From Methanobacteriota archaeon (lineage in GTDB: Archaea > Thermoplasmatota > Thermoplasmata > SG8-5 > DAIRED01), in contig JAZDNO010000014.1 of the NCBI GenBank assembly GCA_043799545.1, positions 1 through 64,000 of the forward strand: a DNA stretch of 64,000 nucleotides. The letters are read 5' to 3'. Numbering within the stretch: the stretch's first letter is position 1; every line of letters starts with the position of its first letter. The translations under genes were made by a program, and so were the position numbers. A model generated the notes under the pieces. That model did no database searches and had not been told where the DNA came from. It saw only the letters and a list, made by a program, of their open reading frames with translations. This document shows positions 1 through 64,000 of this stretch, piece by piece.

Positions 1-1
1 T

Positions 2-655
2 CAGGTGCGCCAGGACGAGCGATTTTGCGCCGTGTGCCGCAGCGTGAATTGCCAGCTCGGCGCCCTCGTCGTTCGAAAGGTGTCCAAGCGGGCCGGAAAT
101 CCGGTCCTTGAGGAACTTTGGATAGCGGCCGTGGTGCAGCATCTCCGGGTCGTGGTTGGATTCGACGACCGCCGCGTCCGCGCCCCGGAAAGCATCATTG
201 ATTTCGTCTGTCAGATGGCCGACGTCCGTGGCGCTCACAACGCGCTTCCCGCAGCAGTCTACTATGATGCCCATCGGTTCCTCGGCGTCGTGGGGAATGG
301 GGAAGGAGGAAATCGCGAACGGTCCGACTTCGTGGGTTTTGCCGTTGGCCAGCGCCTCGTAATTCCTCATCCCCCTGAGCGACTCGGCGGTTCCGGGGCT
401 GGCGATGATTCGTGCCGCACAGTGCTTGCGCAGGACCGGTAGTCCGCCCACGTGGTCTGAGTGCTCGTGGGTCAGGACGACGGCTTCGAGATTTGCGAGG
501 GACAGTCCCACAGAGGCCAGGTGCCACGAGAGCCTCCGGGTGCTCAGGCCGTCGTCGATGAGCATCGCCGATTTGCCGGACCAAAGCAGGACCGCATTGC
601 CGTTGCTCCCGCTGGCGAGGGGCCAGAGGTGCAAGTCCTCGCCCTTCGCATTCAT
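2..655 (-). CDS. Metallo-beta-lactamase-fold hydrolase, YycJ/WalJ-like (3' end runs off the window)
   Basis: Translated by hand, absent from the ORF track: MNAKGEDLHLWPLASGSNGNAVLL...LTHEHSDHVGG...IPHDAEEP...SATDVGH...VESNHD...GHLSN. The ATG at 655 overlaps the upstream stop (ATGA). Confidence 0.88.
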   Translation of the reverse strand, partial: MNAKGEDLHLWPLASGSNGNAVLLWSGKSAMLIDDGLSTRRLSWHLASVGLSLANLEAVVLTHEHSDHVGGLPVLRKHCAARIIASPGTAESLRGMRNYEALANGKTHEVGPFAISSFPIPHDAEEPMGIIVDCCGKRVVSATDVGHLTDEINDAFRGADAAVVESNHDPEMLHHGRYPKFLKDRISGPLGHLSNDEGAELAIHAAAHGAKSLVLAHL

Positions 656-1797
656 CGCTTCAGCTTTGCCGCTACTGCGTTTGCCATCTCCGAGGTCTTG
701 GTAGCCCCGCCCATGTCGTAAGTGCGGAAATTGCCTTCCTTGACAATGGCCGCCACCGCATGCTCGATCTCGCGGGCCGCATCAGTCAGCCTGGAGTCGT
801 GCTTCTGCTCCCCGAGCCAGTCGAGCATCATTTTGCCGGCTTGTATCGAGGCGATGGGGTTGACCTTGTCCATGTTGACGTACTTGGGGGCAGAGCCGTG
901 AGTCGGCTCGAAGACAGCGTAGTTCGCGCCGATGTTCCCCGAGGCTCCGAATCCCAGTCCGCCGACCATCTGGACGCAGAGGTCGGAGATGATGTCGCCG
1001 TAGAGGTTCGGCGCCACGAGCACGTCGTAGTCGTGCGGGTTCTTCAGGGCCCACATGCAGAAGGCGTCGATGTTCGCATGGTCGAAAGCTATGCCCGGGT
1101 ATTCCGGGGCCATCTTCTTCGCTGTCTCCAGGAACAACCCGTCGGTCGCCCTCACCACGTTGGCCTTGTGGACGCACGTGACCTTCTTCCTGTTGAACTT
1201 CTTGGCGTAGTCGAAAGCTGCGCGGATGATGCGCTCCGAGCCCTTCTTGGTGTTTATCTTCGCGGAAATCGCGTACTCGTCCGGCTTGAGCCCCTTGAAG
1301 GGAGCGAAGTTTTTCGAGTTCTTGGCCAGGACATCGGCGACCTCCTGAGGCACCGGCGAGAATTCGACGCCCGCGTACAGGTCCTCGGTGTTCTCCCTGA
1401 AAACGACCAGGGCTATGCCCTCCTTGTAGTTCAGGGGGTTTCCGGGATAGCCCTTGACCGGCCTGAGACAGACGTAGAGGTCGAGGAGCTGGCGCATCCT
1501 CACGATGGGGCTGCGGTAGGCCATGCCCTTGCCCTGGAGCGATGGGACGAGCTCCTTCTCCGCTTCCTTCGCCGGCTTCGACGTTATTGCGCCGAAGAAC
1601 GCTGCGTCCGTGGTCTTCATAAGGTCTATCGTGCGCTGCGGGAAGGCGTCCCCTTCCTTGCACCAGAACTCCCAGCCTATGTCGCCGTGGATGTACTCCG
1701 CATCCAGCGCGACAGCGTCCAAGACGACCCTAGTCGCATTCGAAACGTCCACTCCCACCCCGTCGCCGGGGAGCCACGCAATCTTGTATTTGGCCAA
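652..1797 (-). CDS. Isocitrate/isopropylmalate dehydrogenase family protein
   Basis: Motifs LPGDGVG, FRENTEDLY, HKANV, NLYGDIISDL, EPTHGSAPK, NPIASI. TTG start with an AGGAGG RBS. Confidence 0.93.
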   Translation of the reverse strand: MAKYKIAWLPGDGVGVDVSNATRVVLDAVALDAEYIHGDIGWEFWCKEGDAFPQRTIDLMKTTDAAFFGAITSKPAKEAEKELVPSLQGKGMAYRSPIVRMRQLLDLYVCLRPVKGYPGNPLNYKEGIALVVFRENTEDLYAGVEFSPVPQEVADVLAKNSKNFAPFKGLKPDEYAISAKINTKKGSERIIRAAFDYAKKFNRKKVTCVHKANVVRATDGLFLETAKKMAPEYPGIAFDHANIDAFCMWALKNPHDYDVLVAPNLYGDIISDLCVQMVGGLGFGASGNIGANYAVFEPTHGSAPKYVNMDKVNPIASIQAGKMMLDWLGEQKHDSRLTDAAREIEHAVAAIVKEGNFRTYDMGGATKTSEMANAVAAKLKR

Positions 1798-1910
1798 AGC
1801 GATTCCTCCTTGAGGTTATGGCAACAATGCGGAAAACGTAGATAAAGGATTTGCCTGCTAGCGCGGAGGAACGGTTATTCCAGGGCGATTCTTTAACGAA
1901 AAAACGCGCA

Positions 1911-2048
1911 CTAATTGGTTTTTATGCTCTTCTTTACGTTCGGGCGCTCCTTGTAGAAGACCTTGTAGCCGCATATCGTGCACTGGAGGCCTATGGTGTT
2001 CGCGTCCCTGATTCTGGCCTTGCACTTCGCGCACTTGTAGTCCGTCAT
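1911..2048 (-). CDS. rpoP: DNA-directed RNA polymerase subunit P (Rpo12)
   Basis: Hand translation MTDYKCAKCKARIRDANTIGLQCTICGYKVFYKERPNVKKSIKTN: two CxxC motifs and YKERP. ATGA overlap with rpl37ae in the canonical operon position. Confidence 0.93.
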   Translation of the reverse strand: MTDYKCAKCKARIRDANTIGLQCTICGYKVFYKERPNVKKSIKTN

Positions 2049-2410
2049 TTCTCTGCCTCCTCTGGCATTATCTCCTCGGACTCCTCTGGCTCTGGCTTCT
2101 TCGCCTTCTTGCCACCCTTCGGCTTCGCCTCCGGAGCCTTAATTGCGGCGGCAACCTCCTTCACGACGAGGTCCTCGCGCTTGAAATCCCTTATCTTCGG
2201 GGCGTAGGCGCCAGCGGCATATTTGTAATCGCAGCGGCGGCAGACCCATATACCCGTATCGGTGCGCTTGACCGAGACGTGGTTGCACCTGGGGCATGGG
2301 CGCTTCAGGACTTTGCCGCCTTCAACTTCTGCCAGTCGCTTGCGTATCTTGACTCCGTAGCGGGGTCCGTACTTGCCAGCAATACCTACTTTTTTAGTGC
2401 CGTGCGTCAT
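2045..2410 (-). CDS. rpl37ae: 50S ribosomal protein L37Ae (eL43) with K/E-rich C-terminal extension
   Basis: TKKVGIAGKYGPRYG...CPRC...KRTDTGIWVCRRC...AAGAY; operon context. Confidence 0.96.
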   Translation of the reverse strand: MTHGTKKVGIAGKYGPRYGVKIRKRLAEVEGGKVLKRPCPRCNHVSVKRTDTGIWVCRRCDYKYAAGAYAPKIRDFKREDLVVKEVAAAIKAPEAKPKGGKKAKKPEPEESEEIMPEEAEK

Positions 2411-2419
2411 GAAATCGCC

Positions 2420-3193
2420 TCAGGCGAGCACCTGCGCCCTCACGCCAGCGGCCTTCCGGCGCGCTAGTTGGACGCAGTCCTTGAGTTCGCTGAAAGTGAA
2501 TGCCCCACTTAAACCTTTCTGCAAGGCCCTGATGTCGCCGTTGGAGTCCGTGGTCACGGTCAGGCGTGCGTCGGCGACTAGCTCTTCGCGCAGCGTTGGG
2601 TCGAGCATGATGTGCGTCCCTATCTTTACGAAAGTCGAGGAAACGGGGCTCTCCTGCACGGGCAGTGGAAAGTCCGGGCCGAAGCCGAAGCGGGACGCTG
2701 GAACGACGGAGTGGCGCAGCGCGGCCACCGCCCCGGCAGTGGCGGCGTCGAACAAGTTGCCGTAATGGTCGAGGGGCTGGACGTCCACGTGGACCATGTA
2801 AACCTTCTCCCCCGGGGCTATTGCCAGTTTTTTAAGGACAATCATGCAGCTCTCCCGTATCCCCCGGTCGGCCACCCTGGCCAGCTCGACGGCGTCGTGG
2901 GACGGCGGCCCCGACTCGAAGTCCGGGTGCGCAATCGGGCGCAACTCGGCCCCGGTCATCAGGATGCCTTCCGCGGGCTTGTCAGGGAAGGGCGTGCCGA
3001 CGTCGATCTTCACTCCGACCAGCACGTCGGTATCGCCCAGGCGCACGCGCGCCGAGCCCTCGGCCATCTCCAGTATGCCGACTTCGATCGACAGCTTCCT
3101 GGCCTCGTCGAACGACCGGCCGTCCTCGCGCATCTCGCGCGAGGCGAGCCTGTGAATCTGGTCGCGCAGAATCTCCGAGACGACGCCGCTCAT
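2420..3193 (-). CDS. rrp42: Exosome complex component Rrp42
   Basis: RNase PH fold ([29 protein letters not shown]). True start MSGVVSEIL at 3193; the ORF-track call to 3814 is over-extended. Confidence 0.95.
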
Positions 3194-3954
3194 TGGCTCA
3201 CCTCCGCATCGCTGGAGACGATGGCCTCGGCGGCGTACCTGCGCCTGAGCGCATCCCTCTGAACCTCGTGGATGCCCATGCAGGCGGCGGTTGCCATCTG
3301 GAGCGCGCGCTCGAACTCGTCCGGGGTGAGGTGTCCGTCCATCTGGAGCAGGACTATCTCCCCCGTCTTTGGGACGATGGCGACAGGAAGGTCGGCCTGG
3401 CCGAAGTTGTCCTCCTCCTTCGAGAGGTCCAGCACCACGCGCCCCTCGACCTTGCCGGCGGCGCAGGCCGGGACGAGGTCCATCATCGGGATTCCAGCGT
3501 CCGCGAGGGCGACCGAGGCCGCGACTATTCCGGCGCACCGCGTGCCGGCGCAGGCCTGCAGCACCTCGACGTAGACGTCTATGGACGCCCTGGGGAACTG
3601 CTCCGCGAATACGACGTTGGACAAGGCCTCGCCAGTTATCTTGGATATCTCGATGGAGCGGCGCCCTGGCCCCCCGGGCCTCACGCGGTCCTCGACCGAG
3701 AAAGCGGCCATGTTGTAGACGACGTTCACGTTCGCCCTCGTGGGGTTTTGCATGTGGCGCGGCCTCGCCTCCCTTGGCCCGTAGACCGCCGCGAGGACCT
3801 TGTTCTTCCCCCACTCGACGCGCGCCGAGCCGTCCGCGTTTTTTAGCACGCCTGCGTCGATTTTCAGCGGCCTCAGCTGGTCGTCCTTGCGCCCGTCCAG
3901 CCTCAACCCGTCCGCACCGATAAGCTTCACGCCTTCACCGCTCAACAGAACCAC
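3190..3954 (-). CDS. rrp41: Exosome complex exonuclease Rrp41
   Basis: [29 protein letters not shown], phosphate site AGTRCA, QADLP. Alternative TTG start at 3945. Confidence 0.96.
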
Positions 3955-4618
3955 CCTTTCCCTCGGAGAGAAACGCTCTCACGGAGTCCGCGAGGCCGTC
4001 GTGCTGCGCTCCGGCATTGATTATACCTATCGCCTGCTCGACCCTCAGCATCGCGTCCACCTCGCCCTCTATCCATATCCTACCGTTCTGGCCCACGAAC
4101 ATCCTGCAGCCGGTCTCCTGCTTCAGAAGGCCTATCATCGAGCCCCCGCGCCCGATAACGCGGGGCACTTTGGAATGCGATATCTCGACTATCAAACCGC
4201 CCGTGAGCTTGCGGAGCCCGTGCTCCTTCATCGTGAGCTGCGTGCGCTTCAGTTCATCCACGTTGAGGACCTTGGCCAGAACGACGTCCCCCACTTTGAG
4301 GAACTGCGCCGTCTCCCCGAAATCCACCTTCCACGGCGCCTCCGAGACGTGCAGCGGAGCGTTGTAGGGCGAGTTGATGTCTATGAACCAGCTAGACGGG
4401 CCCATCTCGTTTATCACGCCGATGACGGAATCGCCTGGCCGGGGCATATACCTGCCGCTCAGCGGAGCGACGTTGACGTAGCCGGAGCGCACGTTCTTCA
4501 TGCCCATAAGCGCCGCGAACACCTTGCCGTCGCGCTTGTAAGTGCCGAGGCCGGCCTTCATTCCCGGCTCGGTTATTTCATCGCCGGGAATGACCATCAC
4601 CCTCTCGTTTTCGCCCAT
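3935..4618 (-). CDS. rrp4: Exosome RNA-binding protein Rrp4
   Basis: S1 and KH domains ([32 protein letters not shown]). Confidence 0.95.
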
Positions 4619-4642
4619 TTCGTTCCATCCGTTCGAGAAACG

Positions 4643-5383
4643 CTACTCTTCCTTGCCCCGTTTGAGAAGCTTCAGCTCGGCGTTCCCCTTGGTCTTTTCG
4701 TTCAGTTTTTCGATGAGTTCGTTCTGCATGCCAGCGGGGATTTCGATTACGCCTATCCACGTGCCGTTCGGCTGCCACTCGTCCTGCATTATCTTGCCGA
4801 GGGCCTTGAGGTCGCCGTAGGACCTGCCGTAGTCCTCGCCGGAGAGCTTGACCGCGAACCTGACCTTGTCGAAGCTTATGGGAATCAGGGGCCTCAGAGC
4901 CGCCAGCACGTCGTTGACCTGGTTCTCCGCTGGCTTGAACGGGTCTATCTTCACACGCGCCTCCTCCATAGCCGCCTCGATCCGCGCGGGCGGGTGCGGG
5001 GCTCCAGTCTGGGGGTTCATGGCGTTGCGCGCGATGATTGCGATTATCTGCTTGCGCTTGTTCTCGCCCATCTCCCTGCGCTGTTCGGTCGTGAGCTGGA
5101 CGTCACCCTCGATGGCGATTTTTCTCGCCACCGCGAGGATGTTCTCGGTGCCGAAGACCTGCTTCATCACGTCTGCGGAAGCGCGGTCGCCCTTGTGCGC
5201 GTCCTTGAATACTTCCTCGGACGGCATCTTCTCCGCGAGGTTGACTTCCTTGCCTGTCTTCAGGTCGTCTATGGCGTTCGGCTCTATGATTATCTCGAAC
5301 CTGTGCCCCGCGTGCTCGTAGCGGGCGATGACCCTGCCGTCCAGGACGCTGTCGGTATGCTCCTTGCGGATATCCTTGGACAT
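4643..5383 (-). CDS. Ribosome maturation protein SBDS/SDO1
   Basis: [46 protein letters not shown]. Confidence 0.95.
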
Positions 5384-5389
5384 CTCGCC

Positions 5390-6100
5390 CTACAGCTCCT
5401 TGACGTACTTCTTGATTTCATCTGCGTCCAGGCGCCTGAACTTCTCGTCTCCCTTGATGAGGCACACTTCGACAGATGTCTCCTCCATTTTGTCGTCCGA
5501 CGCCTTCTTGAGCCCGACCAGGCCCAGCTTGACGGCCTCGTCCTGCGTCATGTCGTCCTTGTACTGGGATTCGAAGACCTCCATGATGGCCGCGCGCCCG
5601 CTGCCTATCCCGCCTGCCTTGTACGATAGCAGCGCGCCGCTGGGGTCTGTCTCGAACAGGTGCACGCCTGCCTCGTCTACGCCCCCTACGAGCAGCGCCG
5701 TGCCGAAAGGCCTGACCCCGCCGTACTGGGTGTAGTTCTGCTTGTAGTCGCATATGCGCTTAACCAGCGTGTCGACGAATATCTTCTCGCCGTACGTGAC
5801 CTTGTTCACCTGCGACACGACCCTGGAGAAATCCACCAGGACCCTTGCATCGGCCACCAGCCCGGAGGTCGCGCAGCCGATGTGCTCGTCAATCTGGAAT
5901 ATCTTCTCTATGGATTTGGATTCCACGAGGCGGCTTGAAACCTTTTTGTCCGCCATGAGCACGACACCGTCCTTGAACTTCACTCCGACCGTCGTCGTCC
6001 CGCGCCCCACGGCGACCCTGGCGTATTCCACCTGGAATAGCCTGCCGTCGGGTGAGAACACAGTTATCGCCCTGTCGTAAGCCATCTGTCCCGCTTGCAT
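5390..6100 (-). CDS. psmA: Proteasome subunit alpha
   Basis: YDRAITVFSPDGRLFQVEYA, SGLVADAR, YTQYGGVRPFG. Confidence 0.98.
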   Translation of the reverse strand: MQAGQMAYDRAITVFSPDGRLFQVEYARVAVGRGTTTVGVKFKDGVVLMADKKVSSRLVESKSIEKIFQIDEHIGCATSGLVADARVLVDFSRVVSQVNKVTYGEKIFVDTLVKRICDYKQNYTQYGGVRPFGTALLVGGVDEAGVHLFETDPSGALLSYKAGGIGSGRAAIMEVFESQYKDDMTQDEAVKLGLVGLKKASDDKMEETSVEVCLIKGDEKFRRLDADEIKKYVKEL

Positions 6101-6139
6101 TTTTATCCCTCTAGAACCTGGGAACGGCTCACCACTATA

Positions 6140-9127
6140 TTAAAAAATTGGTGAGCGGGGCGGTCCTTCAATGTTTTTTATTGCAGCGGCCGCGCGCCTC
6201 CAGTTTACATAGATATGGCTCAGGCAGACGGCGGTGAGCGGAACGACAAAGCCAGCCAGTATTTTCCACCCGTCGTTCGGCGATCTGTATATCGGGCCAA
6301 TGGGCTTCATGTAGTCCACTCTGACGCCGTCGATGGTCGAGAACCTCGCAAGCCGCATCTCCTCGACTTGCGTGGGCTCTAACGCTCCAGCTGCGCTCCG
6401 ATAGATGGTATTGACAATGATATATTCCCCGGGCGAATCCAAAGCTACTATTACAGGGCTTAACATATATGGATAGCCAATTTGCATTAGCTCTCCATCC
6501 ACGCCTGAGCGAAACTCGTCCACTTGCACATCGTTGCCATCGATTTCGAGCATGAACGCGCCATATTCCGGATCCCAATTCTGCCCTTCCTCGCCTATGG
6601 ACACAAATTTCCCCCGGATATCCATCCAACAGACGCGGAAACTGTCTTCGTTCGAACTATCGACGATAGCCAATATGGGGTACCATGAGTCGATATCCCC
6701 GTCGAGTTCGTTGATCATCTCCTTGGAAAGCATGGAGCCATCAGCCGTGAACGTAGCGAGGCAGATGCCAGAATCGCTAGCGTTGAATTTCCAATCGGAA
6801 TATTCCAGGTCTTCAGGAAACGGCATTGGAATGACATCATTGACCGAGAATGGGTATGCAACGTATATTTTCTCACCGACAACTGCTGTGACAGAGACAT
6901 CCATGGACGTGTAACCAATCTTGTACGGTGAGGCAGACTCCGACCAGGACGATAAAATGCTAACAACGGATTCGTTCTCGATGGGGTTGATGACGGCGAA
7001 GTGGGTGGCACTGGTCTCATCCACCGAGCCGCCAGAGTGGCTGTACCATGATAACCATGCGCGGGGATTCCCATTATGCGAAAAAGAGCCGTATTCCAAT
7101 CCGTAGACCTCCTGGTAGGAGTTGTTGTCGCCGGATGCGTTCCAAAGACGAAGGTTGCTCGTCACTCGTCCACCCGGCTCAACGAAGAAGTAATTGAGTT
7201 CGCAACTTAATACATCCCCATTTCCATCGGATTGCGCCCAAATGACGCTGTCTCCGTCCGGCCCGGGGAACACGTCGACCCCTGCACTCTCAAGAATTCC
7301 GTATGTGGTCGGCCCGGTCTCACGGACTTCGCGCCCCCTGAATACGGCGGTCGACGCTCTTGGTGCCGCCGCCAGGCGCATTTCGCCTCCCGAGCCGAGC
7401 GTTGCGTCATCGTAGACTAGGGGCCAGTCCTCCAGCCGGTACTCGTAAGTTTCATTCTCTAGGTAAAATCTGCAAATCCCGACGATGTAGAGAGAATCGC
7501 CGTCCACGAGGATTCTGTACTTGAATTCTCCCACGCCATTGGCGTGCGCGGTCGTCATTAGGTTCACCATGTCAGTGCCTAGGGATAAATCCCCACTTCT
7601 CAGGATTCTGCCATCCCCGTCGAACCGAAGGACCGACAAGCTGTCGGGGTTCGATGCTGTGCTGAAAAAGAAGAAGAACGAATCCGCAGCGTACTGGACT
7701 GAAATCGGCTGGATATTGGCCCCGCCCCTCCAAACGAGCTTCTCCAGGAGCTTTGTCCCATCGTCGTCGTACTTGCCCATCCAGAAGTCGCTCCTCTTCA
7801 TCTCCCCAGTGTAGCTGTCTTCATCGATGTCTCCGTCTACCCAGAACACCGCGATGTTGCCATCCCCGCCCCTCACCGCCCCAGCTACTAAAGGATGGTT
7901 GAGTTGTATCTTCTCGTACAGAGGGCTTGAGGAGTACGGGTCGGCCGTTACGGTGACGGAGCTGGCAAGGATGACGGCAGTCGCGAATCCGACGGCGAAA
8001 GTCATCGCCCACAGCTCCCTGAGTTTCATAGGCCGCGAAAGCTGCGTCCCGCAAAGATGTATCAATATCCCGCCCAGAGCTAAGAGGAACGTCGACGAAA
8101 GTACGCCAAAAGGCGAGACGGTGTAGCCATACAGACGTCCCCATATTGCGATGGCTTTGTACGTGCCTACAACGAGAGCGGCCGCCCCTACGAGGGCGAG
8201 CGCGGCGAGCGCGCCCCTCTTCGAGGGAGCCATGGTCCACTTCTCGGGACCGAGGTACCTTGCGGCGACGTCACCGGGGGCGCCGAACTCCGAGGCGAAC
8301 CGCTTCGCCTTCTCGGCATCGGGCGCGTCGCCGTATTCGCCGTACTTCGCGACGGCGTGCTGCCGTACCTCCTCCAACACGGCGTGCCTCGACACATGGT
8401 CGAGGGGGGAGAGCCCACTCTTGAGCTTCCTCATATAGCCTTGAAGGGTCTTGGGAGTGCCCAACGGAAACGAATGCAGCATGCTGAGCCGCCACCAAGA
8501 GAGAAGGTTGCCACCGATGAAGAAGACCATAATCCAACAGAACAACAGCATGTTGGCTAGAATCTCAAAGTCAGACACCCAATGGGTCTCCCGTCCTACG
8601 AACGTGGAGAAAGCAACGGGCACAGTGCCAAACAGAGTAAAGGATAAGATGCCTATCAATACAAGGGACGCATCCTTGAGCATCGGTATCGTCTCTGGTT
8701 TCGCCGCTTCAACGACGCATAAGGCAATTATGGATGCAGGAAGGCCGAACAGCAACAGTAGCCCCGGCAGGATCGTGGCGATTGGGTACTGCCAGAACAA
8801 ATCGTCTTGCTGGACGAGTATGGAAAAGACGGCTATTGGTATGCATGCAAGGGCCGCCTGCAACAGACGGGCCCAATAAGCTTCACGCGCATTTCTCCGC
8901 GGGTCGTCGGGCACATATCCCGCCGCGACATCCTCCGGCTCCCCCATCTCCTCAATCGCCTTATCTATCGCCACGTAGTCTACCGCGCCCCCGCCCAATT
9001 CCTTCGCTCTTTCGAGGATGTGTTCCCTAAGCTCGTCGAGGGCCTGTCCGCGCTCCTTCTTCGGCATCCCGGCCAAGCCCCTCCCCACCTTATTCAGATA
9101 GGCGTCCACGCCCTTCTTCCCCAACAT
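6140..9127 (-). CDS. Large membrane protein with two HAAS-like (DUF1700/permease-prefix) helical domains, TM bundles and a large extracellular beta-rich domain
   Basis: Two copies of Y[LM]xK[VL]xxxL...[LE]E[LV]RxH...[MF]GxPxDVAAxY, each followed by about 4 hydrophobic segments. A terminal TM helix follows. The gene lies 3 nt downstream of padR. Confidence 0.75.
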   Translation of the reverse strand: MLGKKGVDAYLNKVGRGLAGMPKKERGQALDELREHILERAKELGGGAVDYVAIDKAIEEMGEPEDVAAGYVPDDPRRNAREAYWARLLQAALACIPIAVFSILVQQDDLFWQYPIATILPGLLLLFGLPASIIALCVVEAAKPETIPMLKDASLVLIGILSFTLFGTVPVAFSTFVGRETHWVSDFEILANMLLFCWIMVFFIGGNLLSWWRLSMLHSFPLGTPKTLQGYMRKLKSGLSPLDHVSRHAVLEEVRQHAVAKYGEYGDAPDAEKAKRFASEFGAPGDVAARYLGPEKWTMAPSKRGALAALALVGAAALVVGTYKAIAIWGRLYGYTVSPFGVLSSTFLLALGGILIHLCGTQLSRPMKLRELWAMTFAVGFATAVILASSVTVTADPYSSSPLYEKIQLNHPLVAGAVRGGDGNIAVFWVDGDIDEDSYTGEMKRSDFWMGKYDDDGTKLLEKLVWRGGANIQPISVQYAADSFFFFFSTASNPDSLSVLRFDGDGRILRSGDLSLGTDMVNLMTTAHANGVGEFKYRILVDGDSLYIVGICRFYLENETYEYRLEDWPLVYDDATLGSGGEMRLAAAPRASTAVFRGREVRETGPTTYGILESAGVDVFPGPDGDSVIWAQSDGNGDVLSCELNYFFVEPGGRVTSNLRLWNASGDNNSYQEVYGLEYGSFSHNGNPRAWLSWYSHSGGSVDETSATHFAVINPIENESVVSILSSWSESASPYKIGYTSMDVSVTAVVGEKIYVAYPFSVNDVIPMPFPEDLEYSDWKFNASDSGICLATFTADGSMLSKEMINELDGDIDSWYPILAIVDSSNEDSFRVCWMDIRGKFVSIGEEGQNWDPEYGAFMLEIDGNDVQVDEFRSGVDGELMQIGYPYMLSPVIVALDSPGEYIIVNTIYRSAAGALEPTQVEEMRLARFSTIDGVRVDYMKPIGPIYRSPNDGWKILAGFVVPLTAVCLSHIYVNWRRAAAAIKNIEGPPRSPIF

Positions 9128-9130
9128 ATC

Positions 9131-9505
9131 CTACACCCCCCTCAATTTATTCAAAACGTCGTTGACAGTAATCGATAATCCGTTCCACTGGTCCCGGGCT
9201 TCGGCCGCCGCCTCGCGCCCGAGGGCGGTGAGTTTGTAGTACTTCCTCGGAGGGCCATCGACGGACTTCTGCCATTCCGAGCTCAGGAGGCCCTTTTCCT
9301 CCATCATCCGCAGGATGGGGTAGATGGTCCCTTCCTGGAAAGCCAGCTTCCCATTCGTAAGCGCCCGTATGGACTTTATGAGGTCGTAACCGTAGGTGGG
9401 CTTACCCTCGGCCTTGAGTATGTTCAGTATCAGCAATGATAGGACCCCAGACCTGAGGTCTTTTCCTATCTTCGATGCGAAATCCTCAACTTCGCCTGGT
9501 CCCAT
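9131..9505 (-). CDS. PadR-family transcriptional regulator
   Basis: YGYDLIKSI...EGTIYPILRMMEEKGLLSSEW...GPPRKYYKLTALG. Confidence 0.95.
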   Translation of the reverse strand: MGPGEVEDFASKIGKDLRSGVLSLLILNILKAEGKPTYGYDLIKSIRALTNGKLAFQEGTIYPILRMMEEKGLLSSEWQKSVDGPPRKYYKLTALGREAAAEARDQWNGLSITVNDVLNKLRGV

Positions 9506-9524
9506 TTGTCGACTTCCCGGATAC

Positions 9525-9561
9525 TACTATTGAGTCCGATATAGTAATGTCTACAATAGTA
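9525..9561. promoter_or_regulatory. Candidate PadR operator (nested inverted repeats)
   Basis: TACTAT-N10-ATAGTA (9525-9546) and TACTATTG-N21-CAATAGTA (9525-9561), 20-56 bp upstream of the padR start. Confidence 0.45.
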
Positions 9562-9673
9562 TAAGTAACTGTCGTTGGAGCGCAAAATCGTTCAGATGGA
9601 AATATGTATGTCTTAGAAAAATCAAAACAAGAAGAAATGAAGAAAGGTTTTGCGTCTCCTGCTAGAGCCACCA

Positions 9674-9693
9674 CAAGTTCGTGCTCGAACTTG
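9674..9693 (-). terminator. Hairpin after the surface-protein gene, followed by a T-rich tract on the minus strand
   Basis: Perfect 8-bp stem CAAGTTCG-tgct-CGAACTTG, 9 bp past the stop at 9703. The downstream minus strand reads TTTCTTCATTTCTTCTTGTTTTGATTTTT. Confidence 0.45.
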
Positions 9694-9702
9694 CCGCTTG
9701 CC

Positions 9703-11901
9703 TTACTGCTGCGGGTATTGCGGGGGCTGCTGGGGCGGGTACTGCTCCTGCGGCGGCGGGTACTGGCCCGGCTGCGGGGGTTGCTGGTACGGCTGCTGAC
9801 CGTATGGCTGCTGCCCCTGGTACGGCGCCGGGTGCTGGTTGAACTTCGCCGCCTTCTTCTTCTTCATCATGAGCATGAGGACGACGAGCACGACGACGAC
9901 CGCGACGGCCACCAGCGCGAGAACCACCATGAGCCACGGGAACGACGAGCCCGAAGGCATCGAGACGCCCTCGTCTTCCAGGAACGCGCTCGGGTCGTCG
10001 TTGAATGATTCGGCGTCAGCCTTGTCCACGGGCTCGAGCGTCATGTCCATCGTGCTGGTGTCAGGCAGGCTGCCGACGAATGGTATTTCCGTGTCCGTCA
10101 TGTCCCCCACGGGGCCGAAGTACGGCTCGTAGGTCGTGTACATGCCTTTCGCGGGGTCGTAGGTGGCCGTCGTTTCGAATCCGGTCGCGCGGGTTCCGCC
10201 TATGCCCGACAGGTCGACTTCATCGACGTACGTTACGAACCCCCAGCCGCCGTTGAGCAGCGGCGGGGCCGTCGCCTGGTTCGTGCTGGCGACGTAGTTC
10301 AAAGCGAAGGTGTTCGTGAATTCCCCGCTGGCCGCCTCGTCGACGTGAACTGGATCCGGGAGTGTGATATCCTCGCCCATCATCTGGTCGAAGTATCCCG
10401 TCGCACTCATGTCCACTACCATGTCGAACTTCACGTTTCCGTCGTAGCCCACGGTGCAGGTGCGTTCGACTGAGATGTCCTCGTCCTTCGCGGGCATGAA
10501 CGGTATCCCCGGGGCCGATTCCAGGGTGAGCTGGAGGTCCATGTCGGCGGTCGCGCTGGCGTCCACCGAGCCGGTGATGGTCACGCCCTCGGCTTTGATG
10601 TTTGCGTCCAAGTTCGCGGAGAGGTCTAGGCTCGCCGCGATGTTCAGCGTCATCTTCTCGCCCGCCCAGTATGCCTTGCCGCCTGAGTTCTCGTAGTATC
10701 CGAGCCACAGGCTGCCTTCGTATAGCAGGTCTGCCGTAACGTCCGCATTGCCGCTTATCGTGCCATCCATGGTGGCGCCATCGAGGTCGACGTTGTCGGC
10801 CGTCATCTTGCCGTCCACAGCCAGCGCGGCGTATATCCTGCAGCTGTAATCGAACCTGTAGTTGCCCGCTTCCTCTCCGGCGTACTCGACAAGAATGTAC
10901 TGGCCGATGCCGCCGGAACCGCTGATAGACGCCTTCACTCCGTCGGGCATGTCCTCGGTCATCTGCGCCTTCATCTCGTCGATGAAGCCTGCCAGGTCGA
11001 GGTAGGCGCCGCTCGCGGCGTAGTCCCCGACCGTCCACGGAACCGTGTCTGGCGTCGTCTTCTCGAAGCCCGTCGAGCCGCCGCCAGAGGTTCCTGTCGT
11101 GATGGTTAGCGTGTAGGTGCCGCCGCCCGAGATAGAGTCCACGACGACGTAGTACCTCCCGCTGATTGGCGAGGTGAAGGAGATCGTCTCGTCGGAAGAA
11201 CTCGGGTTTTCCGATGATAAAATCGGCTCATTTATATTTAATGAGTTGAAGAGGAACATGTCGAAGTTGCTGCCGGCAGGAACGTCCAGGGTGATCGTCG
11301 TCGCCACGCTGCTTGTCAGGGTCAAATCGTACACCATGCTGTCTCCCGCGAAGAGATAATAGGTATCCGTGCCCGGGACGCTTATGTATTCCGTGACCGC
11401 GAAGTCGTACGACCCGGCCCAGACATCTCCACCCACCTCGTCTATTTCGAACGGCAGGGAGACCATGTACTGGGCCTCGGCCATGACGTCGAACTTCTGC
11501 GCGGAGCTAAGATAGCTCTGAGGCACGGTGATTGTAAGGGTGTCGCCGGAAACCGTGTAGCCGTCGTTGTGCTGGTTGCCGTCGTAGGTCAGGACGCCGA
11601 TGTTCCCGGACATTATGAAAGTAATGGCGTATAATCCGCCATACTGGGAGTCTCCGGCCCATATGTAATACTCGTATTCGTTGCCGCTGTTGATGTTTCC
11701 GTCGACCTTCAGCGAAATTATTATATTGCTGGACTGGACGGTCGACCTCAAGGATATTATGTCGACGTCGCGCTGTATACCTGCGTCGATTCCGTCCGTG
11801 TAAGTTATCTCGAAGTTCGTCGCTCTCGCGTACTGGCCTATCGCGCCCAGCAGCGATATCGCTAACATTGCCCCTATTGCTAATCCCATCCATCTGCGCA
11901 T
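9703..11901 (-). CDS. Membrane-anchored surface protein with a PPC-like domain and a cytoplasmic P/Q/Y-rich tail
   Basis: N-terminal signal-like segment. PPC-like segment (LDVPAGSNFDMFLF...SGRYYVVVDSISGGGTYTL). C-terminal TM followed by KKKK and PYQGQQPYGQQPYQQPPQPGQYPPPQ. Confidence 0.75.
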   Translation of the reverse strand: MRRWMGLAIGAMLAISLLGAIGQYARATNFEITYTDGIDAGIQRDVDIISLRSTVQSSNIIISLKVDGNINSGNEYEYYIWAGDSQYGGLYAITFIMSGNIGVLTYDGNQHNDGYTVSGDTLTITVPQSYLSSAQKFDVMAEAQYMVSLPFEIDEVGGDVWAGSYDFAVTEYISVPGTDTYYLFAGDSMVYDLTLTSSVATTITLDVPAGSNFDMFLFNSLNINEPILSSENPSSSDETISFTSPISGRYYVVVDSISGGGTYTLTITTGTSGGGSTGFEKTTPDTVPWTVGDYAASGAYLDLAGFIDEMKAQMTEDMPDGVKASISGSGGIGQYILVEYAGEEAGNYRFDYSCRIYAALAVDGKMTADNVDLDGATMDGTISGNADVTADLLYEGSLWLGYYENSGGKAYWAGEKMTLNIAASLDLSANLDANIKAEGVTITGSVDASATADMDLQLTLESAPGIPFMPAKDEDISVERTCTVGYDGNVKFDMVVDMSATGYFDQMMGEDITLPDPVHVDEAASGEFTNTFALNYVASTNQATAPPLLNGGWGFVTYVDEVDLSGIGGTRATGFETTATYDPAKGMYTTYEPYFGPVGDMTDTEIPFVGSLPDTSTMDMTLEPVDKADAESFNDDPSAFLEDEGVSMPSGSSFPWLMVVLALVAVAVVVVLVVLMLMMKKKKAAKFNQHPAPYQGQQPYGQQPYQQPPQPGQYPPPQEQYPPQQPPQYPQQ

Positions 11902-11951
11902 ATAATCACTTCCTGTGGTGCCTATTATTATCCTCGTATATAAAGTTGTTC

Positions 11952-12614
11952 TTAAAACGCATCTGTTTTTCGTCCCTGGTTTTCATGTCTGGCTGGCTCG
12001 GCAACCGCATAATGGTTGTCGCACCTGAAAAAATACCGCACCTCGCGCAGCCCCGCCTGGGCGAGAGCCCCCCGGAATTCTCCCTCCGCGTAAAGATGGT
12101 AGAACCTCTTGCGCACGACGCCGTCCGGCGTTTTCCAGTCCACCCACGCATTGCCGTCTTCGCCGCACGCTCCGGCAAGGCGCTCCTGCTCGCGGGCCCA
12201 GACGCCGATTAGCGCCAGCCCTCCCGGCTTCAGCACCCGCCCAATTTCGCGCAGCGCCCCCAACCGCCCCGCCTCGGTCTCGATGTGGTGAATTACGGCG
12301 ATGGACAACGCGGCGTCGAACGCGCCGCTGCGAAACGGCGCGCTTCCCGCATCGGCCCGGACGAGTCCGCAGCCGCACTTCTCCCGCGCCTTGCATAGCA
12401 TGCGGTCAGAAACGTCGAACCCTATCACTTCGTGGCCAGCGTCCATCGCGGCCAGCGCGTTGCGCCCGTTCCCGCAGCCCGCGTCGAGGACAAGCGAGCC
12501 TCGCGGCAGCCCGGCCAAAAATTCGACGGTCTCCGGCCATGGTTTATATCGCGTGGCGTCGAAATGGCCCGCAATCTCGTCATAAAGTTCGCCCGCCCCC
12601 CGACGCGACGCCAT
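11952..12614 (-). CDS. Class I SAM methyltransferase, Trm9/ALKBH8-like (tRNA U34 methyltransferase family)
   Basis: YDEIAGHFDATRYKPWP, VLDAGCGNGRN, SIAVIHH, LKPGGLALIGVWAREQ and RFYHLY match Trm9 motifs as I recall them. Confidence 0.75.
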   Translation of the reverse strand: MASRRGAGELYDEIAGHFDATRYKPWPETVEFLAGLPRGSLVLDAGCGNGRNALAAMDAGHEVIGFDVSDRMLCKAREKCGCGLVRADAGSAPFRSGAFDAALSIAVIHHIETEAGRLGALREIGRVLKPGGLALIGVWAREQERLAGACGEDGNAWVDWKTPDGVVRKRFYHLYAEGEFRGALAQAGLREVRYFFRCDNHYAVAEPARHENQGRKTDAF

Positions 12615-12623
12615 CGCAAAACC

Positions 12624-13595
12624 TCAATCGCCCTTGTGGCCCCGGCTCCACATCCTGGGGTAGGTCTCCGGTGACATCAGGACCCTCGTGATTCTCACTG
12701 CGATACCGTCCTCGCTGGCGGCCATCGTATCCCCGTCCATGAGCGACTCGCCGAGCGCCACGACCTCCCCCTTCTGGGTCATAACGGCCACTACCGAACC
12801 TTTGGCGACCCCAGCGTCGAGAGAGGCAATCCCCGGCGTCGCCAGGCTCGCGCCGTGGCATATGGCGTCGACGGCGCTGTCCTTGACAGCAATCTTGTGC
12901 AGGTGGGAGAACAGGGCCTCCATCGGGAGCAGTATCTTCCTCAGCTTCGATTCGTCGCCGCCTTCCTTCCAGGCGAGCCAAGCGTCTCGAACCTCCTGAA
13001 GAGGGTGCGCGTCCGTTTCGAGGAAGCCCGCGCTCTTCGACCTCCTGAGGTCCCCCATGCTCGCCCCCGTGCCAAGGGCTTCGCCTATGTCGTGGCAGAG
13101 AGTGCGGATGTAGGTTCCGGACTCGCACCTGACGACGAACAGGACGCTGCGGTCGTCGACCTCCAGCACGTCCAGGCTGTATATCTCGCGCACGCGCCTC
13201 TGGCGCTTGACCGCCGACCTGACAGGCGGGAACTGGAATATCTTGCCCGTGAAGGCCGCGCAGGTTTCGCGAATCTGGGCCTCCGGCACCGGACGGTGAA
13301 CGTGCATGACGCAGACGTACTCCTTGTCGTCCAGAAGCAGGGCGTCCAGAGCCCTCACAGCATTGTTCAAAGCCACCGGCAACACGCCGGTCACCCTGGG
13401 GTCGAGGGTCCCGAGATGCCCGGACTTCTCCACCTTGAATATGTCGCGCACCCAGGCGGTCACCTGATGGGATGTCGGACCCTGGGGCTTGTCCACGTTC
13501 ACAACGCCGGCCTGAAGAAGCTCGGCGATTGTGCGGTCCTCCGGCCTCTTGCCGTGGATGCCCGGTACGCTCATGCTCATGTGCAGCCTAGGCAC
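12624..13595 (-). CDS. cbf5: H/ACA RNA-guided pseudouridine synthase Cbf5
   Basis: DKPQGPTSHQV, GHLGTLDPRVTGVLP, CESGTYIRTL, C-terminal PUA domain. Confidence 0.96.
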   Translation of the reverse strand: MPRLHMSMSVPGIHGKRPEDRTIAELLQAGVVNVDKPQGPTSHQVTAWVRDIFKVEKSGHLGTLDPRVTGVLPVALNNAVRALDALLLDDKEYVCVMHVHRPVPEAQIRETCAAFTGKIFQFPPVRSAVKRQRRVREIYSLDVLEVDDRSVLFVVRCESGTYIRTLCHDIGEALGTGASMGDLRRSKSAGFLETDAHPLQEVRDAWLAWKEGGDESKLRKILLPMEALFSHLHKIAVKDSAVDAICHGASLATPGIASLDAGVAKGSVVAVMTQKGEVVALGESLMDGDTMAASEDGIAVRITRVLMSPETYPRMWSRGHKGD

Positions 13596-14115
13596 GCCGC
13601 ATCACCTCCGCGACGACGAACTTGGCAAGAGCCTCGGCGCTCTCCGTCCGGGAGTCGAGCACCAGGTCGTAGACCGAGATATCGCTGAAATCGATTCCGT
13701 AGATTTCCCTGTAACGCGTCGATTCCGACTTCTCGCGGACCAGCATGGCCTTCTTGACCGCGCCGGGCTTTTTCTTCTCCCGCTCCGCGATTCTGGCCGC
13801 GCGGATTTCGACGGGCGCGTCCACCCAGATTTTGAAGGCCTGCACTCCGCTTCGCACGCACATGTGCGCGGCGAGTCGCCCCTCGAGAACCATGGGCTCG
13901 ACGAGCGCCTTGATGACCCGCCTGTCCAGCTCCACGTCGATGTTGTGGTCCTTTTCGGCCAGCTCGCCAAGCTTCGCCAGAGAAACCTTGCGCTCTTCCG
14001 CGATGGCGCGGAACGCCTCCCCTGTCGACTTGAAGGGGCATCCGAGGGACTTGGCGACGAGGCGCCCGACCGTCGTCTTGCCGCTTCCCGGGGGGCCGCT
14101 TATCGTGATAATCAT
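13588..14115 (-). CDS. cmk: Cytidylate kinase (archaeal)
   Basis: MIITISGPPGSGKTT, EGRLAAH, RYREIYGID. True start at 14115 (ATGA overlap); the ORF-track call to 14592 is over-extended. Confidence 0.93.
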   Translation of the reverse strand: MIITISGPPGSGKTTVGRLVAKSLGCPFKSTGEAFRAIAEERKVSLAKLGELAEKDHNIDVELDRRVIKALVEPMVLEGRLAAHMCVRSGVQAFKIWVDAPVEIRAARIAEREKKKPGAVKKAMLVREKSESTRYREIYGIDFSDISVYDLVLDSRTESAEALAKFVVAEVMRRA

Positions 14116-14771
14116 TGAGCGGCACCCTCGAGGGCCTTGAGGCGCCTGCTGAAGCCGAACCATTTCAGGAACCTGCCGAGGACCTGCGTCACGGGCATCG
14201 TGAGCAGGGAATATAGGAGAATCCAGTTCGGCAGCACGTTCGACCTGAGGAAGTCGACGTTGAACTCCCAGGGGACTGAGAAGAAGTGGTTTGGCGCGGC
14301 CTCGATGAAGACGTACACCCACGTGAACACGCCTATCACGAGGACCATGGTAATCATCGTCGGCTTCATCTGGTTCATTGTGACGCCCATCGTCTCCGCG
14401 CTGCTCTCCTGTTGCAGCTTGTTTAGCTGGTCCACGCGGCTCATGTCGCGCCGCTTCATGGCGGCGAACAGCTCCTTCCTCAGGGCGCCGGACTTCCTGT
14501 TGATGCGGGCCATCTCGACCCAGTCTATCATGTAGTGCCTCAGGACCGTGGAGAAGGTGATGGACACAATCCCTGCCATGAGCAAGGTCCAAAGCGGGAA
14601 CTGGTAATCGAAGCCCACCGTGGGCATGAACGCGAGTCCAACGAGGTTGCCTATGAGGCTCCTCAGGCTCGGGTCTATGATTATCATGAGCATCAGGAAC
14701 ATCATCATCAGCATGAGGATGGGGCTCGAAGATACTGGCGGCGCTGCTGGCCTGGCCGGCTGGTCTGCCAT
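14112..14771 (-). CDS. DUF106 / EMC3-TMCO1 (YidC-like) membrane insertase family protein
   Basis: Three hydrophobic regions with a coiled-coil loop (IDWVEMARINRK...MKPTMITM), W[IL]LLYSL motif, and the usual position upstream of cmk. Confidence 0.88.
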   Translation of the reverse strand: MADQPARPAAPPVSSSPILMLMMMFLMLMIIIDPSLRSLIGNLVGLAFMPTVGFDYQFPLWTLLMAGIVSITFSTVLRHYMIDWVEMARINRKSGALRKELFAAMKRRDMSRVDQLNKLQQESSAETMGVTMNQMKPTMITMVLVIGVFTWVYVFIEAAPNHFFSVPWEFNVDFLRSNVLPNWILLYSLLTMPVTQVLGRFLKWFGFSRRLKALEGAAQ

Positions 14772-14906
14772 GTACGCTCGGAAGGGCTTAGACGATATAA
14801 GAGTTGCGATGGCGTTGCTCTAATCTGCCGTTGGATGAGATGAAACAAACCGTCGCCCGCGTACCCTTATATCCCCCGTCGCCGATTACCGTCCGGAAGT
14901 TGCCCC

Positions 14907-15608
14907 ATGCCCCGGCTCATTTCTCTGGACGACGCGCTCCTCGGAGGGTTCGAGTATCCTGTCGTGCTTGTGATTGAGGTGACGAAGAAGGGCGTTGTGC
15001 TCTCGAAGCTCAGGTACCTCAAGGCGCTCGGCCAGCTCGTCAACGAGACGATGCGCTGCCCATCCATAGAGGTCTACGTCCACGTCGACCGATACGAGGA
15101 CCCTTTTCTCGAGAAACGGGGCGGCCGCCCCATAGGCATCGATTGGATTTTCCAGTTCGACGTCAACCCCGGACTGTTCAACGAGGCCATGTCCTACGTC
15201 CGCAAGGGGGACCTGCGCCTCAACGTGGGGAACCCGCAGACGGCCCAGATAGCGTCGCGGCTCCTCGAGCGCCTGGAGCGCCGCGGCAGTCTGAACTACA
15301 GGAAGCTGGACGGCGTGGAGAAGGGCCTGCTCCTCGAGCCGTACTGCAACCTGGCCTTCCAGCGCGCCGGCCAGGGCAAGCGCGTCATTCTGCAAAACGT
15401 GGAGATAATGAACACCGAGCCGACGCTCCGCATAAGGCAGCGCGGCATGGATGTCATCTACGCCCCCGAACCAGCGCCTCACATGGAAATCGACCTGCTG
15501 GTAATCACCGAGATATCGGACGTGCGTTCGGCCCTCGACGGCCTGGCTTCTATGGGCTTCAAGCACGACAGGCACGAGCCGGACGGGCACGCGGTCGAGA
15601 TGCCGTGA
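14907..15608 (+). CDS. Hypothetical protein
   Basis: 233-aa ORF with host-like GC3 bias that fills the gap between DUF106 and the DHH gene. No family recognised. Confidence 0.7.
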   Translation: MPRLISLDDALLGGFEYPVVLVIEVTKKGVVLSKLRYLKALGQLVNETMRCPSIEVYVHVDRYEDPFLEKRGGRPIGIDWIFQFDVNPGLFNEAMSYVRKGDLRLNVGNPQTAQIASRLLERLERRGSLNYRKLDGVEKGLLLEPYCNLAFQRAGQGKRVILQNVEIMNTEPTLRIRQRGMDVIYAPEPAPHMEIDLLVITEISDVRSALDGLASMGFKHDRHEPDGHAVEMP

Positions 15609-15614
15609 GCATGA

Positions 15615-16547
15615 TTATTTCTTTTTATCTCTATCCTGTAGAATCTCGACCGTCCTCGCCACGCACGCCCCGAGCGCCGCCTCCACGTCCCCCTTTCCCG
15701 AGAGCCCTGCGGCGCAGTCGTGCCCTCCGCCAGAGCCCCCGAACTCCGCGCCAACGGCTGCGAAAATCTCGGCCAGCGAGACCTCCGCATCGGCGCGAGC
15801 CCTGCCGCTGAGCCTGAACTCACCGCGCTCCTGGCGCCCCGCAAACGAAACGTCGCAGCCCATCGCCAGCATCATGCGGCACACTTCGGCCTCGTGAGCG
15901 CCGATGACCGACGCGGCAACGAGATAATCGCCTTCCTGGACGAACCTCATGCGCTGCGCGGCCTTGAGGCGCGCGATGCGCTGGGACATGTCGTCCGGCA
16001 TCTCCTGGAAGAACGCGAACGCCTCCCCCGCCTCCGCGCCGGACTTGTCGAGCAGCTCCGCGAAGTCGCGGAACGTCGATGGCTTGGCGTGGCGGAACCC
16101 GCCAGAATCCGCAACAATGCCGTAGAGCAGGGCCGCGGCAGACCTCTCATTCAGAATCGGACGAATTATATCCAGCACGACCTCGCAGCAGCTCGCCTTG
16201 GTCGCGTCGATGTATCTGTAATACTTGGCCCAGGATTCGCTCTCCCGGTGGTGGTCGATTATTATCGGGTCCGGAGGGAGCTTCGCCGAGACCATCTCAG
16301 CTCCAGCAGCGTCAACGACGACGGTTTTCAGCGGGCATTCCAGCAACCTGTCCTTGAAAATGTCGAGGCCCAGCTTCTCCGCGAGCGACTTGCCGTGCCT
16401 GCTCAGCCCACCCGGCGCGGCAATCGAGCAAGAATCGTACGTGAAGAAAAGCGCCGCCGCGCTCGCGACCGCATCGACGTCCGCGTTGTCGTGGACAATG
16501 ACGAGGAATCCGCCTTGGGACAGCCTCTGCCTAACCCGCTCGAGCAT
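15615..16547 (-). CDS. DHH/DHHA1 family phosphoesterase
   Basis: HDNADVDAVAS, IIDHH, GIVADSGGF, GGSGGGHDCAAG. Confidence 0.92.
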   Translation of the reverse strand: MLERVRQRLSQGGFLVIVHDNADVDAVASAAALFFTYDSCSIAAPGGLSRHGKSLAEKLGLDIFKDRLLECPLKTVVVDAAGAEMVSAKLPPDPIIIDHHRESESWAKYYRYIDATKASCCEVVLDIIRPILNERSAAALLYGIVADSGGFRHAKPSTFRDFAELLDKSGAEAGEAFAFFQEMPDDMSQRIARLKAAQRMRFVQEGDYLVAASVIGAHEAEVCRMMLAMGCDVSFAGRQERGEFRLSGRARADAEVSLAEIFAAVGAEFGGSGGGHDCAAGLSGKGDVEAALGACVARTVEILQDRDKKK

Positions 16548-16905
16548 TCCCTTCGCCCTTGGAGAACGCCTTCTCCAGACTGCTGCCCAGCTCCTCGTGG
16601 CGCTCGCGCATCTGCTTCTCCTGGCGCTCCAGCGTCTTGATCCTCAGCTCCTGCGACTCCTTCTTCTCGGTGAGCTCCTTCTTCAGGGCAGGCAAGTCCT
16701 CGATCTTCACGAGCAGACTGCCCACGCTGCGGAAAATCGGAGTGCCCGCCTTGAGCTTGGAGATGGCCTCCAGGGCCTTCTCGCTCTCCTTAAGCTGGAC
16801 CTCCAGCTGATACCTCTGGACTCCCAGGTACTGCATCTGCTGCTGAATCTGCTGGTACTGCACTAGCTTGTTCTGCGTTTCCTCGGACATTTCCATTTCA
16901 ATCAC
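16531..16905 (-). CDS. pfdB: Prefoldin beta subunit
   Basis: Coiled coils flanking IFRSVGSLLVK; lies after pcc1. Confidence 0.93.
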   Translation of the reverse strand: MIEMEMSEETQNKLVQYQQIQQQMQYLGVQRYQLEVQLKESEKALEAISKLKAGTPIFRSVGSLLVKIEDLPALKKELTEKKESQELRIKTLERQEKQMRERHEELGSSLEKAFSKGEGNARAG

Positions 16906-17149
16906 CCTTTGCGAGCTTGCTGCTGTCTATCGCCAGCGCCGCCCATCGAAGGTACGAGTTCAGCGCGGCCCTCATCGCTCCAGCGTCGTCGGCGCTCACG
17001 TCAATCACGACGTTCGTCCCTTCGAGAGACAATGTCGTTCTCGTTTTGGGCGCCTCTCGCCCAGCTTCGGGCGAAAGTGCCTGGAGGAGCGCGCTGGCAT
17101 CGGCGCCAGCCTCGAGTGTCATTCGCGCCCTCACAGGTCCGTCGCCCAT
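16898..17149 (-). CDS. pcc1: KEOPS complex subunit Pcc1
   Basis: ALSPE...VSADDAGAMRAALNSYLRW. Confidence 0.9.
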   Translation of the reverse strand: MGDGPVRARMTLEAGADASALLQALSPEAGREAPKTRTTLSLEGTNVVIDVSADDAGAMRAALNSYLRWAALAIDSSKLAKGD

Positions 17150-17355
17150 CTGGTTCCTTCCGCGCCCTCGCTGGCGAAGAATCCTTAAGCGGGAGGTCGA
17201 TAATAAATGTTGGCCTGCTTACGCTAATTTTTAGATGATGATGGCATATTGAGTGTATAGTACGGGTGAAAACCTTATATGCACTTGACCTAATGTGGTG
17301 TAAAATCCATGCCGTCGTTTAAGGTTGACTTGAGTATGCAATCGGAGGGGCTACT

Positions 17356-18126
17356 GTGGTAAGCGATAACGAAAGGGGGTTCTGCTCGCTAAACGGTCAA
17401 TGGGGATCGGGCGCGAAGTATGAAAATCTCCTGAGAAAGGTGATGATGTACTGGCCCGAAGGGAGACCCGCGCCATCGAACCTGCTGGATGTCGGATGCG
17501 GAACGGGCGGGCTGCTCGAGGCGTGCCGCAAGAGGGGGTTGGTGGCGTATGGAATTGAAGGTTCGAAGGAGATTCACGATGAATGCGTTTCCAAAGGGCT
17601 GTCGGTGAGCCTGCATAACCTTGAGCAGAAGTCAATGTTTGACTTTGAGAACGGGAGCATTGACATTGTCATATGTAGCCAGATTATCGAACACCTTACG
17701 CCAGAGAGTGGGGCACACCTCGTGAAGGAGAGCCAAAGAATCCTCTCGGAGAATGGGATGCTGGTAATCTTTTCGCCGTCCTACTACGACAAGCTCAACA
17801 GGACTAGGCCGTTCCATGTTCATTGTTACAAACCACGCGAACTTGGGGAGATCATATTAGCATCCGGGTTCGAGGAAGCGATGCATCTGTCGGAGGCAAT
17901 CCCGAACACGAATTGGGCACCTTATCGCGAAGGCGAGGACTCAAGTCAGAGGAAGAACAGGACGCCGATCAATCTGGTACTCAATCTTCTGTTACTGGTC
18001 ACTGGTTTGGAAAGGCTGGATGGGACGGCGCATTTCGTGGCTTATAAAAGGAGGGTCCATCAATCTGACCTGCCGACAAGGATACTCCAAATCAGATCAA
18101 TCCTGGAAAACCTCACCCTCGGATGA
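17356..18126 (+). CDS. Class I SAM-dependent methyltransferase (accessory, lower GC)
   Basis: LLDVGCGTG, IDIVICSQIIEHL, ILSENGMLVIFSP...PFHVHCY. Confidence 0.85.
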   Translation: MVSDNERGFCSLNGQWGSGAKYENLLRKVMMYWPEGRPAPSNLLDVGCGTGGLLEACRKRGLVAYGIEGSKEIHDECVSKGLSVSLHNLEQKSMFDFENGSIDIVICSQIIEHLTPESGAHLVKESQRILSENGMLVIFSPSYYDKLNRTRPFHVHCYKPRELGEIILASGFEEAMHLSEAIPNTNWAPYREGEDSSQRKNRTPINLVLNLLLLVTGLERLDGTAHFVAYKRRVHQSDLPTRILQIRSILENLTLG

Positions 18127-18320
18127 TGACTACCCAATGTTGCTTTGATGTTCGTCCGTATGTCCGCTAGGGCGCCAACTTTATAATTTTTCCTGAGGGA
18201 ATTTGCTGCCGATTTCCTGCCCTTCGGACGTGCACCCGCCTCCCTCCACCGCCCTCGGACGTTCGCCCATCACATCCTATTTGTCCTCCCGCCCCCCGCC
18301 CGATAGAATAAGCGGATTAG

Positions 18321-19070
18321 TTAGATTTTCTGAGATAAATCCTTACCGCACTTTGGGCAGGTGTAGTTGATGCCGTTTTGATTATACTGCGCCGTGATTT
18401 GATCCTTTTCACAAAATGGGTACTTGAATGAACGATTCGGCTGGATGATTCCAGCATCTTCCTTTGCTTGTAATAATTGGAATAAATAATTAGCCAGCGG
18501 TTTTTTATAATCCTTCATAAATAATAATCTCTTTGTGTGAAGTATACCTGAATGTTCGTACCTCCTTTCGCATAACTTCACAAAATCAAGATTGTCACTT
18601 GCTCCCGGGAAATTCGAAAAAGTAATGGCTTCCAAAGTGATGTAGACGTTTGGTAGATTTATTGCTAGATTGTACCCGAACATTCCCTTGCATTGTTTAT
18701 AATCGATAATATCGCTCCAGGGCACAGCGACATACGGTTGGGCATCCACTGCAAGTTTTTGACTTGTAGTGATATCCACTAATCCAAGTAGTGTAACCTC
18801 TTTTGCCACACGCTGTTCGTATAGGAACGTGATAAATCCCTCTGGTCGTATTACACAATAACACGCTTCCGCACCTACCGGTTCCAAATTACCAGAGTTA
18901 TAGTGATCTTCGTGATAGGATGTCTTATGTTTTTTATCTACATGCGAATTCCCTTTAATAAAAATGGCTATTGATGCTGGAAATTTAAAACCACCTTCGA
19001 TTTGACGAAGATATGGCGGCTCTACGATTGTGATTTTATTCTGAACGCTCGCAATCGGGACTTTAACCAA
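18321..19070 (-). CDS. Hypothetical AT-rich protein with possible PH-like region and C-terminal Zn ribbon
   Basis: 249-aa ORF in AT-rich DNA ending YPFC...YTCPKCGK. The start codon is uncertain. Confidence 0.65.
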   Translation of the reverse strand: MVKVPIASVQNKITIVEPPYLRQIEGGFKFPASIAIFIKGNSHVDKKHKTSYHEDHYNSGNLEPVGAEACYCVIRPEGFITFLYEQRVAKEVTLLGLVDITTSQKLAVDAQPYVAVPWSDIIDYKQCKGMFGYNLAINLPNVYITLEAITFSNFPGASDNLDFVKLCERRYEHSGILHTKRLLFMKDYKKPLANYLFQLLQAKEDAGIIQPNRSFKYPFCEKDQITAQYNQNGINYTCPKCGKDLSQKI

Positions 19071-19188
19071 CTCTGCACCTCTAAGGAATCATCGTTTATC
19101 GAGTATAATAATTTACTTTCACAGCCCTCTCCTCTACTTTATTATACGCGCAGTTCATTGCCCTCCTTCCATTCCAAAGGGGGAGCGA

Positions 19189-21327
19189 ATGGCAGAGGAA
19201 TATTCGAAGGACCAGCTGGCGACCAGGTGGGAGGAGTTCTTCTCCGAGACTGGCTACCTGCAGCACATCAAGCGCGTCGCAGACGCGTATCCGGCGGAGC
19301 GCAGCATCTACGTCAAGTATTCCGAACTGGACCATTTCGACTCGGACTTCGCAGCCCACCTTTTCAAGCGCCCGAGGACGATGCTCGCCGCTGGGGAGCG
19401 CAAGATGCGAGAGCTCGTTCCGCCCGGGGCCGAAGGCGTCGAAATCGTGCTCAGGGTCACGGAGCTGCCCAAGGACAGGCGTGTGGAGATTAGGGACATC
19501 AGGGCGAAGCACCTAGGCAAGTTCATTGCCGTCGAGGGCCTCGTGAAACGCGCGACGGAGGTCAGACCAAAATTCACCGTTGCGGTGTTCGAGTGCCTCC
19601 GTTGCGGCAGGCACATACCGATAGAGCAGGACGAGAACCTCCTCCGCGAACCGCTGGAATGCGTCAAGGACGGAAGCATGGACCAGTTCGGCAACAGCGG
19701 CTGCGGGCGGGTGAGCGGCTCGACGTCGTTCAAGCTCGTGCCAGAGTTTTCCACGTTTATCGATTCGCAGAAGATAGATTTGCAGGAGAAGCCTGAGGAG
19801 CTGCAGGGGGGGGCGTAGCCCCAGGCCCTCACTGGCACAGCCGAGGACGACCTCACAGGCAAGCTATTTCCGGGAAACAGGGTCTTCATCAACGGCATCC
19901 TGCGCAGCAAGCAGCGGGACACGGCCAGGCAGCGCACGACGCTCATGGACATCTTCCTCGAGGTCAACAGCATCGAGCAGATGGACCCCGAGCAGCAGGA
20001 GGTGGAGATACTTCCGGAGGACCTTGAGAAGATTCATAGCCTCGCGGCGGACCCAAGCATCTACGTTAAGCTCGTCCAGTCAATCAGCCCGACGATTTAC
20101 GGCCTTCCGATTGAGAAGGAATCGCTAGCTCTCCAGCTCTTCGGGGGCGTGGAGAAGGACATGCCGGACGGCACGCACATCCGCGGCGACATACACATAC
20201 TTCTGGTAGGAGACCCGGGGGTCGCAAAATCTCAGTTGCTGAGATACATATCCAAGCTCACGCCAAGAGGGATATACGCCTCCGGGAAATCGTCGTCCAG
20301 CGCTGGCTTGACAGCTGCGGCAGTAAAGGATGATTTCGGTGAGGGGAGGTGGACGCTGGAGGCGGGCGCGCTCGTTCTGGCGGACCGCGGAGTGGCCTGC
20401 ATCGACGAGCTGGACAAGATGACGGAGCAGGACCGCAGCTCGATGCACGAGGCAATGGAGCAGGGAACGATTTCTGTCGCAAAAGCGGGCATCACCGCCA
20501 CCCTGAGAGCCAGGTGCGCATTGCTGGGTGCGGCCAACCCCAAGCTGGGGCGGTTCCAGCAGACCGAGGGTTTTGGCCTGGCGGAACAGATAAACCTCCC
20601 GCCGACGCTCCTTTCGAGGTTCGACCTGATATTCACGATGTCCGACAAGCCGGACAAGGAGCGCGACGACCAGATTGCGGACCACATCATAAAATCCCAT
20701 CTGGTTGGAGAGCGAAAGAGGAGGGTCGAGGCCGGCGATGAATACGAGCATTCGAAGGAGCTGGACGAGATGAACCGGTCGATGCTCCCCACGATAGACC
20801 CGCAGCTCCTGCGCAAGTACGTCTACCACGCGAGGACCGTCCATCCGATAATGTCCGAGGACGCGATGAAGACGATAAAGGACTACTACCTCTCGGTCAG
20901 GAGCGGCTCCGGCAAGGACATGAAGGCCGTGCCGATAACCGCCAGGCAGCTCGAGGCGTGCATCCGCCTCTCGGAGGCCAGCGCCCGCGGGCGGTTGAGC
21001 AACGAGGTCACGGCCGACGATGCTGACCGCGCCATCAAGATATTCAAGGAGTTCATGAACCGGGTCATCGGGCTCGGCGGGGGCTCTTTCGACATTGACG
21101 TCATAGCCACGGGGATGCCGCGCTCGCAGGTCGACCAGATGAACCGCCTGCTGGCAATAATCCGCGACCTGGAGCCGGGGAACCGCCACGGCGCGCCCCT
21201 GGAGGAGATAAAGCGCCAGGCGGAGGAATCGGGGATACCGGTCGATCGCGTCGAATCCCTTCTGAAGCGAGGAAGCCGCGACATGGGGATTTACTCTCCC
21301 AGGGAAGGGTTCTGGAAGACTTTCTGA
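19189..21327 (+). CDS. mcm: Replicative helicase MCM, interrupted by one in-frame TAG at 19816-19818
   Basis: N-terminal part has EVRPK, a Zn finger (CLRCG...C...C) and IDSQKIDLQEKPEE. After the TAG the same frame continues PQALTGTAEDDLTGKLFPGNRV. It then contains Walker A GDPGVAKSQ, CIDELDKM, AANP and the arginine finger LLSRFD. Total 712 codons. Confidence 0.93.
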
Positions 21328-21328
21328 G

Positions 21329-21631
21329 GTGTTTGCAATCATACGAATAAAAGTCCACAAAGCGGAAGGCGCGGTTGTCGTCGCGGCCTGCGATTCGGAA
21401 CTCTGCGGCAAGGTGGTCAAGCAAGGCAAGCTGAAGCTCGACATTTGCGAATCGTTCTACGGCTCCGAGGATTTCGAGGAAGGCGTCCTGGCCAACTTCC
21501 TCGCCTTGTGCGGCTCCGCGAATCTTGTAGGCGGGAGGGCGGTTGCCGCGGCCGTGAGCGCAGGCTTCGTGGACGGGGAGTGCGTCATGGTCATTGGTGG
21601 CGTCCCGCACGCCCAGTTTTATAGGGTGTGA
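21329..21631 (+). CDS. DUF424 family protein
   Basis: VVAACDSELCGK, ESFYG, ANLVG, IGGVPHAQ. Confidence 0.9.
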   Translation: MFAIIRIKVHKAEGAVVVAACDSELCGKVVKQGKLKLDICESFYGSEDFEEGVLANFLALCGSANLVGGRAVAAAVSAGFVDGECVMVIGGVPHAQFYRV

Positions 21632-21634
21632 CCG

Positions 21635-22645
21635 ATGAACTGCGTCGAGTGCGGGGCGGACACGGAGCCAGGACCGCTGTGCCAGAAATGCCAGCTGGAA
21701 AAGAGGAAGCGCCCCGTGATTCCCGAGTTCGTTGACCTCACTGTCTGCGGGGGATGCGGCGCAACCCTTTCTGGAGGTACGTGGAGAGAGGTCGAACTCG
21801 AGGACGCCGCGGCGGCAGTAATCGCCACGGGGCTGGAGAAGAAGGTCGACCTCGCCGGAGTGAAGGTCGAGCTGGAGGAGGAGGCCAGCAACATCTACTT
21901 CGCCAAGGTGCTGGTCCGCAGCCGAGCCGGCGGAGCCGTTCAGCGTGACGAGCTCTCGTGCAGGCTGAGGCTTCAGGTCGGCACATGCGAAACGTGCGGA
22001 AGGCTCTCCGGCAACTACTTCGAGTGCATCATCCAGATAAGGGCGGACGGGCGCCTGCCAAGCGAGGACGAAGTGGAGGAGTGCCGCTCTTATGTGGAGA
22101 AACGGATAGACGCCGCCCGCTCCGGCGACCGCACCGTTTTCTTGAGCAAGGCCGAGGAGGTTAAGGGCGGTTTGGATATGTACCTCAGCTCCAACCAGCT
22201 CGGCCAGGGGATAGCGCGGGACTTGGCCGACAGGCGCGGGGCGCAGTACTCGGCTTCGAACGAGCTGTTCGGCCAGAAGGACGGGCGGGAGATATTCCGC
22301 ATGACTTTCCTGGTGCGCCTGCCGTCGTACTGGCAGGGTTCATTTGCAGTGCTTGGCGAGAGAATCGTGCAGGTCCACAACATCGGGCCCAAGCGCACCG
22401 CGCTGCGCTACCTGGACACGTGGGAGGATGTGAGTCTCACGAACAAGGACCTCGCGGGCACCCGGGTTCTTGGAGGAGGCGAGATGGTGCGGGAGGCGGT
22501 GGTGCTAGCCGAGACGGAAACGGAGGTCCAGCTCCTCGACCCCGACACGAACAAGGTCGTGGACGTGGTGAAGCCGCGCGGGTGGAGGCTCCAAGGGGAG
22601 GCGGCGAAGTTCGTGAGGCACGACGAGGGTTTCTATCTGGTATAA
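21635..22645 (+). CDS. NMD3-related ribosome export/maturation protein
   Basis: CVECG...LCQKC...CGGCG...TCETCGRLSGNYFECIIQIRA, LFGQKDGREIFRMTFLVRLP. Confidence 0.9.
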   Translation: MNCVECGADTEPGPLCQKCQLEKRKRPVIPEFVDLTVCGGCGATLSGGTWREVELEDAAAAVIATGLEKKVDLAGVKVELEEEASNIYFAKVLVRSRAGGAVQRDELSCRLRLQVGTCETCGRLSGNYFECIIQIRADGRLPSEDEVEECRSYVEKRIDAARSGDRTVFLSKAEEVKGGLDMYLSSNQLGQGIARDLADRRGAQYSASNELFGQKDGREIFRMTFLVRLPSYWQGSFAVLGERIVQVHNIGPKRTALRYLDTWEDVSLTNKDLAGTRVLGGGEMVREAVVLAETETEVQLLDPDTNKVVDVVKPRGWRLQGEAAKFVRHDEGFYLV

Positions 22646-22707
22646 AGTCTCAAAGTTTATTATCATCACGCAAATAATTTTATATTTGATACCTTATCCG
22701 AACTAAC

Positions 22708-25347
22708 ATGAAGATTAAGAAAATTCGTATTCAGAATTTCCGTTCAATCATAGATACTGGTGATGTCAACATTGAAGGTCAAATAACGACAATTTTAGGT
22801 AAAAATGAGCAGGGAAAAACAAATTTTTTAAGAGCAATAGAGTCATTTCGGAACGATTATTCATATACTGAAGAAGATTTGTGTTACCTAACAACCCATA
22901 GCGATGATAATGAAAAAATACCGATAGTAACGATATTTATTGAGCCGAATGTCGATCTGAAAAAATTACTGCAAAAATATGGAGACACAAAAGGGCAGCC
23001 AAATATTTATGGTATTACTAAATATTACGATAACCATTATACATTCGAACCAGATTCATTAAAACACATAGTCGAATTAATAAAAATAGAGGATAAACCT
23101 GAACCTGAAACATTAATTGGTAAAATATTGACTGCAGATGAGATTGAGAAAAACATTGAGTGGTTGGTGAGCCTTCAGAATGTTGATGGTGGTTTTTGTT
23201 TAATGCCAGGGCAACAATCACAATTACTTCAGACCTATGAAGTAGTTCAATCATTAATTGAACTCGGTGGTTTGAGTAGAATTCATAAACCTAAACTTAT
23301 AAAATATATAATTAATACTCAATCCGGCACTGGTGGATTTGGTAGTGCGCCAAACCAACCATCGCAAATTAGCACGACTTATTATGCGATTAGTTTGTTA
23401 AAAATGTTAAATGAGTTAAGCAGAGTTAATAAAACAAAACACATTAATTGGATTATTGAAAATAAAACACCAGATAATGGTTATTCAAACCAACCAAAGC
23501 AACCATCGAACTTAAATTCAACATATCAAGCAATTGCGTCTTTAAAACAACTTAATGCGATTAATAGAGTGAATAAAACGGAGATATTAACTTATATAAA
23601 ATCAACCCAACACGCAAATGGCGGTTTTAGTCCTATAAAAGGGCAACCACCACAAATGGAATTTACTTATGCAGGCATCAGAATATATAAAATGATGATG
23701 GCAATAAATAATGTCGACGTCGATATTCAAATAAATTGGATAAAGGAATTGCAGACTCCTGACGGTGGCTTCGGCAATACCCCGAATTCGCCTTCAACGA
23801 TAGGGAGCACGTTTCAAGCGATTTCAACTATACATGAATTAAATGGCGATTTATCGCTAAAATATAATAGTCTTGAAAAATATATATTGTCATTAAAAAG
23901 TGAAGATGGAGGATTCAGTTCAATTTTAAATCAACCAGTTAATGCCGAGTCGACATTTTTTGGAGTACATTTGGTAAAAGCGTATGGTAAACATACGGGT
24001 ATTTCTGATATAATGCATACTATCTTGAATAATCTCCCACCGATTATCTATTTTTCCGATATCAACCTATTAAATGATAAAATTGATATTAACGAGTATC
24101 TAGAAAACAGTGTAGAGAATTCGACTTTTACGAATTTATTTAATCTTTCAAATTTGAATTTAGAATATTTACAATCAATCGAAGATCCTCACAATCGAAA
24201 GCGGTTATTTCGGTCAGCGTCAACAACAATTACTGGGTTAGTAAACGATTCATGGAAACAAGAAAAAGTCAATGTTAATTTAGATATTGATGGTGATGAA
24301 ATATTAATTTACATAGAAGATGACGCTGGTGCTAAGGCAGATCCACCTAGTAGGAGAAGTGACGGATTCAGATGGTTCTTATCGTTTTATATAAATTTTA
24401 TCGCTGGAACAAAGGGCGAATTAAAGAACGCTATTTTATTACTTGATAACCTGGGTTGGGTGCTTCATCCTTCTGGTCAAAGCGATTTACTAACAACGCT
24501 AGAGAAGATATCTCTGAATAATCAAGTAGTCATAGCTACCCATTCACCATTTCTAATCAATAAAGATAAATTAGAGCAAATCCGGATTGTTGAGCGTAGA
24601 AAGAATGATGGTACAAAAATATTTGACAAATACTGGCACTCAATTTACGACTCTTTAGCAATTATTAGAGGTTCCATTGGTGCAGATATTGCCCATTCAT
24701 TGTTTGGTTGTAAGAATAATGTAGTAATGGAAGGATATTCAGATGTGCTATATCTTGAAGCTATTTTAGAATATAACGAAAAAAAGGATCCGAAAGATAA
24801 ATTTAAAGAATCAATATTTTTAATAGGTGCCGGTGGCGCTGATAAAATTCCAATATTCTTGACCTTACTTAAAGCAGAAAAGTACAAATGTATTGGTATA
24901 GTTGACAATGACACCGAAGGTAATAAGGTTGTATCAGAAATAAAGCATTCGAATACAGAAATTGATGTGGACAAAGATATTTTAAAATTGAATGAAATTG
25001 ATGAGCAAAGAAAAGGAATTAGCTGTGCAATTGAGGATTTGATAGATGAAAAGCTATTTTTAGATATAGTAAATAAAGCTTATGATGAATTGTTTATAGC
25101 AAAGAATATTCACCCATTGAATCAAGGAGATATTAACACTGATGGATTACTAGTAAAAAAATATATAAAAGTTTTTGAGAAGAAAAACATTGGTGCATTT
25201 GATAAAATATTGGTAGCTAAAAAATTTAAAGAATTAATTTTAAACGATCAAATATCGGAAAAAGATTTAAAAGGTACAATAACGCGTTTTAATTCATTAA
25301 TTAAAGTTCTAAAAATCAAGTATAAAAAACTTGGAGTCGATTTGTAG
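22708..25347 (+). CDS. OLD-family ABC-ATPase + TOPRIM nuclease with an inserted prenyltransferase-like alpha/alpha repeat domain
   Basis: IQNFRSI, Walker A GKNEQGKT, signature SDGFRW, Walker B variant LLLDNLG-LHP and H-loop ATHSPF. TOPRIM motifs MEGYSD, GAGG and IVDND. Six 48-aa repeats lie between Walker A and the signature. Confidence 0.88.
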   Translation: MKIKKIRIQNFRSIIDTGDVNIEGQITTILGKNEQGKTNFLRAIESFRNDYSYTEEDLCYLTTHSDDNEKIPIVTIFIEPNVDLKKLLQKYGDTKGQPNIYGITKYYDNHYTFEPDSLKHIVELIKIEDKPEPETLIGKILTADEIEKNIEWLVSLQNVDGGFCLMPGQQSQLLQTYEVVQSLIELGGLSRIHKPKLIKYIINTQSGTGGFGSAPNQPSQISTTYYAISLLKMLNELSRVNKTKHINWIIENKTPDNGYSNQPKQPSNLNSTYQAIASLKQLNAINRVNKTEILTYIKSTQHANGGFSPIKGQPPQMEFTYAGIRIYKMMMAINNVDVDIQINWIKELQTPDGGFGNTPNSPSTIGSTFQAISTIHELNGDLSLKYNSLEKYILSLKSEDGGFSSILNQPVNAESTFFGVHLVKAYGKHTGISDIMHTILNNLPPIIYFSDINLLNDKIDINEYLENSVENSTFTNLFNLSNLNLEYLQSIEDPHNRKRLFRSASTTITGLVNDSWKQEKVNVNLDIDGDEILIYIEDDAGAKADPPSRRSDGFRWFLSFYINFIAGTKGELKNAILLLDNLGWVLHPSGQSDLLTTLEKISLNNQVVIATHSPFLINKDKLEQIRIVERRKNDGTKIFDKYWHSIYDSLAIIRGSIGADIAHSLFGCKNNVVMEGYSDVLYLEAILEYNEKKDPKDKFKESIFLIGAGGADKIPIFLTLLKAEKYKCIGIVDNDTEGNKVVSEIKHSNTEIDVDKDILKLNEIDEQRKGISCAIEDLIDEKLFLDIVNKAYDELFIAKNIHPLNQGDINTDGLLVKKYIKVFEKKNIGAFDKILVAKKFKELILNDQISEKDLKGTITRFNSLIKVLKIKYKKLGVDL
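23143..23990 (+). repeat. Six tandem 48-aa prenyltransferase/squalene-cyclase (PFTB-like) repeats inside the OLD gene
   Basis: WLVSLQNVDGGF, YIINTQSGTGGF, WIIENKTPDNGY, YIKSTQHANGGF, WIKELQTPDGGF and YILSLKSEDGGF start at 23161, 23305, 23449, 23593, 23737 and 23881 (exact 144-nt period). Confidence 0.92.
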
Positions 25348-25348
25348 T

Positions 25349-26455
25349 CTACCCTTTCCTCGTCACCAGCGTCAGCACGTCCTGGTCCATCAGCACGTGG
25401 TTCAGCCCGACCGTCTGCCCCGGGAACTTCGAGCTGGGGCCCCAGACGTTGGCGTAGCGGAACTTGCGCTTGAAGTCGCGGTGCAGCGTGTCGCATATCA
25501 TCCCGACTGTCGAGCCTTCCTTCACAACCAGGGGGTCTTTCATGTCCGCGTCCCTGCCCTGCGGCTTCATGTAGATGCTCATGAACTTGAGCCTCTGGAA
25601 CAATTCTTCCTTGAGCTCCTCGAGGCCGATGTCCTTGTCCGCGGAGATGGGAATCACATGCCACTTGGACAAGCGCTTCTCCAGGTGGTCCAGATACTCG
25701 GCGCCCACGAGGTCGACCTTGTTGATGGCGACCAGCGCCGGCAGGTATATCCTGTTCCCCGCCAGATAATCTATCAGCTCCTCCTCGCTTATGTCCTGGC
25801 GGAATACGACGTCGGCGCTCACGAGGTTGAACTCGTTGAGGATGGCTTTGGCTCCGTCCTCGTCGAGCTTCGTCAGCTTCACCGTGCTGTTGACGGTTAT
25901 CCCGCCACGGTCCTTCTTGGCGATGGCAATGTCCGGTGGCCTGGTGTTCAACCGTACGCCGACCTGATATAGCTCCTCCACGAGGACGTCGATGTTCGTC
26001 TCGAAGACGTCCCCCATGAGCAGGACCATGTCCAGCGAGCGCACGACAGACAAAACTTCCCGTCCCCGGCCCTTGCCCTTCGACGCGCCTTTGATGAGCC
26101 CTGGCAAGTCCAATATCTGTATCTTCGCCCCCCGGTACTCCATGAGCCCCGGCACCACGGTCAGGGTCGTGAACTGGTAAGCGGCGACCTCGCTCTTCGC
26201 GTCCGTGATGTGGTTCAAGAGGGTGCTCTTGCCCACGCTCGGAAAGCCGACGAGTCCGATGGAGGCGTTGCCCGTCTTCTTCACTCCGTAGGAGAGCCCA
26301 GTGGAGCCACCGCTGGTCTTCCGCTTTTCGGCCAGGTCCTTCAGGCGCGAAATCTTTGCCTTAAGGAGGCCGAGGTGGTGGGAAGTTGCCTTGTTCTTCT
26401 GCGTGTTGAGGATTTCCTCCTCAATCGCCTTTATCTGCTCCTCGGGAGTCGGCAT
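25349..26455 (-). CDS. DRG/OBG-family GTPase with TGS domain
   Basis: MPTPEEQIKAIEEE, KNKATSHHLG, GFPSVGKST, YQFTTLT, DLPGLI, NKVD. True start at 26455. Confidence 0.96.
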   Translation of the reverse strand: MPTPEEQIKAIEEEILNTQKNKATSHHLGLLKAKISRLKDLAEKRKTSGGSTGLSYGVKKTGNASIGLVGFPSVGKSTLLNHITDAKSEVAAYQFTTLTVVPGLMEYRGAKIQILDLPGLIKGASKGKGRGREVLSVVRSLDMVLLMGDVFETNIDVLVEELYQVGVRLNTRPPDIAIAKKDRGGITVNSTVKLTKLDEDGAKAILNEFNLVSADVVFRQDISEEELIDYLAGNRIYLPALVAINKVDLVGAEYLDHLEKRLSKWHVIPISADKDIGLEELKEELFQRLKFMSIYMKPQGRDADMKDPLVVKEGSTVGMICDTLHRDFKRKFRYANVWGPSSKFPGQTVGLNHVLMDQDVLTLVTRKG

Positions 26456-26558
26456 CCAAGCGCCCTTAGACGGTCGGTACGTTATCAATTTTGCTGTCCC
26501 CCGAGCGGCGTCACCTTTATTTATCGCATCCACATGCCATCGTTGCCAGGCGTCTGAA

Positions 26559-27848
26559 ATGCCGTTCACCAAAGTGATAAAGGACAGTCTCGCGGAGAGC
26601 CACGTCATAGCTGACATGCGAGACTCGCTGAGGCACTTCAGGAACCAGCAAGCCGATGCCAAACAGCTCATACTGGCCTCCCTCATTTCGGGCTTCGGGA
26701 GCGTGCTGTCGGGTTTCATCCTCGTCCTTTACGTGAATCAGTTCGCAGGGGGAACAGTGGCCTTCGGCTCGATAATGCTCGTGAGCGGCGTTGCCAACAT
26801 AATGGTGCTGATGTTCAGCGGGCTGCTGGGCGACTGGGTGGGGCACAAGCCGGTGCTGCTTCTCGCGGGCGTCCTGGCGATTTGCGGGACCGCCCTCTAC
26901 GCATCGTTCACCTCTCTTCAGATTTTCTTCGCCGCGGCCGCGCTGGGCGGAGCGAGCGGCGGCCTGGCGGGTCCGGCGACGAATGCGCTCCTGGCCGAGA
27001 AGAGCTCCACGAGCGAATCGAAGTACGTCTTCAGCTATGCATCGTTCGTCGGAACGCTGGCGGGGGCGGCCGGGAACCTGATAGGGGGCATGATTCCCAT
27101 GATATTCAGCAGGTTCATGGACTTCGGGCCGGTGCGGAACTATCAGATGGTGTTCTACTTCGCCGTCGTCTTCCAGGCAATCGGATGGCTATTGCTCCTG
27201 CGCGTCCCCGAGGAACCGCACTGCCACGTGGCCAGGGCCGTGACGAGCGGGGAGCGGAAGAGCGCGTGGCGTTGGATAGCGATGTTCGCTTTGCCGCAGG
27301 CCGTGATTGGATTCGGCGCCGGGTTCGTGATACCCTATTTTCAGGTTTTCTTCGAGCTGCGGTTCGGAGTGTCTGTCGAGGTGATAGCCGTGGCTTTCAT
27401 GTTCAATTCGCTGGTGATGGCCGCAGCGCTCCTGCTCATCCCCAAGGCCGCCGAGCGCCTGGGCAGCATGCACGCCACCATGGCCACGCAAATAGGGGCG
27501 ATTGTGCTCCTCGTAATCATCCCCTTCGTTCCGCCCCCTCACTACTGGCTATGCGTCGTCCTGTTCATCGCCAGGATGGTGCTGATGAACGTGTCCGGTC
27601 CGATAATCACGGCCTACATGATGCAGAAGGTCCCGACGCACGCGCGCGGCACAGCCACGAGCATGACGATGATAGCCTGGATTTCATCCAATTCCCTCGG
27701 GATGTTCTTCGGAGGCTTCATGTGGAACGGCGCCAGCGCTGGGTACGTCCCCCAGTTCATCATCTGCACATCCCTTTACATAGCGGCGACGTGCCTCTAC
27801 GCCAGCTTCTTCCTGAAGGCGGATGACAAGGCGCCGGCTGCCAGTTAA
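26559..27848 (+). CDS. MFS transporter
   Basis: About 12 TM segments, motif A-like GLLGDWVGHK and PKAAERLG. The start was set after the DRG gene. Confidence 0.9.
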   Translation: MPFTKVIKDSLAESHVIADMRDSLRHFRNQQADAKQLILASLISGFGSVLSGFILVLYVNQFAGGTVAFGSIMLVSGVANIMVLMFSGLLGDWVGHKPVLLLAGVLAICGTALYASFTSLQIFFAAAALGGASGGLAGPATNALLAEKSSTSESKYVFSYASFVGTLAGAAGNLIGGMIPMIFSRFMDFGPVRNYQMVFYFAVVFQAIGWLLLLRVPEEPHCHVARAVTSGERKSAWRWIAMFALPQAVIGFGAGFVIPYFQVFFELRFGVSVEVIAVAFMFNSLVMAAALLLIPKAAERLGSMHATMATQIGAIVLLVIIPFVPPPHYWLCVVLFIARMVLMNVSGPIITAYMMQKVPTHARGTATSMTMIAWISSNSLGMFFGGFMWNGASAGYVPQFIICTSLYIAATCLYASFFLKADDKAPAAS

Positions 27849-27905
27849 TTATACATAAAGCTTATAATCCCCCCAACGTTAAGGGGCTTTCCCGCGAGGA
27901 TTCAC

Positions 27906-28088
27906 ATGGCTGAAAAGATGAAGTACACGAGGTTCGAGAAGGCGCGCATCATAGGCGCCAGGGCGCTCCAGATAAGCATGGGGGCACCCGTTCTTATAGA
28001 GCTTGCGATAGAGATGATAGACCCTGTCAACATCGCGATGTACGAGTACCAAGAGGACGCCATCCCCATAACGGTCCGGAGGGATTAG
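27906..28088 (+). CDS. rpoK: RNA polymerase subunit K (Rpo6)
   Basis: [22 protein letters not shown]. Confidence 0.97.
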
Positions 28089-28094
28089 GCCGGG

Positions 28095-29294
28095 ATGTCG
28101 ATAATAAATTACGCTGCAATAAGGAAGATACTGGACAGCAGGGGCCGTCCGACGGTCGAGGTGGAGCTCGCGACAGAATCCGGCTTCGGCAAGGCCGCCG
28201 CGCCGTCGGGGGCGAGCACAGGCAAGTACGAGGTATGCGCCTTTCCGAAGAAGGGCGTTGACGAGGCGATTCTCACTTTCGAAAAGGACGTAGCGCCCGA
28301 GATACTGGGTATGGACTCGGAGGACCAGCGCGGGTTCGACGAGGCGCTGATGGACATCGACGGCACAAAGAACTTTTCCAAGATTGGCGGCAATGTTGCG
28401 GTCGCCGCATCGCTGGCCTGCGCAAAGGCGTCGGCGGACGAGCTAGGCATACCGCTTTTCAGATACGTCGGCGGTTCGCTGGTGTGCGACCTTCCGGTCC
28501 CGGCCGGCAACGTGATTGGCGGTGGGGCCCACGCGGTCGGAGGAACGAACATCCAGGAGTTCCTGGTGCTCTCGCTTTCGGACACTTTCTCCCAGGCGGC
28601 TTTCGGCAACGCTACGACGCACGCCGAGGTCAAGGCCCGTCTCTCGAAGCTCTGCCCGGGCGCGCTCGGCAAGGGCGACGAAGGCGCATGGGTGGCCCAG
28701 ATTGGCGACGAGCAGGCGCTCAAGGTCATCAACGACGCGTGTAAAAAGGTCGGCGGCGACTTGGGATTCGACATCCGCCCCGGCATGGATGTAGCGGCCT
28801 CCGAGTTATTCTCCAAGGGCAAGTACCATTACGGCAAGAAGGTCCTCAGCGTCAAGCAGCAGATTGAATTCATGGCCTCTTTGGTCGAGAAGTACGAGGT
28901 AATCTACCTGGAGGACCCTCTGGAGCAGGAGGGCTTCGAGTCTTGGGCCGAGCTCACGGACCTGGTCAGCGAGAACTGCCTCGTCATAGGCGACGACATC
29001 TTCGTCACCAACACCGAGCGCATAGAGAGGGGCATCGAGATGGGGGCTGCCAACGCAGTGCTCATCAAGCCCAACCAGATAGGCACCCTGACGGGAACGA
29101 TAGAGGCTGTGAAGATGGCCCACCTCGCAGGCTACGAGACGATAGTTTCGCACCGCAGCGGCGAGACCACCGACTCGACAATCGCTCATCTGGCCGTTGC
29201 ATTCTGCTCCTTCGGCATAAAGACCGGGACCGTCGGCGGGGAGCGAATAGCCAAGCTCAACGAGCTCATCAGAATCGAAGAGATGTTGGAGTGA
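28095..29294 (+). CDS. eno: Enolase
   Basis: ILDSRGRPTVE, PSGASTG, GDEGA, GDDIFVTN, LIKPNQIGT, SHRSGET. Confidence 0.97.
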   Translation: MSIINYAAIRKILDSRGRPTVEVELATESGFGKAAAPSGASTGKYEVCAFPKKGVDEAILTFEKDVAPEILGMDSEDQRGFDEALMDIDGTKNFSKIGGNVAVAASLACAKASADELGIPLFRYVGGSLVCDLPVPAGNVIGGGAHAVGGTNIQEFLVLSLSDTFSQAAFGNATTHAEVKARLSKLCPGALGKGDEGAWVAQIGDEQALKVINDACKKVGGDLGFDIRPGMDVAASELFSKGKYHYGKKVLSVKQQIEFMASLVEKYEVIYLEDPLEQEGFESWAELTDLVSENCLVIGDDIFVTNTERIERGIEMGAANAVLIKPNQIGTLTGTIEAVKMAHLAGYETIVSHRSGETTDSTIAHLAVAFCSFGIKTGTVGGERIAKLNELIRIEEMLE

Positions 29295-29298
29295 TTAA

Positions 29299-29922
29299 AT
29301 GGAGAACGAGCAGCCAGCACAACCGCAGGCGGACCTCCTGATTCCGGAGGACACATACCTGACGTCGGGCGTGCACATCGGAACGCAGCAGAAGAGCGCA
29401 GACATGATGCAGTTCGTCTTCAAGGTGAGGACGGACGGGCTCTACGTCATGGACATCAGGCAGACTGACCAGCGGCTCCGCGTCGCCTCGAAGTTCCTGT
29501 CCAGGTACGACCCAGACAAGATACTCATAGTCTCGGCGAGGCAGTACGGTCAGAAGCCCGCCAAGATGTTCGCCAAGGCGATTGGCGCCAGGATTTTCGC
29601 CGGGCGCTTCGTCCCAGGCACCATGACTAACCCCAATCTTTCAGTTTACGTGGAGCCAAGCGTGCTCCTCGTAACAGACCCTGCGGCGGACCAGCAGGCG
29701 CTGCGCGAGGCAATGAGCATCGGCGTGCCGATTGTCGGGCTGTGCGACGCGAATAACGAGACGCGGAACGTGGACCTGGTAATCCCCACAAACAACAAGG
29801 GGCGAAAAGCGCTCGCCACGGTTTACTGGCTCCTCACCCGCGAAACGCTGAAGGCGCGCGGAGACATCAAGACGAATGAGGATTTCGCACCAAAACTGGA
29901 CGATTACGAAGCGAGCCTGTAA
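29299..29922 (+). CDS. rps2: 30S ribosomal protein S2
   Basis: [43 protein letters not shown]. Confidence 0.98.
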
Positions 29923-30007
29923 TAGCGAGCATTAAAACATTTCCAGACTTTGCATTCCTATTCGATTAGAGGATAATTGATAAATACCGGCACACTTATT
30001 TCCACCC

Positions 30008-33000
30008 GTGGTGTGGGCGATGAAGAAATTTGCATCCGGTTGGTTGTGCGTAGTTGTTATCCTGAGCTCATCGTGGGTGGCACTGGATTTGGGGTTAAAG
30101 GTTAAAGCTGATGGATACGGTGACTATCCGCCGCCATTGGCAGGGGATTGGCATATCAACACCGATACCTACGTCGGTAATGAAACAATCATTCTAGACG
30201 GCAATCTTTGGGTTGAATCTGGCTCGACATTGACATTTTACAATGCGAACCTGAGAATGGACAATACGTTCAACGGCGAGCACAACATCCTTGTGAATGG
30301 TACTTTCAATATAAACAATTCGATGATAACGAGCCATGATGGCGTCAACAGATATCTATTTGAATTTCAGGGTTTCAGCGATGGATTGTTTGAAAAAGCC
30401 AACATCAGCTACTGCGGATACGACAACGACCACCGAGGATTCACGGTGTCCGTACCAGACCTTGTCGTGAAGAATTCTACTTTTGACAGGGGATACTTCG
30501 GTGTGACACTTCAAACTGATGGTCCGGAATTCTATAACGTGTCCATCACCAATACGGAAGGCAACGGCATGGTATTTTACGGCCCGAACAGCGTTTTCCA
30601 GGATTCTATCATACGCAATTGCACCAACGTGGGCCTGCAAATAGGCTTTAGCGATGCCACAATCACGAACGTCACGATCGAGGATTGCTGGCTTAGCAAC
30701 GTCGCCGCTGCTAGCGGCAATGTGTTGTTGGTCAATTCGACATTGAGCAATGCCACTCTGTACTCGGTGCTCCTATCGACCGGTGCCCACCTCACATACT
30801 TGAACACTACAGATACAAATAACGGATATTACTTTGACGCTGGAACCAGCATGACAAAGAAATGGTTCCTGAACGCCAAGGTGGTGAACGAATCCGGAAA
30901 TCCAGTCGTGGGAGCCACGGTACGTGTCAGGGACAACGAAAACGGGACTTACGATGCCAACTTCACAACGGATGCAACAGGTTGGGCGAGATGGATCGTG
31001 GTCAACGAGTCCTGGGAGAACGAGACAAACGCAATCATCTACACACCACATCAGATTTCGGTTTCCAATGCCACACTGTCTAAAGAGTCCATCCCCATGC
31101 AGATCATGAACCGCAGCAAAAATTTGGTAATCGATTTGGATTCTGCCCTCACTATCCATCTTCCTATCCGTATAAACTCGGACGCGGACTTCGATGCGGC
31201 GCATGGCGTCGTCAACGAGGCGACTGGCGACGGCTCAGCTGGAAACCCGTGGATCATCGAGAACTACGACATCAACGGCACTGGATACGGATACTGCATA
31301 TATGTCGGGAACACCACTGATTATTTCGTCGTGAGAAATTGCAATTTGCACGAGTCGGGTGGAGTATCATCTTGGCCATATTATACTGGATCTGGTATCT
31401 TGGTAAATAACATACGAAATGGTGTATTATTTAACAACACATTGGCCGATAATAATAATGGCATTCATATATTCGGTTCAAATACCAATCTGATTCAAAA
31501 TAATGGAATCAATGATAACCACAATGGAATTAATGTGGAATTTTCTGCAGGTAATAGCATTCGAGACAATGTGGTTGAGAACAACGATTATGGTATCATA
31601 TTATACCATTCTACCTACAATACTTTGGCTAATAATTCGATGATTAAGGATGGAATATTCATTCGAAGCGGTGATATCGAACATTGGAACACACATAACA
31701 TCGATAACACAAATACCGTGGATGGCCGCCCAGTTTATTATCTTAAAAATGTAACGTCGGGGAGCATACCGTCCGATGCCGGGCAAGTCATATTGGCCAA
31801 CTGTTCCGGCATCAGTGTAAGCAATCTCAGTCTCCAATATGCCGACGCTGGGATTATGATTGGCTATTCAGATAACATCACAGTAAGAAATAACATAATT
31901 GTCGGCATCAATTGGTATTGTGACGACAGCGGAATCTTAATGGATAATACTGAGAATGTTAGCGTGGTCAACAACACGATATCTATGTATTCCTATGGAA
32001 TAACTCTTGATAGTTCAGAGTATAACGCACTAGATAGAAACACAATTATCAGTTGCATGGATGGCATTGTTATCCGAGAGGGATATAATCACAATATTTC
32101 GAACAACTCATTATTGTCTTGTTATCAAGGCATTTTCACATATCCTGGCTGCCGATCAAACATGATCTTTTCAAATCAAATTACAAGTAATGGATATGGA
32201 ATACGGATATGGCAGGGTAACAATAACTCCATTGCGAATAATGATTTTGACCAAAATAACTATGGAATATACCTATCATTTTCATGGGATATCTGGGCGG
32301 GCAGCAACAATACGATATATCATAACAACTTCATCAGCAGCTTTACATATCACGCAGTAGATTCTACATACAACGATTGGAACTTGTCCTACCCGATTGG
32401 CGGTAACTATTGGAGCGATTATACTGGCGTCGATTTAAATGACACACCAGCGCAGAATGTTCCCCCACCAGACGGCATCGGCGACACGCCGTACACGAGC
32501 ATCGACAGCACGACTGGAGCCCAAGATAACTACCCGCTGATGCATCCAATAGGTTATCCGATTGTCATTTCCACTCTGCCACCATCGGGAGGAATCAACA
32601 TTTCAACCGGAATGTCAGTCACCGTTATTTTCAGCCAGAGCCTGAACACTTCGGTGACGCCGGTATTGACGCAAACGGCCGGCAGCCCCGTCACCTACGC
32701 CTTCCAGGGTTGGAGCCAGACAAACGTCGCCAACGACACGGCCACGTGGACGCATGGCAATTGGGCGCAGAACAACCTGGTTACAATCGTGGTTTCGAAT
32801 TTCATGGATTTGAGCGGCGGCGCTGGGTTCAATCACGCATTTTCATTCAGGACCGCCGACACCATCAGCCCCGTCTCCAGCGTCAACACAATCGCTGGCT
32901 ACTGGAAAACGACGTCTCCCATGACAATCGGGGCGTCGGCGAGCGACGGAACCGGCAGCGGCGTTGCCTATGTGGAACTATGGAGCCGGGCATCGAGCGA

Positions 33001-35125
33001 CAATGCCACCTGGAGCGCTTGGACGAAGGTGGGAAACGATACGGCGTCCCCGTGGTCGTTCAGCACCAGCATTGCCAGCGGGACGTACCATCAGTTCTAC
33101 TCGAGGGCCGGCGACGTCTCAGGCAATTACGAGGCCGCGCCGGGTTCCAGGGACGCCCTTTGCGGGTACGACGCCACGGCCCCAATGACAGCAGTAAATG
33201 CGATTACCCCTTCGACTGCCGCTACCATGAGCCTTTCCATCACTTATTCGAGGAGCGACTCAGCCAGCGGGGTAAAGAACGTCACCTTGTGGTACTCTTA
33301 CTCGGCGAGCGGTACAGCGTACGGCGCCTGGCAAAAGTTCGGCACTGAGAGCGTTTCCCCGGCATTCGCGGCATTTGACTTCAACTTCCCCAGCGGCGGC
33401 GGCTATTACCAGTTCGCAACCAGGGGGACGGATTTCGTGGGCAATTGGGAGAGCGCCCCTTCGGGCAACGACACCTGGGTGTTGAAACTCACTTCGGACA
33501 CGACGGCGCCATCGTCGTCGGCCACAGCCTTCGCGCCCTACTGGAAAAATGCCTCCCCGACCGCGATATCAGCGACGGCGAGCGACGCGGGCAGCGGCAT
33601 TGCCAACGTGACGCTCTGGTACAGGCACAGCGCCACTAACTCAACATGGACCACGTGGGCGCCGTACGGCATGGACACTGCAGCTCCATGGGAGTGGAGT
33701 TTCGACTTCTCCTACAACCAAGGATATTACCAGTTCTATACCGTCGCAATCGATAACTCGAGCAACGCTGAAGCCGTGCCAACAACGGCCGACGCCGTCT
33801 GCGCATACGATTCCGCGCGGCCAACGATAACAGACAGCAGTCTGGCCACCGGAACAACTGGAGATAGCTACCAGTTCCATACAGTCGTCGTCGACAACCT
33901 CAATCTATCCACGGTCCGCGTGATATACTGGTTCGGCGCGGGAAGCCAGACGAACACGACCATGGCGCGCACGACTGCCAACAATTACGAATTGTCAATC
34001 GGCGTCCCCTTGACCAGCCTTGCGACGCTCCACTACCGCATCGCGGCCGTGGACCGGGCGGGCAACTGGAACACCACATCGGTCAAGGATGTGCCAATAG
34101 CCGACAACGACGCCCCCGCCGCGAACGCTGGTGCGGACCAGACCGTCGATGCAGGTACCGCAGTCATCTTCGATGGTTCTGGCTCGACTGACAACATTGG
34201 CATCGTAAACTACACGTGGACGTTCAACGACGGGGTCGGCAACGTCGTTTTGCATGGCGTCACGCCTTCCCATAACTTCACAGGGGAAGGCAACTACTCC
34301 GTCACCCTCACCGTCAAGGACGGTGCAGGCAACAACGACACGGACACCATGGTCGTGCTGGTCAACCCTGAGGCGCTCGACGATTCGGACGGGGACGGCG
34401 TCCCGGACGACATCGATGCCTTCCCAGACGACCCGAACGAAACAGCAGACACGGACGGTGATGGCGTCGGAGACAACGGAGATGCTTTCCCGACCGATTC
34501 CAGCGAGTCAGCGGACACGGACGGTGACGGAGTTGGAGACAATTCCGACGCGTTCCCGAGCAACCCGGACGAATCCATCGACACCGACAATGACGGCATT
34601 GGTGACAACGCGGACACGGACGACGACGGCGACGGCACACTCGATACCGAGGATCCAGCCCCCCTAGATTCGACGGTCACTGGCGATGACGGCAGTGGCA
34701 ATTACTGGTGGATAATAATCATCATCGCAGTCGTAGCTGTGGCGCTTGTGATGGTCATGCTCAAGATGCGAGGCAATCGAGCGCCCGAAGAACCTGTCGT
34801 GGTAGTCTCTGCGGCGGAGCCAACGAAGGCACCAGCGCCCGAACCTATTCCGACGAAAGCATCGGCTCCAGAAATCGCTCCCGCAAAAACGCCAGAGCCT
34901 GTCCAGACCAAAGCGCCGACGCAGGCACCCCCGAAGGCTGAAGAACCCAAGGCAGCTCCACCGCCTCCGATATCATCGTCGCCGATAGCAACACCCCAGA
35001 CGCCGGCCGAGCCACCGCAATTGACCAAGGAGGAGCGCCTCGCAATGTTGAAGAAAGCCTATGACGATGGCAAGATTCCCAAGGAGGCGTACGAGAGGAC
35101 AAAAATGCGCCTAGAAAGTCTTTAA
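30008..35125 (+). CDS. 1705-aa surface protein: right-handed beta-helix/NosD regions, Ig-like repeats, PKD, TSP3-like Ca-binding repeats, TM, Pro-rich linker, SHOCT-like tail
   Basis: Signal peptide; GIxL...N.I..N repeats; GGNYWSDY...DGIGDTPY; ANAGADQTV...FDGSGSTD...NYTWTF (PKD); DSDGDGVPD repeats; TM WWIIIIIAVV; EERLAMLKKAYDDGKIPKEAYE. Confidence 0.88.
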   Translation: MVWAMKKFASGWLCVVVILSSSWVALDLGLKVKADGYGDYPPPLAGDWHINTDTYVGNETIILDGNLWVESGSTLTFYNANLRMDNTFNGEHNILVNGTFNINNSMITSHDGVNRYLFEFQGFSDGLFEKANISYCGYDNDHRGFTVSVPDLVVKNSTFDRGYFGVTLQTDGPEFYNVSITNTEGNGMVFYGPNSVFQDSIIRNCTNVGLQIGFSDATITNVTIEDCWLSNVAAASGNVLLVNSTLSNATLYSVLLSTGAHLTYLNTTDTNNGYYFDAGTSMTKKWFLNAKVVNESGNPVVGATVRVRDNENGTYDANFTTDATGWARWIVVNESWENETNAIIYTPHQISVSNATLSKESIPMQIMNRSKNLVIDLDSALTIHLPIRINSDADFDAAHGVVNEATGDGSAGNPWIIENYDINGTGYGYCIYVGNTTDYFVVRNCNLHESGGVSSWPYYTGSGILVNNIRNGVLFNNTLADNNNGIHIFGSNTNLIQNNGINDNHNGINVEFSAGNSIRDNVVENNDYGIILYHSTYNTLANNSMIKDGIFIRSGDIEHWNTHNIDNTNTVDGRPVYYLKNVTSGSIPSDAGQVILANCSGISVSNLSLQYADAGIMIGYSDNITVRNNIIVGINWYCDDSGILMDNTENVSVVNNTISMYSYGITLDSSEYNALDRNTIISCMDGIVIREGYNHNISNNSLLSCYQGIFTYPGCRSNMIFSNQITSNGYGIRIWQGNNNSIANNDFDQNNYGIYLSFSWDIWAGSNNTIYHNNFISSFTYHAVDSTYNDWNLSYPIGGNYWSDYTGVDLNDTPAQNVPPPDGIGDTPYTSIDSTTGAQDNYPLMHPIGYPIVISTLPPSGGINISTGMSVTVIFSQSLNTSVTPVLTQTAGSPVTYAFQGWSQTNVANDTATWTHGNWAQNNLVTIVVSNFMDLSGGAGFNHAFSFRTADTISPVSSVNTIAGYWKTTSPMTIGASASDGTGSGVAYVELWSRASSDNATWSAWTKVGNDTASPWSFSTSIASGTYHQFYSRAGDVSGNYEAAPGSRDALCGYDATAPMTAVNAITPSTAATMSLSITYSRSDSASGVKNVTLWYSYSASGTAYGAWQKFGTESVSPAFAAFDFNFPSGGGYYQFATRGTDFVGNWESAPSGNDTWVLKLTSDTTAPSSSATAFAPYWKNASPTAISATASDAGSGIANVTLWYRHSATNSTWTTWAPYGMDTAAPWEWSFDFSYNQGYYQFYTVAIDNSSNAEAVPTTADAVCAYDSARPTITDSSLATGTTGDSYQFHTVVVDNLNLSTVRVIYWFGAGSQTNTTMARTTANNYELSIGVPLTSLATLHYRIAAVDRAGNWNTTSVKDVPIADNDAPAANAGADQTVDAGTAVIFDGSGSTDNIGIVNYTWTFNDGVGNVVLHGVTPSHNFTGEGNYSVTLTVKDGAGNNDTDTMVVLVNPEALDDSDGDGVPDDIDAFPDDPNETADTDGDGVGDNGDAFPTDSSESADTDGDGVGDNSDAFPSNPDESIDTDNDGIGDNADTDDDGDGTLDTEDPAPLDSTVTGDDGSGNYWWIIIIIAVVAVALVMVMLKMRGNRAPEEPVVVVSAAEPTKAPAPEPIPTKASAPEIAPAKTPEPVQTKAPTQAPPKAEEPKAAPPPPISSSPIATPQTPAEPPQLTKEERLAMLKKAYDDGKIPKEAYERTKMRLESL
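32858..33810 (+). repeat. Three tandem ~105-aa Ig-like repeats (DxxxPxS...SGVxxVxLWY...YQFY...D..N.E)
   Basis: Repeats begin DTISPVSS, DATAPMTA and DTTAPSSS in the translation. Confidence 0.8.
34378..34690 (+). repeat. Thrombospondin type-3-like DxDGDG repeats
   Basis: DSDGDGVPDDIDAFP, DTDGDGVGDNGDAFP, DTDGDGVGDNSDAFP, DTDNDGIGDNAD, DDDGDGTLD. Confidence 0.85.
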
Positions 35126-35220
35126 GGCGGCAGCAAATTCAAAAGGCAAATCCTTTCCTTACGGTTATTCTGTAATAATTATTATCATAGTAGAGCATAT
35201 CCCCCATGGTGAGGGTCTAG

Positions 35221-36036
35221 ATGCGCCGTCCTATAGTCGCAGGCAAATTTTACGCTGGCAATGAAACCGCGCTCCGCGCACAGGTCGAGTGGTGCTTCAG
35301 GCACAAGGTCGGGCTAGGCAGGCTGCCCCAGGTCTCTCCGCAGAGAAAGGGCGATGTCCGCGGCTGCGTCGTGCCGCACGCTGGATTCATGTATTCTGGC
35401 CCGGTGGCCGCCCATTCATACGCCGCCGTCGCCGAGGACGGCGTCCCGGACGTGTTCGTCGTCCTGGGGCCGAACCACACCGGCCGGGGCTCGGATGTCT
35501 CGGTGATGGCCGACGATTTCGACACGCCGATGGGGAAGGTCGAGGTCGATAAGGAGATTGCAAAGGCGATGAGAACTGGAATCATCGCCGATGACGCCTC
35601 CGCCCACGCCTTCGAGCACTCCATAGAGGTCCAGCTTCCTTTTATTAAACACATCGCGCCGAAAGCCAAGCTCGTCCCGGTCTGCATGATGATGCAGGAC
35701 TACGAGACCGCGCGCGAGGCGGGGAAAACCATAGGGAAGGCGATATCGGGCAGGAGCGCCGTTGTTCTGGCATCCACGGATTTCTCCCACTACGTTTCTG
35801 CGGAGACGGCGAAGCGCAAGGATTCGCTAGCGATAGGGCGCATCACCGCCCTTGACCCGAAGGGGCTGCACCAGGTCGTGGAGAAGAACGGGATTTCGAT
35901 GTGCGGCTACGGACCTGTGATGGCGATGATGGAGGCGATTCAACCGAAGAGCGCACGCCTGCTCAAGTATGCTACGTCGGGCGACCTGGCCCCGATGAAG
36001 GACGTAGTGGGGTACGCGGCGATTGCCCTGGGATAA
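35221..36036 (+). CDS. amrB: MEMO1 family / AmmeMemoRadiSam system protein B
   Basis: RRPIVAGKFY, VPHAGFMYSG, GPNHTG, EHSIEVQLPF, STDFSHY, MCGYGP. Confidence 0.93.
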   Translation: MRRPIVAGKFYAGNETALRAQVEWCFRHKVGLGRLPQVSPQRKGDVRGCVVPHAGFMYSGPVAAHSYAAVAEDGVPDVFVVLGPNHTGRGSDVSVMADDFDTPMGKVEVDKEIAKAMRTGIIADDASAHAFEHSIEVQLPFIKHIAPKAKLVPVCMMMQDYETAREAGKTIGKAISGRSAVVLASTDFSHYVSAETAKRKDSLAIGRITALDPKGLHQVVEKNGISMCGYGPVMAMMEAIQPKSARLLKYATSGDLAPMKDVVGYAAIALG

Positions 36037-36075
36037 TTTCTGCAGGAAACCGTTTCGCCTGGAACGAAGGGGTGA

Positions 36076-37419
<1,344 letters not shown>

Positions 37420-37580
37420 AAAATTAACCCCGGGGCTTCACCAAATTTTATAAACAACCCCTGTGATTACCGCTGCGTTCCGACAGAATTTGGGGATGCA
37501 CTCGATGGTCGCGCGTTTGATGCTGGCTCAGCCTTCAACCGTGGCATTTTGAGGTTTCCGGATTCGAGGGAGGGGATGAT

Positions 37581-39812
37581 TTGGAGCTATCCGAGAACGC
37601 GGTCGCCGTGCTGGAGAAGAGGTACCTGATAAAGGACAAGAAGGGGAAGACCATCGAGACGCCGGACGGCATGTTCAGGCGCGTGGCCGAGAACATAGCC
37701 TCGGCCGAGCTAAAGCACGGCAAGTCCAAGCAGGAAGTCAAGCAGATAGAGCGCGAATTCTACGACTTCATGAAGAGCCTGGAGTTCATGCCAAACTCCC
37801 CGACCCTTATGAACGCGGGGCGCGACATGCAGCAGCTCTCGGCGTGCTTCGTCCTGCCAATAGAGGACTCGATGGAATCCATCTTCACCTCGCTGAAGAA
37901 CGCGGCGATGATTCACAAGTCGGGCGGTGGAACTGGCTTCGCCTTCTCGCGCATACGCCCCAAGGCCGACCCCGTACTCTCAACGATGGGCGTGAGCAGC
38001 GGTCCGATATCGTTCATGAAGGTCTACAACGCCGCCACGGAGGCCATCAAACAGGGGGGCACGCGCCGCGGCGCGAACATGGGAATCCTCCGCGTGGACC
38101 ACCCGGACATCATGGACTTCATCAAGTGCAAGGAGGACACGACCAAGCTGACGAACTTCAACATCTCCGTCGCCCTGACGGAGGAGTACATGAAGGCCGT
38201 AATCGGGGACGAGGAGTACGAGCTTCTCAACCCGCGCACGAAGGACGTCGCCGGCAAGCTGAAGGCGAGGGACGTCTTCGACACGATATCCGAGATGGCG
38301 TGGAGGACCGGAGAGCCGGGAATCGTCTTCCTTGACAGGATAAACAGGGACAACCCGACCCCGGCTATCGGGGAGATCGAGAGCACGAATCCGTGCGGGG
38401 AGCAGCCCCTTCTGCCATACGAATCCTGCAACCTGGGCTCAATCAACCTGGCGCTCATGGTCAAGGGCGGGGACGTGAACTGGGAGCGCCTCAAGGCTGT
38501 CACGCGCACGGCGGTGCGCTTCCTGGACGACGTCATCGACGTCAACAACTACCCCTTGCCGGAGATAGGCGAGATGTCGCTTGGCAACAGAAAAATTGGC
38601 TTGGGAGTCATGGGATGGGCCGACATGCTGGTGCAGCTTGGCATACAATACGATTCGCCGAAGGCGCTCAAGCTGGCCGAGCGCGTAATGAAGTTCGTTC
38701 AGGACGAGGGCTGGAAGATGAGCGGGGAGCTGGCAGAGGAGAAAGGGGCGTTCCCCAACTTCGCCAAGTCCAAGTTCGCCAAAGGGCGCAAGGTCCGCAA
38801 CGCCACTGTGACGACCATCGCCCCGACGGGCACGATTTCCATGATCGTGGACTGCTCCAGCGGGGTCGAGCCGAACTTCTCAGTAGCCTACCTCAAGCGC
38901 GTGATGGACGGGCGCGAGCTGCCGTATGCGAACCGCTACTTCGAGGAGCTCGTGAAGCGCAGGGGCATACACACCGCCGAGCTGATGGAGAAGGTCGCCA
39001 AGGCCGGCCACATCCAGGAGCTGGAGGAGATACCCGAGGACATCAGGAAGCTATTCCTCACGGCGCATGACATCTCCCCCGAGGGCCACATCATGATGCA
39101 GGCGGCGTTCCAGAAGTTCACCGACAACGCCGTTTCGAAGACCGTGAACATGAGCAACGATGCGAAGGTCGCCGACGTTGCCAAGGTGTTCAAGCTCGCG
39201 TACGAGACTGGATGCAAGGGCGTCACGGTCTACAGGGACGGCAGCAGGGAAGCCCAGGTATTGTCTTCCGGCACGGCCAAAGACCAGGCTAAGGCCGTGC
39301 AGACAAGGCTGAGCCTAGGCGAAATCGACGTTGACGAGAACGGAAAGCTCAAGCCCCGAGCCCGGCCGCTGGTGACCACAGGCTCGACCGTGCGCATGAC
39401 CACTGGCTGCGGTTACCTTTACGTGACGATAAACGAGGACGAGCGCGGCCTGTTCGAGATATTCGCGCGGATGGGCAAGACTGGCGGCTGCGCCGCGAGC
39501 CAGACCGAGGCGATAGGACGATTGATATCGCTCTCTCTGCGCTCCGGCATAGACCCGGTCGCCGTCGTGAAGCAGCTCAAGGGGATTCGCTGCCCGGTGC
39601 CGGCGCCGCTGTCGAAGGAGCGCTGCCTCTCGTGCCCTGACGCGGTCGGCCAGGCATTCGAGATATTCATGAAGTCCAGGGGCGAGAAAATCGTCTTCGA
39701 CGTCAAGCCCTCGGACCGAGGGCTGCGTCCGGAGTGCCCGGAGTGCGGGGCGCCGATAGAGTTCGCGGAGGGCTGCGCGGTCTGCCCGGCGTGCGGGTAC
39801 TCGAAGTGCTGA
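37581..39812 (+). CDS. nrdJ: Class II (B12-dependent) ribonucleotide reductase with C-terminal TSCPD and Zn-ribbon domains
   Basis: NSPTLMNAG, QLSACF, GGGTG, TNPCGEQPL, SCNLGSIN, TIAPTGT, YRDGSR. Tail MTTGCGYLYV...SCPDAV...CPECG. Confidence 0.96.
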   Translation: MELSENAVAVLEKRYLIKDKKGKTIETPDGMFRRVAENIASAELKHGKSKQEVKQIEREFYDFMKSLEFMPNSPTLMNAGRDMQQLSACFVLPIEDSMESIFTSLKNAAMIHKSGGGTGFAFSRIRPKADPVLSTMGVSSGPISFMKVYNAATEAIKQGGTRRGANMGILRVDHPDIMDFIKCKEDTTKLTNFNISVALTEEYMKAVIGDEEYELLNPRTKDVAGKLKARDVFDTISEMAWRTGEPGIVFLDRINRDNPTPAIGEIESTNPCGEQPLLPYESCNLGSINLALMVKGGDVNWERLKAVTRTAVRFLDDVIDVNNYPLPEIGEMSLGNRKIGLGVMGWADMLVQLGIQYDSPKALKLAERVMKFVQDEGWKMSGELAEEKGAFPNFAKSKFAKGRKVRNATVTTIAPTGTISMIVDCSSGVEPNFSVAYLKRVMDGRELPYANRYFEELVKRRGIHTAELMEKVAKAGHIQELEEIPEDIRKLFLTAHDISPEGHIMMQAAFQKFTDNAVSKTVNMSNDAKVADVAKVFKLAYETGCKGVTVYRDGSREAQVLSSGTAKDQAKAVQTRLSLGEIDVDENGKLKPRARPLVTTGSTVRMTTGCGYLYVTINEDERGLFEIFARMGKTGGCAASQTEAIGRLISLSLRSGIDPVAVVKQLKGIRCPVPAPLSKERCLSCPDAVGQAFEIFMKSRGEKIVFDVKPSDRGLRPECPECGAPIEFAEGCAVCPACGYSKC

Positions 39813-39813
39813 T

Positions 39814-41073
39814 TCAAAGCCTCTTCATCGCCTCGCGCGCCTGGCCCGCCCGCTGGGCGTTGCCTATGCCGTCGAAAATCATCGCCGCACTGAGGAGGTA
39901 CTCGTTCGCCTGCGCTTTCTTGTCGGCCTCGGCGAGCATCAGACCGCATTCGTAGCTCGCGTCGGCCAGCCTGTAGGGCATGTTCAGCTTCTCGCGGAGC
40001 GAGATAGTCTTCTCGAAGTACGCCAGCGACTCGTCGAAGCTGCCCTTGAGCCTGTAGATTATCGCGTAGGAGAGGTAGGCGCCTGACATGCCGAGGCTGT
40101 CCCCGAGCTTTTGGAATATGGCGAGCGACCTGTCACAGTACTTGACCGCCTTCTTGAAATCCTTCAGCCGCGCATAATCCTCGCCGGCGTTGAAGAGCGC
40201 CCAGCCCTCCATAACGACGTGGCCTATCTTCGAGGCAAGCGCTATGCATTTCTCGTAGTACTCGACCGATTCTTCGTATTTTTCCTGCCTCGCGAAGTTG
40301 ACGCCGATGTTGTTGTAGAGGGTTGCCATCGCCTGGTAGTCTTTGAGTTCCGTCAGCAGCGTGAGGCTCTTGTTGGCGCATTCCAGGCCGCGCTCGTACT
40401 TGCCGCGCTCGTCGTAGACGTTCGCCATCGCCATGTACACCTGCGCCGACCCCTCCTTGTAGTTGTGTTTCTCGGCAAGCCAGAGGGCCTGCTCGAGCAC
40501 GCCGATGGCGCGCTGGTACTCCCCCTTGCGCCAGTAGAGGTTCCCCAGCAATCTGTTCGCGTCCACCAGGAGTGGCGGCTCGCCGATATTCTCCGCCTTT
40601 CCGACCGCATCCTTGATGAGCGGCAACGCCTCGTCGTAATTCCCAGACCGGAGGTGAATTCCGCCAAGGCCGCTCTGAAGTTTAACCGCCATGCGGAGGT
40701 CGCCGATGTGGTTGGCGATTTTCAAGGCCTTCGAATAGTTCTCCACGGCGTCCCTCCACAACCCAGCGTGCCGGCTGGCCTCGCCGAGCTCGAAGAGCGC
40801 AGACATCCTCTTCCCCGCCTCCACCTTCTCGGAGGTCTGGGACTTCATCGAATGGATTGCCGTCAGTTTTTTGTAGACGGATTTGGCCTTGTCCTGGCCG
40901 AAGAACGTCATCGCCTTCGAGAGGGCGCTCGCCAGGGCTGGCAGGTCGGCGGGTCTGAGTTCGTCCGGGTCGAGCTTGAGGTCCTTACACTGCTTCTTGA
41001 CGATGAAGAACCCCATCTCCCCGAGTTCCGAGAGCATTATCTTATTGATTTCCTGGCTGGTTTCAGATGGCAA
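39814..41073 (-). CDS. Tetratricopeptide-repeat protein with a small N-terminal helical domain
   Basis: Multiple TPRs (LGNLYWRKGEYQRAI, YNNIGVNF..KYEESVEYYEK). TTG start at 41073 with a GGAGG RBS. Confidence 0.88.
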   Translation of the reverse strand: MPSETSQEINKIMLSELGEMGFFIVKKQCKDLKLDPDELRPADLPALASALSKAMTFFGQDKAKSVYKKLTAIHSMKSQTSEKVEAGKRMSALFELGEASRHAGLWRDAVENYSKALKIANHIGDLRMAVKLQSGLGGIHLRSGNYDEALPLIKDAVGKAENIGEPPLLVDANRLLGNLYWRKGEYQRAIGVLEQALWLAEKHNYKEGSAQVYMAMANVYDERGKYERGLECANKSLTLLTELKDYQAMATLYNNIGVNFARQEKYEESVEYYEKCIALASKIGHVVMEGWALFNAGEDYARLKDFKKAVKYCDRSLAIFQKLGDSLGMSGAYLSYAIIYRLKGSFDESLAYFEKTISLREKLNMPYRLADASYECGLMLAEADKKAQANEYLLSAAMIFDGIGNAQRAGQAREAMKRL

Positions 41074-41307
41074 GGCGCTCCTCCGTTGCGTTTGGAGCCG
41101 ATATGCGGATGGAACAGCTGCCCCCTCAAATCCCTTTCGGCGGACTCGTGGGAACACATGGTCTCCATGCGTGAGCGAAAATGCGAAATTGCCATAACTG
41201 GAATCGCATCAGGCCCGCAATGGCATCATCATTCCCGGCAAATCACCGCAACCATTATATAGTACCGTCTGCTCCTCGGTTAGCCTTAACCCGAGATGCT
41301 AGGCACT

Positions 41308-41475
41308 GGGCCCGTAGCTCAGCTAGGTAGGAGGGGCCGCACGCGACCTCTCTCTAGTAAGAGCGTCTGGCTTTTAGCCGCCGGGGACAAGCTCCCATGC
41401 GGGTAAGACACCAGAATGTCCGGGGTTCGAATGACGCTGCCTCCGGGCACCGCTCCGAAATTCCCCGCGGGCCCG
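41308..41475 (+). tRNA. tRNA-Lys (anticodon UUU) with three introns at 20/21, 37/38 and 59/60
   Basis: Removing 41329-41359, 41377-41409 and 41432-41461 gives GGGCCCGTAGCTCAGCTAGGTAGAGCGTCTGGCTTTTAACCAGAATGTCCGGGGTTCGAATCCCCGCGGGCCCG. All four stems pair, the T-loop reads TTCGAAT and position 73 is G. A TATA-like ATTATATA lies near 41254. Confidence 0.93.
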
Positions 41476-41586
41476 CAGCCAATGATTGCATGGGCGGCAA
41501 TCGCGGAGTGGGTGACAAGATGGCAAAAAACCCAGAAAACCAACAATCAGGATTCTCAGGCAATACTGCAAAGAGGAGCTGAAAGC

Positions 41587-41844
41587 ATGGACGACTTCAA
41601 CGTGCTAGAGCACGATCTAGTTCCTTCCCACATCCTTCTCTCGGAGAAGGAGGTCGCGGAAGTGCTTCAGAAGTACGGGATAGGGAAGGACCAGCTTCCC
41701 AAGATTCGGCGCACGGACCCTTGCGTGAGGGCCATAGAGGACGCCATGAACAAGGACATCGAGGAGGGCTCGATGATAAAGATAGTGCGCAACAGCCCTG
41801 TGGCAGGAATGATTGTAAGCTACCGGGTGGTCGTCAAGGGATAG
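41587..41844 (+). CDS. rpoH: RNA polymerase subunit H (Rpo5)
   Basis: FNVLEHDLVPSH, QLPKIRRTDP, IKIVRNSPVAG...YRVV. AGGAG RBS; the ORF-track call from 41416 runs through the tRNA. Confidence 0.96.
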   Translation: MDDFNVLEHDLVPSHILLSEKEVAEVLQKYGIGKDQLPKIRRTDPCVRAIEDAMNKDIEEGSMIKIVRNSPVAGMIVSYRVVVKG

Positions 41845-41852
41845 GTGTGTAA

Positions 41853-44800
41853 ATGCGAGAGATTGTCGAGGGATTCTTCAGGGAGCGCAGCATCGTCAAC
41901 CACCACATAGCATCGTTCAACGACTTTCTGCCAACGATTGAGAATATAAACAGCAGGATGCAGCTAATCGTGGACAACGTCAGGATATCCAAGAACGAGG
42001 GGCTGCGCGGTGTCATACGGCTGGACGAGGACCGCACGGATGGAAAGATTGTTGATATACGGATTGGGCGCAAGCGCAACCCGGCAACGGGCGAGGTCGC
42101 GCCGCAGACCAAGGCCACAATCATCGTCGGAGCGCCGACGGTCAAGGAGGCCAACGGTGCGACGCACACGCTCACGCCGATGGAGGCCAGGCTCAGGAAC
42201 GTGACCTACCAGGCCCCTATAAATCTGGAATGCACGATAATCGAGGACGGTTTCGAGAACGAGCCGGAGATGGTCCACATCGGCGACCTGCCGATTATGG
42301 TCCGCTCGAGGAAGTGCAACCTCCACGAGAACAACATCGATGCGATGTTCGAGAAGCTGCCCGAGGAGCAGGTGGTCAAGCTGGGCCAGGACGACAAGCT
42401 GGCGAAGCTCGGCGAGGACCCGTGCGACCCCGGCGGATACTTCATCGTGGGCGGCACGGAGCGCGTGCTCATCTCGCTGGAGGACCTGGCGCCGAACAGG
42501 GTCATGGTCGAATTCAACGAGCGCTACGGCACGAAGATGGAGGTCGCCAAGGTATTCTCGCAGCGCGAGGGGTACAGGGCGCTTACGCTCATGGAGAAGA
42601 AGCGCGACGGACTTCTAATGGTCTCAATAGCGGCCGCAACTGGCCAGATACCGCTGATAATCCTGATGCGCGCCCTCGGGATGGAGAGCGATGAGGACAT
42701 CTACAACGCCATAGTCGCCGATGCCGCGATGGCGAACCTCGTTTATGCGAACATCGAGGAGTGCAAGAGCATCAAGAACTACCCGCCGGACGGAATAAAC
42801 AACACCGAGCAGGCGATGCTCTTCCTGGAGAAGAAGTTCGCCACCGGCCAGGCCAAAGAATACAGGGAGAAGAAGGTCGAATCGATAATCGATAAGTCCC
42901 TGCTTCCTCACCTGGGCGATTCAAAGGAGGACCGCCTGAAGAAGGCCATCTTCCTCGGGAGGATAGCAAAGAACGTCATAGAGCTCAGCCTCGGGAAGCG
43001 CAGCGAGGACGACAAGGACCACTACGCCAACAAGCGCCTGAAGCTCTCGGGCGACCTGATGGAGGACCTTTTCCGCGTCTCGTTCACGAACCTCATGAAG
43101 GACCTGAAGTACCAGCTTGAGCGCGGCTACGCGAAGAAGAAAGGCGTCAACATCAAGTCGGCGATACGCCCTGACCTCTTGAGCCAGCGCATACTCCACG
43201 CCCTTTCGACCGGAAACTGGGTCGGCGGGCGCACCGGAGTCTCGCAGCTTCTGGACCGCACCTCGAACGTCTCCTCGATGAGCCACCTCAGGAGAGTCAC
43301 CTCGCCTTTGACACGCAGCCAGCCTCACTTCGAGGCGCGCGACCTACACCCGACGCAGTGGGGAAGGCTTTGCCCCAACGAAACGCCTGAGGGCCAGAAC
43401 TGCGGGCTCATGAAGAACTGCGCCCTGCTGGTCGACGTGAGCGAGCGCTCCCACGAGGCGGAGGTCAAGCACATCCTGAACGACCTGGGTCTGAAGGAGG
43501 TCAAGACGCAGCAGATCGCCGGAACGCGCGTGTACGTGAACGGGGACCTGGTCGGAGTGCACGACCACCCCGTCGACCTGGCCGAGGAGATGAGGCAGAG
43601 GCGCAGGGCCGGCATGATATCCAACGAAATCAACGTGCGCTACGACGCGAAGATGAACGATATAATAATCAACTGCGACGAAGGACGCCTCAGGCGTCCG
43701 CTCATGGTCGTCCGCAATGCAAGGCTGGCGCTCACGCGCAAGCACGTGGACAGCCTGGTCGTCGGGAAGGTCAGGGTGGCGGACCTTGTCAAGGAAGGGC
43801 TAATAGAATGGATAGACGCGGAGGAGGAGGAGGACTCGTTCATCGCCGTCAACGCGTTCGAGACTCCGGGCGCGTGTCCGGGATGCAAGAAGCCCCTCTC
43901 GCCCACGGACGTGGCGTGGATGAACATGGGCTCGGCCGACGACGAGGTCTCCCTGAAATGCAAGTTCTGCGACAAGGAGTTTTCAACCCCCAAGCTGCTG
44001 AAGAAGGAGCACACGCACATGGAGATAGACCCCCTGCTCATACTCGGCGTCGCCTCGGGAATGGTTCCATACCCGGAGCACAACTCGTCGCCCCGCATCA
44101 CGATGGGCTCCGCGATGGCAAAGCAGTCTCTAGGTGTGAGCGACTCGAACTACCGCATCAGGCCGGACACGCGCTCCCACCTGCTCCACTACCCGCAGCG
44201 CCCGCTGACGCAGACGAAGATAATGGATTTCGTGCATTACCAGCGCAGGCCCGCTGGCCAGAACTTCGTAGTGGGCGTAATCTCGTACCACGGCTACAAC
44301 ATGGAGGATGCCCTGATAATGAACAAGTCGTCCATAGAAAGAGGGTTGGGCCGCAGCACATTCTTCAGAACTTACAGGGCGGAGGAGCGCCGGTACCCCG
44401 GTGGTCAGGAGGACCACTTCGAAATTCCCTCGCCCGACGTCAGGGGGGCGCGCGCAGACCTGTCGTACAACAACCTGAGCGAGGACGGGCTCATAAGCCC
44501 GGAGGTGCATGTGAAGGGCAGCGACGTTCTCATAGGCAAGACCTCGCCGCCGCGCTTCCTCGAGGAGGACATAGATTTCCTGACGCCCCAAAAGAGGCGG
44601 GAAACATCGGTCACAGTGAGGCCCGGGGAGGAAGGCTGGGTCGACAGCGTGATGCTCACCGAGACAGAGAACGGCTCGCGGCTGGTCAAAGTCAAGGTCC
44701 GCGACCCGCGCATACCCGAACTCGGCGACAAGTTCGCATCGAGACACGGCCAGAAGGGCGTCATCGGACTCATAGAGAAGCAGGAGAACATGCCATTTAC

Positions 44801-45464
44801 CGCCGACGGCATGACCCCGGACCTGGTCATCAACCCGCACGCCATTCCGAGCCGCATGACCGTGGCGCACGTTCTCGAGATGATTGGCGGCAAGGTCGGC
44901 TCGATGGAGGGTCGCTTCATAGACGGCACGCCGTTCAGCGGGGAGCGGGAGGAGTCGCTCCGCCAGGGGCTGGAGGACGCCGGTCTGAAGCACAACGGCA
45001 GAGAAGTCCTGTACGACGGCAAGACTGGCAAGAAGATAAAGGCCGACATCTTCGTTGGCGTCATCTACTACCAGAAGCTGCACCACATGGTCGCAGGGAA
45101 GATGCACGTCCGTTCGCGCGGTCCGGTCCAGATTCTTACGAGGCAGCCGACCGAGGGCCGTTCGAGGCAGGGAGGCCTGAGGTTCGGGGAGATGGAGCGC
45201 GACTGTCTCATCGGGCACGGCGCGGCGATGGTCATCAAGGACCGATTGCTGGACGAGTCCGATGGAACAACGCAGTTCGTGTGCGGCAACTCGGAATGCG
45301 GGCACATCGCATTCATGGACCGCCGCGGCACGGTCAGGTGCCCGGTCTGCGGCAACAACTCCAACGTCCACCCTGTCCAGACATCGTACGCGTTCAAGCT
45401 GCTGATGGACGAGCTTCTGTCGCTCGGAGTGGCCATGCGCCTGCAACTGGAGGAATTGAAATGA
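41853..45464 (+). CDS. rpoB: RNA polymerase subunit B (Rpo2, unsplit)
   Basis: [59 protein letters not shown]. Confidence 0.98.
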
Positions 45465-48265
45465 ACGTCAAGGGAGTATCCAGAAGGATCCAGGGAATCA
45501 AGTTCGCAATGATATCGCCGGACGAGGCCCGCAGGATGTCGTCCATTAAAATCATCACTGCCGACACGTACGACGACGACGGTTTCCCCATCGAGATGGG
45601 CCTTATGGACCCCCACATGGGAGTCATAGAGCCAGGGCTGCGCTGCAAGACGTGCGGCGGAAAGGTCGATGACTGCCCCGGGCACTTCGGGCACATAGAC
45701 CTGGCGATGCCAGTGATTCACGTTGGCTTCGTCAAGGACATCATGAGGGTGTTGCAGTCCACATGCGCAAACGCGAAGTGCGGGCGCATACTCCTCACCG
45801 CCGAGCAGATAACGGAGCAGGAGGACGAGCGCGTCAAGGCCAGGAAGCTCGGGAGCGACGCCATAGACATGGAGCTGCTGACCAAGCAGACGGCCAAGAA
45901 CGCCTCGCTGCGCACGATTTGCCCCCACTGCGGCACAGAGCAGAAGAAGATATCGCTCGACAAGCCCACGACGTTCCGCGAGGACGGCCACAAGCTCACG
46001 CCGAAGGAAGTCCGCGAGAGGCTCGAGCGCGTGAAGGACGAGGATTTGCCAGTGCTGGGAATAAACCCCAAGGTCGCCCGCCCGGAGTGGATGGTCCTGA
46101 CTGCCCTGCCGGTTCCGCCCGTAACGGTCCGCCCGTCGATAACGCTCGATTCCGGCGACAGGTCGGAAGACGATTTAACGCACAAGCTCGTCGACGTGCT
46201 GCGCATCAACCAGCGCCTGAGGGAAAACAGGGACACCGGTGCCCCACAGCTGATAGTCGAAGACTTGTGGGAGCTCTTGCAGTACCACGTGACCACTTAT
46301 TTCGACAACCAGACCTCGGGCATCCCGCCTGCGAGGCACAGGAGCGGGCGTCCGCTCAAGACCCTCGTCCAGAGGCTCAAGGGCAAGGAGGGGAGGTTCC
46401 GCTCGAACCTGTCCGGAAAGCGCGTAAATTTCTCCGCGCGCACGGTGATATCCCCGGACCCGTACCTCTCCATAAACGAGGTCGGGATTCCGGTCGAAGC
46501 CGCGAGGGAACTGACGATACCGATACGCGTGACGCAGTTCAACATCGAGGCCTGCAAGGTGCTGGTGAAGCGCGGAACGGACCCGGTCCAACCGGACGGC
46601 AAGTACGTCCCGGGCGTCAACTACGTGCTGAGGATAGACGGTAGGCGCATCAAGGTCACGGAGAAGAACGCGGAAGTGACAGCGGACACTTTGGAAATCG
46701 GCCAGACCGTAGAGAGGCAGCTTGTAGACGGGGACATCGTGCTCTTCAACAGGCAGCCGTCGCTGCACAGGATGTCCATGATGGCCCACGAAGTTCGAAT
46801 CATGGACCACAAAACGTTCCGTTTCAACCTCTGCGTCTGCCCGCCTTACAACGCGGACTTCGACGGGGACGAGATGAACCTCCACGTCCTGCAGGGCCAG
46901 GAGGCCATCGCCGAGGCGCGAATACTAATGCGCGTGCAGGAGAACATCCTGTCGCCGAGGTTCGGCGGCCCGGTCATCGGAGCCATACACGACCACATAA
47001 CAGGCGCCTTCATGCTCACCCACGGGGCCAAAACCAGCTTCACCAGGGACGAGGTGCTGCTGATACTTTCCATGGTGAGGGGCCTCGAAATCCCGAAACC
47101 GAGGAAGGGCGAGGGCGAGGCGCGCTGGTCCGGCAAGGACATCTTCAGCATGACCCTTCCGAAGGGGCTGAACATCACCTTCAAGTCGTCGGTGTGCCAG
47201 AAGTGCGACGTCTGCAAGAAGGACGACTGCGACATAGACGCCTGGGTCAGGATTGTCAACGGGAAGCTCGAGTGCGGGACGATAGACGAGAAGGGAATCG
47301 GCGCTTTCAAGGGCAAGATTCTTGACCGCATAGCCCGGGACTACGGAACCGAGGCTGCGCGGGTGTTCTTGGAGAGGGCGACGAGGATTTCCATAGGCGC
47401 CATCATGGTGAACGGCTTCACGACGAGCATTCAGGACGAGGACATCCCGGAGGATGCCAAGACGGAAATCAGGGAGACGCTGACGGCGGCGATAGCGGAG
47501 GTCACGGACTACGTGCGCCAGTACAACGACGGCTCCCTCGAACCGATGCCAGGACGCTCGGTCGAGGAGACGCTGGAGGTCATGGCCATGAGGGCCCTGG
47601 GAAAGGCGCGTGACAAGGCCGGAAGGATTGCGGGCAAGCACCTGGGATTGGAGAACCCCGCGGTCGTCATGGCCCGCAGCGGGGCGCGCGGCTCGATGCT
47701 CAACTTATCGCAGATGGCCGGATGCATCGGCCAGCAGGCCGTTCGCGGCGAGCGCCTGGGCAGGGGATATCAGGACCGCACTCTGCCCCACTTCCCCCGC
47801 GGGGACAGGGGCGCAGACGCAAAGGGCTTCGTCAAATCCTGCTACAAATCCGGGCTCAACCCGACCGAGTACTTCTTCCACAGCATGGGGGGGCGCGAGG
47901 GGCTGGTCGACACGGCCGTCCGCACGTCCCGCTCGGGCTACATGCAGCGCAGGCTCATCAACGCCCTCGAGGACCTGAAGGTCAAGGCCGACGGCTCTGT
48001 GCGCAACACCTACGGCACTGTGATACAGTTCAAGTTCGGCGACGACGGAATCGACCCCGCGAGGAGCATCCAGGGCAAGTCGGTCGACCTCGACGAAATA
48101 ATCACCGACGTCCTGGGAAAGGAGCACCTGGACAGGCTTGGCGAGAGGGACATCAAGGAGATAGCCGGATACGGAGGCCTGGAGAAGGACGCCGAAGTCG
48201 AAGTAGAGGTCGAGGGACCGGGCGAGGATGAGATTGAGCCAGACGCCGGCGGAGGTGAGTTGTAA
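45461..48265 (+). CDS. rpoA1: RNA polymerase subunit A' (Rpo1N)
   Basis: [16 protein letters not shown], catalytic [25 protein letters not shown]. Start MNVKG at 45461. Confidence 0.98.
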
Positions 48266-49728
48266 TGGCGCGAAAGGACACGGTCAACGCGCTGATAAAG
48301 CGCGGAATAAGCGCGAAGATATCCGAGGCGCTGGCCAACGGCGGTTTCAGCATCCCGAAGCTCAAGAAGACCCCGTTCAGCGTCATTCTGAGATACGTGA
48401 GCCAGGAGGACGCCGAGGAGGTCCTGAGGCGCATCGGTGCCAGGAAGATAGAGGGCGACCAGGTGCCGGCCGAAGCGCCGGAGAAGGAGAAGCCGGAGAA
48501 GGCCAAGAAGGTCGAGAAGCGCGTGCGCCGCAAGATAACGATTCCCGACAAGATACCGAAGCAGACCAAGGCCGAGGAGACGATAGCTGAGGTCGCGGGG
48601 GAGATGGACATCGAGCTCCCGCCAAAGTTGATTGGGGAGATCGCGGAGAGAGTGAAGGCTACGAAGATGACCGGGCCCGTGCTGAGGAAGGTGCTGAAGG
48701 CGGTCGACGAGCGCTTCCAGGAGCACAAGATGGACCCGCACGAATCCATAGGGATAGTCTCGGCGCAGTCCATCGGCGAGCCAGGAACGCAGATGACGAT
48801 GCGTACCTTCCACTATGCCGGAGTCGCGGAAATCAGCGTCACCCTGGGTCTGCCCCGGCTTATAGAAATCGTTGATGCCAGGCGCGAGCCGAGCACTCCG
48901 ATGATGGAGGTATTCCTCAAGGACTCCATCAAGAACGACCAGAACGCGGTCAAGAAGCTGGCTGCCCACATCGAGGCCACGAAGCTGAACAGCGTGGCGG
49001 AGGTCCAGCCGGACATCACGAGCATGCAGATAGTCGTCAGGCCGAATGCGGAGAAGATGAGCCGCAAGGGTCTGACGATAGACACGATAGTCTCAGCTCT
49101 CAAGGACGACAGGCGCGTCCGAGGCGAGGTCGACACCGAGGGAAAGACCGTGGTCGTGCGCTGCGACGACCCGACCTACAAGAAGCTCCAGCAGTTGATG
49201 GAGACTGTCAGCGACTGCAAGATTAAAGGCGTGGACAGGATAAAGCGTTGCGTCATCAAGGCCTTCCCCGGCGAGGGGTACAGGATTTACACAGAGGGCT
49301 CGAACCTCGCCGACGTCCTTATCATGGACGACGTGGATGCCAAGCGCACGACGACCAACAGCATCGTGGAGATAAGCAACGTCCTGGGCGTAGAGGCCGC
49401 GCGGTCCTCGATAATCAACGAGGCCAGCAGGACCCTGGAAGAGCAGGGGCTGACCGTGGACACGAGGCACATAATGCTCGTCGCGGACATGATGACGAAC
49501 GACGGCGACGTGAAGGCCATAGGCAGGCACGGGATATCAGGTAGGAAATCCAGCGTGCTGGCAAGGGCGGCGTTCGAGATAACGTCCACGCACCTGCTGA
49601 GGGCGGGGACGACCGGGGAGACCGACGGCCTCTCTGGTGTGGCGGAGAACATCATCGTGGGACAGCCAGTGACTGTCGGCACGGGGGCGGTAAACCTGAT
49701 TTACTCCCCGAAGAAGACCAAGAGGTGA
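48265..49728 (+). CDS. rpoA2: RNA polymerase subunit A'' (Rpo1C) with N-terminal extension
   Basis: [44 protein letters not shown]. About 100 extra N-terminal residues. Confidence 0.97.
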
Positions 49729-49732
49729 ATGC

Positions 49733-50005
49733 ATGGACATACTGAGCGCGCTGAAGTCCGCCGTGACGACCGGCAAGGTCATGTACGGCGCGGACCAGGC
49801 GAGGAAGGCGCTGAAGGGCGGAAAGGCCAAGATGCTCGTGGTGGCGGCTAACTGCCCCGACCGGGAGATAATGGCCGAGAAGGGCGTGCGCATACTGAAG
49901 TTCGAGGGAAGCGGCATAGACCTCGGCGCGGCGTGCGGAAAGCCTTTCAATGTCTCGGTGCTTACAATCCTCGACCCAGGCGAATCGGCGATAATGTCGG
50001 CCTAG
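49733..50005 (+). CDS. rpl30e: 50S ribosomal protein L30e
   Basis: TGKVMYGAD, VAANCP, DLGAACGKPF. Confidence 0.95.
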   Translation: MDILSALKSAVTTGKVMYGADQARKALKGGKAKMLVVAANCPDREIMAEKGVRILKFEGSGIDLGAACGKPFNVSVLTILDPGESAIMSA

Positions 50006-50013
50006 TGAAGAAA

Positions 50014-50439
50014 ATGACCGAATACACCCTTACGCAGGACACGCTGCAGGCTATCGCGCTGTTCGAGCGCATCACGAAAATATCCGTGATTGACTGCTTA
50101 GACACTCCTGAGAAAATCCTTTTTCTCGTGAAAGAGGGGAATGCGACCCGCGCCGTTGGCAAGGAGGGGGAGCACGTGATTCGCCTGCACGAGCGCTTCC
50201 AGAAGAACATCCAGATTGTCGAGTTCTCGCAGGACCCCATCGTATTCGTGAAGAACGTCTTCCACGGCTACAAGGTTCTAGGAGTGGATGTGGAGACGCG
50301 CGGCAAAGTGATTCACGCGACTGTGAAGGTAGACCCGCAGGAGAAGGCCAAGGCGATAGGGAAGGCGGGGCGGAATCTCCGGCTCATGCGCGACCTCATA
50401 AACAGGCACCACAACATACAGAGCGTGAGCGTGGCTTAA
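50014..50439 (+). CDS. nusA: Archaeal transcription factor NusA
   Basis: Two KH domains (RAVGKEGEHV, KAIGKAGRNL); canonical operon position. Confidence 0.94.
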   Translation: MTEYTLTQDTLQAIALFERITKISVIDCLDTPEKILFLVKEGNATRAVGKEGEHVIRLHERFQKNIQIVEFSQDPIVFVKNVFHGYKVLGVDVETRGKVIHATVKVDPQEKAKAIGKAGRNLRLMRDLINRHHNIQSVSVA

Positions 50440-50442
50440 GCC

Positions 50443-51750
50443 CTAATCCATCGGCTTCCCCTTCTTCTTCTTCCCGAAGCTCAGCTTCGCCGTGAGCAGC
50501 TTTTCAGTGGAAAACATCCGCGCGGCCAGGTAAAGCACGACCGCCGTGAACGCCACCTGGTAAACGATTCCCAAGGCGATGAGCCCGTACTGGTGCGTGT
50601 AAAGCGCCTTCGCCGCGAGTATCGGATAGGTGAACGGCACAGCGTACAGCGCGCCCTGGAGCGCGGCCGGCAGAACCTGTATCGGGGATATCATGAGGAC
50701 CACCGCCGGTACCATGACGGGCACGTAGAGGATTCCCATCAACGATTGTGCGCTTCTGACGTCCTGCGTGTAGGCGGCCAGCAGGACCGCGAGAGACAGG
50801 GCCGCGATGAACGAGAGGAAGAGGGAGACAATCATCAGGGCGTAGCCTGCCATGTCGGGGGCGAGCCCGATTGCGGCGAGGTCCACCGAGCCGGCGCCGG
50901 TCTGGAAGCTGCTCATGTAGTACCCGAATCCGGCGACATAGGACAGCGTTGCGATGAGCGAGACGACAACGACACCCGCAAGCTTGCCCAGCAGGATGTT
51001 GATGCGCCTGATGGGCAGCGTGAGCAACACTTCCAGGGTCTTCTGCTCCTTCTCCATCGCCACGGAAGTCGCAGCGAGCTGTCCGGCCATGATGATGAGA
51101 AGCATGATGACTATGGGCATGGTCGTGGTTGTCGAGAGCATCGTCGTCACGACGATTTGCGGGTTCGCATCCTCGATGCTCCCATGGATCACGGACGAGG
51201 AGTGTGCTCTGGCCGGGGACAGGAGCGCCTCGTAGCTGGAGTTCGAGTACGCTTCCTGGAGGCGCTGGGCCGTCAGGATGTCGTTGAACGCGTTCACCGC
51301 GTTCTCCACGCGCTGCGCCCCCGCCGCCTCGGATAAGCCGTAGTATGTGAGCACCTGGTAGATTTCCACCTCGGATGATCCTCCGCCTTCGATCAACTCC
51401 GTGAAGTTGGCGGGGATAACGACCAGAGTTTGGAAACCGGTGTCGATGCTCCAGCGCACGGCAGCGGTCGTCTCCTGCGGGTCTATGTATTCGAGGGTCA
51501 GGTTCGCCCGCCCCATCACGAAGTTCAGCATGCCGGACATGTTGCAGCTGCCCTCCGTCCTGTCGAGATCCATGACGGCTATCTCCATCCTGGCGAGCTG
51601 CTTCTCCTCCGCGTCTATGCCGGCGCGTATCGCGCCGCCCATCATCGGGAATATCAGCAGCGGGACGATTATCATCCCAATGACCAGCTTGGGGTCCCGG
51701 AATATCTCCCTAAGCTCCTTTACAACGATGTTCCAGAGATGGTTAGGCAC
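50443..51750 (-). CDS. ABC-2 type exporter permease (NatB-like)
   Basis: KELREIFRDPK, extracellular loop, EKEQKTLEVLLTLP...GKL. Confidence 0.9.
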   Translation of the reverse strand: MPNHLWNIVVKELREIFRDPKLVIGMIIVPLLIFPMMGGAIRAGIDAEEKQLARMEIAVMDLDRTEGSCNMSGMLNFVMGRANLTLEYIDPQETTAAVRWSIDTGFQTLVVIPANFTELIEGGGSSEVEIYQVLTYYGLSEAAGAQRVENAVNAFNDILTAQRLQEAYSNSSYEALLSPARAHSSSVIHGSIEDANPQIVVTTMLSTTTTMPIVIMLLIIMAGQLAATSVAMEKEQKTLEVLLTLPIRRINILLGKLAGVVVVSLIATLSYVAGFGYYMSSFQTGAGSVDLAAIGLAPDMAGYALMIVSLFLSFIAALSLAVLLAAYTQDVRSAQSLMGILYVPVMVPAVVLMISPIQVLPAALQGALYAVPFTYPILAAKALYTHQYGLIALGIVYQVAFTAVVLYLAARMFSTEKLLTAKLSFGKKKKGKPMD

Positions 51751-52471
51751 GGCCGACCGCCCCCAGGAATACTTCCTCCAGGTTCGGGGCGGAATGCCTT
51801 TCCTTCAGCTCCGTCGGAGTTCCGACCTCGATGATTCGCCCCTTGTCTATCAGCCCGACCCTGTCGCACAGGAATTCGACTTCCAGCAGGTTGTGGGATG
51901 AAATAATCGCGGTGCCCCCGCCTTCTCGTATCGCGCGCTTGACCTCGTGGCGGACGTAGTGGCCGTGCATCACGTCCAGGCCGGCCGTCGGCTCGTCCAG
52001 TATCGCCACGCGCGGCGAGGTCATCAGCGCCCTGCCGATTTGCAGCCTCCGCTTCATCCCCTTGCTGTACTCCTTGATTCTGGAATCGATGCGCGCGCCC
52101 AAATCCGCTATGCGCATGCCGCGTTCCACCATCAGGGCTATGTTGCCGCCGTAAAAGCCGGCCATGAACTGGAGGTATTCGCGCCCGGAGAGGTTCTCGT
52201 ACGCGCCGGCGTCCTCTGGCAGGTAGGAAATTAGCCCGCGCACCGCTATCTCGTCGGTCGCGACGTCGTGGCCCATGATGGTCACCTTTCCCTCGGTGGG
52301 TTTGAGAAGCGTGGAAAGGATTCTGATGGCGGTGCTTTTGCCAGCGCCGTTCGGACCTATCAGGCCAAAAATCTCCCCATGTCGTACTGAGAGGTCTATG
52401 CCATCCAGCGCCCTGACTCCTCCCGCGTAGACTTTGACGAGCCCCTGCACGACGACGGCGTCAGAAACCAT
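51743..52471 (-). CDS. ABC exporter ATP-binding subunit
   Basis: GPNGAGKST, YSKGMKRR, ILDEPTAGLD, SSHNL. Confidence 0.95.
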   Translation of the reverse strand: MVSDAVVVQGLVKVYAGGVRALDGIDLSVRHGEIFGLIGPNGAGKSTAIRILSTLLKPTEGKVTIMGHDVATDEIAVRGLISYLPEDAGAYENLSGREYLQFMAGFYGGNIALMVERGMRIADLGARIDSRIKEYSKGMKRRLQIGRALMTSPRVAILDEPTAGLDVMHGHYVRHEVKRAIREGGGTAIISSHNLLEVEFLCDRVGLIDKGRIIEVGTPTELKERHSAPNLEEVFLGAVGRA

Positions 52472-52528
52472 GATGTTCGATACCGACGCGTGGCTATATA
52501 ACCGTGTCGCAGGAGATTCCTGGGAGGA

Positions 52529-52666
52529 CTAGGCGTACTGTTCGTAGTCGAACCTCACGCCCAAAGCGGTCAGCGCTTCGTAGAGCTTCTGGCGCACGCT
52601 CCCATCGTAATCGCGGGGGTAGATTGTTATCTTCTCGTAATCTAGCTGGCTTCGCAGGTTTTTCAT
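52529..52666 (-). CDS. Small hypothetical protein (45 aa), absent from the ORF track
   Basis: MKNLRSQLDYEKITIYPRDYDGSVRQKLYEALTALGVRFDYEQYA. GGAGG RBS 6 nt upstream and host-like C/G third positions. Confidence 0.6.
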   Translation of the reverse strand: MKNLRSQLDYEKITIYPRDYDGSVRQKLYEALTALGVRFDYEQYA

Positions 52667-52851
52667 TTTTCGCCTCCATGTACGATATGTTTTAGGGCAT
52701 ACTTATCCTTATGTAACTAAATATCAATACAGAATGTCACAAATCATGGGCTTTTTCATAACACTAAATAGCAGCAATCCGGAACGTGTGTTCCACGACT
52801 CCATCCCCGCCCGCAACAATTTTTATAGGGAATGTCCCGCATCCCCCCCCG

Positions 52852-55827
52852 ATGGCACAACCAGGGCTCAATGGGAACGGCGACCGCGAGCCCCAGCCGA
52901 GCGCGCACCACGACCTGATGAAAATCAGGGTCAGCGAGATACTTCTCGTGTCCAGCCTCTACGACGCCTTCATCCTCGAGGAGGACGGCCTGCTGTCCGA
53001 ACAGATATCTGGCGAATACCAGGAGTTCGCCCTCTCTTCCCCGCCGCGCGTGAGCCGGGTCTCGGCGGCGAAGGAGGCGCTCGTCGAGATGGGCGCGAGG
53101 CGCTTCGACATGGTAATCACGATGGCGAGGCTCTCGGACATGAGCCCGACCGAGTTCGGGGAGCGGGCCAAGGCGCTTCAGCCAGGCATCCGCGTCATCA
53201 TGCTCATCACCGAGCCGGGGGACCTACCGCACTACCACATCCCGGGGAAGGGCGGGCCGATAGACAAGGTGTTCTATTGGACCGGGGACGCCGGCCTGTT
53301 CCTAGCCATAACCAAGTACGTGGAGGACATGGTCAACGCCGAGGCGGACGTGGCGAGCGGCTTTGTGAAGGTCATAATCGTAGTCGAGGACTCTCCCAGA
53401 TTCTATTCCGTGTTCCTTCCCATACTATACACCGAGATAATGCGCCAGAAGAACGCCCTCCTCTCGGAAGGGCTGAACGAGGCCGACAAGACCCTGCGCA
53501 GGCGCTCGAGGCCGAAGATACTGCTGGCGGAAACGTTCGAGGAGGGCAAGGCGCTGCTGGAAAAGTACCGGGGGAACGTCCTCGGCCTCATCACGGACGT
53601 GGACTATCCCATGGAAGGCAGGAAAACTGAAGGGGCTGGGCTCTTCCTGATTGAGATATCGGAGCCAGGGCTCCCCACGATTGTTCAGTCCTCAAAGCCG
53701 GAAAACCGCGCGAAGGCCGAAAGGCTCGGCGCCAAGTTCCTCGACAAGAACTCGGACACGCTGCTGGAGGACCTCAGGACCTTCTTCAAGGAGCGCCTCG
53801 GCTTCGGAGATTTCGTGTTCAGGATGAAGGACGGGACCGAGGTGGCCAGAGCGTACGACGTCAGGGACCTGACTGAAATCGCGGAAAGGGTTCCGGCCGA
53901 GTCCCTGAAGATGCACGGCGCCGCGAACCAGTTTTCAAACTGGCTGCTGGCAAGGGGCGAGGTCACCCTGGCGGCGAAGCTGAGGCCGAAGAAGGTCTCC
54001 GATTTCGCAAGCGACGAGGAGCTGAGGCACTTCCTGGTGGACGCGTTGCTGGAGGCGAGGCGGGAGAAGCTCCTGGGTGTGGTGATAGACTTCTCCCAGC
54101 AGACGTTCGAGTTCCGCGAGACGTTCACGCGCTTCGGAGGGGGCTCGCTCGGCGGGAAGGGACGCGGGCTGGCGTTCCTCGCGTCGCTGATACACAAGAG
54201 CGGCGTCCGCGCCGCGAGGCCGGACTGGCGGATAAGGATACCGGACACCCTCGTGATCGGCACCGAAGAGTTCGACAGGTTCGTCTCGACGAACGGCCTG
54301 GGTTCACTGAGGAAGACGAGGACGAAGGACCCGGAGATCGCGGCCAAGTTCCTCGCCGGCGCGATGTCCGGCGAGCTGGAATCCGCGCTCAGGACATACG
54401 CCGCAAACGTCGATTGCCCTGTGGCCGTGAGGTCATCCAGCCTCCTCGAGGACTCCCAGAACCAGCCCTTCGCGGGGATATACTCGACCTACCTGCTGCC
54501 GAACAACCATCCCGACAGGGAGGTCCGCCTGGCCCAGCTCACGTCGGCCGTGAAGCTCGTCTACGCGTCGGCTTTCTTCAAGGCTGCGAGGGCGTACATC
54601 CAGACGACCATCGGCACAGTCGAGGAGGAGCGGATGGGGGTGGTCATCCAGAAGCTCGTCGGCAACTCCCACGGAAGCAGGTTCTACCCCCTGTTCTCCG
54701 GAGTCGCCCAATCATACAACTTTTATCCAGTGCCGCCGATGTCCAAGGACGACGGCATAGCCAGCGTCGCCCTCGGCCTGGGGCGCACGGTCGTCGAGGG
54801 CGGGAAATCGCTGTCCTTCTCTCCGAAGCATCCGGCTGCAATACCGGCGCACTCGTCCCCCGAGGAGATACTGGCGAATTCCCAGGATAAGTTCTTCGCC
54901 ATAGACATGAGCCGGACAGAGTTCGACCTCACGCTGGGCGACGACGCGACCCTGACGAGGCTGGACATCTCCGACGCCGAGGGCGACGGTGTGTTGGACC
55001 AGCTCGCCAGCACATACGACACCGCGGACCACCGCTTCAGGGACGGCGTGGGGTACGACGGGCCGCGCGCCATAACGTTCGCGGGCGTGCTGAGGCACGG
55101 CCACATGCCTCTCGGGGAGATTCTGTCAGAGCTGCTGGACATGAGCAAGGACGGGATGGGCAGGCCGGTCGAGATGGAGTTCGCCGTCGCTGAAGACCCC
55201 GAGGGTTTTTTGGAGTTCCACCTCCTCCAGATTCGGCCGATGGTCTCGATGAAGGAGCGCTCGCAGGTCGTTATCGACGCCTCCGCAGAGGGCGACCGGG
55301 TGCTGGTGGCAAGCAACAGGGCGCTCGGCAACGGTGTCCTCGACGGCATCTCCGACGTCGTGTACGTCCCGCCGTCGCTGTTCGACAGGACGAAGACGAA
55401 GGAGATTGCGGACGAGATCGGGCGCCTGAACGAGTCCATGGCGGGGAAGCCTTACGTCCTCATCGGGCCGGGGCGCTGGGGCACGCGGGACAGGTTCCTC
55501 GGGATACCAGTCGAATGGGACCAGATATCGAATGCCAGGGCGATAGTCGAGGTGGGGCTGGAAGATTTCAGGATAGACCCGTCGCACGGCTCGCACTTCT
55601 TCCACAACATCACGGCTCTCGGCATACCTTATTTCAGCGTCCCCTACGGCTCGGAGCTGTCCAGGGTCGACTGGGGGTGGCTGGAGGGGCAGCCGGGAAC
55701 GAAGGGCCGCGGTTTCGCGCGACACGCGAGGCTGGCCGGGCCGCTCGTGGTCAAGGTGGACGGGCGCAGCGGAACGGGGGTCGTGCTGAAGCCAGCCGGG
55801 AAATCGCAGGGGGCGGCCGCGCATTAG
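52852..55827 (+). CDS. Receiver-like + PEP/pyruvate-binding (PPDK_N ATP-grasp) + swivel-His protein, paralog 1
   Basis: EILLVSS..D, VIIVVEDS, GLITDVD, DUF5752-like FSNWL, GGKGRGL, VRSSSLLED..FAGIY, MGVVIQ, EMEFA, LQIRP, GPGRWG, SHGSHFF. Confidence 0.85.
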   Translation: MAQPGLNGNGDREPQPSAHHDLMKIRVSEILLVSSLYDAFILEEDGLLSEQISGEYQEFALSSPPRVSRVSAAKEALVEMGARRFDMVITMARLSDMSPTEFGERAKALQPGIRVIMLITEPGDLPHYHIPGKGGPIDKVFYWTGDAGLFLAITKYVEDMVNAEADVASGFVKVIIVVEDSPRFYSVFLPILYTEIMRQKNALLSEGLNEADKTLRRRSRPKILLAETFEEGKALLEKYRGNVLGLITDVDYPMEGRKTEGAGLFLIEISEPGLPTIVQSSKPENRAKAERLGAKFLDKNSDTLLEDLRTFFKERLGFGDFVFRMKDGTEVARAYDVRDLTEIAERVPAESLKMHGAANQFSNWLLARGEVTLAAKLRPKKVSDFASDEELRHFLVDALLEARREKLLGVVIDFSQQTFEFRETFTRFGGGSLGGKGRGLAFLASLIHKSGVRAARPDWRIRIPDTLVIGTEEFDRFVSTNGLGSLRKTRTKDPEIAAKFLAGAMSGELESALRTYAANVDCPVAVRSSSLLEDSQNQPFAGIYSTYLLPNNHPDREVRLAQLTSAVKLVYASAFFKAARAYIQTTIGTVEEERMGVVIQKLVGNSHGSRFYPLFSGVAQSYNFYPVPPMSKDDGIASVALGLGRTVVEGGKSLSFSPKHPAAIPAHSSPEEILANSQDKFFAIDMSRTEFDLTLGDDATLTRLDISDAEGDGVLDQLASTYDTADHRFRDGVGYDGPRAITFAGVLRHGHMPLGEILSELLDMSKDGMGRPVEMEFAVAEDPEGFLEFHLLQIRPMVSMKERSQVVIDASAEGDRVLVASNRALGNGVLDGISDVVYVPPSLFDRTKTKEIADEIGRLNESMAGKPYVLIGPGRWGTRDRFLGIPVEWDQISNARAIVEVGLEDFRIDPSHGSHFFHNITALGIPYFSVPYGSELSRVDWGWLEGQPGTKGRGFARHARLAGPLVVKVDGRSGTGVVLKPAGKSQGAAAH

Positions 55828-56662
55828 GTGCTTCTTCGTCTCCGATTTGCACGGCGAGGCCAGCAAGTACGCCGCGCTCTTCAGGGTTGCGACGGCCGAG
55901 CGCCCGGACGCGGTGCTTCTGGGGGGAGACCTGCTACGACATGGGCACGGCGCGGGTGCGGAGGCGTTTCTTCGGGACGAGCTGATTGAGCCCGCCAGGA
56001 GGCTCGCCGGCAGCGGAACGAAGCTATTCGTCATAATGGGGAACGACGACCCGCGCGTGCACGAGCGCGCCCTGCTGGAGGCGGACGCCGGGGGCGTCCT
56101 GAGCTACGTGCCGGAGAGGGCGGTCAGGCTCGGCGACCTCTACATTGCTGGCTATCCGTACGTGCCTCCGTCGCCCTTCCAGCTCAAGGACTGGGAGCGC
56201 TACGACGTCTCGCGGTTCGTGGACCCAGGATGCGTTTCGCCGGAGGAGGGGCGGCGCAGCGTCCCCGCCGACCCGGACGCCGTCAGGAGGGAGACAATCA
56301 GGGACGATCTCGAAAGGCTGGCCGCGCTTTCGCCCCCGGAAAGGACCGTCTACCTCTTCCACGTTCCGCCGTACCGCACGAAGCTGGACCGCGCGGCCCT
56401 TGACGGCGTCTCGTACGACCACGCGCCGCTGGACGTGCACATAGGCTCCATCGCCGTCCGCGAATTCATCGAAAAAAGGTCGCCTTTCCTCACGCTGCAC
56501 GGCCACGTACACGAGTCCCCAAGGCTCGCGGGGGCCTGGCGCGACATTGTCGGGCGCACGTGCGCTTTCTCGGCGGCGCACGACGGGCCCGAGCTTGCGC
56601 TCGTCAGGTTCGACACGGAAAAACTCGACGGGGCGACGAGGGAATTGCATCCTACTGGATGA
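55823..56662 (+). CDS. Calcineurin-like metallophosphoesterase (probable ATT start)
   Basis: Complete motif set DLHG, GGDLL, MGNDD, FHVPP, HGHVHE. The first Asp lies upstream of the ORF-track TTG (55847). Confidence 0.85.
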   Translation: MRCFFVSDLHGEASKYAALFRVATAERPDAVLLGGDLLRHGHGAGAEAFLRDELIEPARRLAGSGTKLFVIMGNDDPRVHERALLEADAGGVLSYVPERAVRLGDLYIAGYPYVPPSPFQLKDWERYDVSRFVDPGCVSPEEGRRSVPADPDAVRRETIRDDLERLAALSPPERTVYLFHVPPYRTKLDRAALDGVSYDHAPLDVHIGSIAVREFIEKRSPFLTLHGHVHESPRLAGAWRDIVGRTCAFSAAHDGPELALVRFDTEKLDGATRELHPTG

Positions 56663-56703
56663 GCGTACCTTCGGCTCTTCGCTCCCTTTGCTCGATAATC
56701 AAA

Positions 56704-59700
56704 TCACTCGTACTCGTCTTTTCTGTGCCTGGGGAGCTGCAGCTCCTTCGCCTTGCCATAGACGGAATCGATGTGGGTCGCCCACGAGCCCTTCTCCTGG
56801 ATGTCCTTGTCTGTCACGACGTGCACATCCAGGAGCCCGTCGCACTTGTAGCCCGTCCTGACGTAGTTCTCTGCGGCAAGTTTTACGCTCCAGCCCTTCA
56901 GCCAGGCAAGCAAATCCTCCTTCTGGTCCTCCGTGCCTCGGTGATGGACTATCAGGTCTATGTCGCTTCCCAAACCGGCGGTGTATTCCTTGGAGCTGCC
57001 CACGACGTACAGCGCCACGACCCCGTACAATTGCGGGTCCAGCGCATCTGCAATCTCCTTGGCCTTCCCCATCCTCCAGGCGGAGTGGTTCGGCGGCACG
57101 GTGAAGGCCAGCGCCTCGCCGGCGTCCCCGTCCATTATTATCGAGAGCGTGCCGCCCTCCGAGATGTCGGCGACGCGGACGAGCTTGACCACGTCCGCAA
57201 TCTTCTCGCATCCTGTGCAGAACTCCGACAGGTGGTTCTCGGATATCTCCAAAAGCTGCTCGTTGAATACTATACCCAGTTCGTCGGGGTACAGGGGCAG
57301 GTACTGGATGCCCGCCTCGACGAGGTCCTGGAAGAAATGGGTCCCGAACGACAGCTCGGGGACGTAGCCCCCCTTGCGCCTGGCGACCTCGATGAGGAGC
57401 GCCGTGTTGTTCAAGTCGCGGTATTGCACGGGCACGCCCAGCTTGATGTCCCCCCGGCTTCCCCACCGGCCTGGCCCCATGAGAATGAACCTGCGCTTTG
57501 GCAACCGCTGGTTCAGGTCCCCTACGGCGTGGGCTACAGCAATCATGTCCTCGCGCTTCTCCAGGGATTCGTATCCCATCGGATTCACGTACACTATCCA
57601 ATCGATGTTGTTGAGGCTTCCCGTGGTGACGTAGCGCCTGGCAGAGAATATCTGCCTGGGCATGGGAATGTCCTTCGGCACCGGGATTCTCTCGACCCCG
57701 GAGGCCTGGCTCTGCGGCCTGCACTGCAGTATGTGGAGGCTCTTCCCGTCGTGCGCGAATTCCACGTCCACCGGCACGCCGAGCCTCTCCTTGAGCACTT
57801 CCAGCACCTTGCGTATCTGCTTCACGAACTGCGTTCTCTCAATCACACCGTTGAAAGTGACTACGAGCTCGTCGTTCTCCGCGTCGAGCATCATGCCGGA
57901 CGGAGGGATGAGCTGGCCGTCCTTGTGCACCGACGCGATTTTCGTCAGCAGCGGGTAGTCCTTGCCGTGCATGGCGAACACGTCGGCCACATCCACGGTC
58001 TCTATCCTCAGGGTCTCGAGGTTGATCACGTCCATGCGCCTCTGGGAATAGAGGACCGCCTCGTCGACGAGTGTGTTGACCCGGAGCTCTGGCCTGTGGG
58101 GCGACAGGAGCATCGGGTAGTCGTCCGAGACCCGGTCGACCGCCCGCGTGCCCAGTCCGACCACCAGCCTCAGGATGCCGTCCTCGCGTCTAATCCTGTG
58201 GGACCAGCGGAACTCGTTGTTGCTGAAGCCCACTCCTGCGAACGCCGGGAAATAGTATGGCCCTACCCTCGTTCCCACGACCTCCTGGATCAGGACCCCC
58301 ATGTCCTCCATGAGGTCGAGCATCCCGCGCTCGCGCCTGTACTCGATGGCGTTCGGCCCGAACGTGGACGCCCAGACTTCCGCGATGGCGTCCATGAGGG
58401 CGTTCAGGCGCTCCTGCTCCGTGCCGATGTTGGGCAGGAATAGGCTCTTGTACTTTCCAGAGAATGCAGCCCCGAAACTGTCTTCCAGGTGGCTCGAGGA
58501 GCGTACGATGATGGGCTTGCTGTTGAACTCCCTCAGGACGTCGCGCAATTCGGCGATGGTCTCCACCGGGAACGCTGCGTTCTTGAACACCTGCTCGAGG
58601 AACGGCTGCTCCTGGCGTATCTCGTTGGGCTCCATGTACTTGATTTCCGAAACCTCGTCCAGCGCGTTGTAGTGGATGAACTCCCTCATGGTGTCCGAGC
58701 TGACGTACTTGGTGTTGGCGAACGAGATTCCGGACAAATCCGGGTCGGCCTCGATTTCCTTCCTCAGGACCTTCTGGGCCAGGATTATTCCGGAGGCCTT
58801 TCCGCCGAGCTTGCCAACACCCTGGGTTGGCCCGATGGTCTTGTCCAGTATCTCCACGAAATCCTCAACCATGATGAATCTCTTGGCGACGTTTATGTAT
58901 TCCAGCTTCTCGGTGAAGAACCTGCGGATGAGGTTGGTCCTGATGCTGACGTCGTTCTCGGGCGAGAGTATCCTCTCAGCCTCTGGAATCTTCCAGAAGT
59001 GGTTGAGGGCGTCCTTGACCTCCTTCAGGGTCGAACCCATCTTCTCCGCCGTCTGAAGAAGGGTCTTGGCATTGTTCTGTCTTAGCCAGAGGACCAACAG
59101 CTCCATTATCTCCTGCGAGCTCAGGTTCTGCTGGGCTATCTCGAAGACCCCCTCCTGGAATTTCTCCAGCTCCTTGATGTCGCTCCTCGGGTTCGGCATG
59201 TTGATGCCGCACCATTCCTCGTCCGCCTTCGGCCCGTTAATCGGGCACAGCGACCCCACGAGCGAGTCGAAGCTCACGCTCGTCTTACGGGACAGGTGGT
59301 ACATCATCTTCCTGGACACTCTGAGAAGGGTGCCCGGGTCCGTCTTGATTAGCATGTCGATTATGACTTGCCAGTCAGTCTTCGGGACCGGCGTGGGCTT
59401 GTGCGCGGCGTGATGGAACTCCGTTTTCGTTCCTGCCATGATCTCCTTCAGCTGCTTCTGGTAGCGGTTGAGCTCATCGTCGCTCCGGAATTTCTCCACG
59501 AACTTGCACAATCGCTCCGCGATGACCTTCATCAGCTTTCTCTCTTCTTTCAAGAATGGGTCATGGCCCTCGAATTTCACCTTGTCCGAATAGAACACCT
59601 CTATCTTGCCGACTTTTGTCTCCTCCGTGCAAAGGGCGTACGTTAGGACGTATGGGCCCTCCCTGAAGTTCTGGCTCTTGAAAATGTCCCCGTTGACGTG

Positions 59701-59922
59701 AATCCTGGACGATGCAAATTCCGGAAATTGGAACGCTGGCGGAAGGATGTTGACTATGCCCGTCAGCGCGTCCTTGGGCGACAGCCGCTGCAGCTCCATT
59801 ATGTCGGAGATTTCGTAGAGACAGTTTAACTCCTTGAGGCGTTCGTTCAGTTCGTGTGTCTTGCGCTCAAGCTCCTTCCTTTCGAGCTCGCCGCCGCCTT
59901 TCCCGACCTCTGTTCCATCCAT
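56704..59922 (-). CDS. GAF-like + PPDK_N ATP-grasp + swivel-His + C-terminal nucleotidyltransferase protein, paralog 2
   Basis: N-terminal ELNCLYEI...LPPAFQFPE...PFLKEER; GGKASG, VRSSSHLED..FSGKY, LQCRP, GPGRWG, SFGTHFF; C-terminal YVVGSSKEYTAGLGSDIDL (GS..DxD). Confidence 0.85.
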   Translation of the reverse strand: MDGTEVGKGGGELERKELERKTHELNERLKELNCLYEISDIMELQRLSPKDALTGIVNILPPAFQFPEFASSRIHVNGDIFKSQNFREGPYVLTYALCTEETKVGKIEVFYSDKVKFEGHDPFLKEERKLMKVIAERLCKFVEKFRSDDELNRYQKQLKEIMAGTKTEFHHAAHKPTPVPKTDWQVIIDMLIKTDPGTLLRVSRKMMYHLSRKTSVSFDSLVGSLCPINGPKADEEWCGINMPNPRSDIKELEKFQEGVFEIAQQNLSSQEIMELLVLWLRQNNAKTLLQTAEKMGSTLKEVKDALNHFWKIPEAERILSPENDVSIRTNLIRRFFTEKLEYINVAKRFIMVEDFVEILDKTIGPTQGVGKLGGKASGIILAQKVLRKEIEADPDLSGISFANTKYVSSDTMREFIHYNALDEVSEIKYMEPNEIRQEQPFLEQVFKNAAFPVETIAELRDVLREFNSKPIIVRSSSHLEDSFGAAFSGKYKSLFLPNIGTEQERLNALMDAIAEVWASTFGPNAIEYRRERGMLDLMEDMGVLIQEVVGTRVGPYYFPAFAGVGFSNNEFRWSHRIRREDGILRLVVGLGTRAVDRVSDDYPMLLSPHRPELRVNTLVDEAVLYSQRRMDVINLETLRIETVDVADVFAMHGKDYPLLTKIASVHKDGQLIPPSGMMLDAENDELVVTFNGVIERTQFVKQIRKVLEVLKERLGVPVDVEFAHDGKSLHILQCRPQSQASGVERIPVPKDIPMPRQIFSARRYVTTGSLNNIDWIVYVNPMGYESLEKREDMIAVAHAVGDLNQRLPKRRFILMGPGRWGSRGDIKLGVPVQYRDLNNTALLIEVARRKGGYVPELSFGTHFFQDLVEAGIQYLPLYPDELGIVFNEQLLEISENHLSEFCTGCEKIADVVKLVRVADISEGGTLSIIMDGDAGEALAFTVPPNHSAWRMGKAKEIADALDPQLYGVVALYVVGSSKEYTAGLGSDIDLIVHHRGTEDQKEDLLAWLKGWSVKLAAENYVRTGYKCDGLLDVHVVTDKDIQEKGSWATHIDSVYGKAKELQLPRHRKDEYE

Positions 59923-59928
59923 GCCGTC

Positions 59929-62928
59929 TCAGCCCTCGCAGGCCCCGCCTTTCGCTTCGCCAAAGCCAGGCGCCTTCTTAAGGATTGCCCCTCTGCCAGT
60001 CCTGCCGTCTATCCTCACCTGGACAGGCACCGGCGAGCGCGCGTGCCTCACGTCCCCTTCCTCAGCTACAACCGGAAGGTTATTGAGCCAGTTCCAGTCG
60101 AAATCCTCGGCGAAGCGGGGCTTGATTGTGAAGTAGCCCAGCTTCAGGGAGCTCATGTTCTGGAAGAAATGCGAACCCTGGGACGGGTCTATCACCCTTC
60201 CGTCCACGGGCGTCTCGACGATGGTCTTGGAGCCGGCTATGTCGCTCCAGATTATCGGTATCCCCAGCCACGGGTCCGTCGAGCCCCACCGGCCAGGCCC
60301 TATCAGGATGTACGGACGACCCTCGTTCATCAGGGTTTTGTTGATTTTTCTTATACATGGCACGACCTGCTGCGAATTCGCCATCTCGAACGTTTCGGGC
60401 TTGACGTAGACGAAATCGACCATGCCGTCCACGATGCCGTTACCCATGACGCTGTCGCTCTGGCAGAGGGTCTGACTTTTGTCGATATCCCCAAGCTCGA
60501 CCGTGACGAGGTCGCTCTTGGCCACCATGCTCCTGACCTGGAGGAACTTGAATTCATGAGGCTTCTCCCCCGTCCTGTCCAGGGTGATGGCGAACTCAAT
60601 CTCGACCGGGCATCCCAGGGAGACCTCGCCCATCCTGAGCATCAGCCCCACGATTCTCGCCAGCGGGAACGCATCCCCCTGGAGCATCGGACCGAAGTCC
60701 AGCACGCGCGCCCCGTCCCTTCCAGTGCCCGGATAGAGCCTGTCGCCCTGCGGGTCGTAGGTGGAGACCAGCTCCTCGACGACTCCGTCACGCTCGGCGT
60801 CCTCCAGCTCAAGGTTGACGAGTGTGGCCGCGTCGTCCAAGCCAGTCCTGCCGACTTGGGAGCCCAGTGCAACTCCGTAGAATACCTTCTGAGACTGCTT
60901 CATCAGCTCGCGCACCGAGCCGTAGTGCGGAACATTGGGATGAAGGGGGCAGAAGCGGAAGGAGACTCCCCCGTCGACGATGGTCTTGCCGAGGCCCAGG
61001 GCCACGTTCGCCATGCCGTCCGTGTTTTCGCACGAGCCGAACGGCCAGTAGTCGTAGGAGCGGGCGACTCCGGATATGTCGGGGTAGAACGCGTCGCCGT
61101 GCTTCGCCCCCGCGACCTCCTGGATGACGACCGCCATGCGTTCGTCCCCGATTTTGCTCGGCGTGGCCTGGATGTAAGACCTGGCCTTCTCGAAGTACGT
61201 CGAGGCGAAAACGAACTTCACGGCGTCGCAGAGATGTTGGAAGCGGTTGTCCGTCTCGTTGGAGCTGTTGGGCAGCATCAGCGATTCATAGACCCCCGCG
61301 AAGGGCTGGAACAGCGCGTCCTCGAGAAGGCTGGACGAGCGGACGCCTATCGGGGTGCGCACGTCCTCCACGAACGAGCGGAGGTCGCCCAGCACCGTGA
61401 TGGGCAGGTCCGCCTCCAAGAAAGCCGCTGCGATGCGGTCGTCGGGCATCGAAGCCAGGTCAAGCTCGAACAGGCGGTTGCTGGCCACGAACTGCTCGAA
61501 GACACCCGTGCAAAGCACAACGGTCCGCGGAATCGAAATCCTCACGCCCGGAAATGTTTCATCGGTGACGTGTGCGGAGATTATCTTGTCCATGAACGCC
61601 AGCCCACGGGCCTTTCCGCCCAGCGCGCCCCCGCCTAGCCTGCTGAAGCGCACGAAGGGACCGTATGATTCGCGCGAGTAGTTCGCTATCGTGCCCACGT
61701 GGCTTTGGGTCTTGTGCTTGGAGATGGCCTCAAGCACGGAGCGCCTCATCGCCTCGCTGTCTTTGCCCGACTCCGAGAACCGCGCAAACTCATCCGCGAG
61801 CTCGAACTCGGTTCTTCCAACTAGCCACGAAACAATCGTCCCGTTCCGCAGGTACCGCTCAAGAACGTCCTTGGGGGCCGTCCAGATTGCCCGTTCGAGG
61901 CTCCAGACGTCTGAGGCCCGGGCTATTTGCCTTCCATCCGCGGCAACGAGGTTGAGCTCCGCCGGGCCGAGCGCCTCCCTGACGAACGCGGCGACGTCGT
62001 GGACGAGCCTGGGCGAGTCGATGTCCGCGGTTCTCGCATTCGCTTGAGGTGGGCCGCAGGGTCCGCGGCTATTGACCAGCGAGAGTATCGGCAGACCCTT
62101 CGCCGATTCCTCCAGCGCATCCCTCAGGGTCGTTTTCCCATTGTGGGGCTCTGTTTCGTCCAGCACCGCGCATAGTATCTTCCCGGCATGGCGCTCAGCC
62201 AGCTTCCGGGCTGCGTCGGGGCTGTCGGCCAGCAGCACCTTCGGCCTCCTCCTGACCCTCGCCATCTTCTGCGTGTGCGATATGTCGCCCTGCAGCAGGG
62301 CGTCGGTGTGCTCCCAAATCTCGTCGTAGATTGATGGAAGAATCCCTGAGAGCCTGGACAAGCTGGGTTCGTAGAGCAAGATTCCACGGACACCGAACGC
62401 TGTCGAATCCCGCTCGTAATTCTCGGCGTCCTCCACCGCTTGGACGATTGCCAGGAATACCTTCCCGTCGCCGTGCCAGGTGAAGATGCGGTCTATATTA
62501 TCGCACTCACCGGAGGCGGCCATTCGCGCCAGCTCGGGAGTGTTGTTGGCGAGGTAGACTATCCTCAGCCTCGGCGACTTTTCCCTCGCCCTCCTGGCGA
62601 GGTCCAGCAAGCCAAGGTCCCCGGGCGGGTTGAAGACCACGAGCAGGTCCACCCAGCCCCCGTCGAGAGAGGCGAGCGCCCGCTCCCCGCTCGCCACGTG
62701 CCTCGTCATAGGCACGTAGCCCAGCTCCCTCTGGCCGTAGACCTTGCGGAAAAGCTCGGAGAGCCTGCCCTCCTCCTCCAGCAGGAAGTAATCATATGCG
62801 GTCGAGACCAGGAGGATGTTCCGGACGCACAGCTGCCCCCATGGCTCGGCCGATGGGAGGCGTTCGCCGGCGGACTTGCCAGTAATCTGGCTAAGCGCCT
62901 CGTCTATCTCCCTGTCGCGGCCCGTCAT
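59929..62928 (-). CDS. Receiver-like + PPDK_N ATP-grasp + swivel-His protein, paralog 3
   Basis: NILLVSTAYD, GGKARGL, VRSSSLLED..FAGVY, MAVVIQE, EIEFA, LQVR, GPGRWG, SQGSHFF. Collinear with paralog 1. Confidence 0.85.
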   Translation of the reverse strand: MTGRDREIDEALSQITGKSAGERLPSAEPWGQLCVRNILLVSTAYDYFLLEEEGRLSELFRKVYGQRELGYVPMTRHVASGERALASLDGGWVDLLVVFNPPGDLGLLDLARRAREKSPRLRIVYLANNTPELARMAASGECDNIDRIFTWHGDGKVFLAIVQAVEDAENYERDSTAFGVRGILLYEPSLSRLSGILPSIYDEIWEHTDALLQGDISHTQKMARVRRRPKVLLADSPDAARKLAERHAGKILCAVLDETEPHNGKTTLRDALEESAKGLPILSLVNSRGPCGPPQANARTADIDSPRLVHDVAAFVREALGPAELNLVAADGRQIARASDVWSLERAIWTAPKDVLERYLRNGTIVSWLVGRTEFELADEFARFSESGKDSEAMRRSVLEAISKHKTQSHVGTIANYSRESYGPFVRFSRLGGGALGGKARGLAFMDKIISAHVTDETFPGVRISIPRTVVLCTGVFEQFVASNRLFELDLASMPDDRIAAAFLEADLPITVLGDLRSFVEDVRTPIGVRSSSLLEDALFQPFAGVYESLMLPNSSNETDNRFQHLCDAVKFVFASTYFEKARSYIQATPSKIGDERMAVVIQEVAGAKHGDAFYPDISGVARSYDYWPFGSCENTDGMANVALGLGKTIVDGGVSFRFCPLHPNVPHYGSVRELMKQSQKVFYGVALGSQVGRTGLDDAATLVNLELEDAERDGVVEELVSTYDPQGDRLYPGTGRDGARVLDFGPMLQGDAFPLARIVGLMLRMGEVSLGCPVEIEFAITLDRTGEKPHEFKFLQVRSMVAKSDLVTVELGDIDKSQTLCQSDSVMGNGIVDGMVDFVYVKPETFEMANSQQVVPCIRKINKTLMNEGRPYILIGPGRWGSTDPWLGIPIIWSDIAGSKTIVETPVDGRVIDPSQGSHFFQNMSSLKLGYFTIKPRFAEDFDWNWLNNLPVVAEEGDVRHARSPVPVQVRIDGRTGRGAILKKAPGFGEAKGGACEG

Positions 62929-62987
62929 CCCGGTTGCATCCTCCTCGCGCGAGATGCGTGGCGGGCTGTGCAGTCACGTTCTTGCCT

Positions 62988-64000
62988 TCACACCCAGCCA
63001 CGCATGTGGCACGCCTCTGCTACCCTCGAAATCGCAATCATGTAAGCTGCGTCGCGCATCGAGACGCCCTTCTGCTTGGAAAGGTCGAGCACCGCGTGGA
63101 ACGACTTCGTCATCTTGTCGTCCAGCTTGGCGAGGACCTCGTCCCTCGTCCAGAAGTAGTTCATGTTCGACTGGACCTGCTCGAAGTAGCTGCAGACGAC
63201 CCCGCCGGAGTTCGACAGGAAGTCGGGTATCACCATGACTCCCTTGTCGTTCAAGGCCTTGTCGGCCTCCGGGGTCATCGGGCCATTCGCGCCCTCGATG
63301 ATTATCTTCACGCTCGGCTTCACGAGCCCGACGTTGTCGGTGTTCACCTGGTTCTCCAGCGCCGCCGGGATGAGGATGTCGACTTCCTGCTTGAGCCAGT
63401 CGTCGCCCGGGAGGATGCTGTAACCCATCGCTTTGGCCTTGTCCCTGTCTATCGATCCGAACCTGTCGGTGATGCTCTGGAGCTCTGCGAGGTCCACGCC
63501 CTTCTCCCTGAAGAACGTGTACGCCTTCGACTCTTTCTGGTCCCAGCAGGCCGTGGCCACGACCTTGCCCCCGTACCTCGTGTAGAGGTCTATTGAGAAC
63601 TGCGCCACGTTGCCGAAGCCCTGCACCGACGCCTTGGTCTTCTTGAGGTCTATGCCGCGGTCCTTGAGGGCCTCGCGGAGCTGGAACACCAGCCCGTAGC
63701 CCGTCGCCTCCTTTCTTCCGAGCGAGCCGCCCATGCCGACTGGCTTGCCGGTGATGAATCCCGGGTACTTGCCGCCAGTGATGGCCTCGTATTCGTCCAG
63801 GATCCAGAGCATGTGCTGCGCGTTAGTCATGACGTCCGGCGCCGGCACGTCCTTCACGGGGCCGACGTTGTTCACGACCTGCCTGACCCAGCCCCTGCAG
63901 ATTGCCTCCTGCTCCCTCATGGAGATGTTGTGCGGGTCGCATATGACCCCGCCCTTGCCTCCGCCGAGCGGTATGTCTGCGACGGCGCACTTCCAGGTCA
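62988..64000 (-). CDS. gdhA: Glutamate dehydrogenase (Glu/Leu/Phe/Val DH family; 5' end runs off the window)
   Basis: TWKCAVADIPLGGGKGG, DVPAPD, ITGKPVGMGGSLGRKEATG, QGFGNV, EGANGP, PDFLSNSGGV..SYFEQVQ. Confidence 0.93.
   Translation of the reverse strand, partial: TWKCAVADIPLGGGKGGVICDPHNISMREQEAICRGWVRQVVNNVGPVKDVPAPDVMTNAQHMLWILDEYEAITGGKYPGFITGKPVGMGGSLGRKEATGYGLVFQLREALKDRGIDLKKTKASVQGFGNVAQFSIDLYTRYGGKVVATACWDQKESKAYTFFREKGVDLAELQSITDRFGSIDRDKAKAMGYSILPGDDWLKQEVDILIPAALENQVNTDNVGLVKPSVKIIIEGANGPMTPEADKALNDKGVMVIPDFLSNSGGVVCSYFEQVQSNMNYFWTRDEVLAKLDDKMTKSFHAVLDLSKQKGVSMRDAAYMIAISRVAEACHMRGWV

Follow-up and report, generated by a model that had tools for sequence, protein, structure and literature searches.

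OLD-type ATPase/TOPRIM proteins form the core of the Old, Gabija, PARIS and Septu systems and of several retron systems, and such ATPase/nucleases usually protect cells from viruses. In all these systems, to our knowledge, the insert within the ATPase is regulatory, and studies have dealt with helical or coiled-coil inserts only; we also know of few single-gene defence systems that have been characterised in archaea. [quoted passage not shown] In GajA (Class 2 OLD), PtuA of Septu and retrons, and AriA of PARIS, the ABC head likewise carries an insert region, by which the nuclease is regulated; for GajA, as cited in PMC12796447, ATP binding stabilises the insert and the Toprim stays closed. That source also describes Cran1, an archaeal OLD clade with a non-defence, cell-cycle role.

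Domain architecture of P0001

The window, i.e., the whole 64,000-nucleotide stretch of archaeal DNA that was analysed, contains between the genes for NMD3 and a DRG-type GTPase an uninterrupted 879-aa frame, P0001, verified by an open reading frame check. The genes for MCM, NMD3, DRG and Rpb6 identify the host as an archaeon. The features of the locus are as follows.

22646-22650, no strand: left AGTCT direct repeat, right after the NMD3 stop codon (22643-22645); from comparison with relatives
22651-22707, plus strand: AT-rich leader carried by the cassette, in which a TATA-like ttttatattt (22678-22687) precedes the ATG by about 25 nt; from the sequence
22708-25347, plus strand: OLD-family ATPase/TOPRIM gene with a toroid insert (P0001, 879 aa, G+C about 0.32); from the reading frame, domain matches and G+C profile
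22708-23124, plus strand: first half of the ABC ATPase head (aa 1-139), including Walker A (aa 31-38); from Pfam and motif reading
23125-24000, plus strand: six 48-aa PFTB repeats (aa ~140-431), A (W-type) and B (Y-type) units alternating; from Pfam and predicted structures
24001-24690, plus strand: C-terminal half of the ATPase head (aa ~432-661) with RRSDGF, Walker B LLLDN, H587 and H612; from the alignment
24691-25344, plus strand: TOPRIM nuclease domain (E675, D679, E724, D733xD735, E776) and a C-terminal helical region (aa ~775-879); from Pfam, the alignment and a model
25346-25350, no strand: right AGTCT direct repeat, overlapping the stop codons of the OLD gene and of the DRG gene (25349-25351, minus strand); from comparison with relatives

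The preliminary description had read this gene as an OLD-type ATPase/TOPRIM with a PFTB toroid at the position of the dimerisation insert, and the Pfam, motif and alignment evidence agree with that reading. The N-terminal part of P0001 is matched by AAA_15 (6e-13, aa 1-87) and also by SMC_N and AAA_23, the repeats by Prenyltrans (8e-43), the second half of the head by AAA_21 (1e-8, aa 452-618), and the C-terminal part by OLD-like_TOPRIM (1.9e-6, aa 669-735), a match which exceeds the Pfam cut-off. Among defence models, the best match is PADLOC Old (9e-27), and the PADLOC GajA and PtuA models match as well (1e-18 to 1e-11). The Walker A motif, GKNEQGKT, starts at nt 22798, close to the previously given 22800. 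The repeat anchors [DTN][GN]G[FY] lie at aa 160, 208, 256, 304, 352 and 400, at strict intervals of 48 aa (144 nt), and the W/Y residues of repeats 1 and 6 are encoded at nt 23161 and 23881, as had been noted. The periodicity is visible at the protein level only, since the repeats have diverged to 45-53% nucleotide identity, and Tandem Repeats Finder detected no DNA-level tandem array in the gene.

The C-terminal motifs reported earlier (signature, Walker B, H-loop and an intact TOPRIM) are all present: a signature-like RRSDGF at aa 549-554, Walker B ILLLD at aa 576-580, the D-loop histidine H587 and the H-loop histidine H612, both of which, together with D580, are invariant in the family alignment. 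The six TOPRIM residues listed above are invariant across 32 family members; E675, D733 and D735 line up with EG..D and DED of Ts OLD. The residue following the Walker B aspartate is Asn (N581), where the catalytic Glu is expected; it aligns with E of the PtuA 'DE' and with E277 of the Ts OLD 'EE'. The clade of P0001 has Asn at this position and its sister clade Asp, while distant relatives have Glu; the substitution could indicate a degenerate ATPase. P0001 is also devoid of about 50 aa of a helical arm kept by all other family members.

The closest solved relatives of the ATPase/TOPRIM chassis are Ts OLD, PtuA and GajA. The profile match to Ts OLD (3.4e-14) covers the C-terminal half only and the similarity is low. 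The order of domains in one chain and the stand-alone gene are as in Class 1 OLD proteins, and in P0001, as in Ts OLD (E276/H283) and P2 OLD (D299/H306), the D-loop His follows Walker B at a spacing of 7 residues. P0001 and Ts OLD differ in the insert, which in P0001 is a 290-aa PFTB toroid instead of four helices, in Walker B (D-N versus E-E), and in the helical region following the TOPRIM domain, present in P0001 and missing from Ts OLD. The ABC head with an insert is shared with GajA, PtuA and AriA (Foldseek, 1e-10 to 1e-9), none of which, however, has a toroid insert. In P0001 the nuclease is fused and the locus contains no GajB/UvrD, PtuB, AriB or retron partner. With NMD3 and DRG as its neighbours, and no helicase, AriA or retron gene beside it, P0001 looks self-contained, as had been proposed. 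The fusion had been thought undescribed, and the literature searches found no account of it: outside the 2020 ABC-ATPase classification paper, which the search did not reach, no paper was found that joins prenyltransferase, toroid or squalene cyclase with OLD, TOPRIM or ABC-ATPase defence.

The toroid, its repeat number and its possible roles

That the repeats would form an alpha/alpha toroid is now backed by two independent structure predictions, with TM values of about 0.8-0.9 to the beta subunit of RabGGTase. In the AF2 model aa 140-430 form 12 helices with pLDDT of 90-97 and align with RabGGTase beta over about 320 columns (Foldseek, TM(target) 0.78-0.82), and the ESM Atlas model gives TM(query) 0.91 for aa 140-429. 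A closed alpha6/alpha6 toroid is thus supported by the models, while the placing of the domains of P0001 relative to each other is uncertain (pTM 0.43) and the N-terminal head is modelled poorly. Six PFTB repeats in such a toroid are also characteristic of RabGGTase/FTase beta and squalene-hopene cyclase (PF00432, PF13243, PF13249), but the toroid of P0001 has no Zn ligands, no DxDD and no alpha-subunit context, it is embedded within another domain, and among close relatives its repeat number is 2, 4 or 6. In the toroids of 12 six-repeat members no conserved D-x-C/His Zn site, DxDD or CxEQ was found, the two isolated, non-conserved exceptions being one DxD[DE] and one DxC; the toroid of P0001 holds a single, non-conserved Cys, and the Zn ligands D/C of GGTase-II beta line up in a profile alignment with K/T. 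Judged by these residues, the toroid is a non-catalytic module and not an enzyme. A thioester (TED) toroid was considered and rejected, as there is no CxE[QN] in any toroid and the TED_complement match is only 0.099.

Outside the family, the toroid part finds its closest sequence relatives among non-enzymatic 'prenyltransferase/squalene oxidase repeat' proteins of archaea and bacteria (e.g., P0077, P0124 and P0151; 29-31% identity), in which the toroids are likewise non-catalytic and rich in repeats. These proteins are large and contain several toroids along with PKD, Ig-like or collagen domains, and they are probably secreted or located at the cell surface; in contrast to P0001, they have neither ATPase nor nuclease.

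The proposed search for the AAA_15 + Prenyltrans + TOPRIM architecture returned about 25 protein clusters from archaea and bacteria, in hosts as scattered as Archaeoglobales, Thermoplasmata, Methanophagales, Woesearchaeota, Theionarchaea, WOR-3 and Desulfofervidus; in independent metagenomes the same architecture occurs at 36-47% identity to P0001. Toroid-bearing and toroid-less members together account for roughly 400 loci in GTDB. The family members have 0, 2, 4 or 6 repeats, the count shifting by two between close relatives (in a quick tree of the family), although repeat counts taken from metagenome assemblies may be collapsed. The zero-repeat relatives retain a helical insert. Within several homologues the AB units are 75-100% identical, and in one of them, at locus L017, they are identical over 263 nt. 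A scan of IMG/VR revealed on viral contigs only distant relatives (24-30% identity), with match lengths corresponding to the zero-repeat form.

We consider it probable that the gene is an intact, recent, horizontally acquired single-gene cassette encoding a stand-alone OLD ABC-ATPase/TOPRIM effector, most likely antiviral or directed against mobile elements and of the abortive-infection type, in which a non-catalytic three-AB toroid replaces most of the helical insert and serves as an assembly or regulatory module, possibly a protein-binding sensor. By analogy with the systems described above, the ATP-bound heads and the toroid-bearing insert would keep the protein in an oligomer with a closed TOPRIM site. 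The D-N variant of Walker B suggests slow or no hydrolysis, so that nucleotide might be sensed and not used as fuel. The assembly would then be loosened by an altered nucleotide state or by an infection cue acting on the toroid, which it would engage or displace, and the TOPRIM domain would cleave DNA or tRNA.

A less probable, though still plausible, account is that the toroid is purely an assembly scaffold, which merely substitutes for the helical dimerisation domain and sets the oligomeric state, in cis with six repeats and in trans with fewer, while it is the ATPase head that senses the trigger, which might be DNA ends or ssDNA hairpins, as in P2 OLD. The toroid occupies exactly the position of the dimerisation domain, and the loss of some 50 aa of the remaining helical arm in P0001 points the same way. 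Moreover, when the AB unit of the two-repeat homologue P0013 (aa 148-246) is modelled in three copies, a head-to-tail ring is predicted with ipSAE of 0.93, the best of three controls reaching 0.00. Among proteins of solved structure, 20 of 30 same-chain pairs and 1 of 23 single chains reach the mark used for this score, counts that are a rough guide for a prediction with three copies and an alignment of its own. At least 97% of the contacts agree between the ring runs and partner pLDDT is at least 92, but the result may reflect resemblance to solved single-chain toroids and speaks of geometric compatibility, not of assembly. Four-repeat members fit neither closure in cis nor simple closure in trans, the repeat numbers are subject to the possible collapse mentioned above, and a fast change of copy number is more typical of recognition modules.

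It is tempting to speculate, tentatively, that the oligomeric state of an immune nuclease is determined here by an (AB)n toroid block of variable copy number: three AB units would close within one chain, whereas with one AB unit three subunits would each give a third of the ring, and the gain or loss of AB units would switch the assembly together with the threshold or specificity of the trigger. If true, a PFTB toroid shared between subunits would be a first, and ABC-ATPase/TOPRIM defence proteins would gain a new mode of regulation.

The preliminary description had proposed a ligand or protein sensor; in its small-molecule form, an isoprenoid diphosphate or archaeal lipid precursor would occupy the central cavity of the toroid and thereby gate the nuclease. 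The predicted fold is indeed that of isoprenoid-binding beta subunits, and the hosts are mostly archaea, with isoprenoid lipids, yet this role now appears unlikely. Apart from the missing Zn and catalytic motifs and the non-enzymatic character of the nearest outside relatives, the near-identity of the AB units in several homologues, where they are recent duplicates, makes the cavity quasi-symmetric and not a specialised pocket, and a single chain with the 2 or 4 repeats of close relatives cannot form a cavity. The absent residues, the near-identical duplicates and the two- and four-repeat relatives argue for a module of assembly or locking, or for a surface that binds protein, rather than for a specialised small-molecule pocket, and a 'lock' function of the toroid in assembly or regulation is no less likely than isoprenoid sensing.

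The insertion site and genomic context

The cassette lies between the stop codons of the convergent NMD3 and DRG genes, and its two AGTCT copies are exactly 2700 bp apart. Homology with the DNA of relatives stops at 22641 and restarts at 25349. Across the whole reading frame the G+C content is uniform, 0.30-0.37, versus about 0.60 for the genome, with sharp edges. The site is empty in two relatives, L006, a genome of the same genus, and L101, a closer one with 81-84% nucleotide identity in the flanks; in both, only 4 nt separate the NMD3 and DRG stops. The gene was not found among the 40 relatives searched, and no terminal inverted repeats were seen by eye at the ends of the cassette. Judged from this comparison, the gene is a foreign, recently acquired single-gene cassette of 2700 bp. 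The ttttatattt in its leader is a putative archaeal promoter.

Since the archaeal OLD clade Cran1 has a cell-cycle role, membership in the OLD family alone is no proof of defence. The context of the homologues gives indirect support for a possible defence role: in a small sample of eight homologous loci, six show a defence or mobile context, four of these containing known defence genes, and an integrase, transposase or primase is found in four of the eight. A type II REase and MTase lie directly downstream of the homologue at L017; an integrase, a NucC-like nuclease and Druantia DruE (6.5e-95) adjoin that at L020; DpnI, a UvrD-like helicase, PIN, ParE and HEPN/MNT are near that at L015; and a D5 primase with a TPR protein is near that at L019. 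A DDE transposase adjoins the homologue at L022 and an integrase that at L028. No partner gene is common to the eight loci; the large UvrD-like gene occurs only at L015, where it is located upstream on the opposite strand and is a weak match to GajB (1e-10). A context that agrees with the defence role assumed at the outset is seen at most of the homologous loci, but not at the window locus and two of the eight others, whose neighbours are housekeeping genes.

Those neighbours, together with the cell-cycle role known for one archaeal OLD clade (PMC12796447), are what could speak for a non-defence gene, either a Cran1-like housekeeping or cell-cycle ATPase or a mobile element's selfish addiction module. 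We regard this as very improbable: the site is empty in two close relatives and the gene was not found in the 40 relatives searched, its composition is foreign, and its distribution is patchy and crosses domains, while Cran1-type genes pass vertically. Finally, an assembly artefact, i.e., a chimeric contig or gene, although conceivable for a metagenome-assembled genome with sharp G+C steps at both gene ends, has a negligible probability, as both flanks are syntenic with relatives as far as the stop codons, the insert is a complete gene plus its own leader, the domain order recurs in the about 25 independent clusters, and repeats so diverged at the DNA level could not have been mis-joined by an assembler. 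A chimeric join within the gene is excluded in practice by the uniform G+C content and by the recurrence of the architecture in independent metagenomes.

Implications for the toroid-OLD family

In the toroid-OLD family the usual insert has given way to another fold, which has a central cavity and whose repeat number differs from one close relative to the next. The members with 0, 2, 4 and 6 repeats constitute a natural series for studying how the insert controls assembly and the release of the nuclease. In the genome carrying P0001 the insertion is clean and datable, the empty sites of the relatives being intact, and P0001 adds a candidate single-gene defence system for archaea.

Domain architecture and fold of P0001

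P0001, the OLD-type ATPase/TOPRIM protein, is encoded by a reading frame open for 879 aa (window 22708-25347, forward strand), and every coordinate of the preliminary description was borne out. Its domain order is as follows.

Pfam matches in P0001
aa 1-87, AAA_15 (6e-13)
between the ATPase halves, Prenyltrans (8e-43)
aa 452-618, AAA_21 (1e-8)
aa 669-735, OLD-like_TOPRIM (1.9e-6)

Among PADLOC models, Old (9e-27) and GajA (3e-18) score best. Each repeat is anchored by [DTN][GN]G[FY], at aa 160, 208, 256, 304, 352, and 400, a period of exactly 48 aa (144 nt), and W-type (A) repeats alternate with Y-type (B) ones. The three AB units share 45-53% DNA identity, compared with 28% for shuffles; they are too diverged to be reported as an array by Tandem Repeats Finder, which returned none, and the same divergence excludes an assembly problem in the repeats.

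The AlphaFold2 model, built from a 32-sequence family alignment, has exactly 12 helices, with pLDDT 90-97 across aa 140-430, and its repeat part is matched by Foldseek to the beta subunits of RabGGTase, GGTase-III, and FTase (TM(target) 0.78-0.82, ca. 320 columns). A separate ESM Atlas model of P0001 matches GGTase-II beta over aa 140-429 (TM(query) 0.91). The agreement of two independent predictors supports a closed alpha6/alpha6 toroid, the fold first proposed for these PFTB repeats. No conserved D-x-C/His Zn site, DxDD, or thioester motif is present across the toroids of 12 six-repeat members, and the Zn ligands of GGTase-II beta sit opposite K/T in a profile alignment. Outside the family, the toroid has its closest relatives in large proteins that carry several toroids together with PKD, Ig-like, or collagen domains. 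Judged by its sequence, the toroid is no enzyme of known kinds.

The family profile matches Ts OLD (6p74, 3.4e-14) and PtuA (1.7e-13), and Foldseek pairs the modelled structure of a two-repeat homologue with SMC heads, 6p74, GajA, and PtuA (1e-11 to 1e-9). D580 occupies the Walker B acid position, opposite E276 of Ts OLD, and H587 that of the D-loop His, opposite H283, with the spacing of 7 found in Ts OLD and P2 OLD; the H-loop His is H612. At the position after D580, which lies opposite the E of PtuA 'DE' and E277 of Ts OLD, the toroid clade has Asn, the sister zero-repeat clade Asp, and distant relatives Glu; the toroid clade probably binds nucleotide, with hydrolysis slow or absent. The nuclease residues are intact, the TOPRIM acids E675, D679, E724, D733, D735, and E776 being invariant in the family alignment, and in the AlphaFold2 model a helical region lies C-terminal to TOPRIM. 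P0001 has the core that defines the OLD family, an ABC head and TOPRIM in a single chain, and stands alone like Class 1 members; its insert, its Walker B D-N pair, and its C-terminal helices set it apart from solved OLDs.

Foreign origin of the P0001 gene

The gene has a GC content of 0.30-0.37 in surroundings of ca. 0.60, with edges sharp within one 400-nt bin, and lies among MCM, NMD3, DRG GTPase, enolase, and S2 genes of an archaeal MAG (2.06 Mb, 31 contigs). In L006, a locus from the same genus, the site is empty, with 4 nt separating the ends of the convergent NMD3 and DRG genes; the same 4-nt gap is found in L101, a 341-kb contig of a closer relative with flanks of 81-84% nucleotide identity. 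Homology of the window to its relatives breaks off at 22641, picking up again at 25349. AGTCT copies exactly 2700 bp apart lie on either side of the insert, at 22646-22650 and 25346-25350, and may represent a target-site duplication or microhomology. A search of 40 relatives did not find the gene, and it is of foreign origin. The cassette contains neither integrase nor transposase, and carries an AT-rich leader in which a TATA-like box, a putative promoter, lies ca. 25 nt before the ATG. A chimeric contig was rejected, since it would have to be joined precisely twice at a 4-nt spacer. Several other features of this neighbourhood were recorded.

Other features of the neighbourhood
18321-19070, reverse: 249-aa ORF just upstream of MCM, GC 0.41-0.44 vs. 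0.60 for the genome, no Pfam match; may be a second foreign gene
19189-21327, forward: MCM, one frame divided by a single in-frame TAG (19816-19818) into 209-aa and 460-aa ORFs, intact in L101 (712 aa); the split could reflect a sequencing error or read-through, or mark a pseudogene
25349-26719, reverse: DRG, longest ORF 456 aa vs. 368 aa for the gene as called in L101; the true start probably lies ca. 75-88 codons further downstream than the first start codon
30008-35125, forward: 1705-aa NosD/beta-helix/PKD surface-type protein, GC falling to 0.36 centrally (31.4-32.2 kb), where a mosaic or recombined segment may lie
L101 3735-7163: 1142-aa NosD/beta-helix/PKD gene between DRG and an MFS transporter, absent from the window (26498-26505) and therefore a second indel in the NMD3/DRG neighbourhood

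The family, its contexts and its repeat numbers

A search for the ATPase, Prenyltrans, and TOPRIM architecture, suggested in the preliminary description, yielded ca. 24 clusters with the P0001 domain order (35-47% identity) in a 90%-cluster database. Their source MAGs belong to Woesearchaeota, Theionarchaea, Thermoplasmata, and Desulfofervidus, and their names go no further than 'hypothetical' or 'AAA family ATPase'. A 50%-representative search contributed three further, more diverged members (P0052, P0053, and P0056), and among GTDB species representatives the hosts extend to Archaeoglobales, Methanophagales, Thermoplasmatales, and WOR-3. The toroid-less chassis is far larger: the 50%-representative search finds 602 representatives with an E-value under 1e-30, and distant members of the chassis occur on viral contigs.

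Surroundings of toroid-bearing homologues
L017: type II REase (1.7e-65) and MTase (2.7e-150) directly downstream
L020: integrase, NucC-like nuclease, Druantia DruE (6.5e-95)
L015: DpnI, UvrD-like helicase, PIN, ParE, HEPN/MNT
L019: D5-type primase, TPR protein
L022: DDE transposase
L028: integrase; the toroid-bearing gene itself is broken
L018 and L021: housekeeping genes

In this small sample of eight loci, six have defence or mobile genes nearby and the other two housekeeping genes. As no neighbour is conserved across the eight, the protein looks self-contained, in agreement with the original proposal. The homologues at L028 10001-12497 (Thermoplasmatales MAG) and L034 6440-8963 (Methanophagales MAG) appear disrupted, their ORFs spanning only part of the tblastn match.

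Members carry 0 (670-687 aa), 2 (ca. 750 aa), 4 (ca. 846 aa), or 6 (ca. 940 aa) repeats, the step always being one AB unit, although short-read assemblers can collapse near-identical 288-nt units and some counts may be underestimates. Within a single protein, the A units of several homologues are 75-100% identical to one another. In P0005 (L017 10001-12553) two 288-nt AB units show no difference across their first 263 nt, so that either the duplication is very recent or the copy number in the assembly is uncertain. A quick ML tree built on the chassis interleaves the 2-, 4-, and 6-repeat forms among close relatives, gives 4/2 sister pairs 99-100 SH-aLRT, and nests the zero-repeat P0023 among the other forms; AB copy number, as read from this tree, therefore changes often. 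P0001 is the odd member: its six repeats are old and diverged (21-44% aa identity), its branch is long, and it has lost ca. 50 aa of the helical arm kept after the repeats by every other member.

Possible role of the toroid

In the AlphaFold2 model of the two-repeat P0013 the AB unit sits at the tip of a helical arm rising from the ATPase head. Three copies of this unit (aa 148-246) are predicted to form a head-to-tail ring, each contacting both others through the contacts that join adjacent repeats in a normal toroid (ipSAE 0.93, best of three controls 0.00; at least 97% of contacts agreeing between runs, partner pLDDT at least 92). The ipSAE mark is reached by 20 of 30 proteins whose solved form is a pair of one chain and by 1 of 23 solved as single chains, counts that are rough here because three copies and a custom alignment were used, and the pass may reflect recall of solved single-chain toroids. 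What the model shows is that the unit is compatible with ring closure in trans, rather than that it assembles in this way. Such an assembly leaves the four-repeat forms unexplained.

The preliminary description proposed a ligand or protein sensor, with isoprenoid diphosphates among its examples. The isoprenoid version gets no support from the motifs, and neither the near-identical, recently duplicated units nor the relatives with 2 or 4 repeats sit well with it. The insert of Ts OLD serves as its dimerisation domain (PMC7049728). In P2 OLD it links two dimers into an autoinhibited tetramer as a 'molecular lock', whose loosening opens TOPRIM and leads to tRNA cleavage (bioRxiv 10.64898/2026.07.10.737580). 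In GajA, as cited in PMC12796447, the insert is stabilised by ATP binding and Toprim stays closed. By analogy, the P0001 toroid would occupy a regulatory position; it may hold or set an autoinhibited assembly, and an infection cue may act on its surface.

Full-text literature searches found no paper linking a prenyltransferase-type toroid to an OLD/TOPRIM/ABC defence protein, in line with the initial view that the fusion is undescribed, and the Cran1 paper, which covers OLD diversity (clades U1-U11), does not mention a toroid insert (PMC12796447). With its function read from analogy and genomic context, the toroid-OLD architecture is real and undescribed, and has an unusual repeat-number series.

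Follow-up and report, generated by a model that had tools for sequence, protein, structure and literature searches.

A tRNA-Lys(UUU) gene with three BHB introns and a splicing endonuclease without specificity loops in a Thermoplasmata genome

The interrupted tRNA-Lys(UUU) gene and its surroundings

The window, i.e. the whole stretch of 64,000 nucleotides that was analyzed (contig C27), belongs to assembly G000, a Thermoplasmata MAG of 2.06 Mb in 31 contigs with a GC content of 58% and a completeness of 94%. When the N-terminal part of its RpoB was compared with species-representative genomes, the best 80 relatives were without exception Thermoplasmata, Methanomassiliicoccales or 'Thermoplasmatota' MAGs, the best of them sharing 79% identity. 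Together with the unsplit rpoB gene, this bears out the affiliation with the Thermoplasmatota that had been assumed in the earlier note. The following features make up the locus:

41254 to 41261, plus strand: A/T-rich ATTATATA, read from the sequence as a candidate TATA box of archaeal type, some 47 nt ahead of the first tRNA nucleotide
41308 to 41475, plus strand: tRNA-Lys(UUU) gene, 168 nt, four exons and three introns, CCA absent from the gene
41308 to 41328, plus strand: exon 1, tRNA positions 1-20 (acceptor 5' strand, U8, D-stem 5' strand, D-loop through U20), 21 nt
41329 to 41359, plus strand: intron 1 at site 20/21 in the D-loop, 31 nt
41360 to 41376, plus strand: exon 2, positions 21-37 (D-stem 3' strand, anticodon stem 5' strand, CUUUUA), 17 nt
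41377 to 41409, plus strand: intron 2 at the canonical 37/38 site, 33 nt
41410 to 41431, plus strand: exon 3, positions 38-59 (anticodon stem 3' strand, variable loop, T-stem 5' strand, UUCGAA), 22 nt
41432 to 41461, plus strand: intron 3 at site 59/60 in the T-loop, 30 nt
41462 to 41475, plus strand: exon 4, positions 60-73 (U60, T-stem 3' strand, acceptor 3' strand, discriminator G), 14 nt
41416 to 41844, plus strand: longest open reading frame for rpoH (Rpb5 C-terminal domain; Pfam PF01191, E 5.5e-26), downstream of tRNA-Lys
41853 to 45464, plus strand: rpoB, unsplit, 1203 aa, the anchor for homologous loci and for the tree

The true start of rpoH is probably the ATG near 41588. The order tRNA-Lys, rpoH, rpoB is kept in relatives, intron-bearing and intron-less alike. 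Further upstream, a ribonucleotide reductase large subunit with a TSCPD domain at its C-terminus is encoded at 37581-39812 (plus strand), followed on the opposite strand by the gene for a TPR-repeat protein of 447 aa at 39814-41157 (minus strand). ARAGORN reports another tRNA in the window, a tRNA-Ser(gct) at 9766-9841 (plus strand). It is probably a false positive, since none of the thresholds used brought support from RF00005 and the genome has its proper Ser(GCU) at C10:20350.

Removal of the three insertions of 31, 33 and 30 nt, whose lengths the earlier note had given exactly, like the coordinates of the gene, leaves a product of 74 nt (21+17+22+14) that ARAGORN recognizes as a perfect tRNA-Lys(ttt) with acceptor, D, anticodon and T stems of 7/4/5/5 bp. 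U8, U33, a UUCGAAU T-loop and the discriminator G are all in place, and with 47.2 bits (E 4e-13) against a profile built from the genome's own tRNAs the product scores inside the range of genuine tRNAs. The unspliced gene, on the other hand, elicits no ARAGORN call, be it with intron mode (-i) on or off, and no Rfam match at the gathering threshold, nor one to RF00005 even at E values up to 10, so that the suggestion that standard tRNA finders may miss it is correct for both tools. The 168-nt precursor has an MFE of -82 kcal/mol (z = -3.87) and folds as a cloverleaf with three arms lengthened by the introns, the anticodon arm of the MFE fold adopting a register that differs from the BHB register. 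In a genome-wide BHB-plus-cloverleaf scan the gene is the top multi-intron match; this scanner yields many false multi-intron parses, mostly known tRNAs extended upstream, and its output required re-scoring with the tRNA profile. The rank in the scan, the z-score and the recurrence of the architecture in more than 70 other genomes (see below) together argue that it did not arise by chance.

For the BHB test, a topology was scored in which each bulge lies 3' of its H strand and cleavage takes place after the second bulge nucleotide. All three inserted segments pass, the T-loop intron with an essentially canonical motif and the other two with relaxed ones, and the details described for them earlier are reproduced. 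The D-loop intron features an H helix CUAG/CUAG with 4/4 pairs, a 3-nt 5' bulge GU|A, a 3' site UA|A and an h' stem of 7 bp. Its outer helix, the D-stem, is displaced by the unpaired A14 and G15, which face the 3' bulge within a 2x3 internal loop, resulting in a relaxed, HBh'-like motif. Of the three equivalent registers possible for this intron, only that at 20/21 provides a paired H, and the registers are fixed or nearly so at all three sites. In the T-loop intron, H consists of UUCG/CGAA (4/4 pairs) with bulges AA|U and AU|U and an inner hairpin h', and the 5-bp T-stem serves as outer helix h and is stacked directly on H; in many relatives, one additional nucleotide remains unpaired in this motif. 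The 37/38 intron uses the anticodon stem as h and has an H helix CUUU/UAAG with 3/4 pairs, relaxed on the 5' side, while relatives carrying an intron at this site have GAAG/AAAG with 4/4 pairs. The locus is a genuine three-intron tRNA gene with two non-canonical sites (20/21 and 59/60), as had been put forward from the sequence of the window.

Conservation, history and copy number

Homologous loci were fetched from the best 80 relatives among the species-representative genomes with RpoB as anchor. An interrupted tRNA-Lys gene is located 350-550 nt upstream of rpoB in 74 of these 80 loci, and no uninterrupted copy occurs among the 74. The other six comprise two contig ends on which the interrupted 3' part is still present, two loci cut before the gene, one that is N-masked and one, L055 from 'Ca. 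Sysuiplasma', without any tRNA at this position. Counting the two truncated cases, the interrupted gene is thus found in 76 of 77 informative loci. Seventy loci could be parsed cleanly: the D-loop intron (27-41 nt) is present in all of them, the T-loop intron (22-119 nt) in 66 and the 37/38 intron (26-52 nt) in 27. The upper limit for the T-loop is set by locus L007 (2001-2136), where tRNA-Lys carries an intron of 119 nt, four times the usual length and offering room for a small RNA.

Every one of the 70 D introns and 66 T introns that could be parsed has an H helix of 4/4 pairs; 59 distinct D and 47 distinct T intron sequences are represented. The intron ends are fixed, with [A/U]GGA...UCC-CUAG-AA for D and ...CG[A/G]A-A[A/G/U/C] for T, and the exons are nearly invariant across the relatives, whereas the intron stems vary by compensatory substitution. 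When RNAalifold was applied to the D arm region only (33 homologs), the BHB motif emerged de novo and six pairs with double changes were seen, located in h'. The T arm region only (35 homologs) likewise gave the BHB de novo, with T-stem and H forming a continuous helix, a 3-nt bulge and seven pairs with double changes, all five h' pairs being compensatory. For the 37/38 introns the consensus was misregistered in a gappy alignment, because intron lengths vary between 26 and 52 nt. In a control in which each 5' arm was paired with the 3' arm of another sequence, the mean h' length of the real introns was above all 1000 shuffles for all three introns. This test is inflated by the relatedness of the sequences, and we therefore place weight on the compensatory pairs.

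The exact pattern of the D-loop-interrupted gene was found in 51 of the 401 genomes that had been drawn from across the phylum, and the reversed control gave 0 hits. Its distribution follows families: it is present in f8 (6/6), f9 (5/5) and f26 (22/24), the latter belonging to another class, and absent from f2 (0/48), f5 (0/26), f15 (0/36) and f23 (0/53). One representative each of five pattern-negative families (G002, G055, G073, G013 and G037) contains an uninterrupted Lys(UUU). In the first four of these, the gene is situated in the same tRNA-Lys, rpoH, rpoB order as the interrupted ones, and in G037 the downstream RpoB match is partial. The uninterrupted orthologs share identical D-arm and anticodon-arm sequences over the junctions AGGU|AGAGC, UUUUA|ACCAG and UUCGAA|UCCC. 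Exon 1 is identical to them in positions 8-20, and its acceptor strand differs at a few paired positions. With the same sequence and the same synteny, these orthologs verify each of the three splice junctions.

On an RpoB tree the intron states are clustered, with 12 changes as compared to 33.8 with shuffled labels. The tree shows one large D+T clade that includes the Methanomassiliicoccaceae, three groups with D, anticodon-loop and T introns (D+A+T), and one D+A clade, which has lost the T intron; the nearest relative, L004, is without the 37/38 intron. The tree stems from a quick search, is unrooted and places the intron-less rows on long branches, so that it permits no precise tally of gains and losses. 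The D and T introns are old and have come down by vertical inheritance in much of the phylum, in several families and classes, and the 37/38 intron is confined to some clades; the overall picture is one of occasional loss or gain and no recent burst.

Only two lysine tRNAs were detected in G000, Lys(CUU) at C1:131871 and the interrupted Lys(UUU). The intron-less Lys(UUU) elsewhere that the earlier note had named as a possible counter-argument was not found in this assembly, of which the missing 6% could hold one. It was not found in the closed, single-contig genomes of the relatives G172 and G305 either: an intron-less Lys(UUU) query matched Lys(CUU) and Met(CAU) alone over its full length; besides these it hit the exons of the interrupted gene, and no further Lys(UUU) turned up. 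A CUU anticodon cannot read AAA by standard wobble rules, from which it follows that the interrupted gene must yield a working tRNA. It is probably the only tRNA of the genome for AAA codons.

The BHB-plus-cloverleaf scanner found no second multi-intron tRNA gene in G000. Canonical introns occur in Met/Ile2(CAU), Tyr, Trp, Ser(GGA) and Ser(UGA), and insertions in the D-loop were noted in two further cases. tRNA-Arg(CCG) at C30:75687-75791 (minus strand) contains one non-canonical D-loop intron of 31 nt after nucleotide 17, with an H helix of 4/4 pairs and an h' of 6 bp, and Rfam detects it with no more than 20 bits. An initiator-like tRNA-Met (AGCGGGG...CAU) at C24:15642-15763 (minus strand) is 122 nt long, with a D-loop insertion of about 46 nt. 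Its D-loop reads AGCUAGG, as in tRNA-Lys, and there is no single clean BHB parse; its introns may be nested. Ala(CGC), Arg(GCG), Arg(UCG) and Ser(CGA) were not found by the scanner in the 94%-complete genome and may be hidden, dispensable or encoded in the missing 6%. A search for these isoacceptors by exon homology gave tandem 5' fragments only. Upstream of tRNA-Arg(CCU) (C5:40380-40760, minus strand) and of tRNA-Ser(UGA) (C15:50200-50580, plus strand) there are, in each case, two more exact copies of the first 19-24 nt of the respective tRNA, about 100 nt apart and, at the tRNA-Ser(UGA) locus, each preceded by an A/T-rich promoter-like box. Each copy leads into a structured, GC-rich segment of about 50 nt, behind which come the D-stem 3' and anticodon-stem 5' strands, without T-arm or acceptor 3' strand. 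They might represent relics, half-genes or small-RNA genes.

The splicing endonuclease and comparable systems

A PF01974 profile search of the genome matched a single open reading frame:

L001:1474-2568 (contig C1 of G000): EndA, 364 aa, two PF01974 and two PF02778 domains

This EndA consists of two N+C domain repeats, and no second endonuclease-like gene was found in the genome. A gene for a TFIIB-like transcription factor B (L001:482-1414, plus strand), as read from the translated open reading frame, is arranged tail to tail with it. The catalytic Tyr, His and Lys reside in the C-terminal repeat, where they align with the Y/H/K of the M. jannaschii enzyme; in the N-terminal repeat Tyr is replaced. 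Over its whole length, the catalytic repeat is colinear with the M. jannaschii subunit, itself loop-less, and the 10-residue CSL insert of the A. pernix alpha subunit is absent. Among solved structures, the best match is the beta-alpha fusion of M. kandleri (5X89, E 1e-40), followed by the alpha'2 enzyme of A. fulgidus, while T. acidophilum EndA and 4FZ2 match in the catalytic domain only. By its sequence, the enzyme would be classified as an ordinary two-unit alpha'2-type EndA without CSL/L1, L2 or L3 loops that is predicted to form a dimer. The RtcB ligase is also encoded by the host (601 bits).

The earlier note had expected an unusual EndA for this lineage. This expectation is contradicted not only by the single two-unit alpha'2 protein just described, but also by its similarity to the EndA of intron-less relatives. 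We compared the enzymes from five intron-bearing and five intron-less relatives and saw mostly two-unit proteins (the match in G037 covers the catalytic domain only) and no link between the form of EndA and the presence of introns. None of the intron-bearing G172, G121, G036 and G019 has an insert at the CSL site. The long form is encoded by G002 and G013, both of them intron-less, and the EndAs of G019 and G008, which do bear introns, are diverged forms.

Multi-intron BHB tRNA genes as such are well known, and the case of the Methanomassiliicoccales is partly catalogued, without comment. The tRNAscan-SE 2.0 census covers 217 archaeal genomes; its 16 three-intron genes belong without exception to the Thermoproteales and none to the Euryarchaeota, and for three Methanomassiliicoccales genomes it counts six introns at non-canonical sites and a single gene with two introns (PMC8450103, Table S7). 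The possibility that such genes had already been listed for this lineage, raised in the earlier note, thus applies to the non-canonical introns and to a two-intron gene but not to a three-intron gene. The two-intron gene is plausibly the tRNA-Lys gene with D and T introns. The census entry concerns hosts of the same archaeal class and provides counts only, without gene, position, conservation or the question of the endonuclease (PMC8450103). We found no paper on tRNA introns in Methanomassiliicoccales and none describing a three-intron tRNA-Lys. Reviews do not have the Thermoplasmata among the lineages listed with multiple tRNA introns, the genome paper by Borrel (2014) mentions neither a missing tRNA-Lys nor tRNA introns, and a 2026 preprint on Asgard introns does not cover the Thermoplasmatota.

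Besides the census entry, three previously described systems come closest. The three-intron tRNAs of the Thermoproteales (Sugahara et al., 2008; PMC8450103) resemble the present gene in having up to three BHB introns and non-canonical D and T sites and in escaping ordinary tRNA finders. Their EndA is an (alpha-beta)2 enzyme with a CSL loop, in contrast to the loop-less alpha'2 enzyme found here, and many of their tRNAs are affected by introns that show transposition, whereas we observe one three-intron gene, two other tRNAs with D-loop insertions and no paralogs. The pre-tRNA-Glu(UUC) of M. kandleri (Kaneta et al., 2018; PMC5829648) is likewise euryarchaeal and carries a D-loop HBh' (20b/21) and a 37/38 intron in the presence of an EndA without specificity loop. 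However, it is a different tRNA from a single species without T-loop intron, as opposed to conservation across a phylum, and alpha and beta are separate in M. kandleri but united in one polypeptide here. The epsilon2 EndA of ARMAN-2 (Fujishima, 2011, PMC3239211; Hirata, 2012, PMC3488258) is also of the single-polypeptide homodimeric type and belongs to a euryarchaeon-like host with multi-intron tRNAs; it is built from three units and has an ASL/L2 loop, in contrast to two units and no such insert in our case.

Proposed splicing pathway and its significance

We consider it very likely that 41308-41475 is a functional tRNA-Lys(UUU) gene, probably the sole one, the three BHB introns of which (20/21, 37/38 and 59/60) are spliced as proposed. 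The precursor would fold as a cloverleaf in which each of the three arms is extended by an intron hairpin, and the single alpha'2-type EndA would cut after the second nucleotide of each 3-nt bulge. RtcB would then ligate the four exons, and the ends of the tRNA would be finished by RNase P, tRNase Z and the CCA-adding enzyme. We infer the occurrence of splicing, any order of cleavage and the sufficiency of EndA alone from gene structure and gene content. Most likely, the introns persist because they are spliced adequately and not by virtue of a function of their own.

An EndA devoid of specificity loops counts as a narrow enzyme by current criteria (PMC5829648, PMC6379350), and the mismatch between such an enzyme and the rule connecting loops with specificity is the main point of interest of the present case. 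Loop-less alpha'2 EndAs of the Thermoplasmata may be able to remove relaxed, non-canonically placed introns in vivo, such as the D-loop HBh' intron and, in the present genome, the anticodon motif with 3/4 pairs, but we advance this tentatively. It is also possible, if rather doubtful, that the gene is spliced and that a plain alpha'2 EndA is insufficient for the relaxed D-loop and 37/38 motifs, in which case an extra determinant would be required. Candidates would be a cofactor, an obligatory splicing order that remodels the substrate, the body of the mature tRNA as a recognition element, or a residue outside the loops. In vitro, A. fulgidus alpha'2 did not clearly cleave a D-loop HBh' intron (20b/21) and the loop-less M. 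kandleri fusion showed trace cleavage only (PMC5829648), and the catalytic unit of the G000 enzyme has no L1/L2/L3 insert. One candidate residue stands directly behind the conserved YYG, where the CSL would be inserted; it is Lys or Arg in G000, G172, G121 and G036 versus Asn, Ser and Thr in M. jannaschii, A. fulgidus and M. kandleri, respectively. The same Lys is, however, present in intron-less G002 and G013, meaning that this residue does not track introns. A second endonuclease-like gene was not found in the genome, and at least the T-loop motif comes close to the canonical form and should be cut without a special enzyme.

The earlier note had further proposed independent intron gain or transposition in this lineage. 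Recent acquisition by BHB introns transposing from one tRNA gene to another, a scenario put forward for the Thermoproteales, could be supported by the other D-loop insertions of the genome, i.e. those in tRNA-Arg(CCG) and in the initiator-like tRNA-Met with its shared AGCUAGG. We nevertheless regard it as unlikely. A blastn-short search of this genome with the three introns returned self matches and short chance matches only, and no similarity was found among the three introns; the absence of paralogs fits old inherited introns. D and T introns are found at the same sites and with the same consensus ends in many other families and in other classes, and the intron states track the RpoB tree. 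It is highly improbable that the gene is a decaying pseudogene and AAA is read by another tRNA, because the blindness of ARAGORN and Rfam to the unspliced gene and the mismatch in the 37/38 motif of this copy are outweighed by exons that hardly vary, by compensatory intron stems, by the use of the same three sites in more than 70 genomes and by the status as sole Lys(UUU) in two closed genomes next to a Lys(CUU) unable to serve AAA.

A functional, three-intron tRNA-Lys(UUU) bears on annotation, evolution and enzymology. Owing to the failure of the finders, the genomes of a large clade, including the methanogen Methanomassiliicoccus from gut and soil, seem to be without a tRNA for AAA codons. 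One and the same gene, either free of introns or carrying two or three of them while its context is otherwise identical, constitutes a clean natural series for the study of intron loss and gain. As regards enzymology, the field ties multiple and non-canonical introns to EndAs equipped with loops and deems the alpha'2 type strict, whereas here a loop-less alpha'2 enzyme coexists with a conserved and seemingly indispensable gene containing two or three introns. If such enzymes indeed remove these introns, the rule that a specific loop goes along with disrupted tRNA genes would fail for a whole phylum, and specificity would have to come from another determinant, be it a residue at the position of the loop, the body of the tRNA as a recognition element or splicing in a set order.

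What the first reader, a model, noticed from the sequence alone, without database searches (positions are those of the whole stretch)
56704..59922. Paralog 2 combines a GAF-like input, dikinase core and a Pol-beta-type nucleotidyltransferase
Seen: the N-terminal ~120 aa (ELNCLYEI..LPPAFQFPE..GKIEVFY..PFLKEER) resemble the GAF-like input of sensor kinases. The last ~110 aa carry G-S-x9-S-D-I-D plus a later Asp (LLDVH). Known: Pol-beta-superfamily NTases such as GlnD and GlnE regulate nitrogen assimilation by uridylylating PII or adenylylating glutamine synthetase. Inference: one polypeptide may both phosphorylate and nucleotidylate, with GDH as an obvious candidate target. That would be a GlnE-like control of GDH, which I have not seen described.
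Basis: partly seen in the sequence, partly recalled or inferred. Interest (0 to 1): 0.7.

Follow-up and report, generated by a model that had tools for sequence, protein, structure and literature searches.

The report
GDH-linked sensor, ATP-grasp and nucleotidyltransferase enzyme
This 1072-residue archaeal protein joins a GAF-like sensor, the ATP-binding half of PEP synthase, a histidine-bearing domain and a small nucleotidyltransferase; in hundreds of archaeal and bacterial species it sits directly behind a dedicated glutamate dehydrogenase gene, so it probably belongs to an unstudied control system for that enzyme.

Summary
ORF 56704-59922 (-) has five modules:
- a GAF-like fold at aa ~20-156. 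The same module heads many histidine kinases.
- an all-helical region of unknown fold.
- a near-complete PPDK_N ATP-grasp (E 1e-49).
- a Pfam-less domain with invariant GPGRWGS and GTH862FFQ motifs.
- an MNT-type minimal nucleotidyltransferase at aa ~943-1065. G975-S976, D987/D989 and D1032 are conserved in at least 97% of 70 full-length homologs from archaea and many bacterial phyla.

It is not a full dikinase. It has no PEP/pyruvate barrel, and PF00391 does not recognise the His domain.

The GDH link is strong:
- GDH lies upstream on the same strand in 63 of 65 species loci.
- In 101 Thermoplasmatota genomes, a separate GDH clade (at least 68% identity, next best 53%) occurs almost only where this protein does.
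- Natural fusions join the upstream paralog to this protein.
- The phosphoesterase follows the paralog, not the NTase protein.

No target or chemistry is shown. The NTase is MNT-like, not GlnE/GlnD-like.

I found no paper on this family. VadK is the closest functional precedent. This scan reached the same reading on other DNA at least six times.

Verdict: a real, conserved, uncharacterised system.

The parts
56704..59922 (-). Target gene (P0001, 1072 aa): GAF-like, helical, PPDK_N ATP-grasp, His-bearing swivelling-type domain, MNT-type NTase
59443..59865 (-). aa 20-160: GAF-like sensor module. Conserved in at least 97% of 70 homologs: E27 R28 K30 E31 C34 Y36 and F123 L124 E127
   Evidence: AF2 model. 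VIA Z 12.8-8.2 to GAF domains. Homologous module in histidine kinases. Conserved residues
58828..59397 (-). aa 176-365: all-helical domain of unknown fold and function
   Evidence: DSSP of the model. No Pfam or PDB sequence match. Fold barely tested, because GAF rows fill the lists
57700..58812 (-). aa 371-741: PPDK_N ATP-grasp. Conserved: K375, R474-S477, E480 D481, E721, Q733, R735
   Evidence: PF01326 E 1.4e-49. Conserved residues
57091..57687 (-). aa 746-944: Pfam-less domain shared by all three paralogs, with GPGRWGSRGD (816-825) and SFGTHFFQDLVE (858-869). Candidate phospho-His carrier
   Evidence: Conserved residues. Weak fold match to the PPDK phosphoryl carrier domain 2fm4 (Z 5.2, 117 aligned, rmsd 4.2). 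Not matched by PF00391
57337..57339 (-). Codon of His862, the only invariant His of that domain and the candidate phospho-acceptor
   Evidence: Its role is inferred
56728..57090 (-). aa 945-1065: minimal (MNT-type) Pol-beta-superfamily nucleotidyltransferase
   Evidence: PF01909 26.4 bits, in 38 of 38 members. VIA Z 8.2 (8xeh_E), 7.5 (1wot), 7.1 (2rff). Profile hits to NTases only
56956..57000 (-). NTase motif G975-S976-x9-S986-D987-I-D989. The third carboxylate, D1032, is at 56827-56829
59929..62928 (-). Upstream paralog P0002 (999 aa): receiver-like N-terminus, PPDK_N, same His-bearing domain, no NTase. Its stop lies 6 nt before the target's ATG
   Evidence: Fused to the target type in P0155, P0156 and P0170
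62988..64000 (-). Dedicated glutamate dehydrogenase (428 aa). It runs off the window to contig position 64274
55823..56662 (+). Convergent metallophosphoesterase (279 aa if it starts at ATT 55823)
   Evidence: It follows the paralog
52786..55827 (+). Third paralog P0003 (weak receiver match, PPDK_N, His-bearing domain), co-directional with the phosphoesterase
   Evidence: Same arrangement in L001, L005 and L014

Best explanation
P0001 is an intact member of a widespread, uncharacterised family of five-module signalling enzymes. It is co-transcribed behind a dedicated GDH and a partner paralog.

Most likely mechanism:
1. The N-terminal GAF-like module senses a metabolite or state (inferred).
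2. The ATP-grasp uses ATP to load the adjacent swivelling-type domain on His862, as PEP synthase, rifampin phosphotransferase and VadK do (inferred).
3. The C-terminal MNT-type NTase transfers a nucleotidyl group, probably AMP, to a protein acceptor (inferred).
4. The output is covalent or contact control of the dedicated GDH, working together with the P0002-type paralog.

Shown here: the domain identities, the integrity and conservation of all catalytic motifs, the operon order, the GDH co-occurrence, and the natural fusion of paralog and target.

Inferred: every chemical step and the identity of the acceptor.
For: - Domains.
- 166 positions are at least 97% conserved across 70 proteins from archaea and many bacterial phyla. 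They include K375, R474, E480/D481, E721, Q733, H862, G975/S976, D987/D989 and D1032.
- 586 species genomes encode a relative of aa 745-1072.
- GDH lies upstream on the same strand in 14 of 14 archaeal and 49 of 51 bacterial loci.
- In 101 Thermoplasmatota genomes, 12 carry the protein and 12 carry a GDH of at least 68% identity, with 11 in common. Both exceptions lie at contig ends. The next-best GDH is at most 53% identical.
- This GDH falls below every NCBIfam equivalog cut-off (463 bits against 750), while the second GDH passes its cut-off.
- The P0002 stop and the P0001 start are 6 nt apart.
- Fusions of paralog plus target (1639-1654 aa) lie behind GDH. P0155 is seen on contigs from an NCBI assembly and a separate sequencing run.
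- Sensor domains (GAF-like here, receiver-like in the paralogs) point to regulation rather than bulk metabolism.
- MNT relatives AMPylate proteins, by the titles of 7ae9 and 7aer.
- VadK shows that a barrel-less PPDK relative can autophosphorylate on His and regulate metabolic enzymes (PMC13400623).
Against: - There is no biochemical or genetic data for any member. Four literature searches found nothing.
- The His-bearing domain is not recognised by PF00391 or by hhalign against 17 canonical mobile domains (Prob 0.3). Its fold match is weak (Z 5.2), so the His relay is unproven.
- A minimal NTase normally needs a second domain or a partner for substrate binding, and none is identified.
- Gene linkage to GDH would equally fit a role in sensing or using a GDH substrate.
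- Loci with only GDH and this protein carry no phosphoesterase, so a simple writer/eraser scheme is incomplete.
Confidence: 0.55

Rival explanations
1. Internal control. The NTase modifies the dikinase-like proteins themselves, either the target's own His-bearing domain or that of the paralog (for example near T861-H862). This would resemble the PSRP/PDRP proteins that modify the Thr next to the catalytic His of PEP synthase and PPDK. GDH would then be controlled only by the His-phosphoryl relay or by binding, as with VadK.
For: - T861 and H862 are both conserved in at least 97% of homologs.
- The swivelling-type domain and the NTase model as one compact unit (pTM 0.81).
- Paralog and target are fused in some species.
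- VadK acts by binding metabolic enzymes (PMC13400623).
- The PSRP/PDRP analogy rests on my own knowledge, not on a tool result.
Against: No evidence for self-modification. The family keeps strict linkage to GDH even where no paralog is nearby (10 bacterial loci), so the NTase-bearing protein and GDH suffice as a unit.
Confidence: 0.2
2. Small-molecule chemistry. The ATP-grasp/His module phosphorylates a metabolite, as rifampin phosphotransferase, glucan-water dikinase and PigC do. The NTase nucleotidylates a metabolite or makes a nucleotide signal. GDH supplies or removes the substrate (glutamate or 2-oxoglutarate).
For: - Characterised barrel-less PPDK_N enzymes mostly act on small molecules. 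NCBIfam's weak hits include the rifamycin phosphotransferase, PigC and RedH models.
- Aminoglycoside and lincosamide NTases are among the fold matches.
- Glutamine synthetase and GltD-like genes lie near the cluster in several archaeal loci.
Against: - Sensor and receiver-like input domains on every paralog.
- No recognisable substrate-binding third domain.
- The best NTase matches are protein-modifying MNTs.
- A dedicated, separately evolving GDH clade fits a protein partner better than a shared metabolite.
Confidence: 0.15
3. The NTase is a degenerate or purely structural appendage such as a dimerisation module, or a relic of an MNT antitoxin or defence gene. It has no catalytic role.
For: On the whole protein, PF01909 barely passes its cut-off (21.7 against 21 bits). 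There is one weak PADLOC hit (E 0.007).
Against: - All three carboxylates and the GS motif are conserved across archaea and bacteria.
- PF01909 matches 38 of 38 members, with best E 8.7e-11.
- No HEPN partner is seen in any neighbourhood examined.
- The context is housekeeping, not a defence island.
Confidence: 0.04

Closest known systems
VadK (Rv1127c) of Mycobacterium tuberculosis (EMBO Rep 2026, PMC13400623)
   Same: A PPDK relative that has lost the PEP/pyruvate barrel. It keeps the ATP-binding domain and a His domain, autophosphorylates on His422 with ATP and Mg, binds metabolic enzymes and tunes their flux.
   Different: VadK is about 50 kDa, with a canonical PPDK His domain and no sensor or NTase. 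It is linked to the methylcitrate cycle, not GDH.
PEP synthase, pyruvate phosphate dikinase and rifampin phosphotransferase (PPDK_N His-relay dikinases)
   Same: PPDK_N ATP-grasp with conserved nucleotide and metal residues, followed by a swivelling-type domain with an invariant His at the start of a helix.
   Different: No PF00391 match. No PF02896 barrel and no rifampin-binding domain. It has extra GAF-like, helical and NTase modules.
MNT minimal nucleotidyltransferases of HEPN-MNT toxin-antitoxin pairs (8xeh, 7ae2, 7bxo, 1wot, 2rff)
   Same: Best fold and profile matches (Z 8.2-7.1). Same G-S...D-x-D...D catalytic set. MNTs AMPylate a protein partner.
   Different: Here the NTase is the C-terminal domain of a 1072-aa enzyme. 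There is no HEPN partner, and the context is a GDH operon, not a toxin-antitoxin pair.
GlnE (GS adenylyltransferase) and GlnD (PII uridylyltransferase)
   Same: Pol-beta-superfamily NTases that control a nitrogen-assimilation enzyme by nucleotidylation.
   Different: No GlnE or GlnD family signature (PF03710 in 1 of 40 members, E 0.14). No HD or ACT domains and no second, removing NTase domain. The linkage is to GDH, not to GS or PII.
Selenoprotein O AMPylation of mammalian glutamate dehydrogenase (Nat Commun 2025, PMC12375108)
   Same: Shows that GDH activity can be switched off by AMPylation (Glud1 Y464).
   Different: SelO has a pseudokinase fold. The target site lies in the antenna, which hexameric prokaryotic GDHs of this size lack (my own knowledge).

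Membership tests
Pol-beta-superfamily minimal NTase (PF01909 NTP_transf_2, MNT type) | hG[GS] loop followed by [DE]h[DE]h | tested here: met
   G975-S976-x9-S-D987-I-D989 is present in all 118 full-length homologs and conserved in at least 97% of 70 archaeal and bacterial proteins
Pol-beta-superfamily minimal NTase (PF01909 NTP_transf_2, MNT type) | Third carboxylate on a later beta-strand | tested here: met
   D1032 is conserved and lies in model strand 287-292, which is aa 1031-1036
Pol-beta-superfamily minimal NTase (PF01909 NTP_transf_2, MNT type) | Profile match above the curated cut-off, and the NTase fold | tested here: met
   26.4 bits against a cut-off of 21, and 38 of 38 members match. 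VIA Z 8.2 (rmsd 3.1, 102 aligned) to 8xeh_E, 7.5 to 1wot, 7.1 to 2rff
Pol-beta-superfamily minimal NTase (PF01909 NTP_transf_2, MNT type) | Nucleotidyl-transfer activity | not testable with these tools
   Needs an enzyme assay
HEPN-MNT toxin-antitoxin pair | Adjacent HEPN toxin partner | tested here: not met
   No HEPN family appears among the neighbours in the window or in L001-L003
GlnE / GlnD regulatory nucleotidyltransferases | GlnE (PF03710) or GlnD signature domains, with HD/ACT domains or a second NTase | tested here: not met
   PF03710 matches 1 of 40 members at E 0.14. No HD or ACT domain is found
PEP synthase / PPDK dikinases | PPDK_N ATP-grasp nucleotide-binding domain | tested here: met
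   PF01326 E 1.4e-49, profile positions 3-313 of 328
PEP synthase / PPDK dikinases | PEP-utilizers mobile phospho-His domain (PF00391, GGxT[SC]H) | tested here: inconclusive
   PF00391 finds only the two canonical enzymes in this genome. hhalign against 17 mobile domains gives Prob 0.3. The fold match to 2fm4 is weak (Z 5.2). An invariant G-T-H862 sits at the start of a helix
PEP synthase / PPDK dikinases | C-terminal PEP/pyruvate-binding TIM barrel (PF02896) | tested here: not met
   No match, and every residue after the His-bearing domain belongs to the NTase
GAF domain | GAF alpha/beta fold | tested here: met
   VIA Z 12.4 to 3cit_B (rmsd 2.2, 123 aligned), 11.2 to 3p01, 10.9 to 4g3k. Nearly all of the top 50 rows are GAF. 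The sheet is reduced to four strands in the model
GAF domain | Match to Pfam GAF profiles (PF01590, PF13185, PF13492) | tested here: not met
   None matches among 38 members, even at E up to 10, so I call it 'GAF-like'
VadK-like regulatory truncated PPDK | ATP-grasp plus His domain without a barrel, autophosphorylation on His, and binding to metabolic enzymes | not tested
   The architecture is analogous. Activity needs experiment

The most novel reading that the evidence does not exclude
One polypeptide, gated by its GAF-like sensor, writes two different covalent marks on a dedicated glutamate dehydrogenase or on its partner paralog. One is a phosphoryl group relayed through His862 by a dikinase-type ATP-grasp. 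The other is an AMP or other NMP added by an MNT-type nucleotidyltransferase. This would be a previously unknown, GlnE-like but mechanistically distinct switch on GDH, present in hundreds of anaerobic bacterial and archaeal species.
Probability: 0.15. Interest if true: 0.85.

Novelty: new variant of a known kind. Interest (0 to 1): 0.66.

Why it matters
GDH sits at the junction of carbon and nitrogen metabolism. In many anaerobic peptide and amino-acid degraders it is the main route of amino-group removal. No dedicated covalent control system for prokaryotic GDH, comparable to GlnE/GlnD for glutamine synthetase, turned up in my searches or is known to me.

This family has at least 586 species genomes and about 1,680 clusters at 50% identity. 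It is strictly tied to its own GDH clade, carries sensor domains and has two intact catalytic modules. It is therefore a concrete, testable candidate for such a system.

It would also extend the new idea that barrel-less PPDK relatives act as regulators (VadK). It would give minimal MNT-type nucleotidyltransferases a role outside toxin-antitoxin pairs.

Tried and rejected
- Complex prediction of GDH (A3) with aa 745-1072 (A1) returned no verdict, with score 0.00 against a mark of 0.32. I count it neither for nor against binding.
- Sequence tests for a canonical phospho-His domain failed. PF00391 over the whole genome found only the two canonical enzymes, and hhalign against 17 mobile domains gave Prob 0.3. 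A rough linear interpolation of the 2fm4 alignment places PPDK His455 near model residue 116-118, which is H862. I treat that only as a hint.
- Pfam and PDB sequence searches of aa 1-370 found nothing. The helical domain at aa 176-365 remains unassigned, because GAF rows fill the fold-search lists.
- Foldseek gave no match with E at or below 1e-3 for either model. The assignments rest on consistent families in the top rows and on VIA Z scores.
- PADLOC gave no meaningful defence-system match, so I rejected a toxin-antitoxin or defence reading.
- Literature searches found no paper on this family. The terms were GDH with pyruvate-binding domain or nucleotidyltransferase, PPDK_N, adenylylation, and 'pyruvate-binding domain-containing protein'.
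- The promoter and terminator scan was at chance level.
- Clade-specific GDH residues were listed: an insertion at 243-248, plus C126, H154, W293 and C361. They do not identify a modification site.
Full report
**Observation**

The ORF at 56704-59922 on the minus strand is open and encodes 1072 residues.
- Pfam finds a near-complete PPDK_N ATP-grasp at aa 371-741 (E 1.4e-49). It also finds NTP_transf_2 at aa 964-1011, at 21.7 bits against a cut-off of 21.
- Scanned alone, the C-terminal part scores 26.4 bits.
- NCBIfam gives only partial, far sub-threshold hits to PEP synthase, rifamycin phosphotransferase and PigC/RedH models, all confined to the ATP-grasp.
- PDB sequence search likewise hits only the ATP-grasp of rifampin phosphotransferase entries.

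**C-terminal nucleotidyltransferase**

- The motif G-S-x9/10-S-D-[ILV]-D is present in all 118 full-length homologs from the first search.
- All 38 family members in alignment A1 match PF01909 (best E 8.7e-11), PF18765 and PF22600.
- A profile of A1 hits only nucleotidyltransferases in the PDB: 2rff, URT1, kanamycin and streptomycin NTases, and MNT.
- An AF2 model of aa 745-1072 (pLDDT 91.2, pTM 0.81) matches minimal NTases over model residues 199-321, which are aa 943-1065. These are MNT antitoxin 8xeh_E (Z 8.2, rmsd 3.1, 102 aligned), 1wot (Z 7.5) and 2rff (Z 7.1). Aminoglycoside NTases, poly(A)/U polymerases and DrrA follow.
- Foldseek gives the same families at probability about 1 but E about 3e-3.
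- The third carboxylate, D1032, sits in a predicted strand.
- The domain is of the MNT/minimal type. A GlnE signature appears in 1 of 40 members, at E 0.14.

**N-terminal sensor**

- No Pfam or PDB sequence match exists.
- The model of aa 1-370 (pLDDT 84.5) gives a GAF-type fold for aa ~20-156. Top matches are 3cit_B at Z 12.4 (rmsd 2.2, 123 aligned), 3p01 at 11.2, 4g3k at 10.9 and NifA GAF at 10.3. Nearly all of the top 50 rows are GAF domains.
- The sheet has only four strands, so 'GAF-like' is the right term.
- The module is homologous at 34-45% identity (E 1e-14 to 1e-35) to N-terminal modules of proteins carrying HisKA, HATPase_c, PAS and receiver domains.
- Residues 176-365 are all-helical and unassigned.

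**The 'dikinase core'**

- The ATP-grasp keeps K375, R474-S477, E480/D481, E721, Q733 and R735 in at least 97% of 70 homologs.
- After it comes a 200-residue domain shared by all three window paralogs, with invariant GPGRWGSRGD and SFGTH862FFQDLVE motifs.
- This domain has no Pfam family. PF00391 does not find it in the genome, and hhalign does not relate it to 17 canonical mobile domains.
- Its fold matches are weak: the PPDK phosphoryl carrier domain 2fm4 (Z 5.2, 117 aligned), Enzyme I, a PA/apical domain and putative cyclases. From my memory of SCOP, these all belong to the swivelling beta/beta/alpha fold.
- G-T-H862 starts a helix that is followed by Gly and a strand, as T-S-H does in PPDK. 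The equivalence is inferred.
- There is no PEP/pyruvate barrel. The protein is therefore dikinase-like, not a demonstrated dikinase.

**Conservation and context**

- The first search returned more than 100 homologs of the same length and Pfam architecture, all from Thermoplasmatota.
- A scan of one genome per species found 586 genomes encoding a relative of aa 745-1072. By record titles, the best 80 include Acidobacteriota/Aminicenantes, Planctomycetota, Ignavibacteria, Bacteroidota, Bacillota (Syntrophomonadaceae), Cloacimonadota, Zixibacteria, Myxococcota, Verrucomicrobiota and Oligosphaera ethanolica DSM 24202.
- The exhaustive representative search counts 1,680 clusters at E 1e-3 or better and 147 at 1e-30 or better. 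These include NTase-less forms of about 770 aa and stand-alone copies of the His-bearing domain of about 200 aa.
- In the window the order is GDH, then P0002, then the target on the minus strand. P0002's stop is 6 nt from the target's ATG. A P0003 and phosphoesterase pair converges on this operon.
- The same order appears in three distant archaeal contigs.
- By tblastn over 83 loci, GDH lies within 3.5 kb upstream on the same strand in 14 of 14 archaeal and 49 of 51 bacterial loci with enough upstream DNA. It is directly adjacent in 10, and has a PPDK_N paralog in between in 52.
- In a sample of 101 Thermoplasmatota genomes, 97 have some GDH, but only 12 have one at least 68% identical to this GDH. 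The next best is 53%. Twelve genomes have the full-length protein, and 11 are in both sets. The two exceptions have the gene at a contig end.
- The linked GDH is a normal hexamer-type GDH by PDB similarity, but it falls below all NCBIfam equivalog cut-offs. The second GDH, 1.1 kb further on, is a standard NADP type.
- The linked clade has its own insertion at aa 243-248 and its own conserved residues.

1. Cluster representatives P0155, P0156 and P0170 (1523-1654 aa) are natural fusions of a P0002-type ATP-grasp plus His-domain half with a complete target-type protein, in the gene order. P0155 occurs on contigs from an NCBI assembly and a separate sequencing run. Both P0155 and P0156 follow a GDH gene. 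This is Rosetta-stone support for the two paralogs acting together.
2. The convergent phosphoesterase accompanies the paralog: 42 of 51 loci with the paralog have it, against 1 of 10 without. Related genomes are not independent, so the p-value is only indicative. The minimal conserved unit is therefore GDH plus the NTase-bearing protein. The phosphoesterase is more likely tied to what the paralog does.

**Mechanism**

The best-supported reading is a ligand-gated, ATP-driven modifier or regulator of the dedicated GDH.
- The sensor and receiver-like input domains argue for regulation.
- MNT relatives AMPylate protein partners (titles of 7ae9 and 7aer).
- VadK shows that a barrel-less PPDK relative autophosphorylates on His and regulates metabolic enzymes by interaction (PMC13400623).
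- AMPylation can inactivate a GDH in mammals (PMC12375108).

None of the chemical steps is shown here. The rivals are NTase action on the dikinase-like proteins themselves, small-molecule chemistry, or a non-catalytic NTase. They are weighted in the Rival explanations section.

**Novelty**

- The domain combination is visible in automatic annotation, for example 'PEP/pyruvate-binding domain-containing protein' and 'nucleotidyltransferase domain-containing protein'.
- I found no study of the family or of its GDH link.
- This scan has reported the same cluster on other genomes at least six times, with the same overall reading. I took the VadK lead from those notes and checked the paper myself.
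- I rate it a new variant of known kinds (regulatory PPDK relatives, protein-modifying NTases). Interest is fairly high because of its breadth and its testability.

Noticed in passing
window 55787-55860: The metallophosphoesterase has no ATG, GTG or TTG before its first metal ligand (D of SDLHG). ATT at 55823 aligns exactly with the Met of two homologs (MKCLFVSDLHG and MNCLFVSDLHG against IRCFFVSDLHG) and gives the homologs' length of 279 aa. This points to either an ATT start or a base error. It overlaps the P0003 stop at 55825-55827.
   Followed up: partly
P0155, P0156, P0170; L118:6001-10965: Natural fusions of 1523-1654 aa join a P0002-type ATP-grasp plus His-domain half to a complete GAF, ATP-grasp and NTase protein, directly behind a GDH gene. 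In L118 a SelO (PF02696) gene lies about 2.4 kb upstream of that GDH (347-1831, minus strand), which may be coincidence.
   Followed up: partly
P0188, P0236, P0260 and Atlas row 4: The GPGRWGS/GTHFFQ domain also exists as stand-alone proteins of about 200-220 aa. One Atlas cluster has 344 members, mostly bacterial, at TM 0.86. NTase-less proteins of about 770 aa also exist.
   Followed up: no
L101:89-1375 (contig positions 62988-64274) and L101:2458-3795: There are two GDH genes in tandem. The cluster-linked one (428 aa) belongs to a separate clade with an insertion at aa 243-248 (CWDQKE) and clade-specific C126, H154, W293 and C361. The second (445 aa) is a standard NADP-GDH. An ORF of 289 aa between them has no Pfam match.
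   Followed up: partly
L002:2649-3986, L016 near 306, L001:17517-18974, L006, L017: Glutamine synthetase genes and genes like the glutamate synthase small subunit (GltD-like, Fer4_20 plus Pyr_redox_2) lie within a few kb of the cluster in several archaeal loci.
   Followed up: no
window 22001-26000 and 30001-32000: These segments have GC 0.40-0.45 in a window that otherwise runs at about 0.60. They are probably acquired islands.
   Followed up: no
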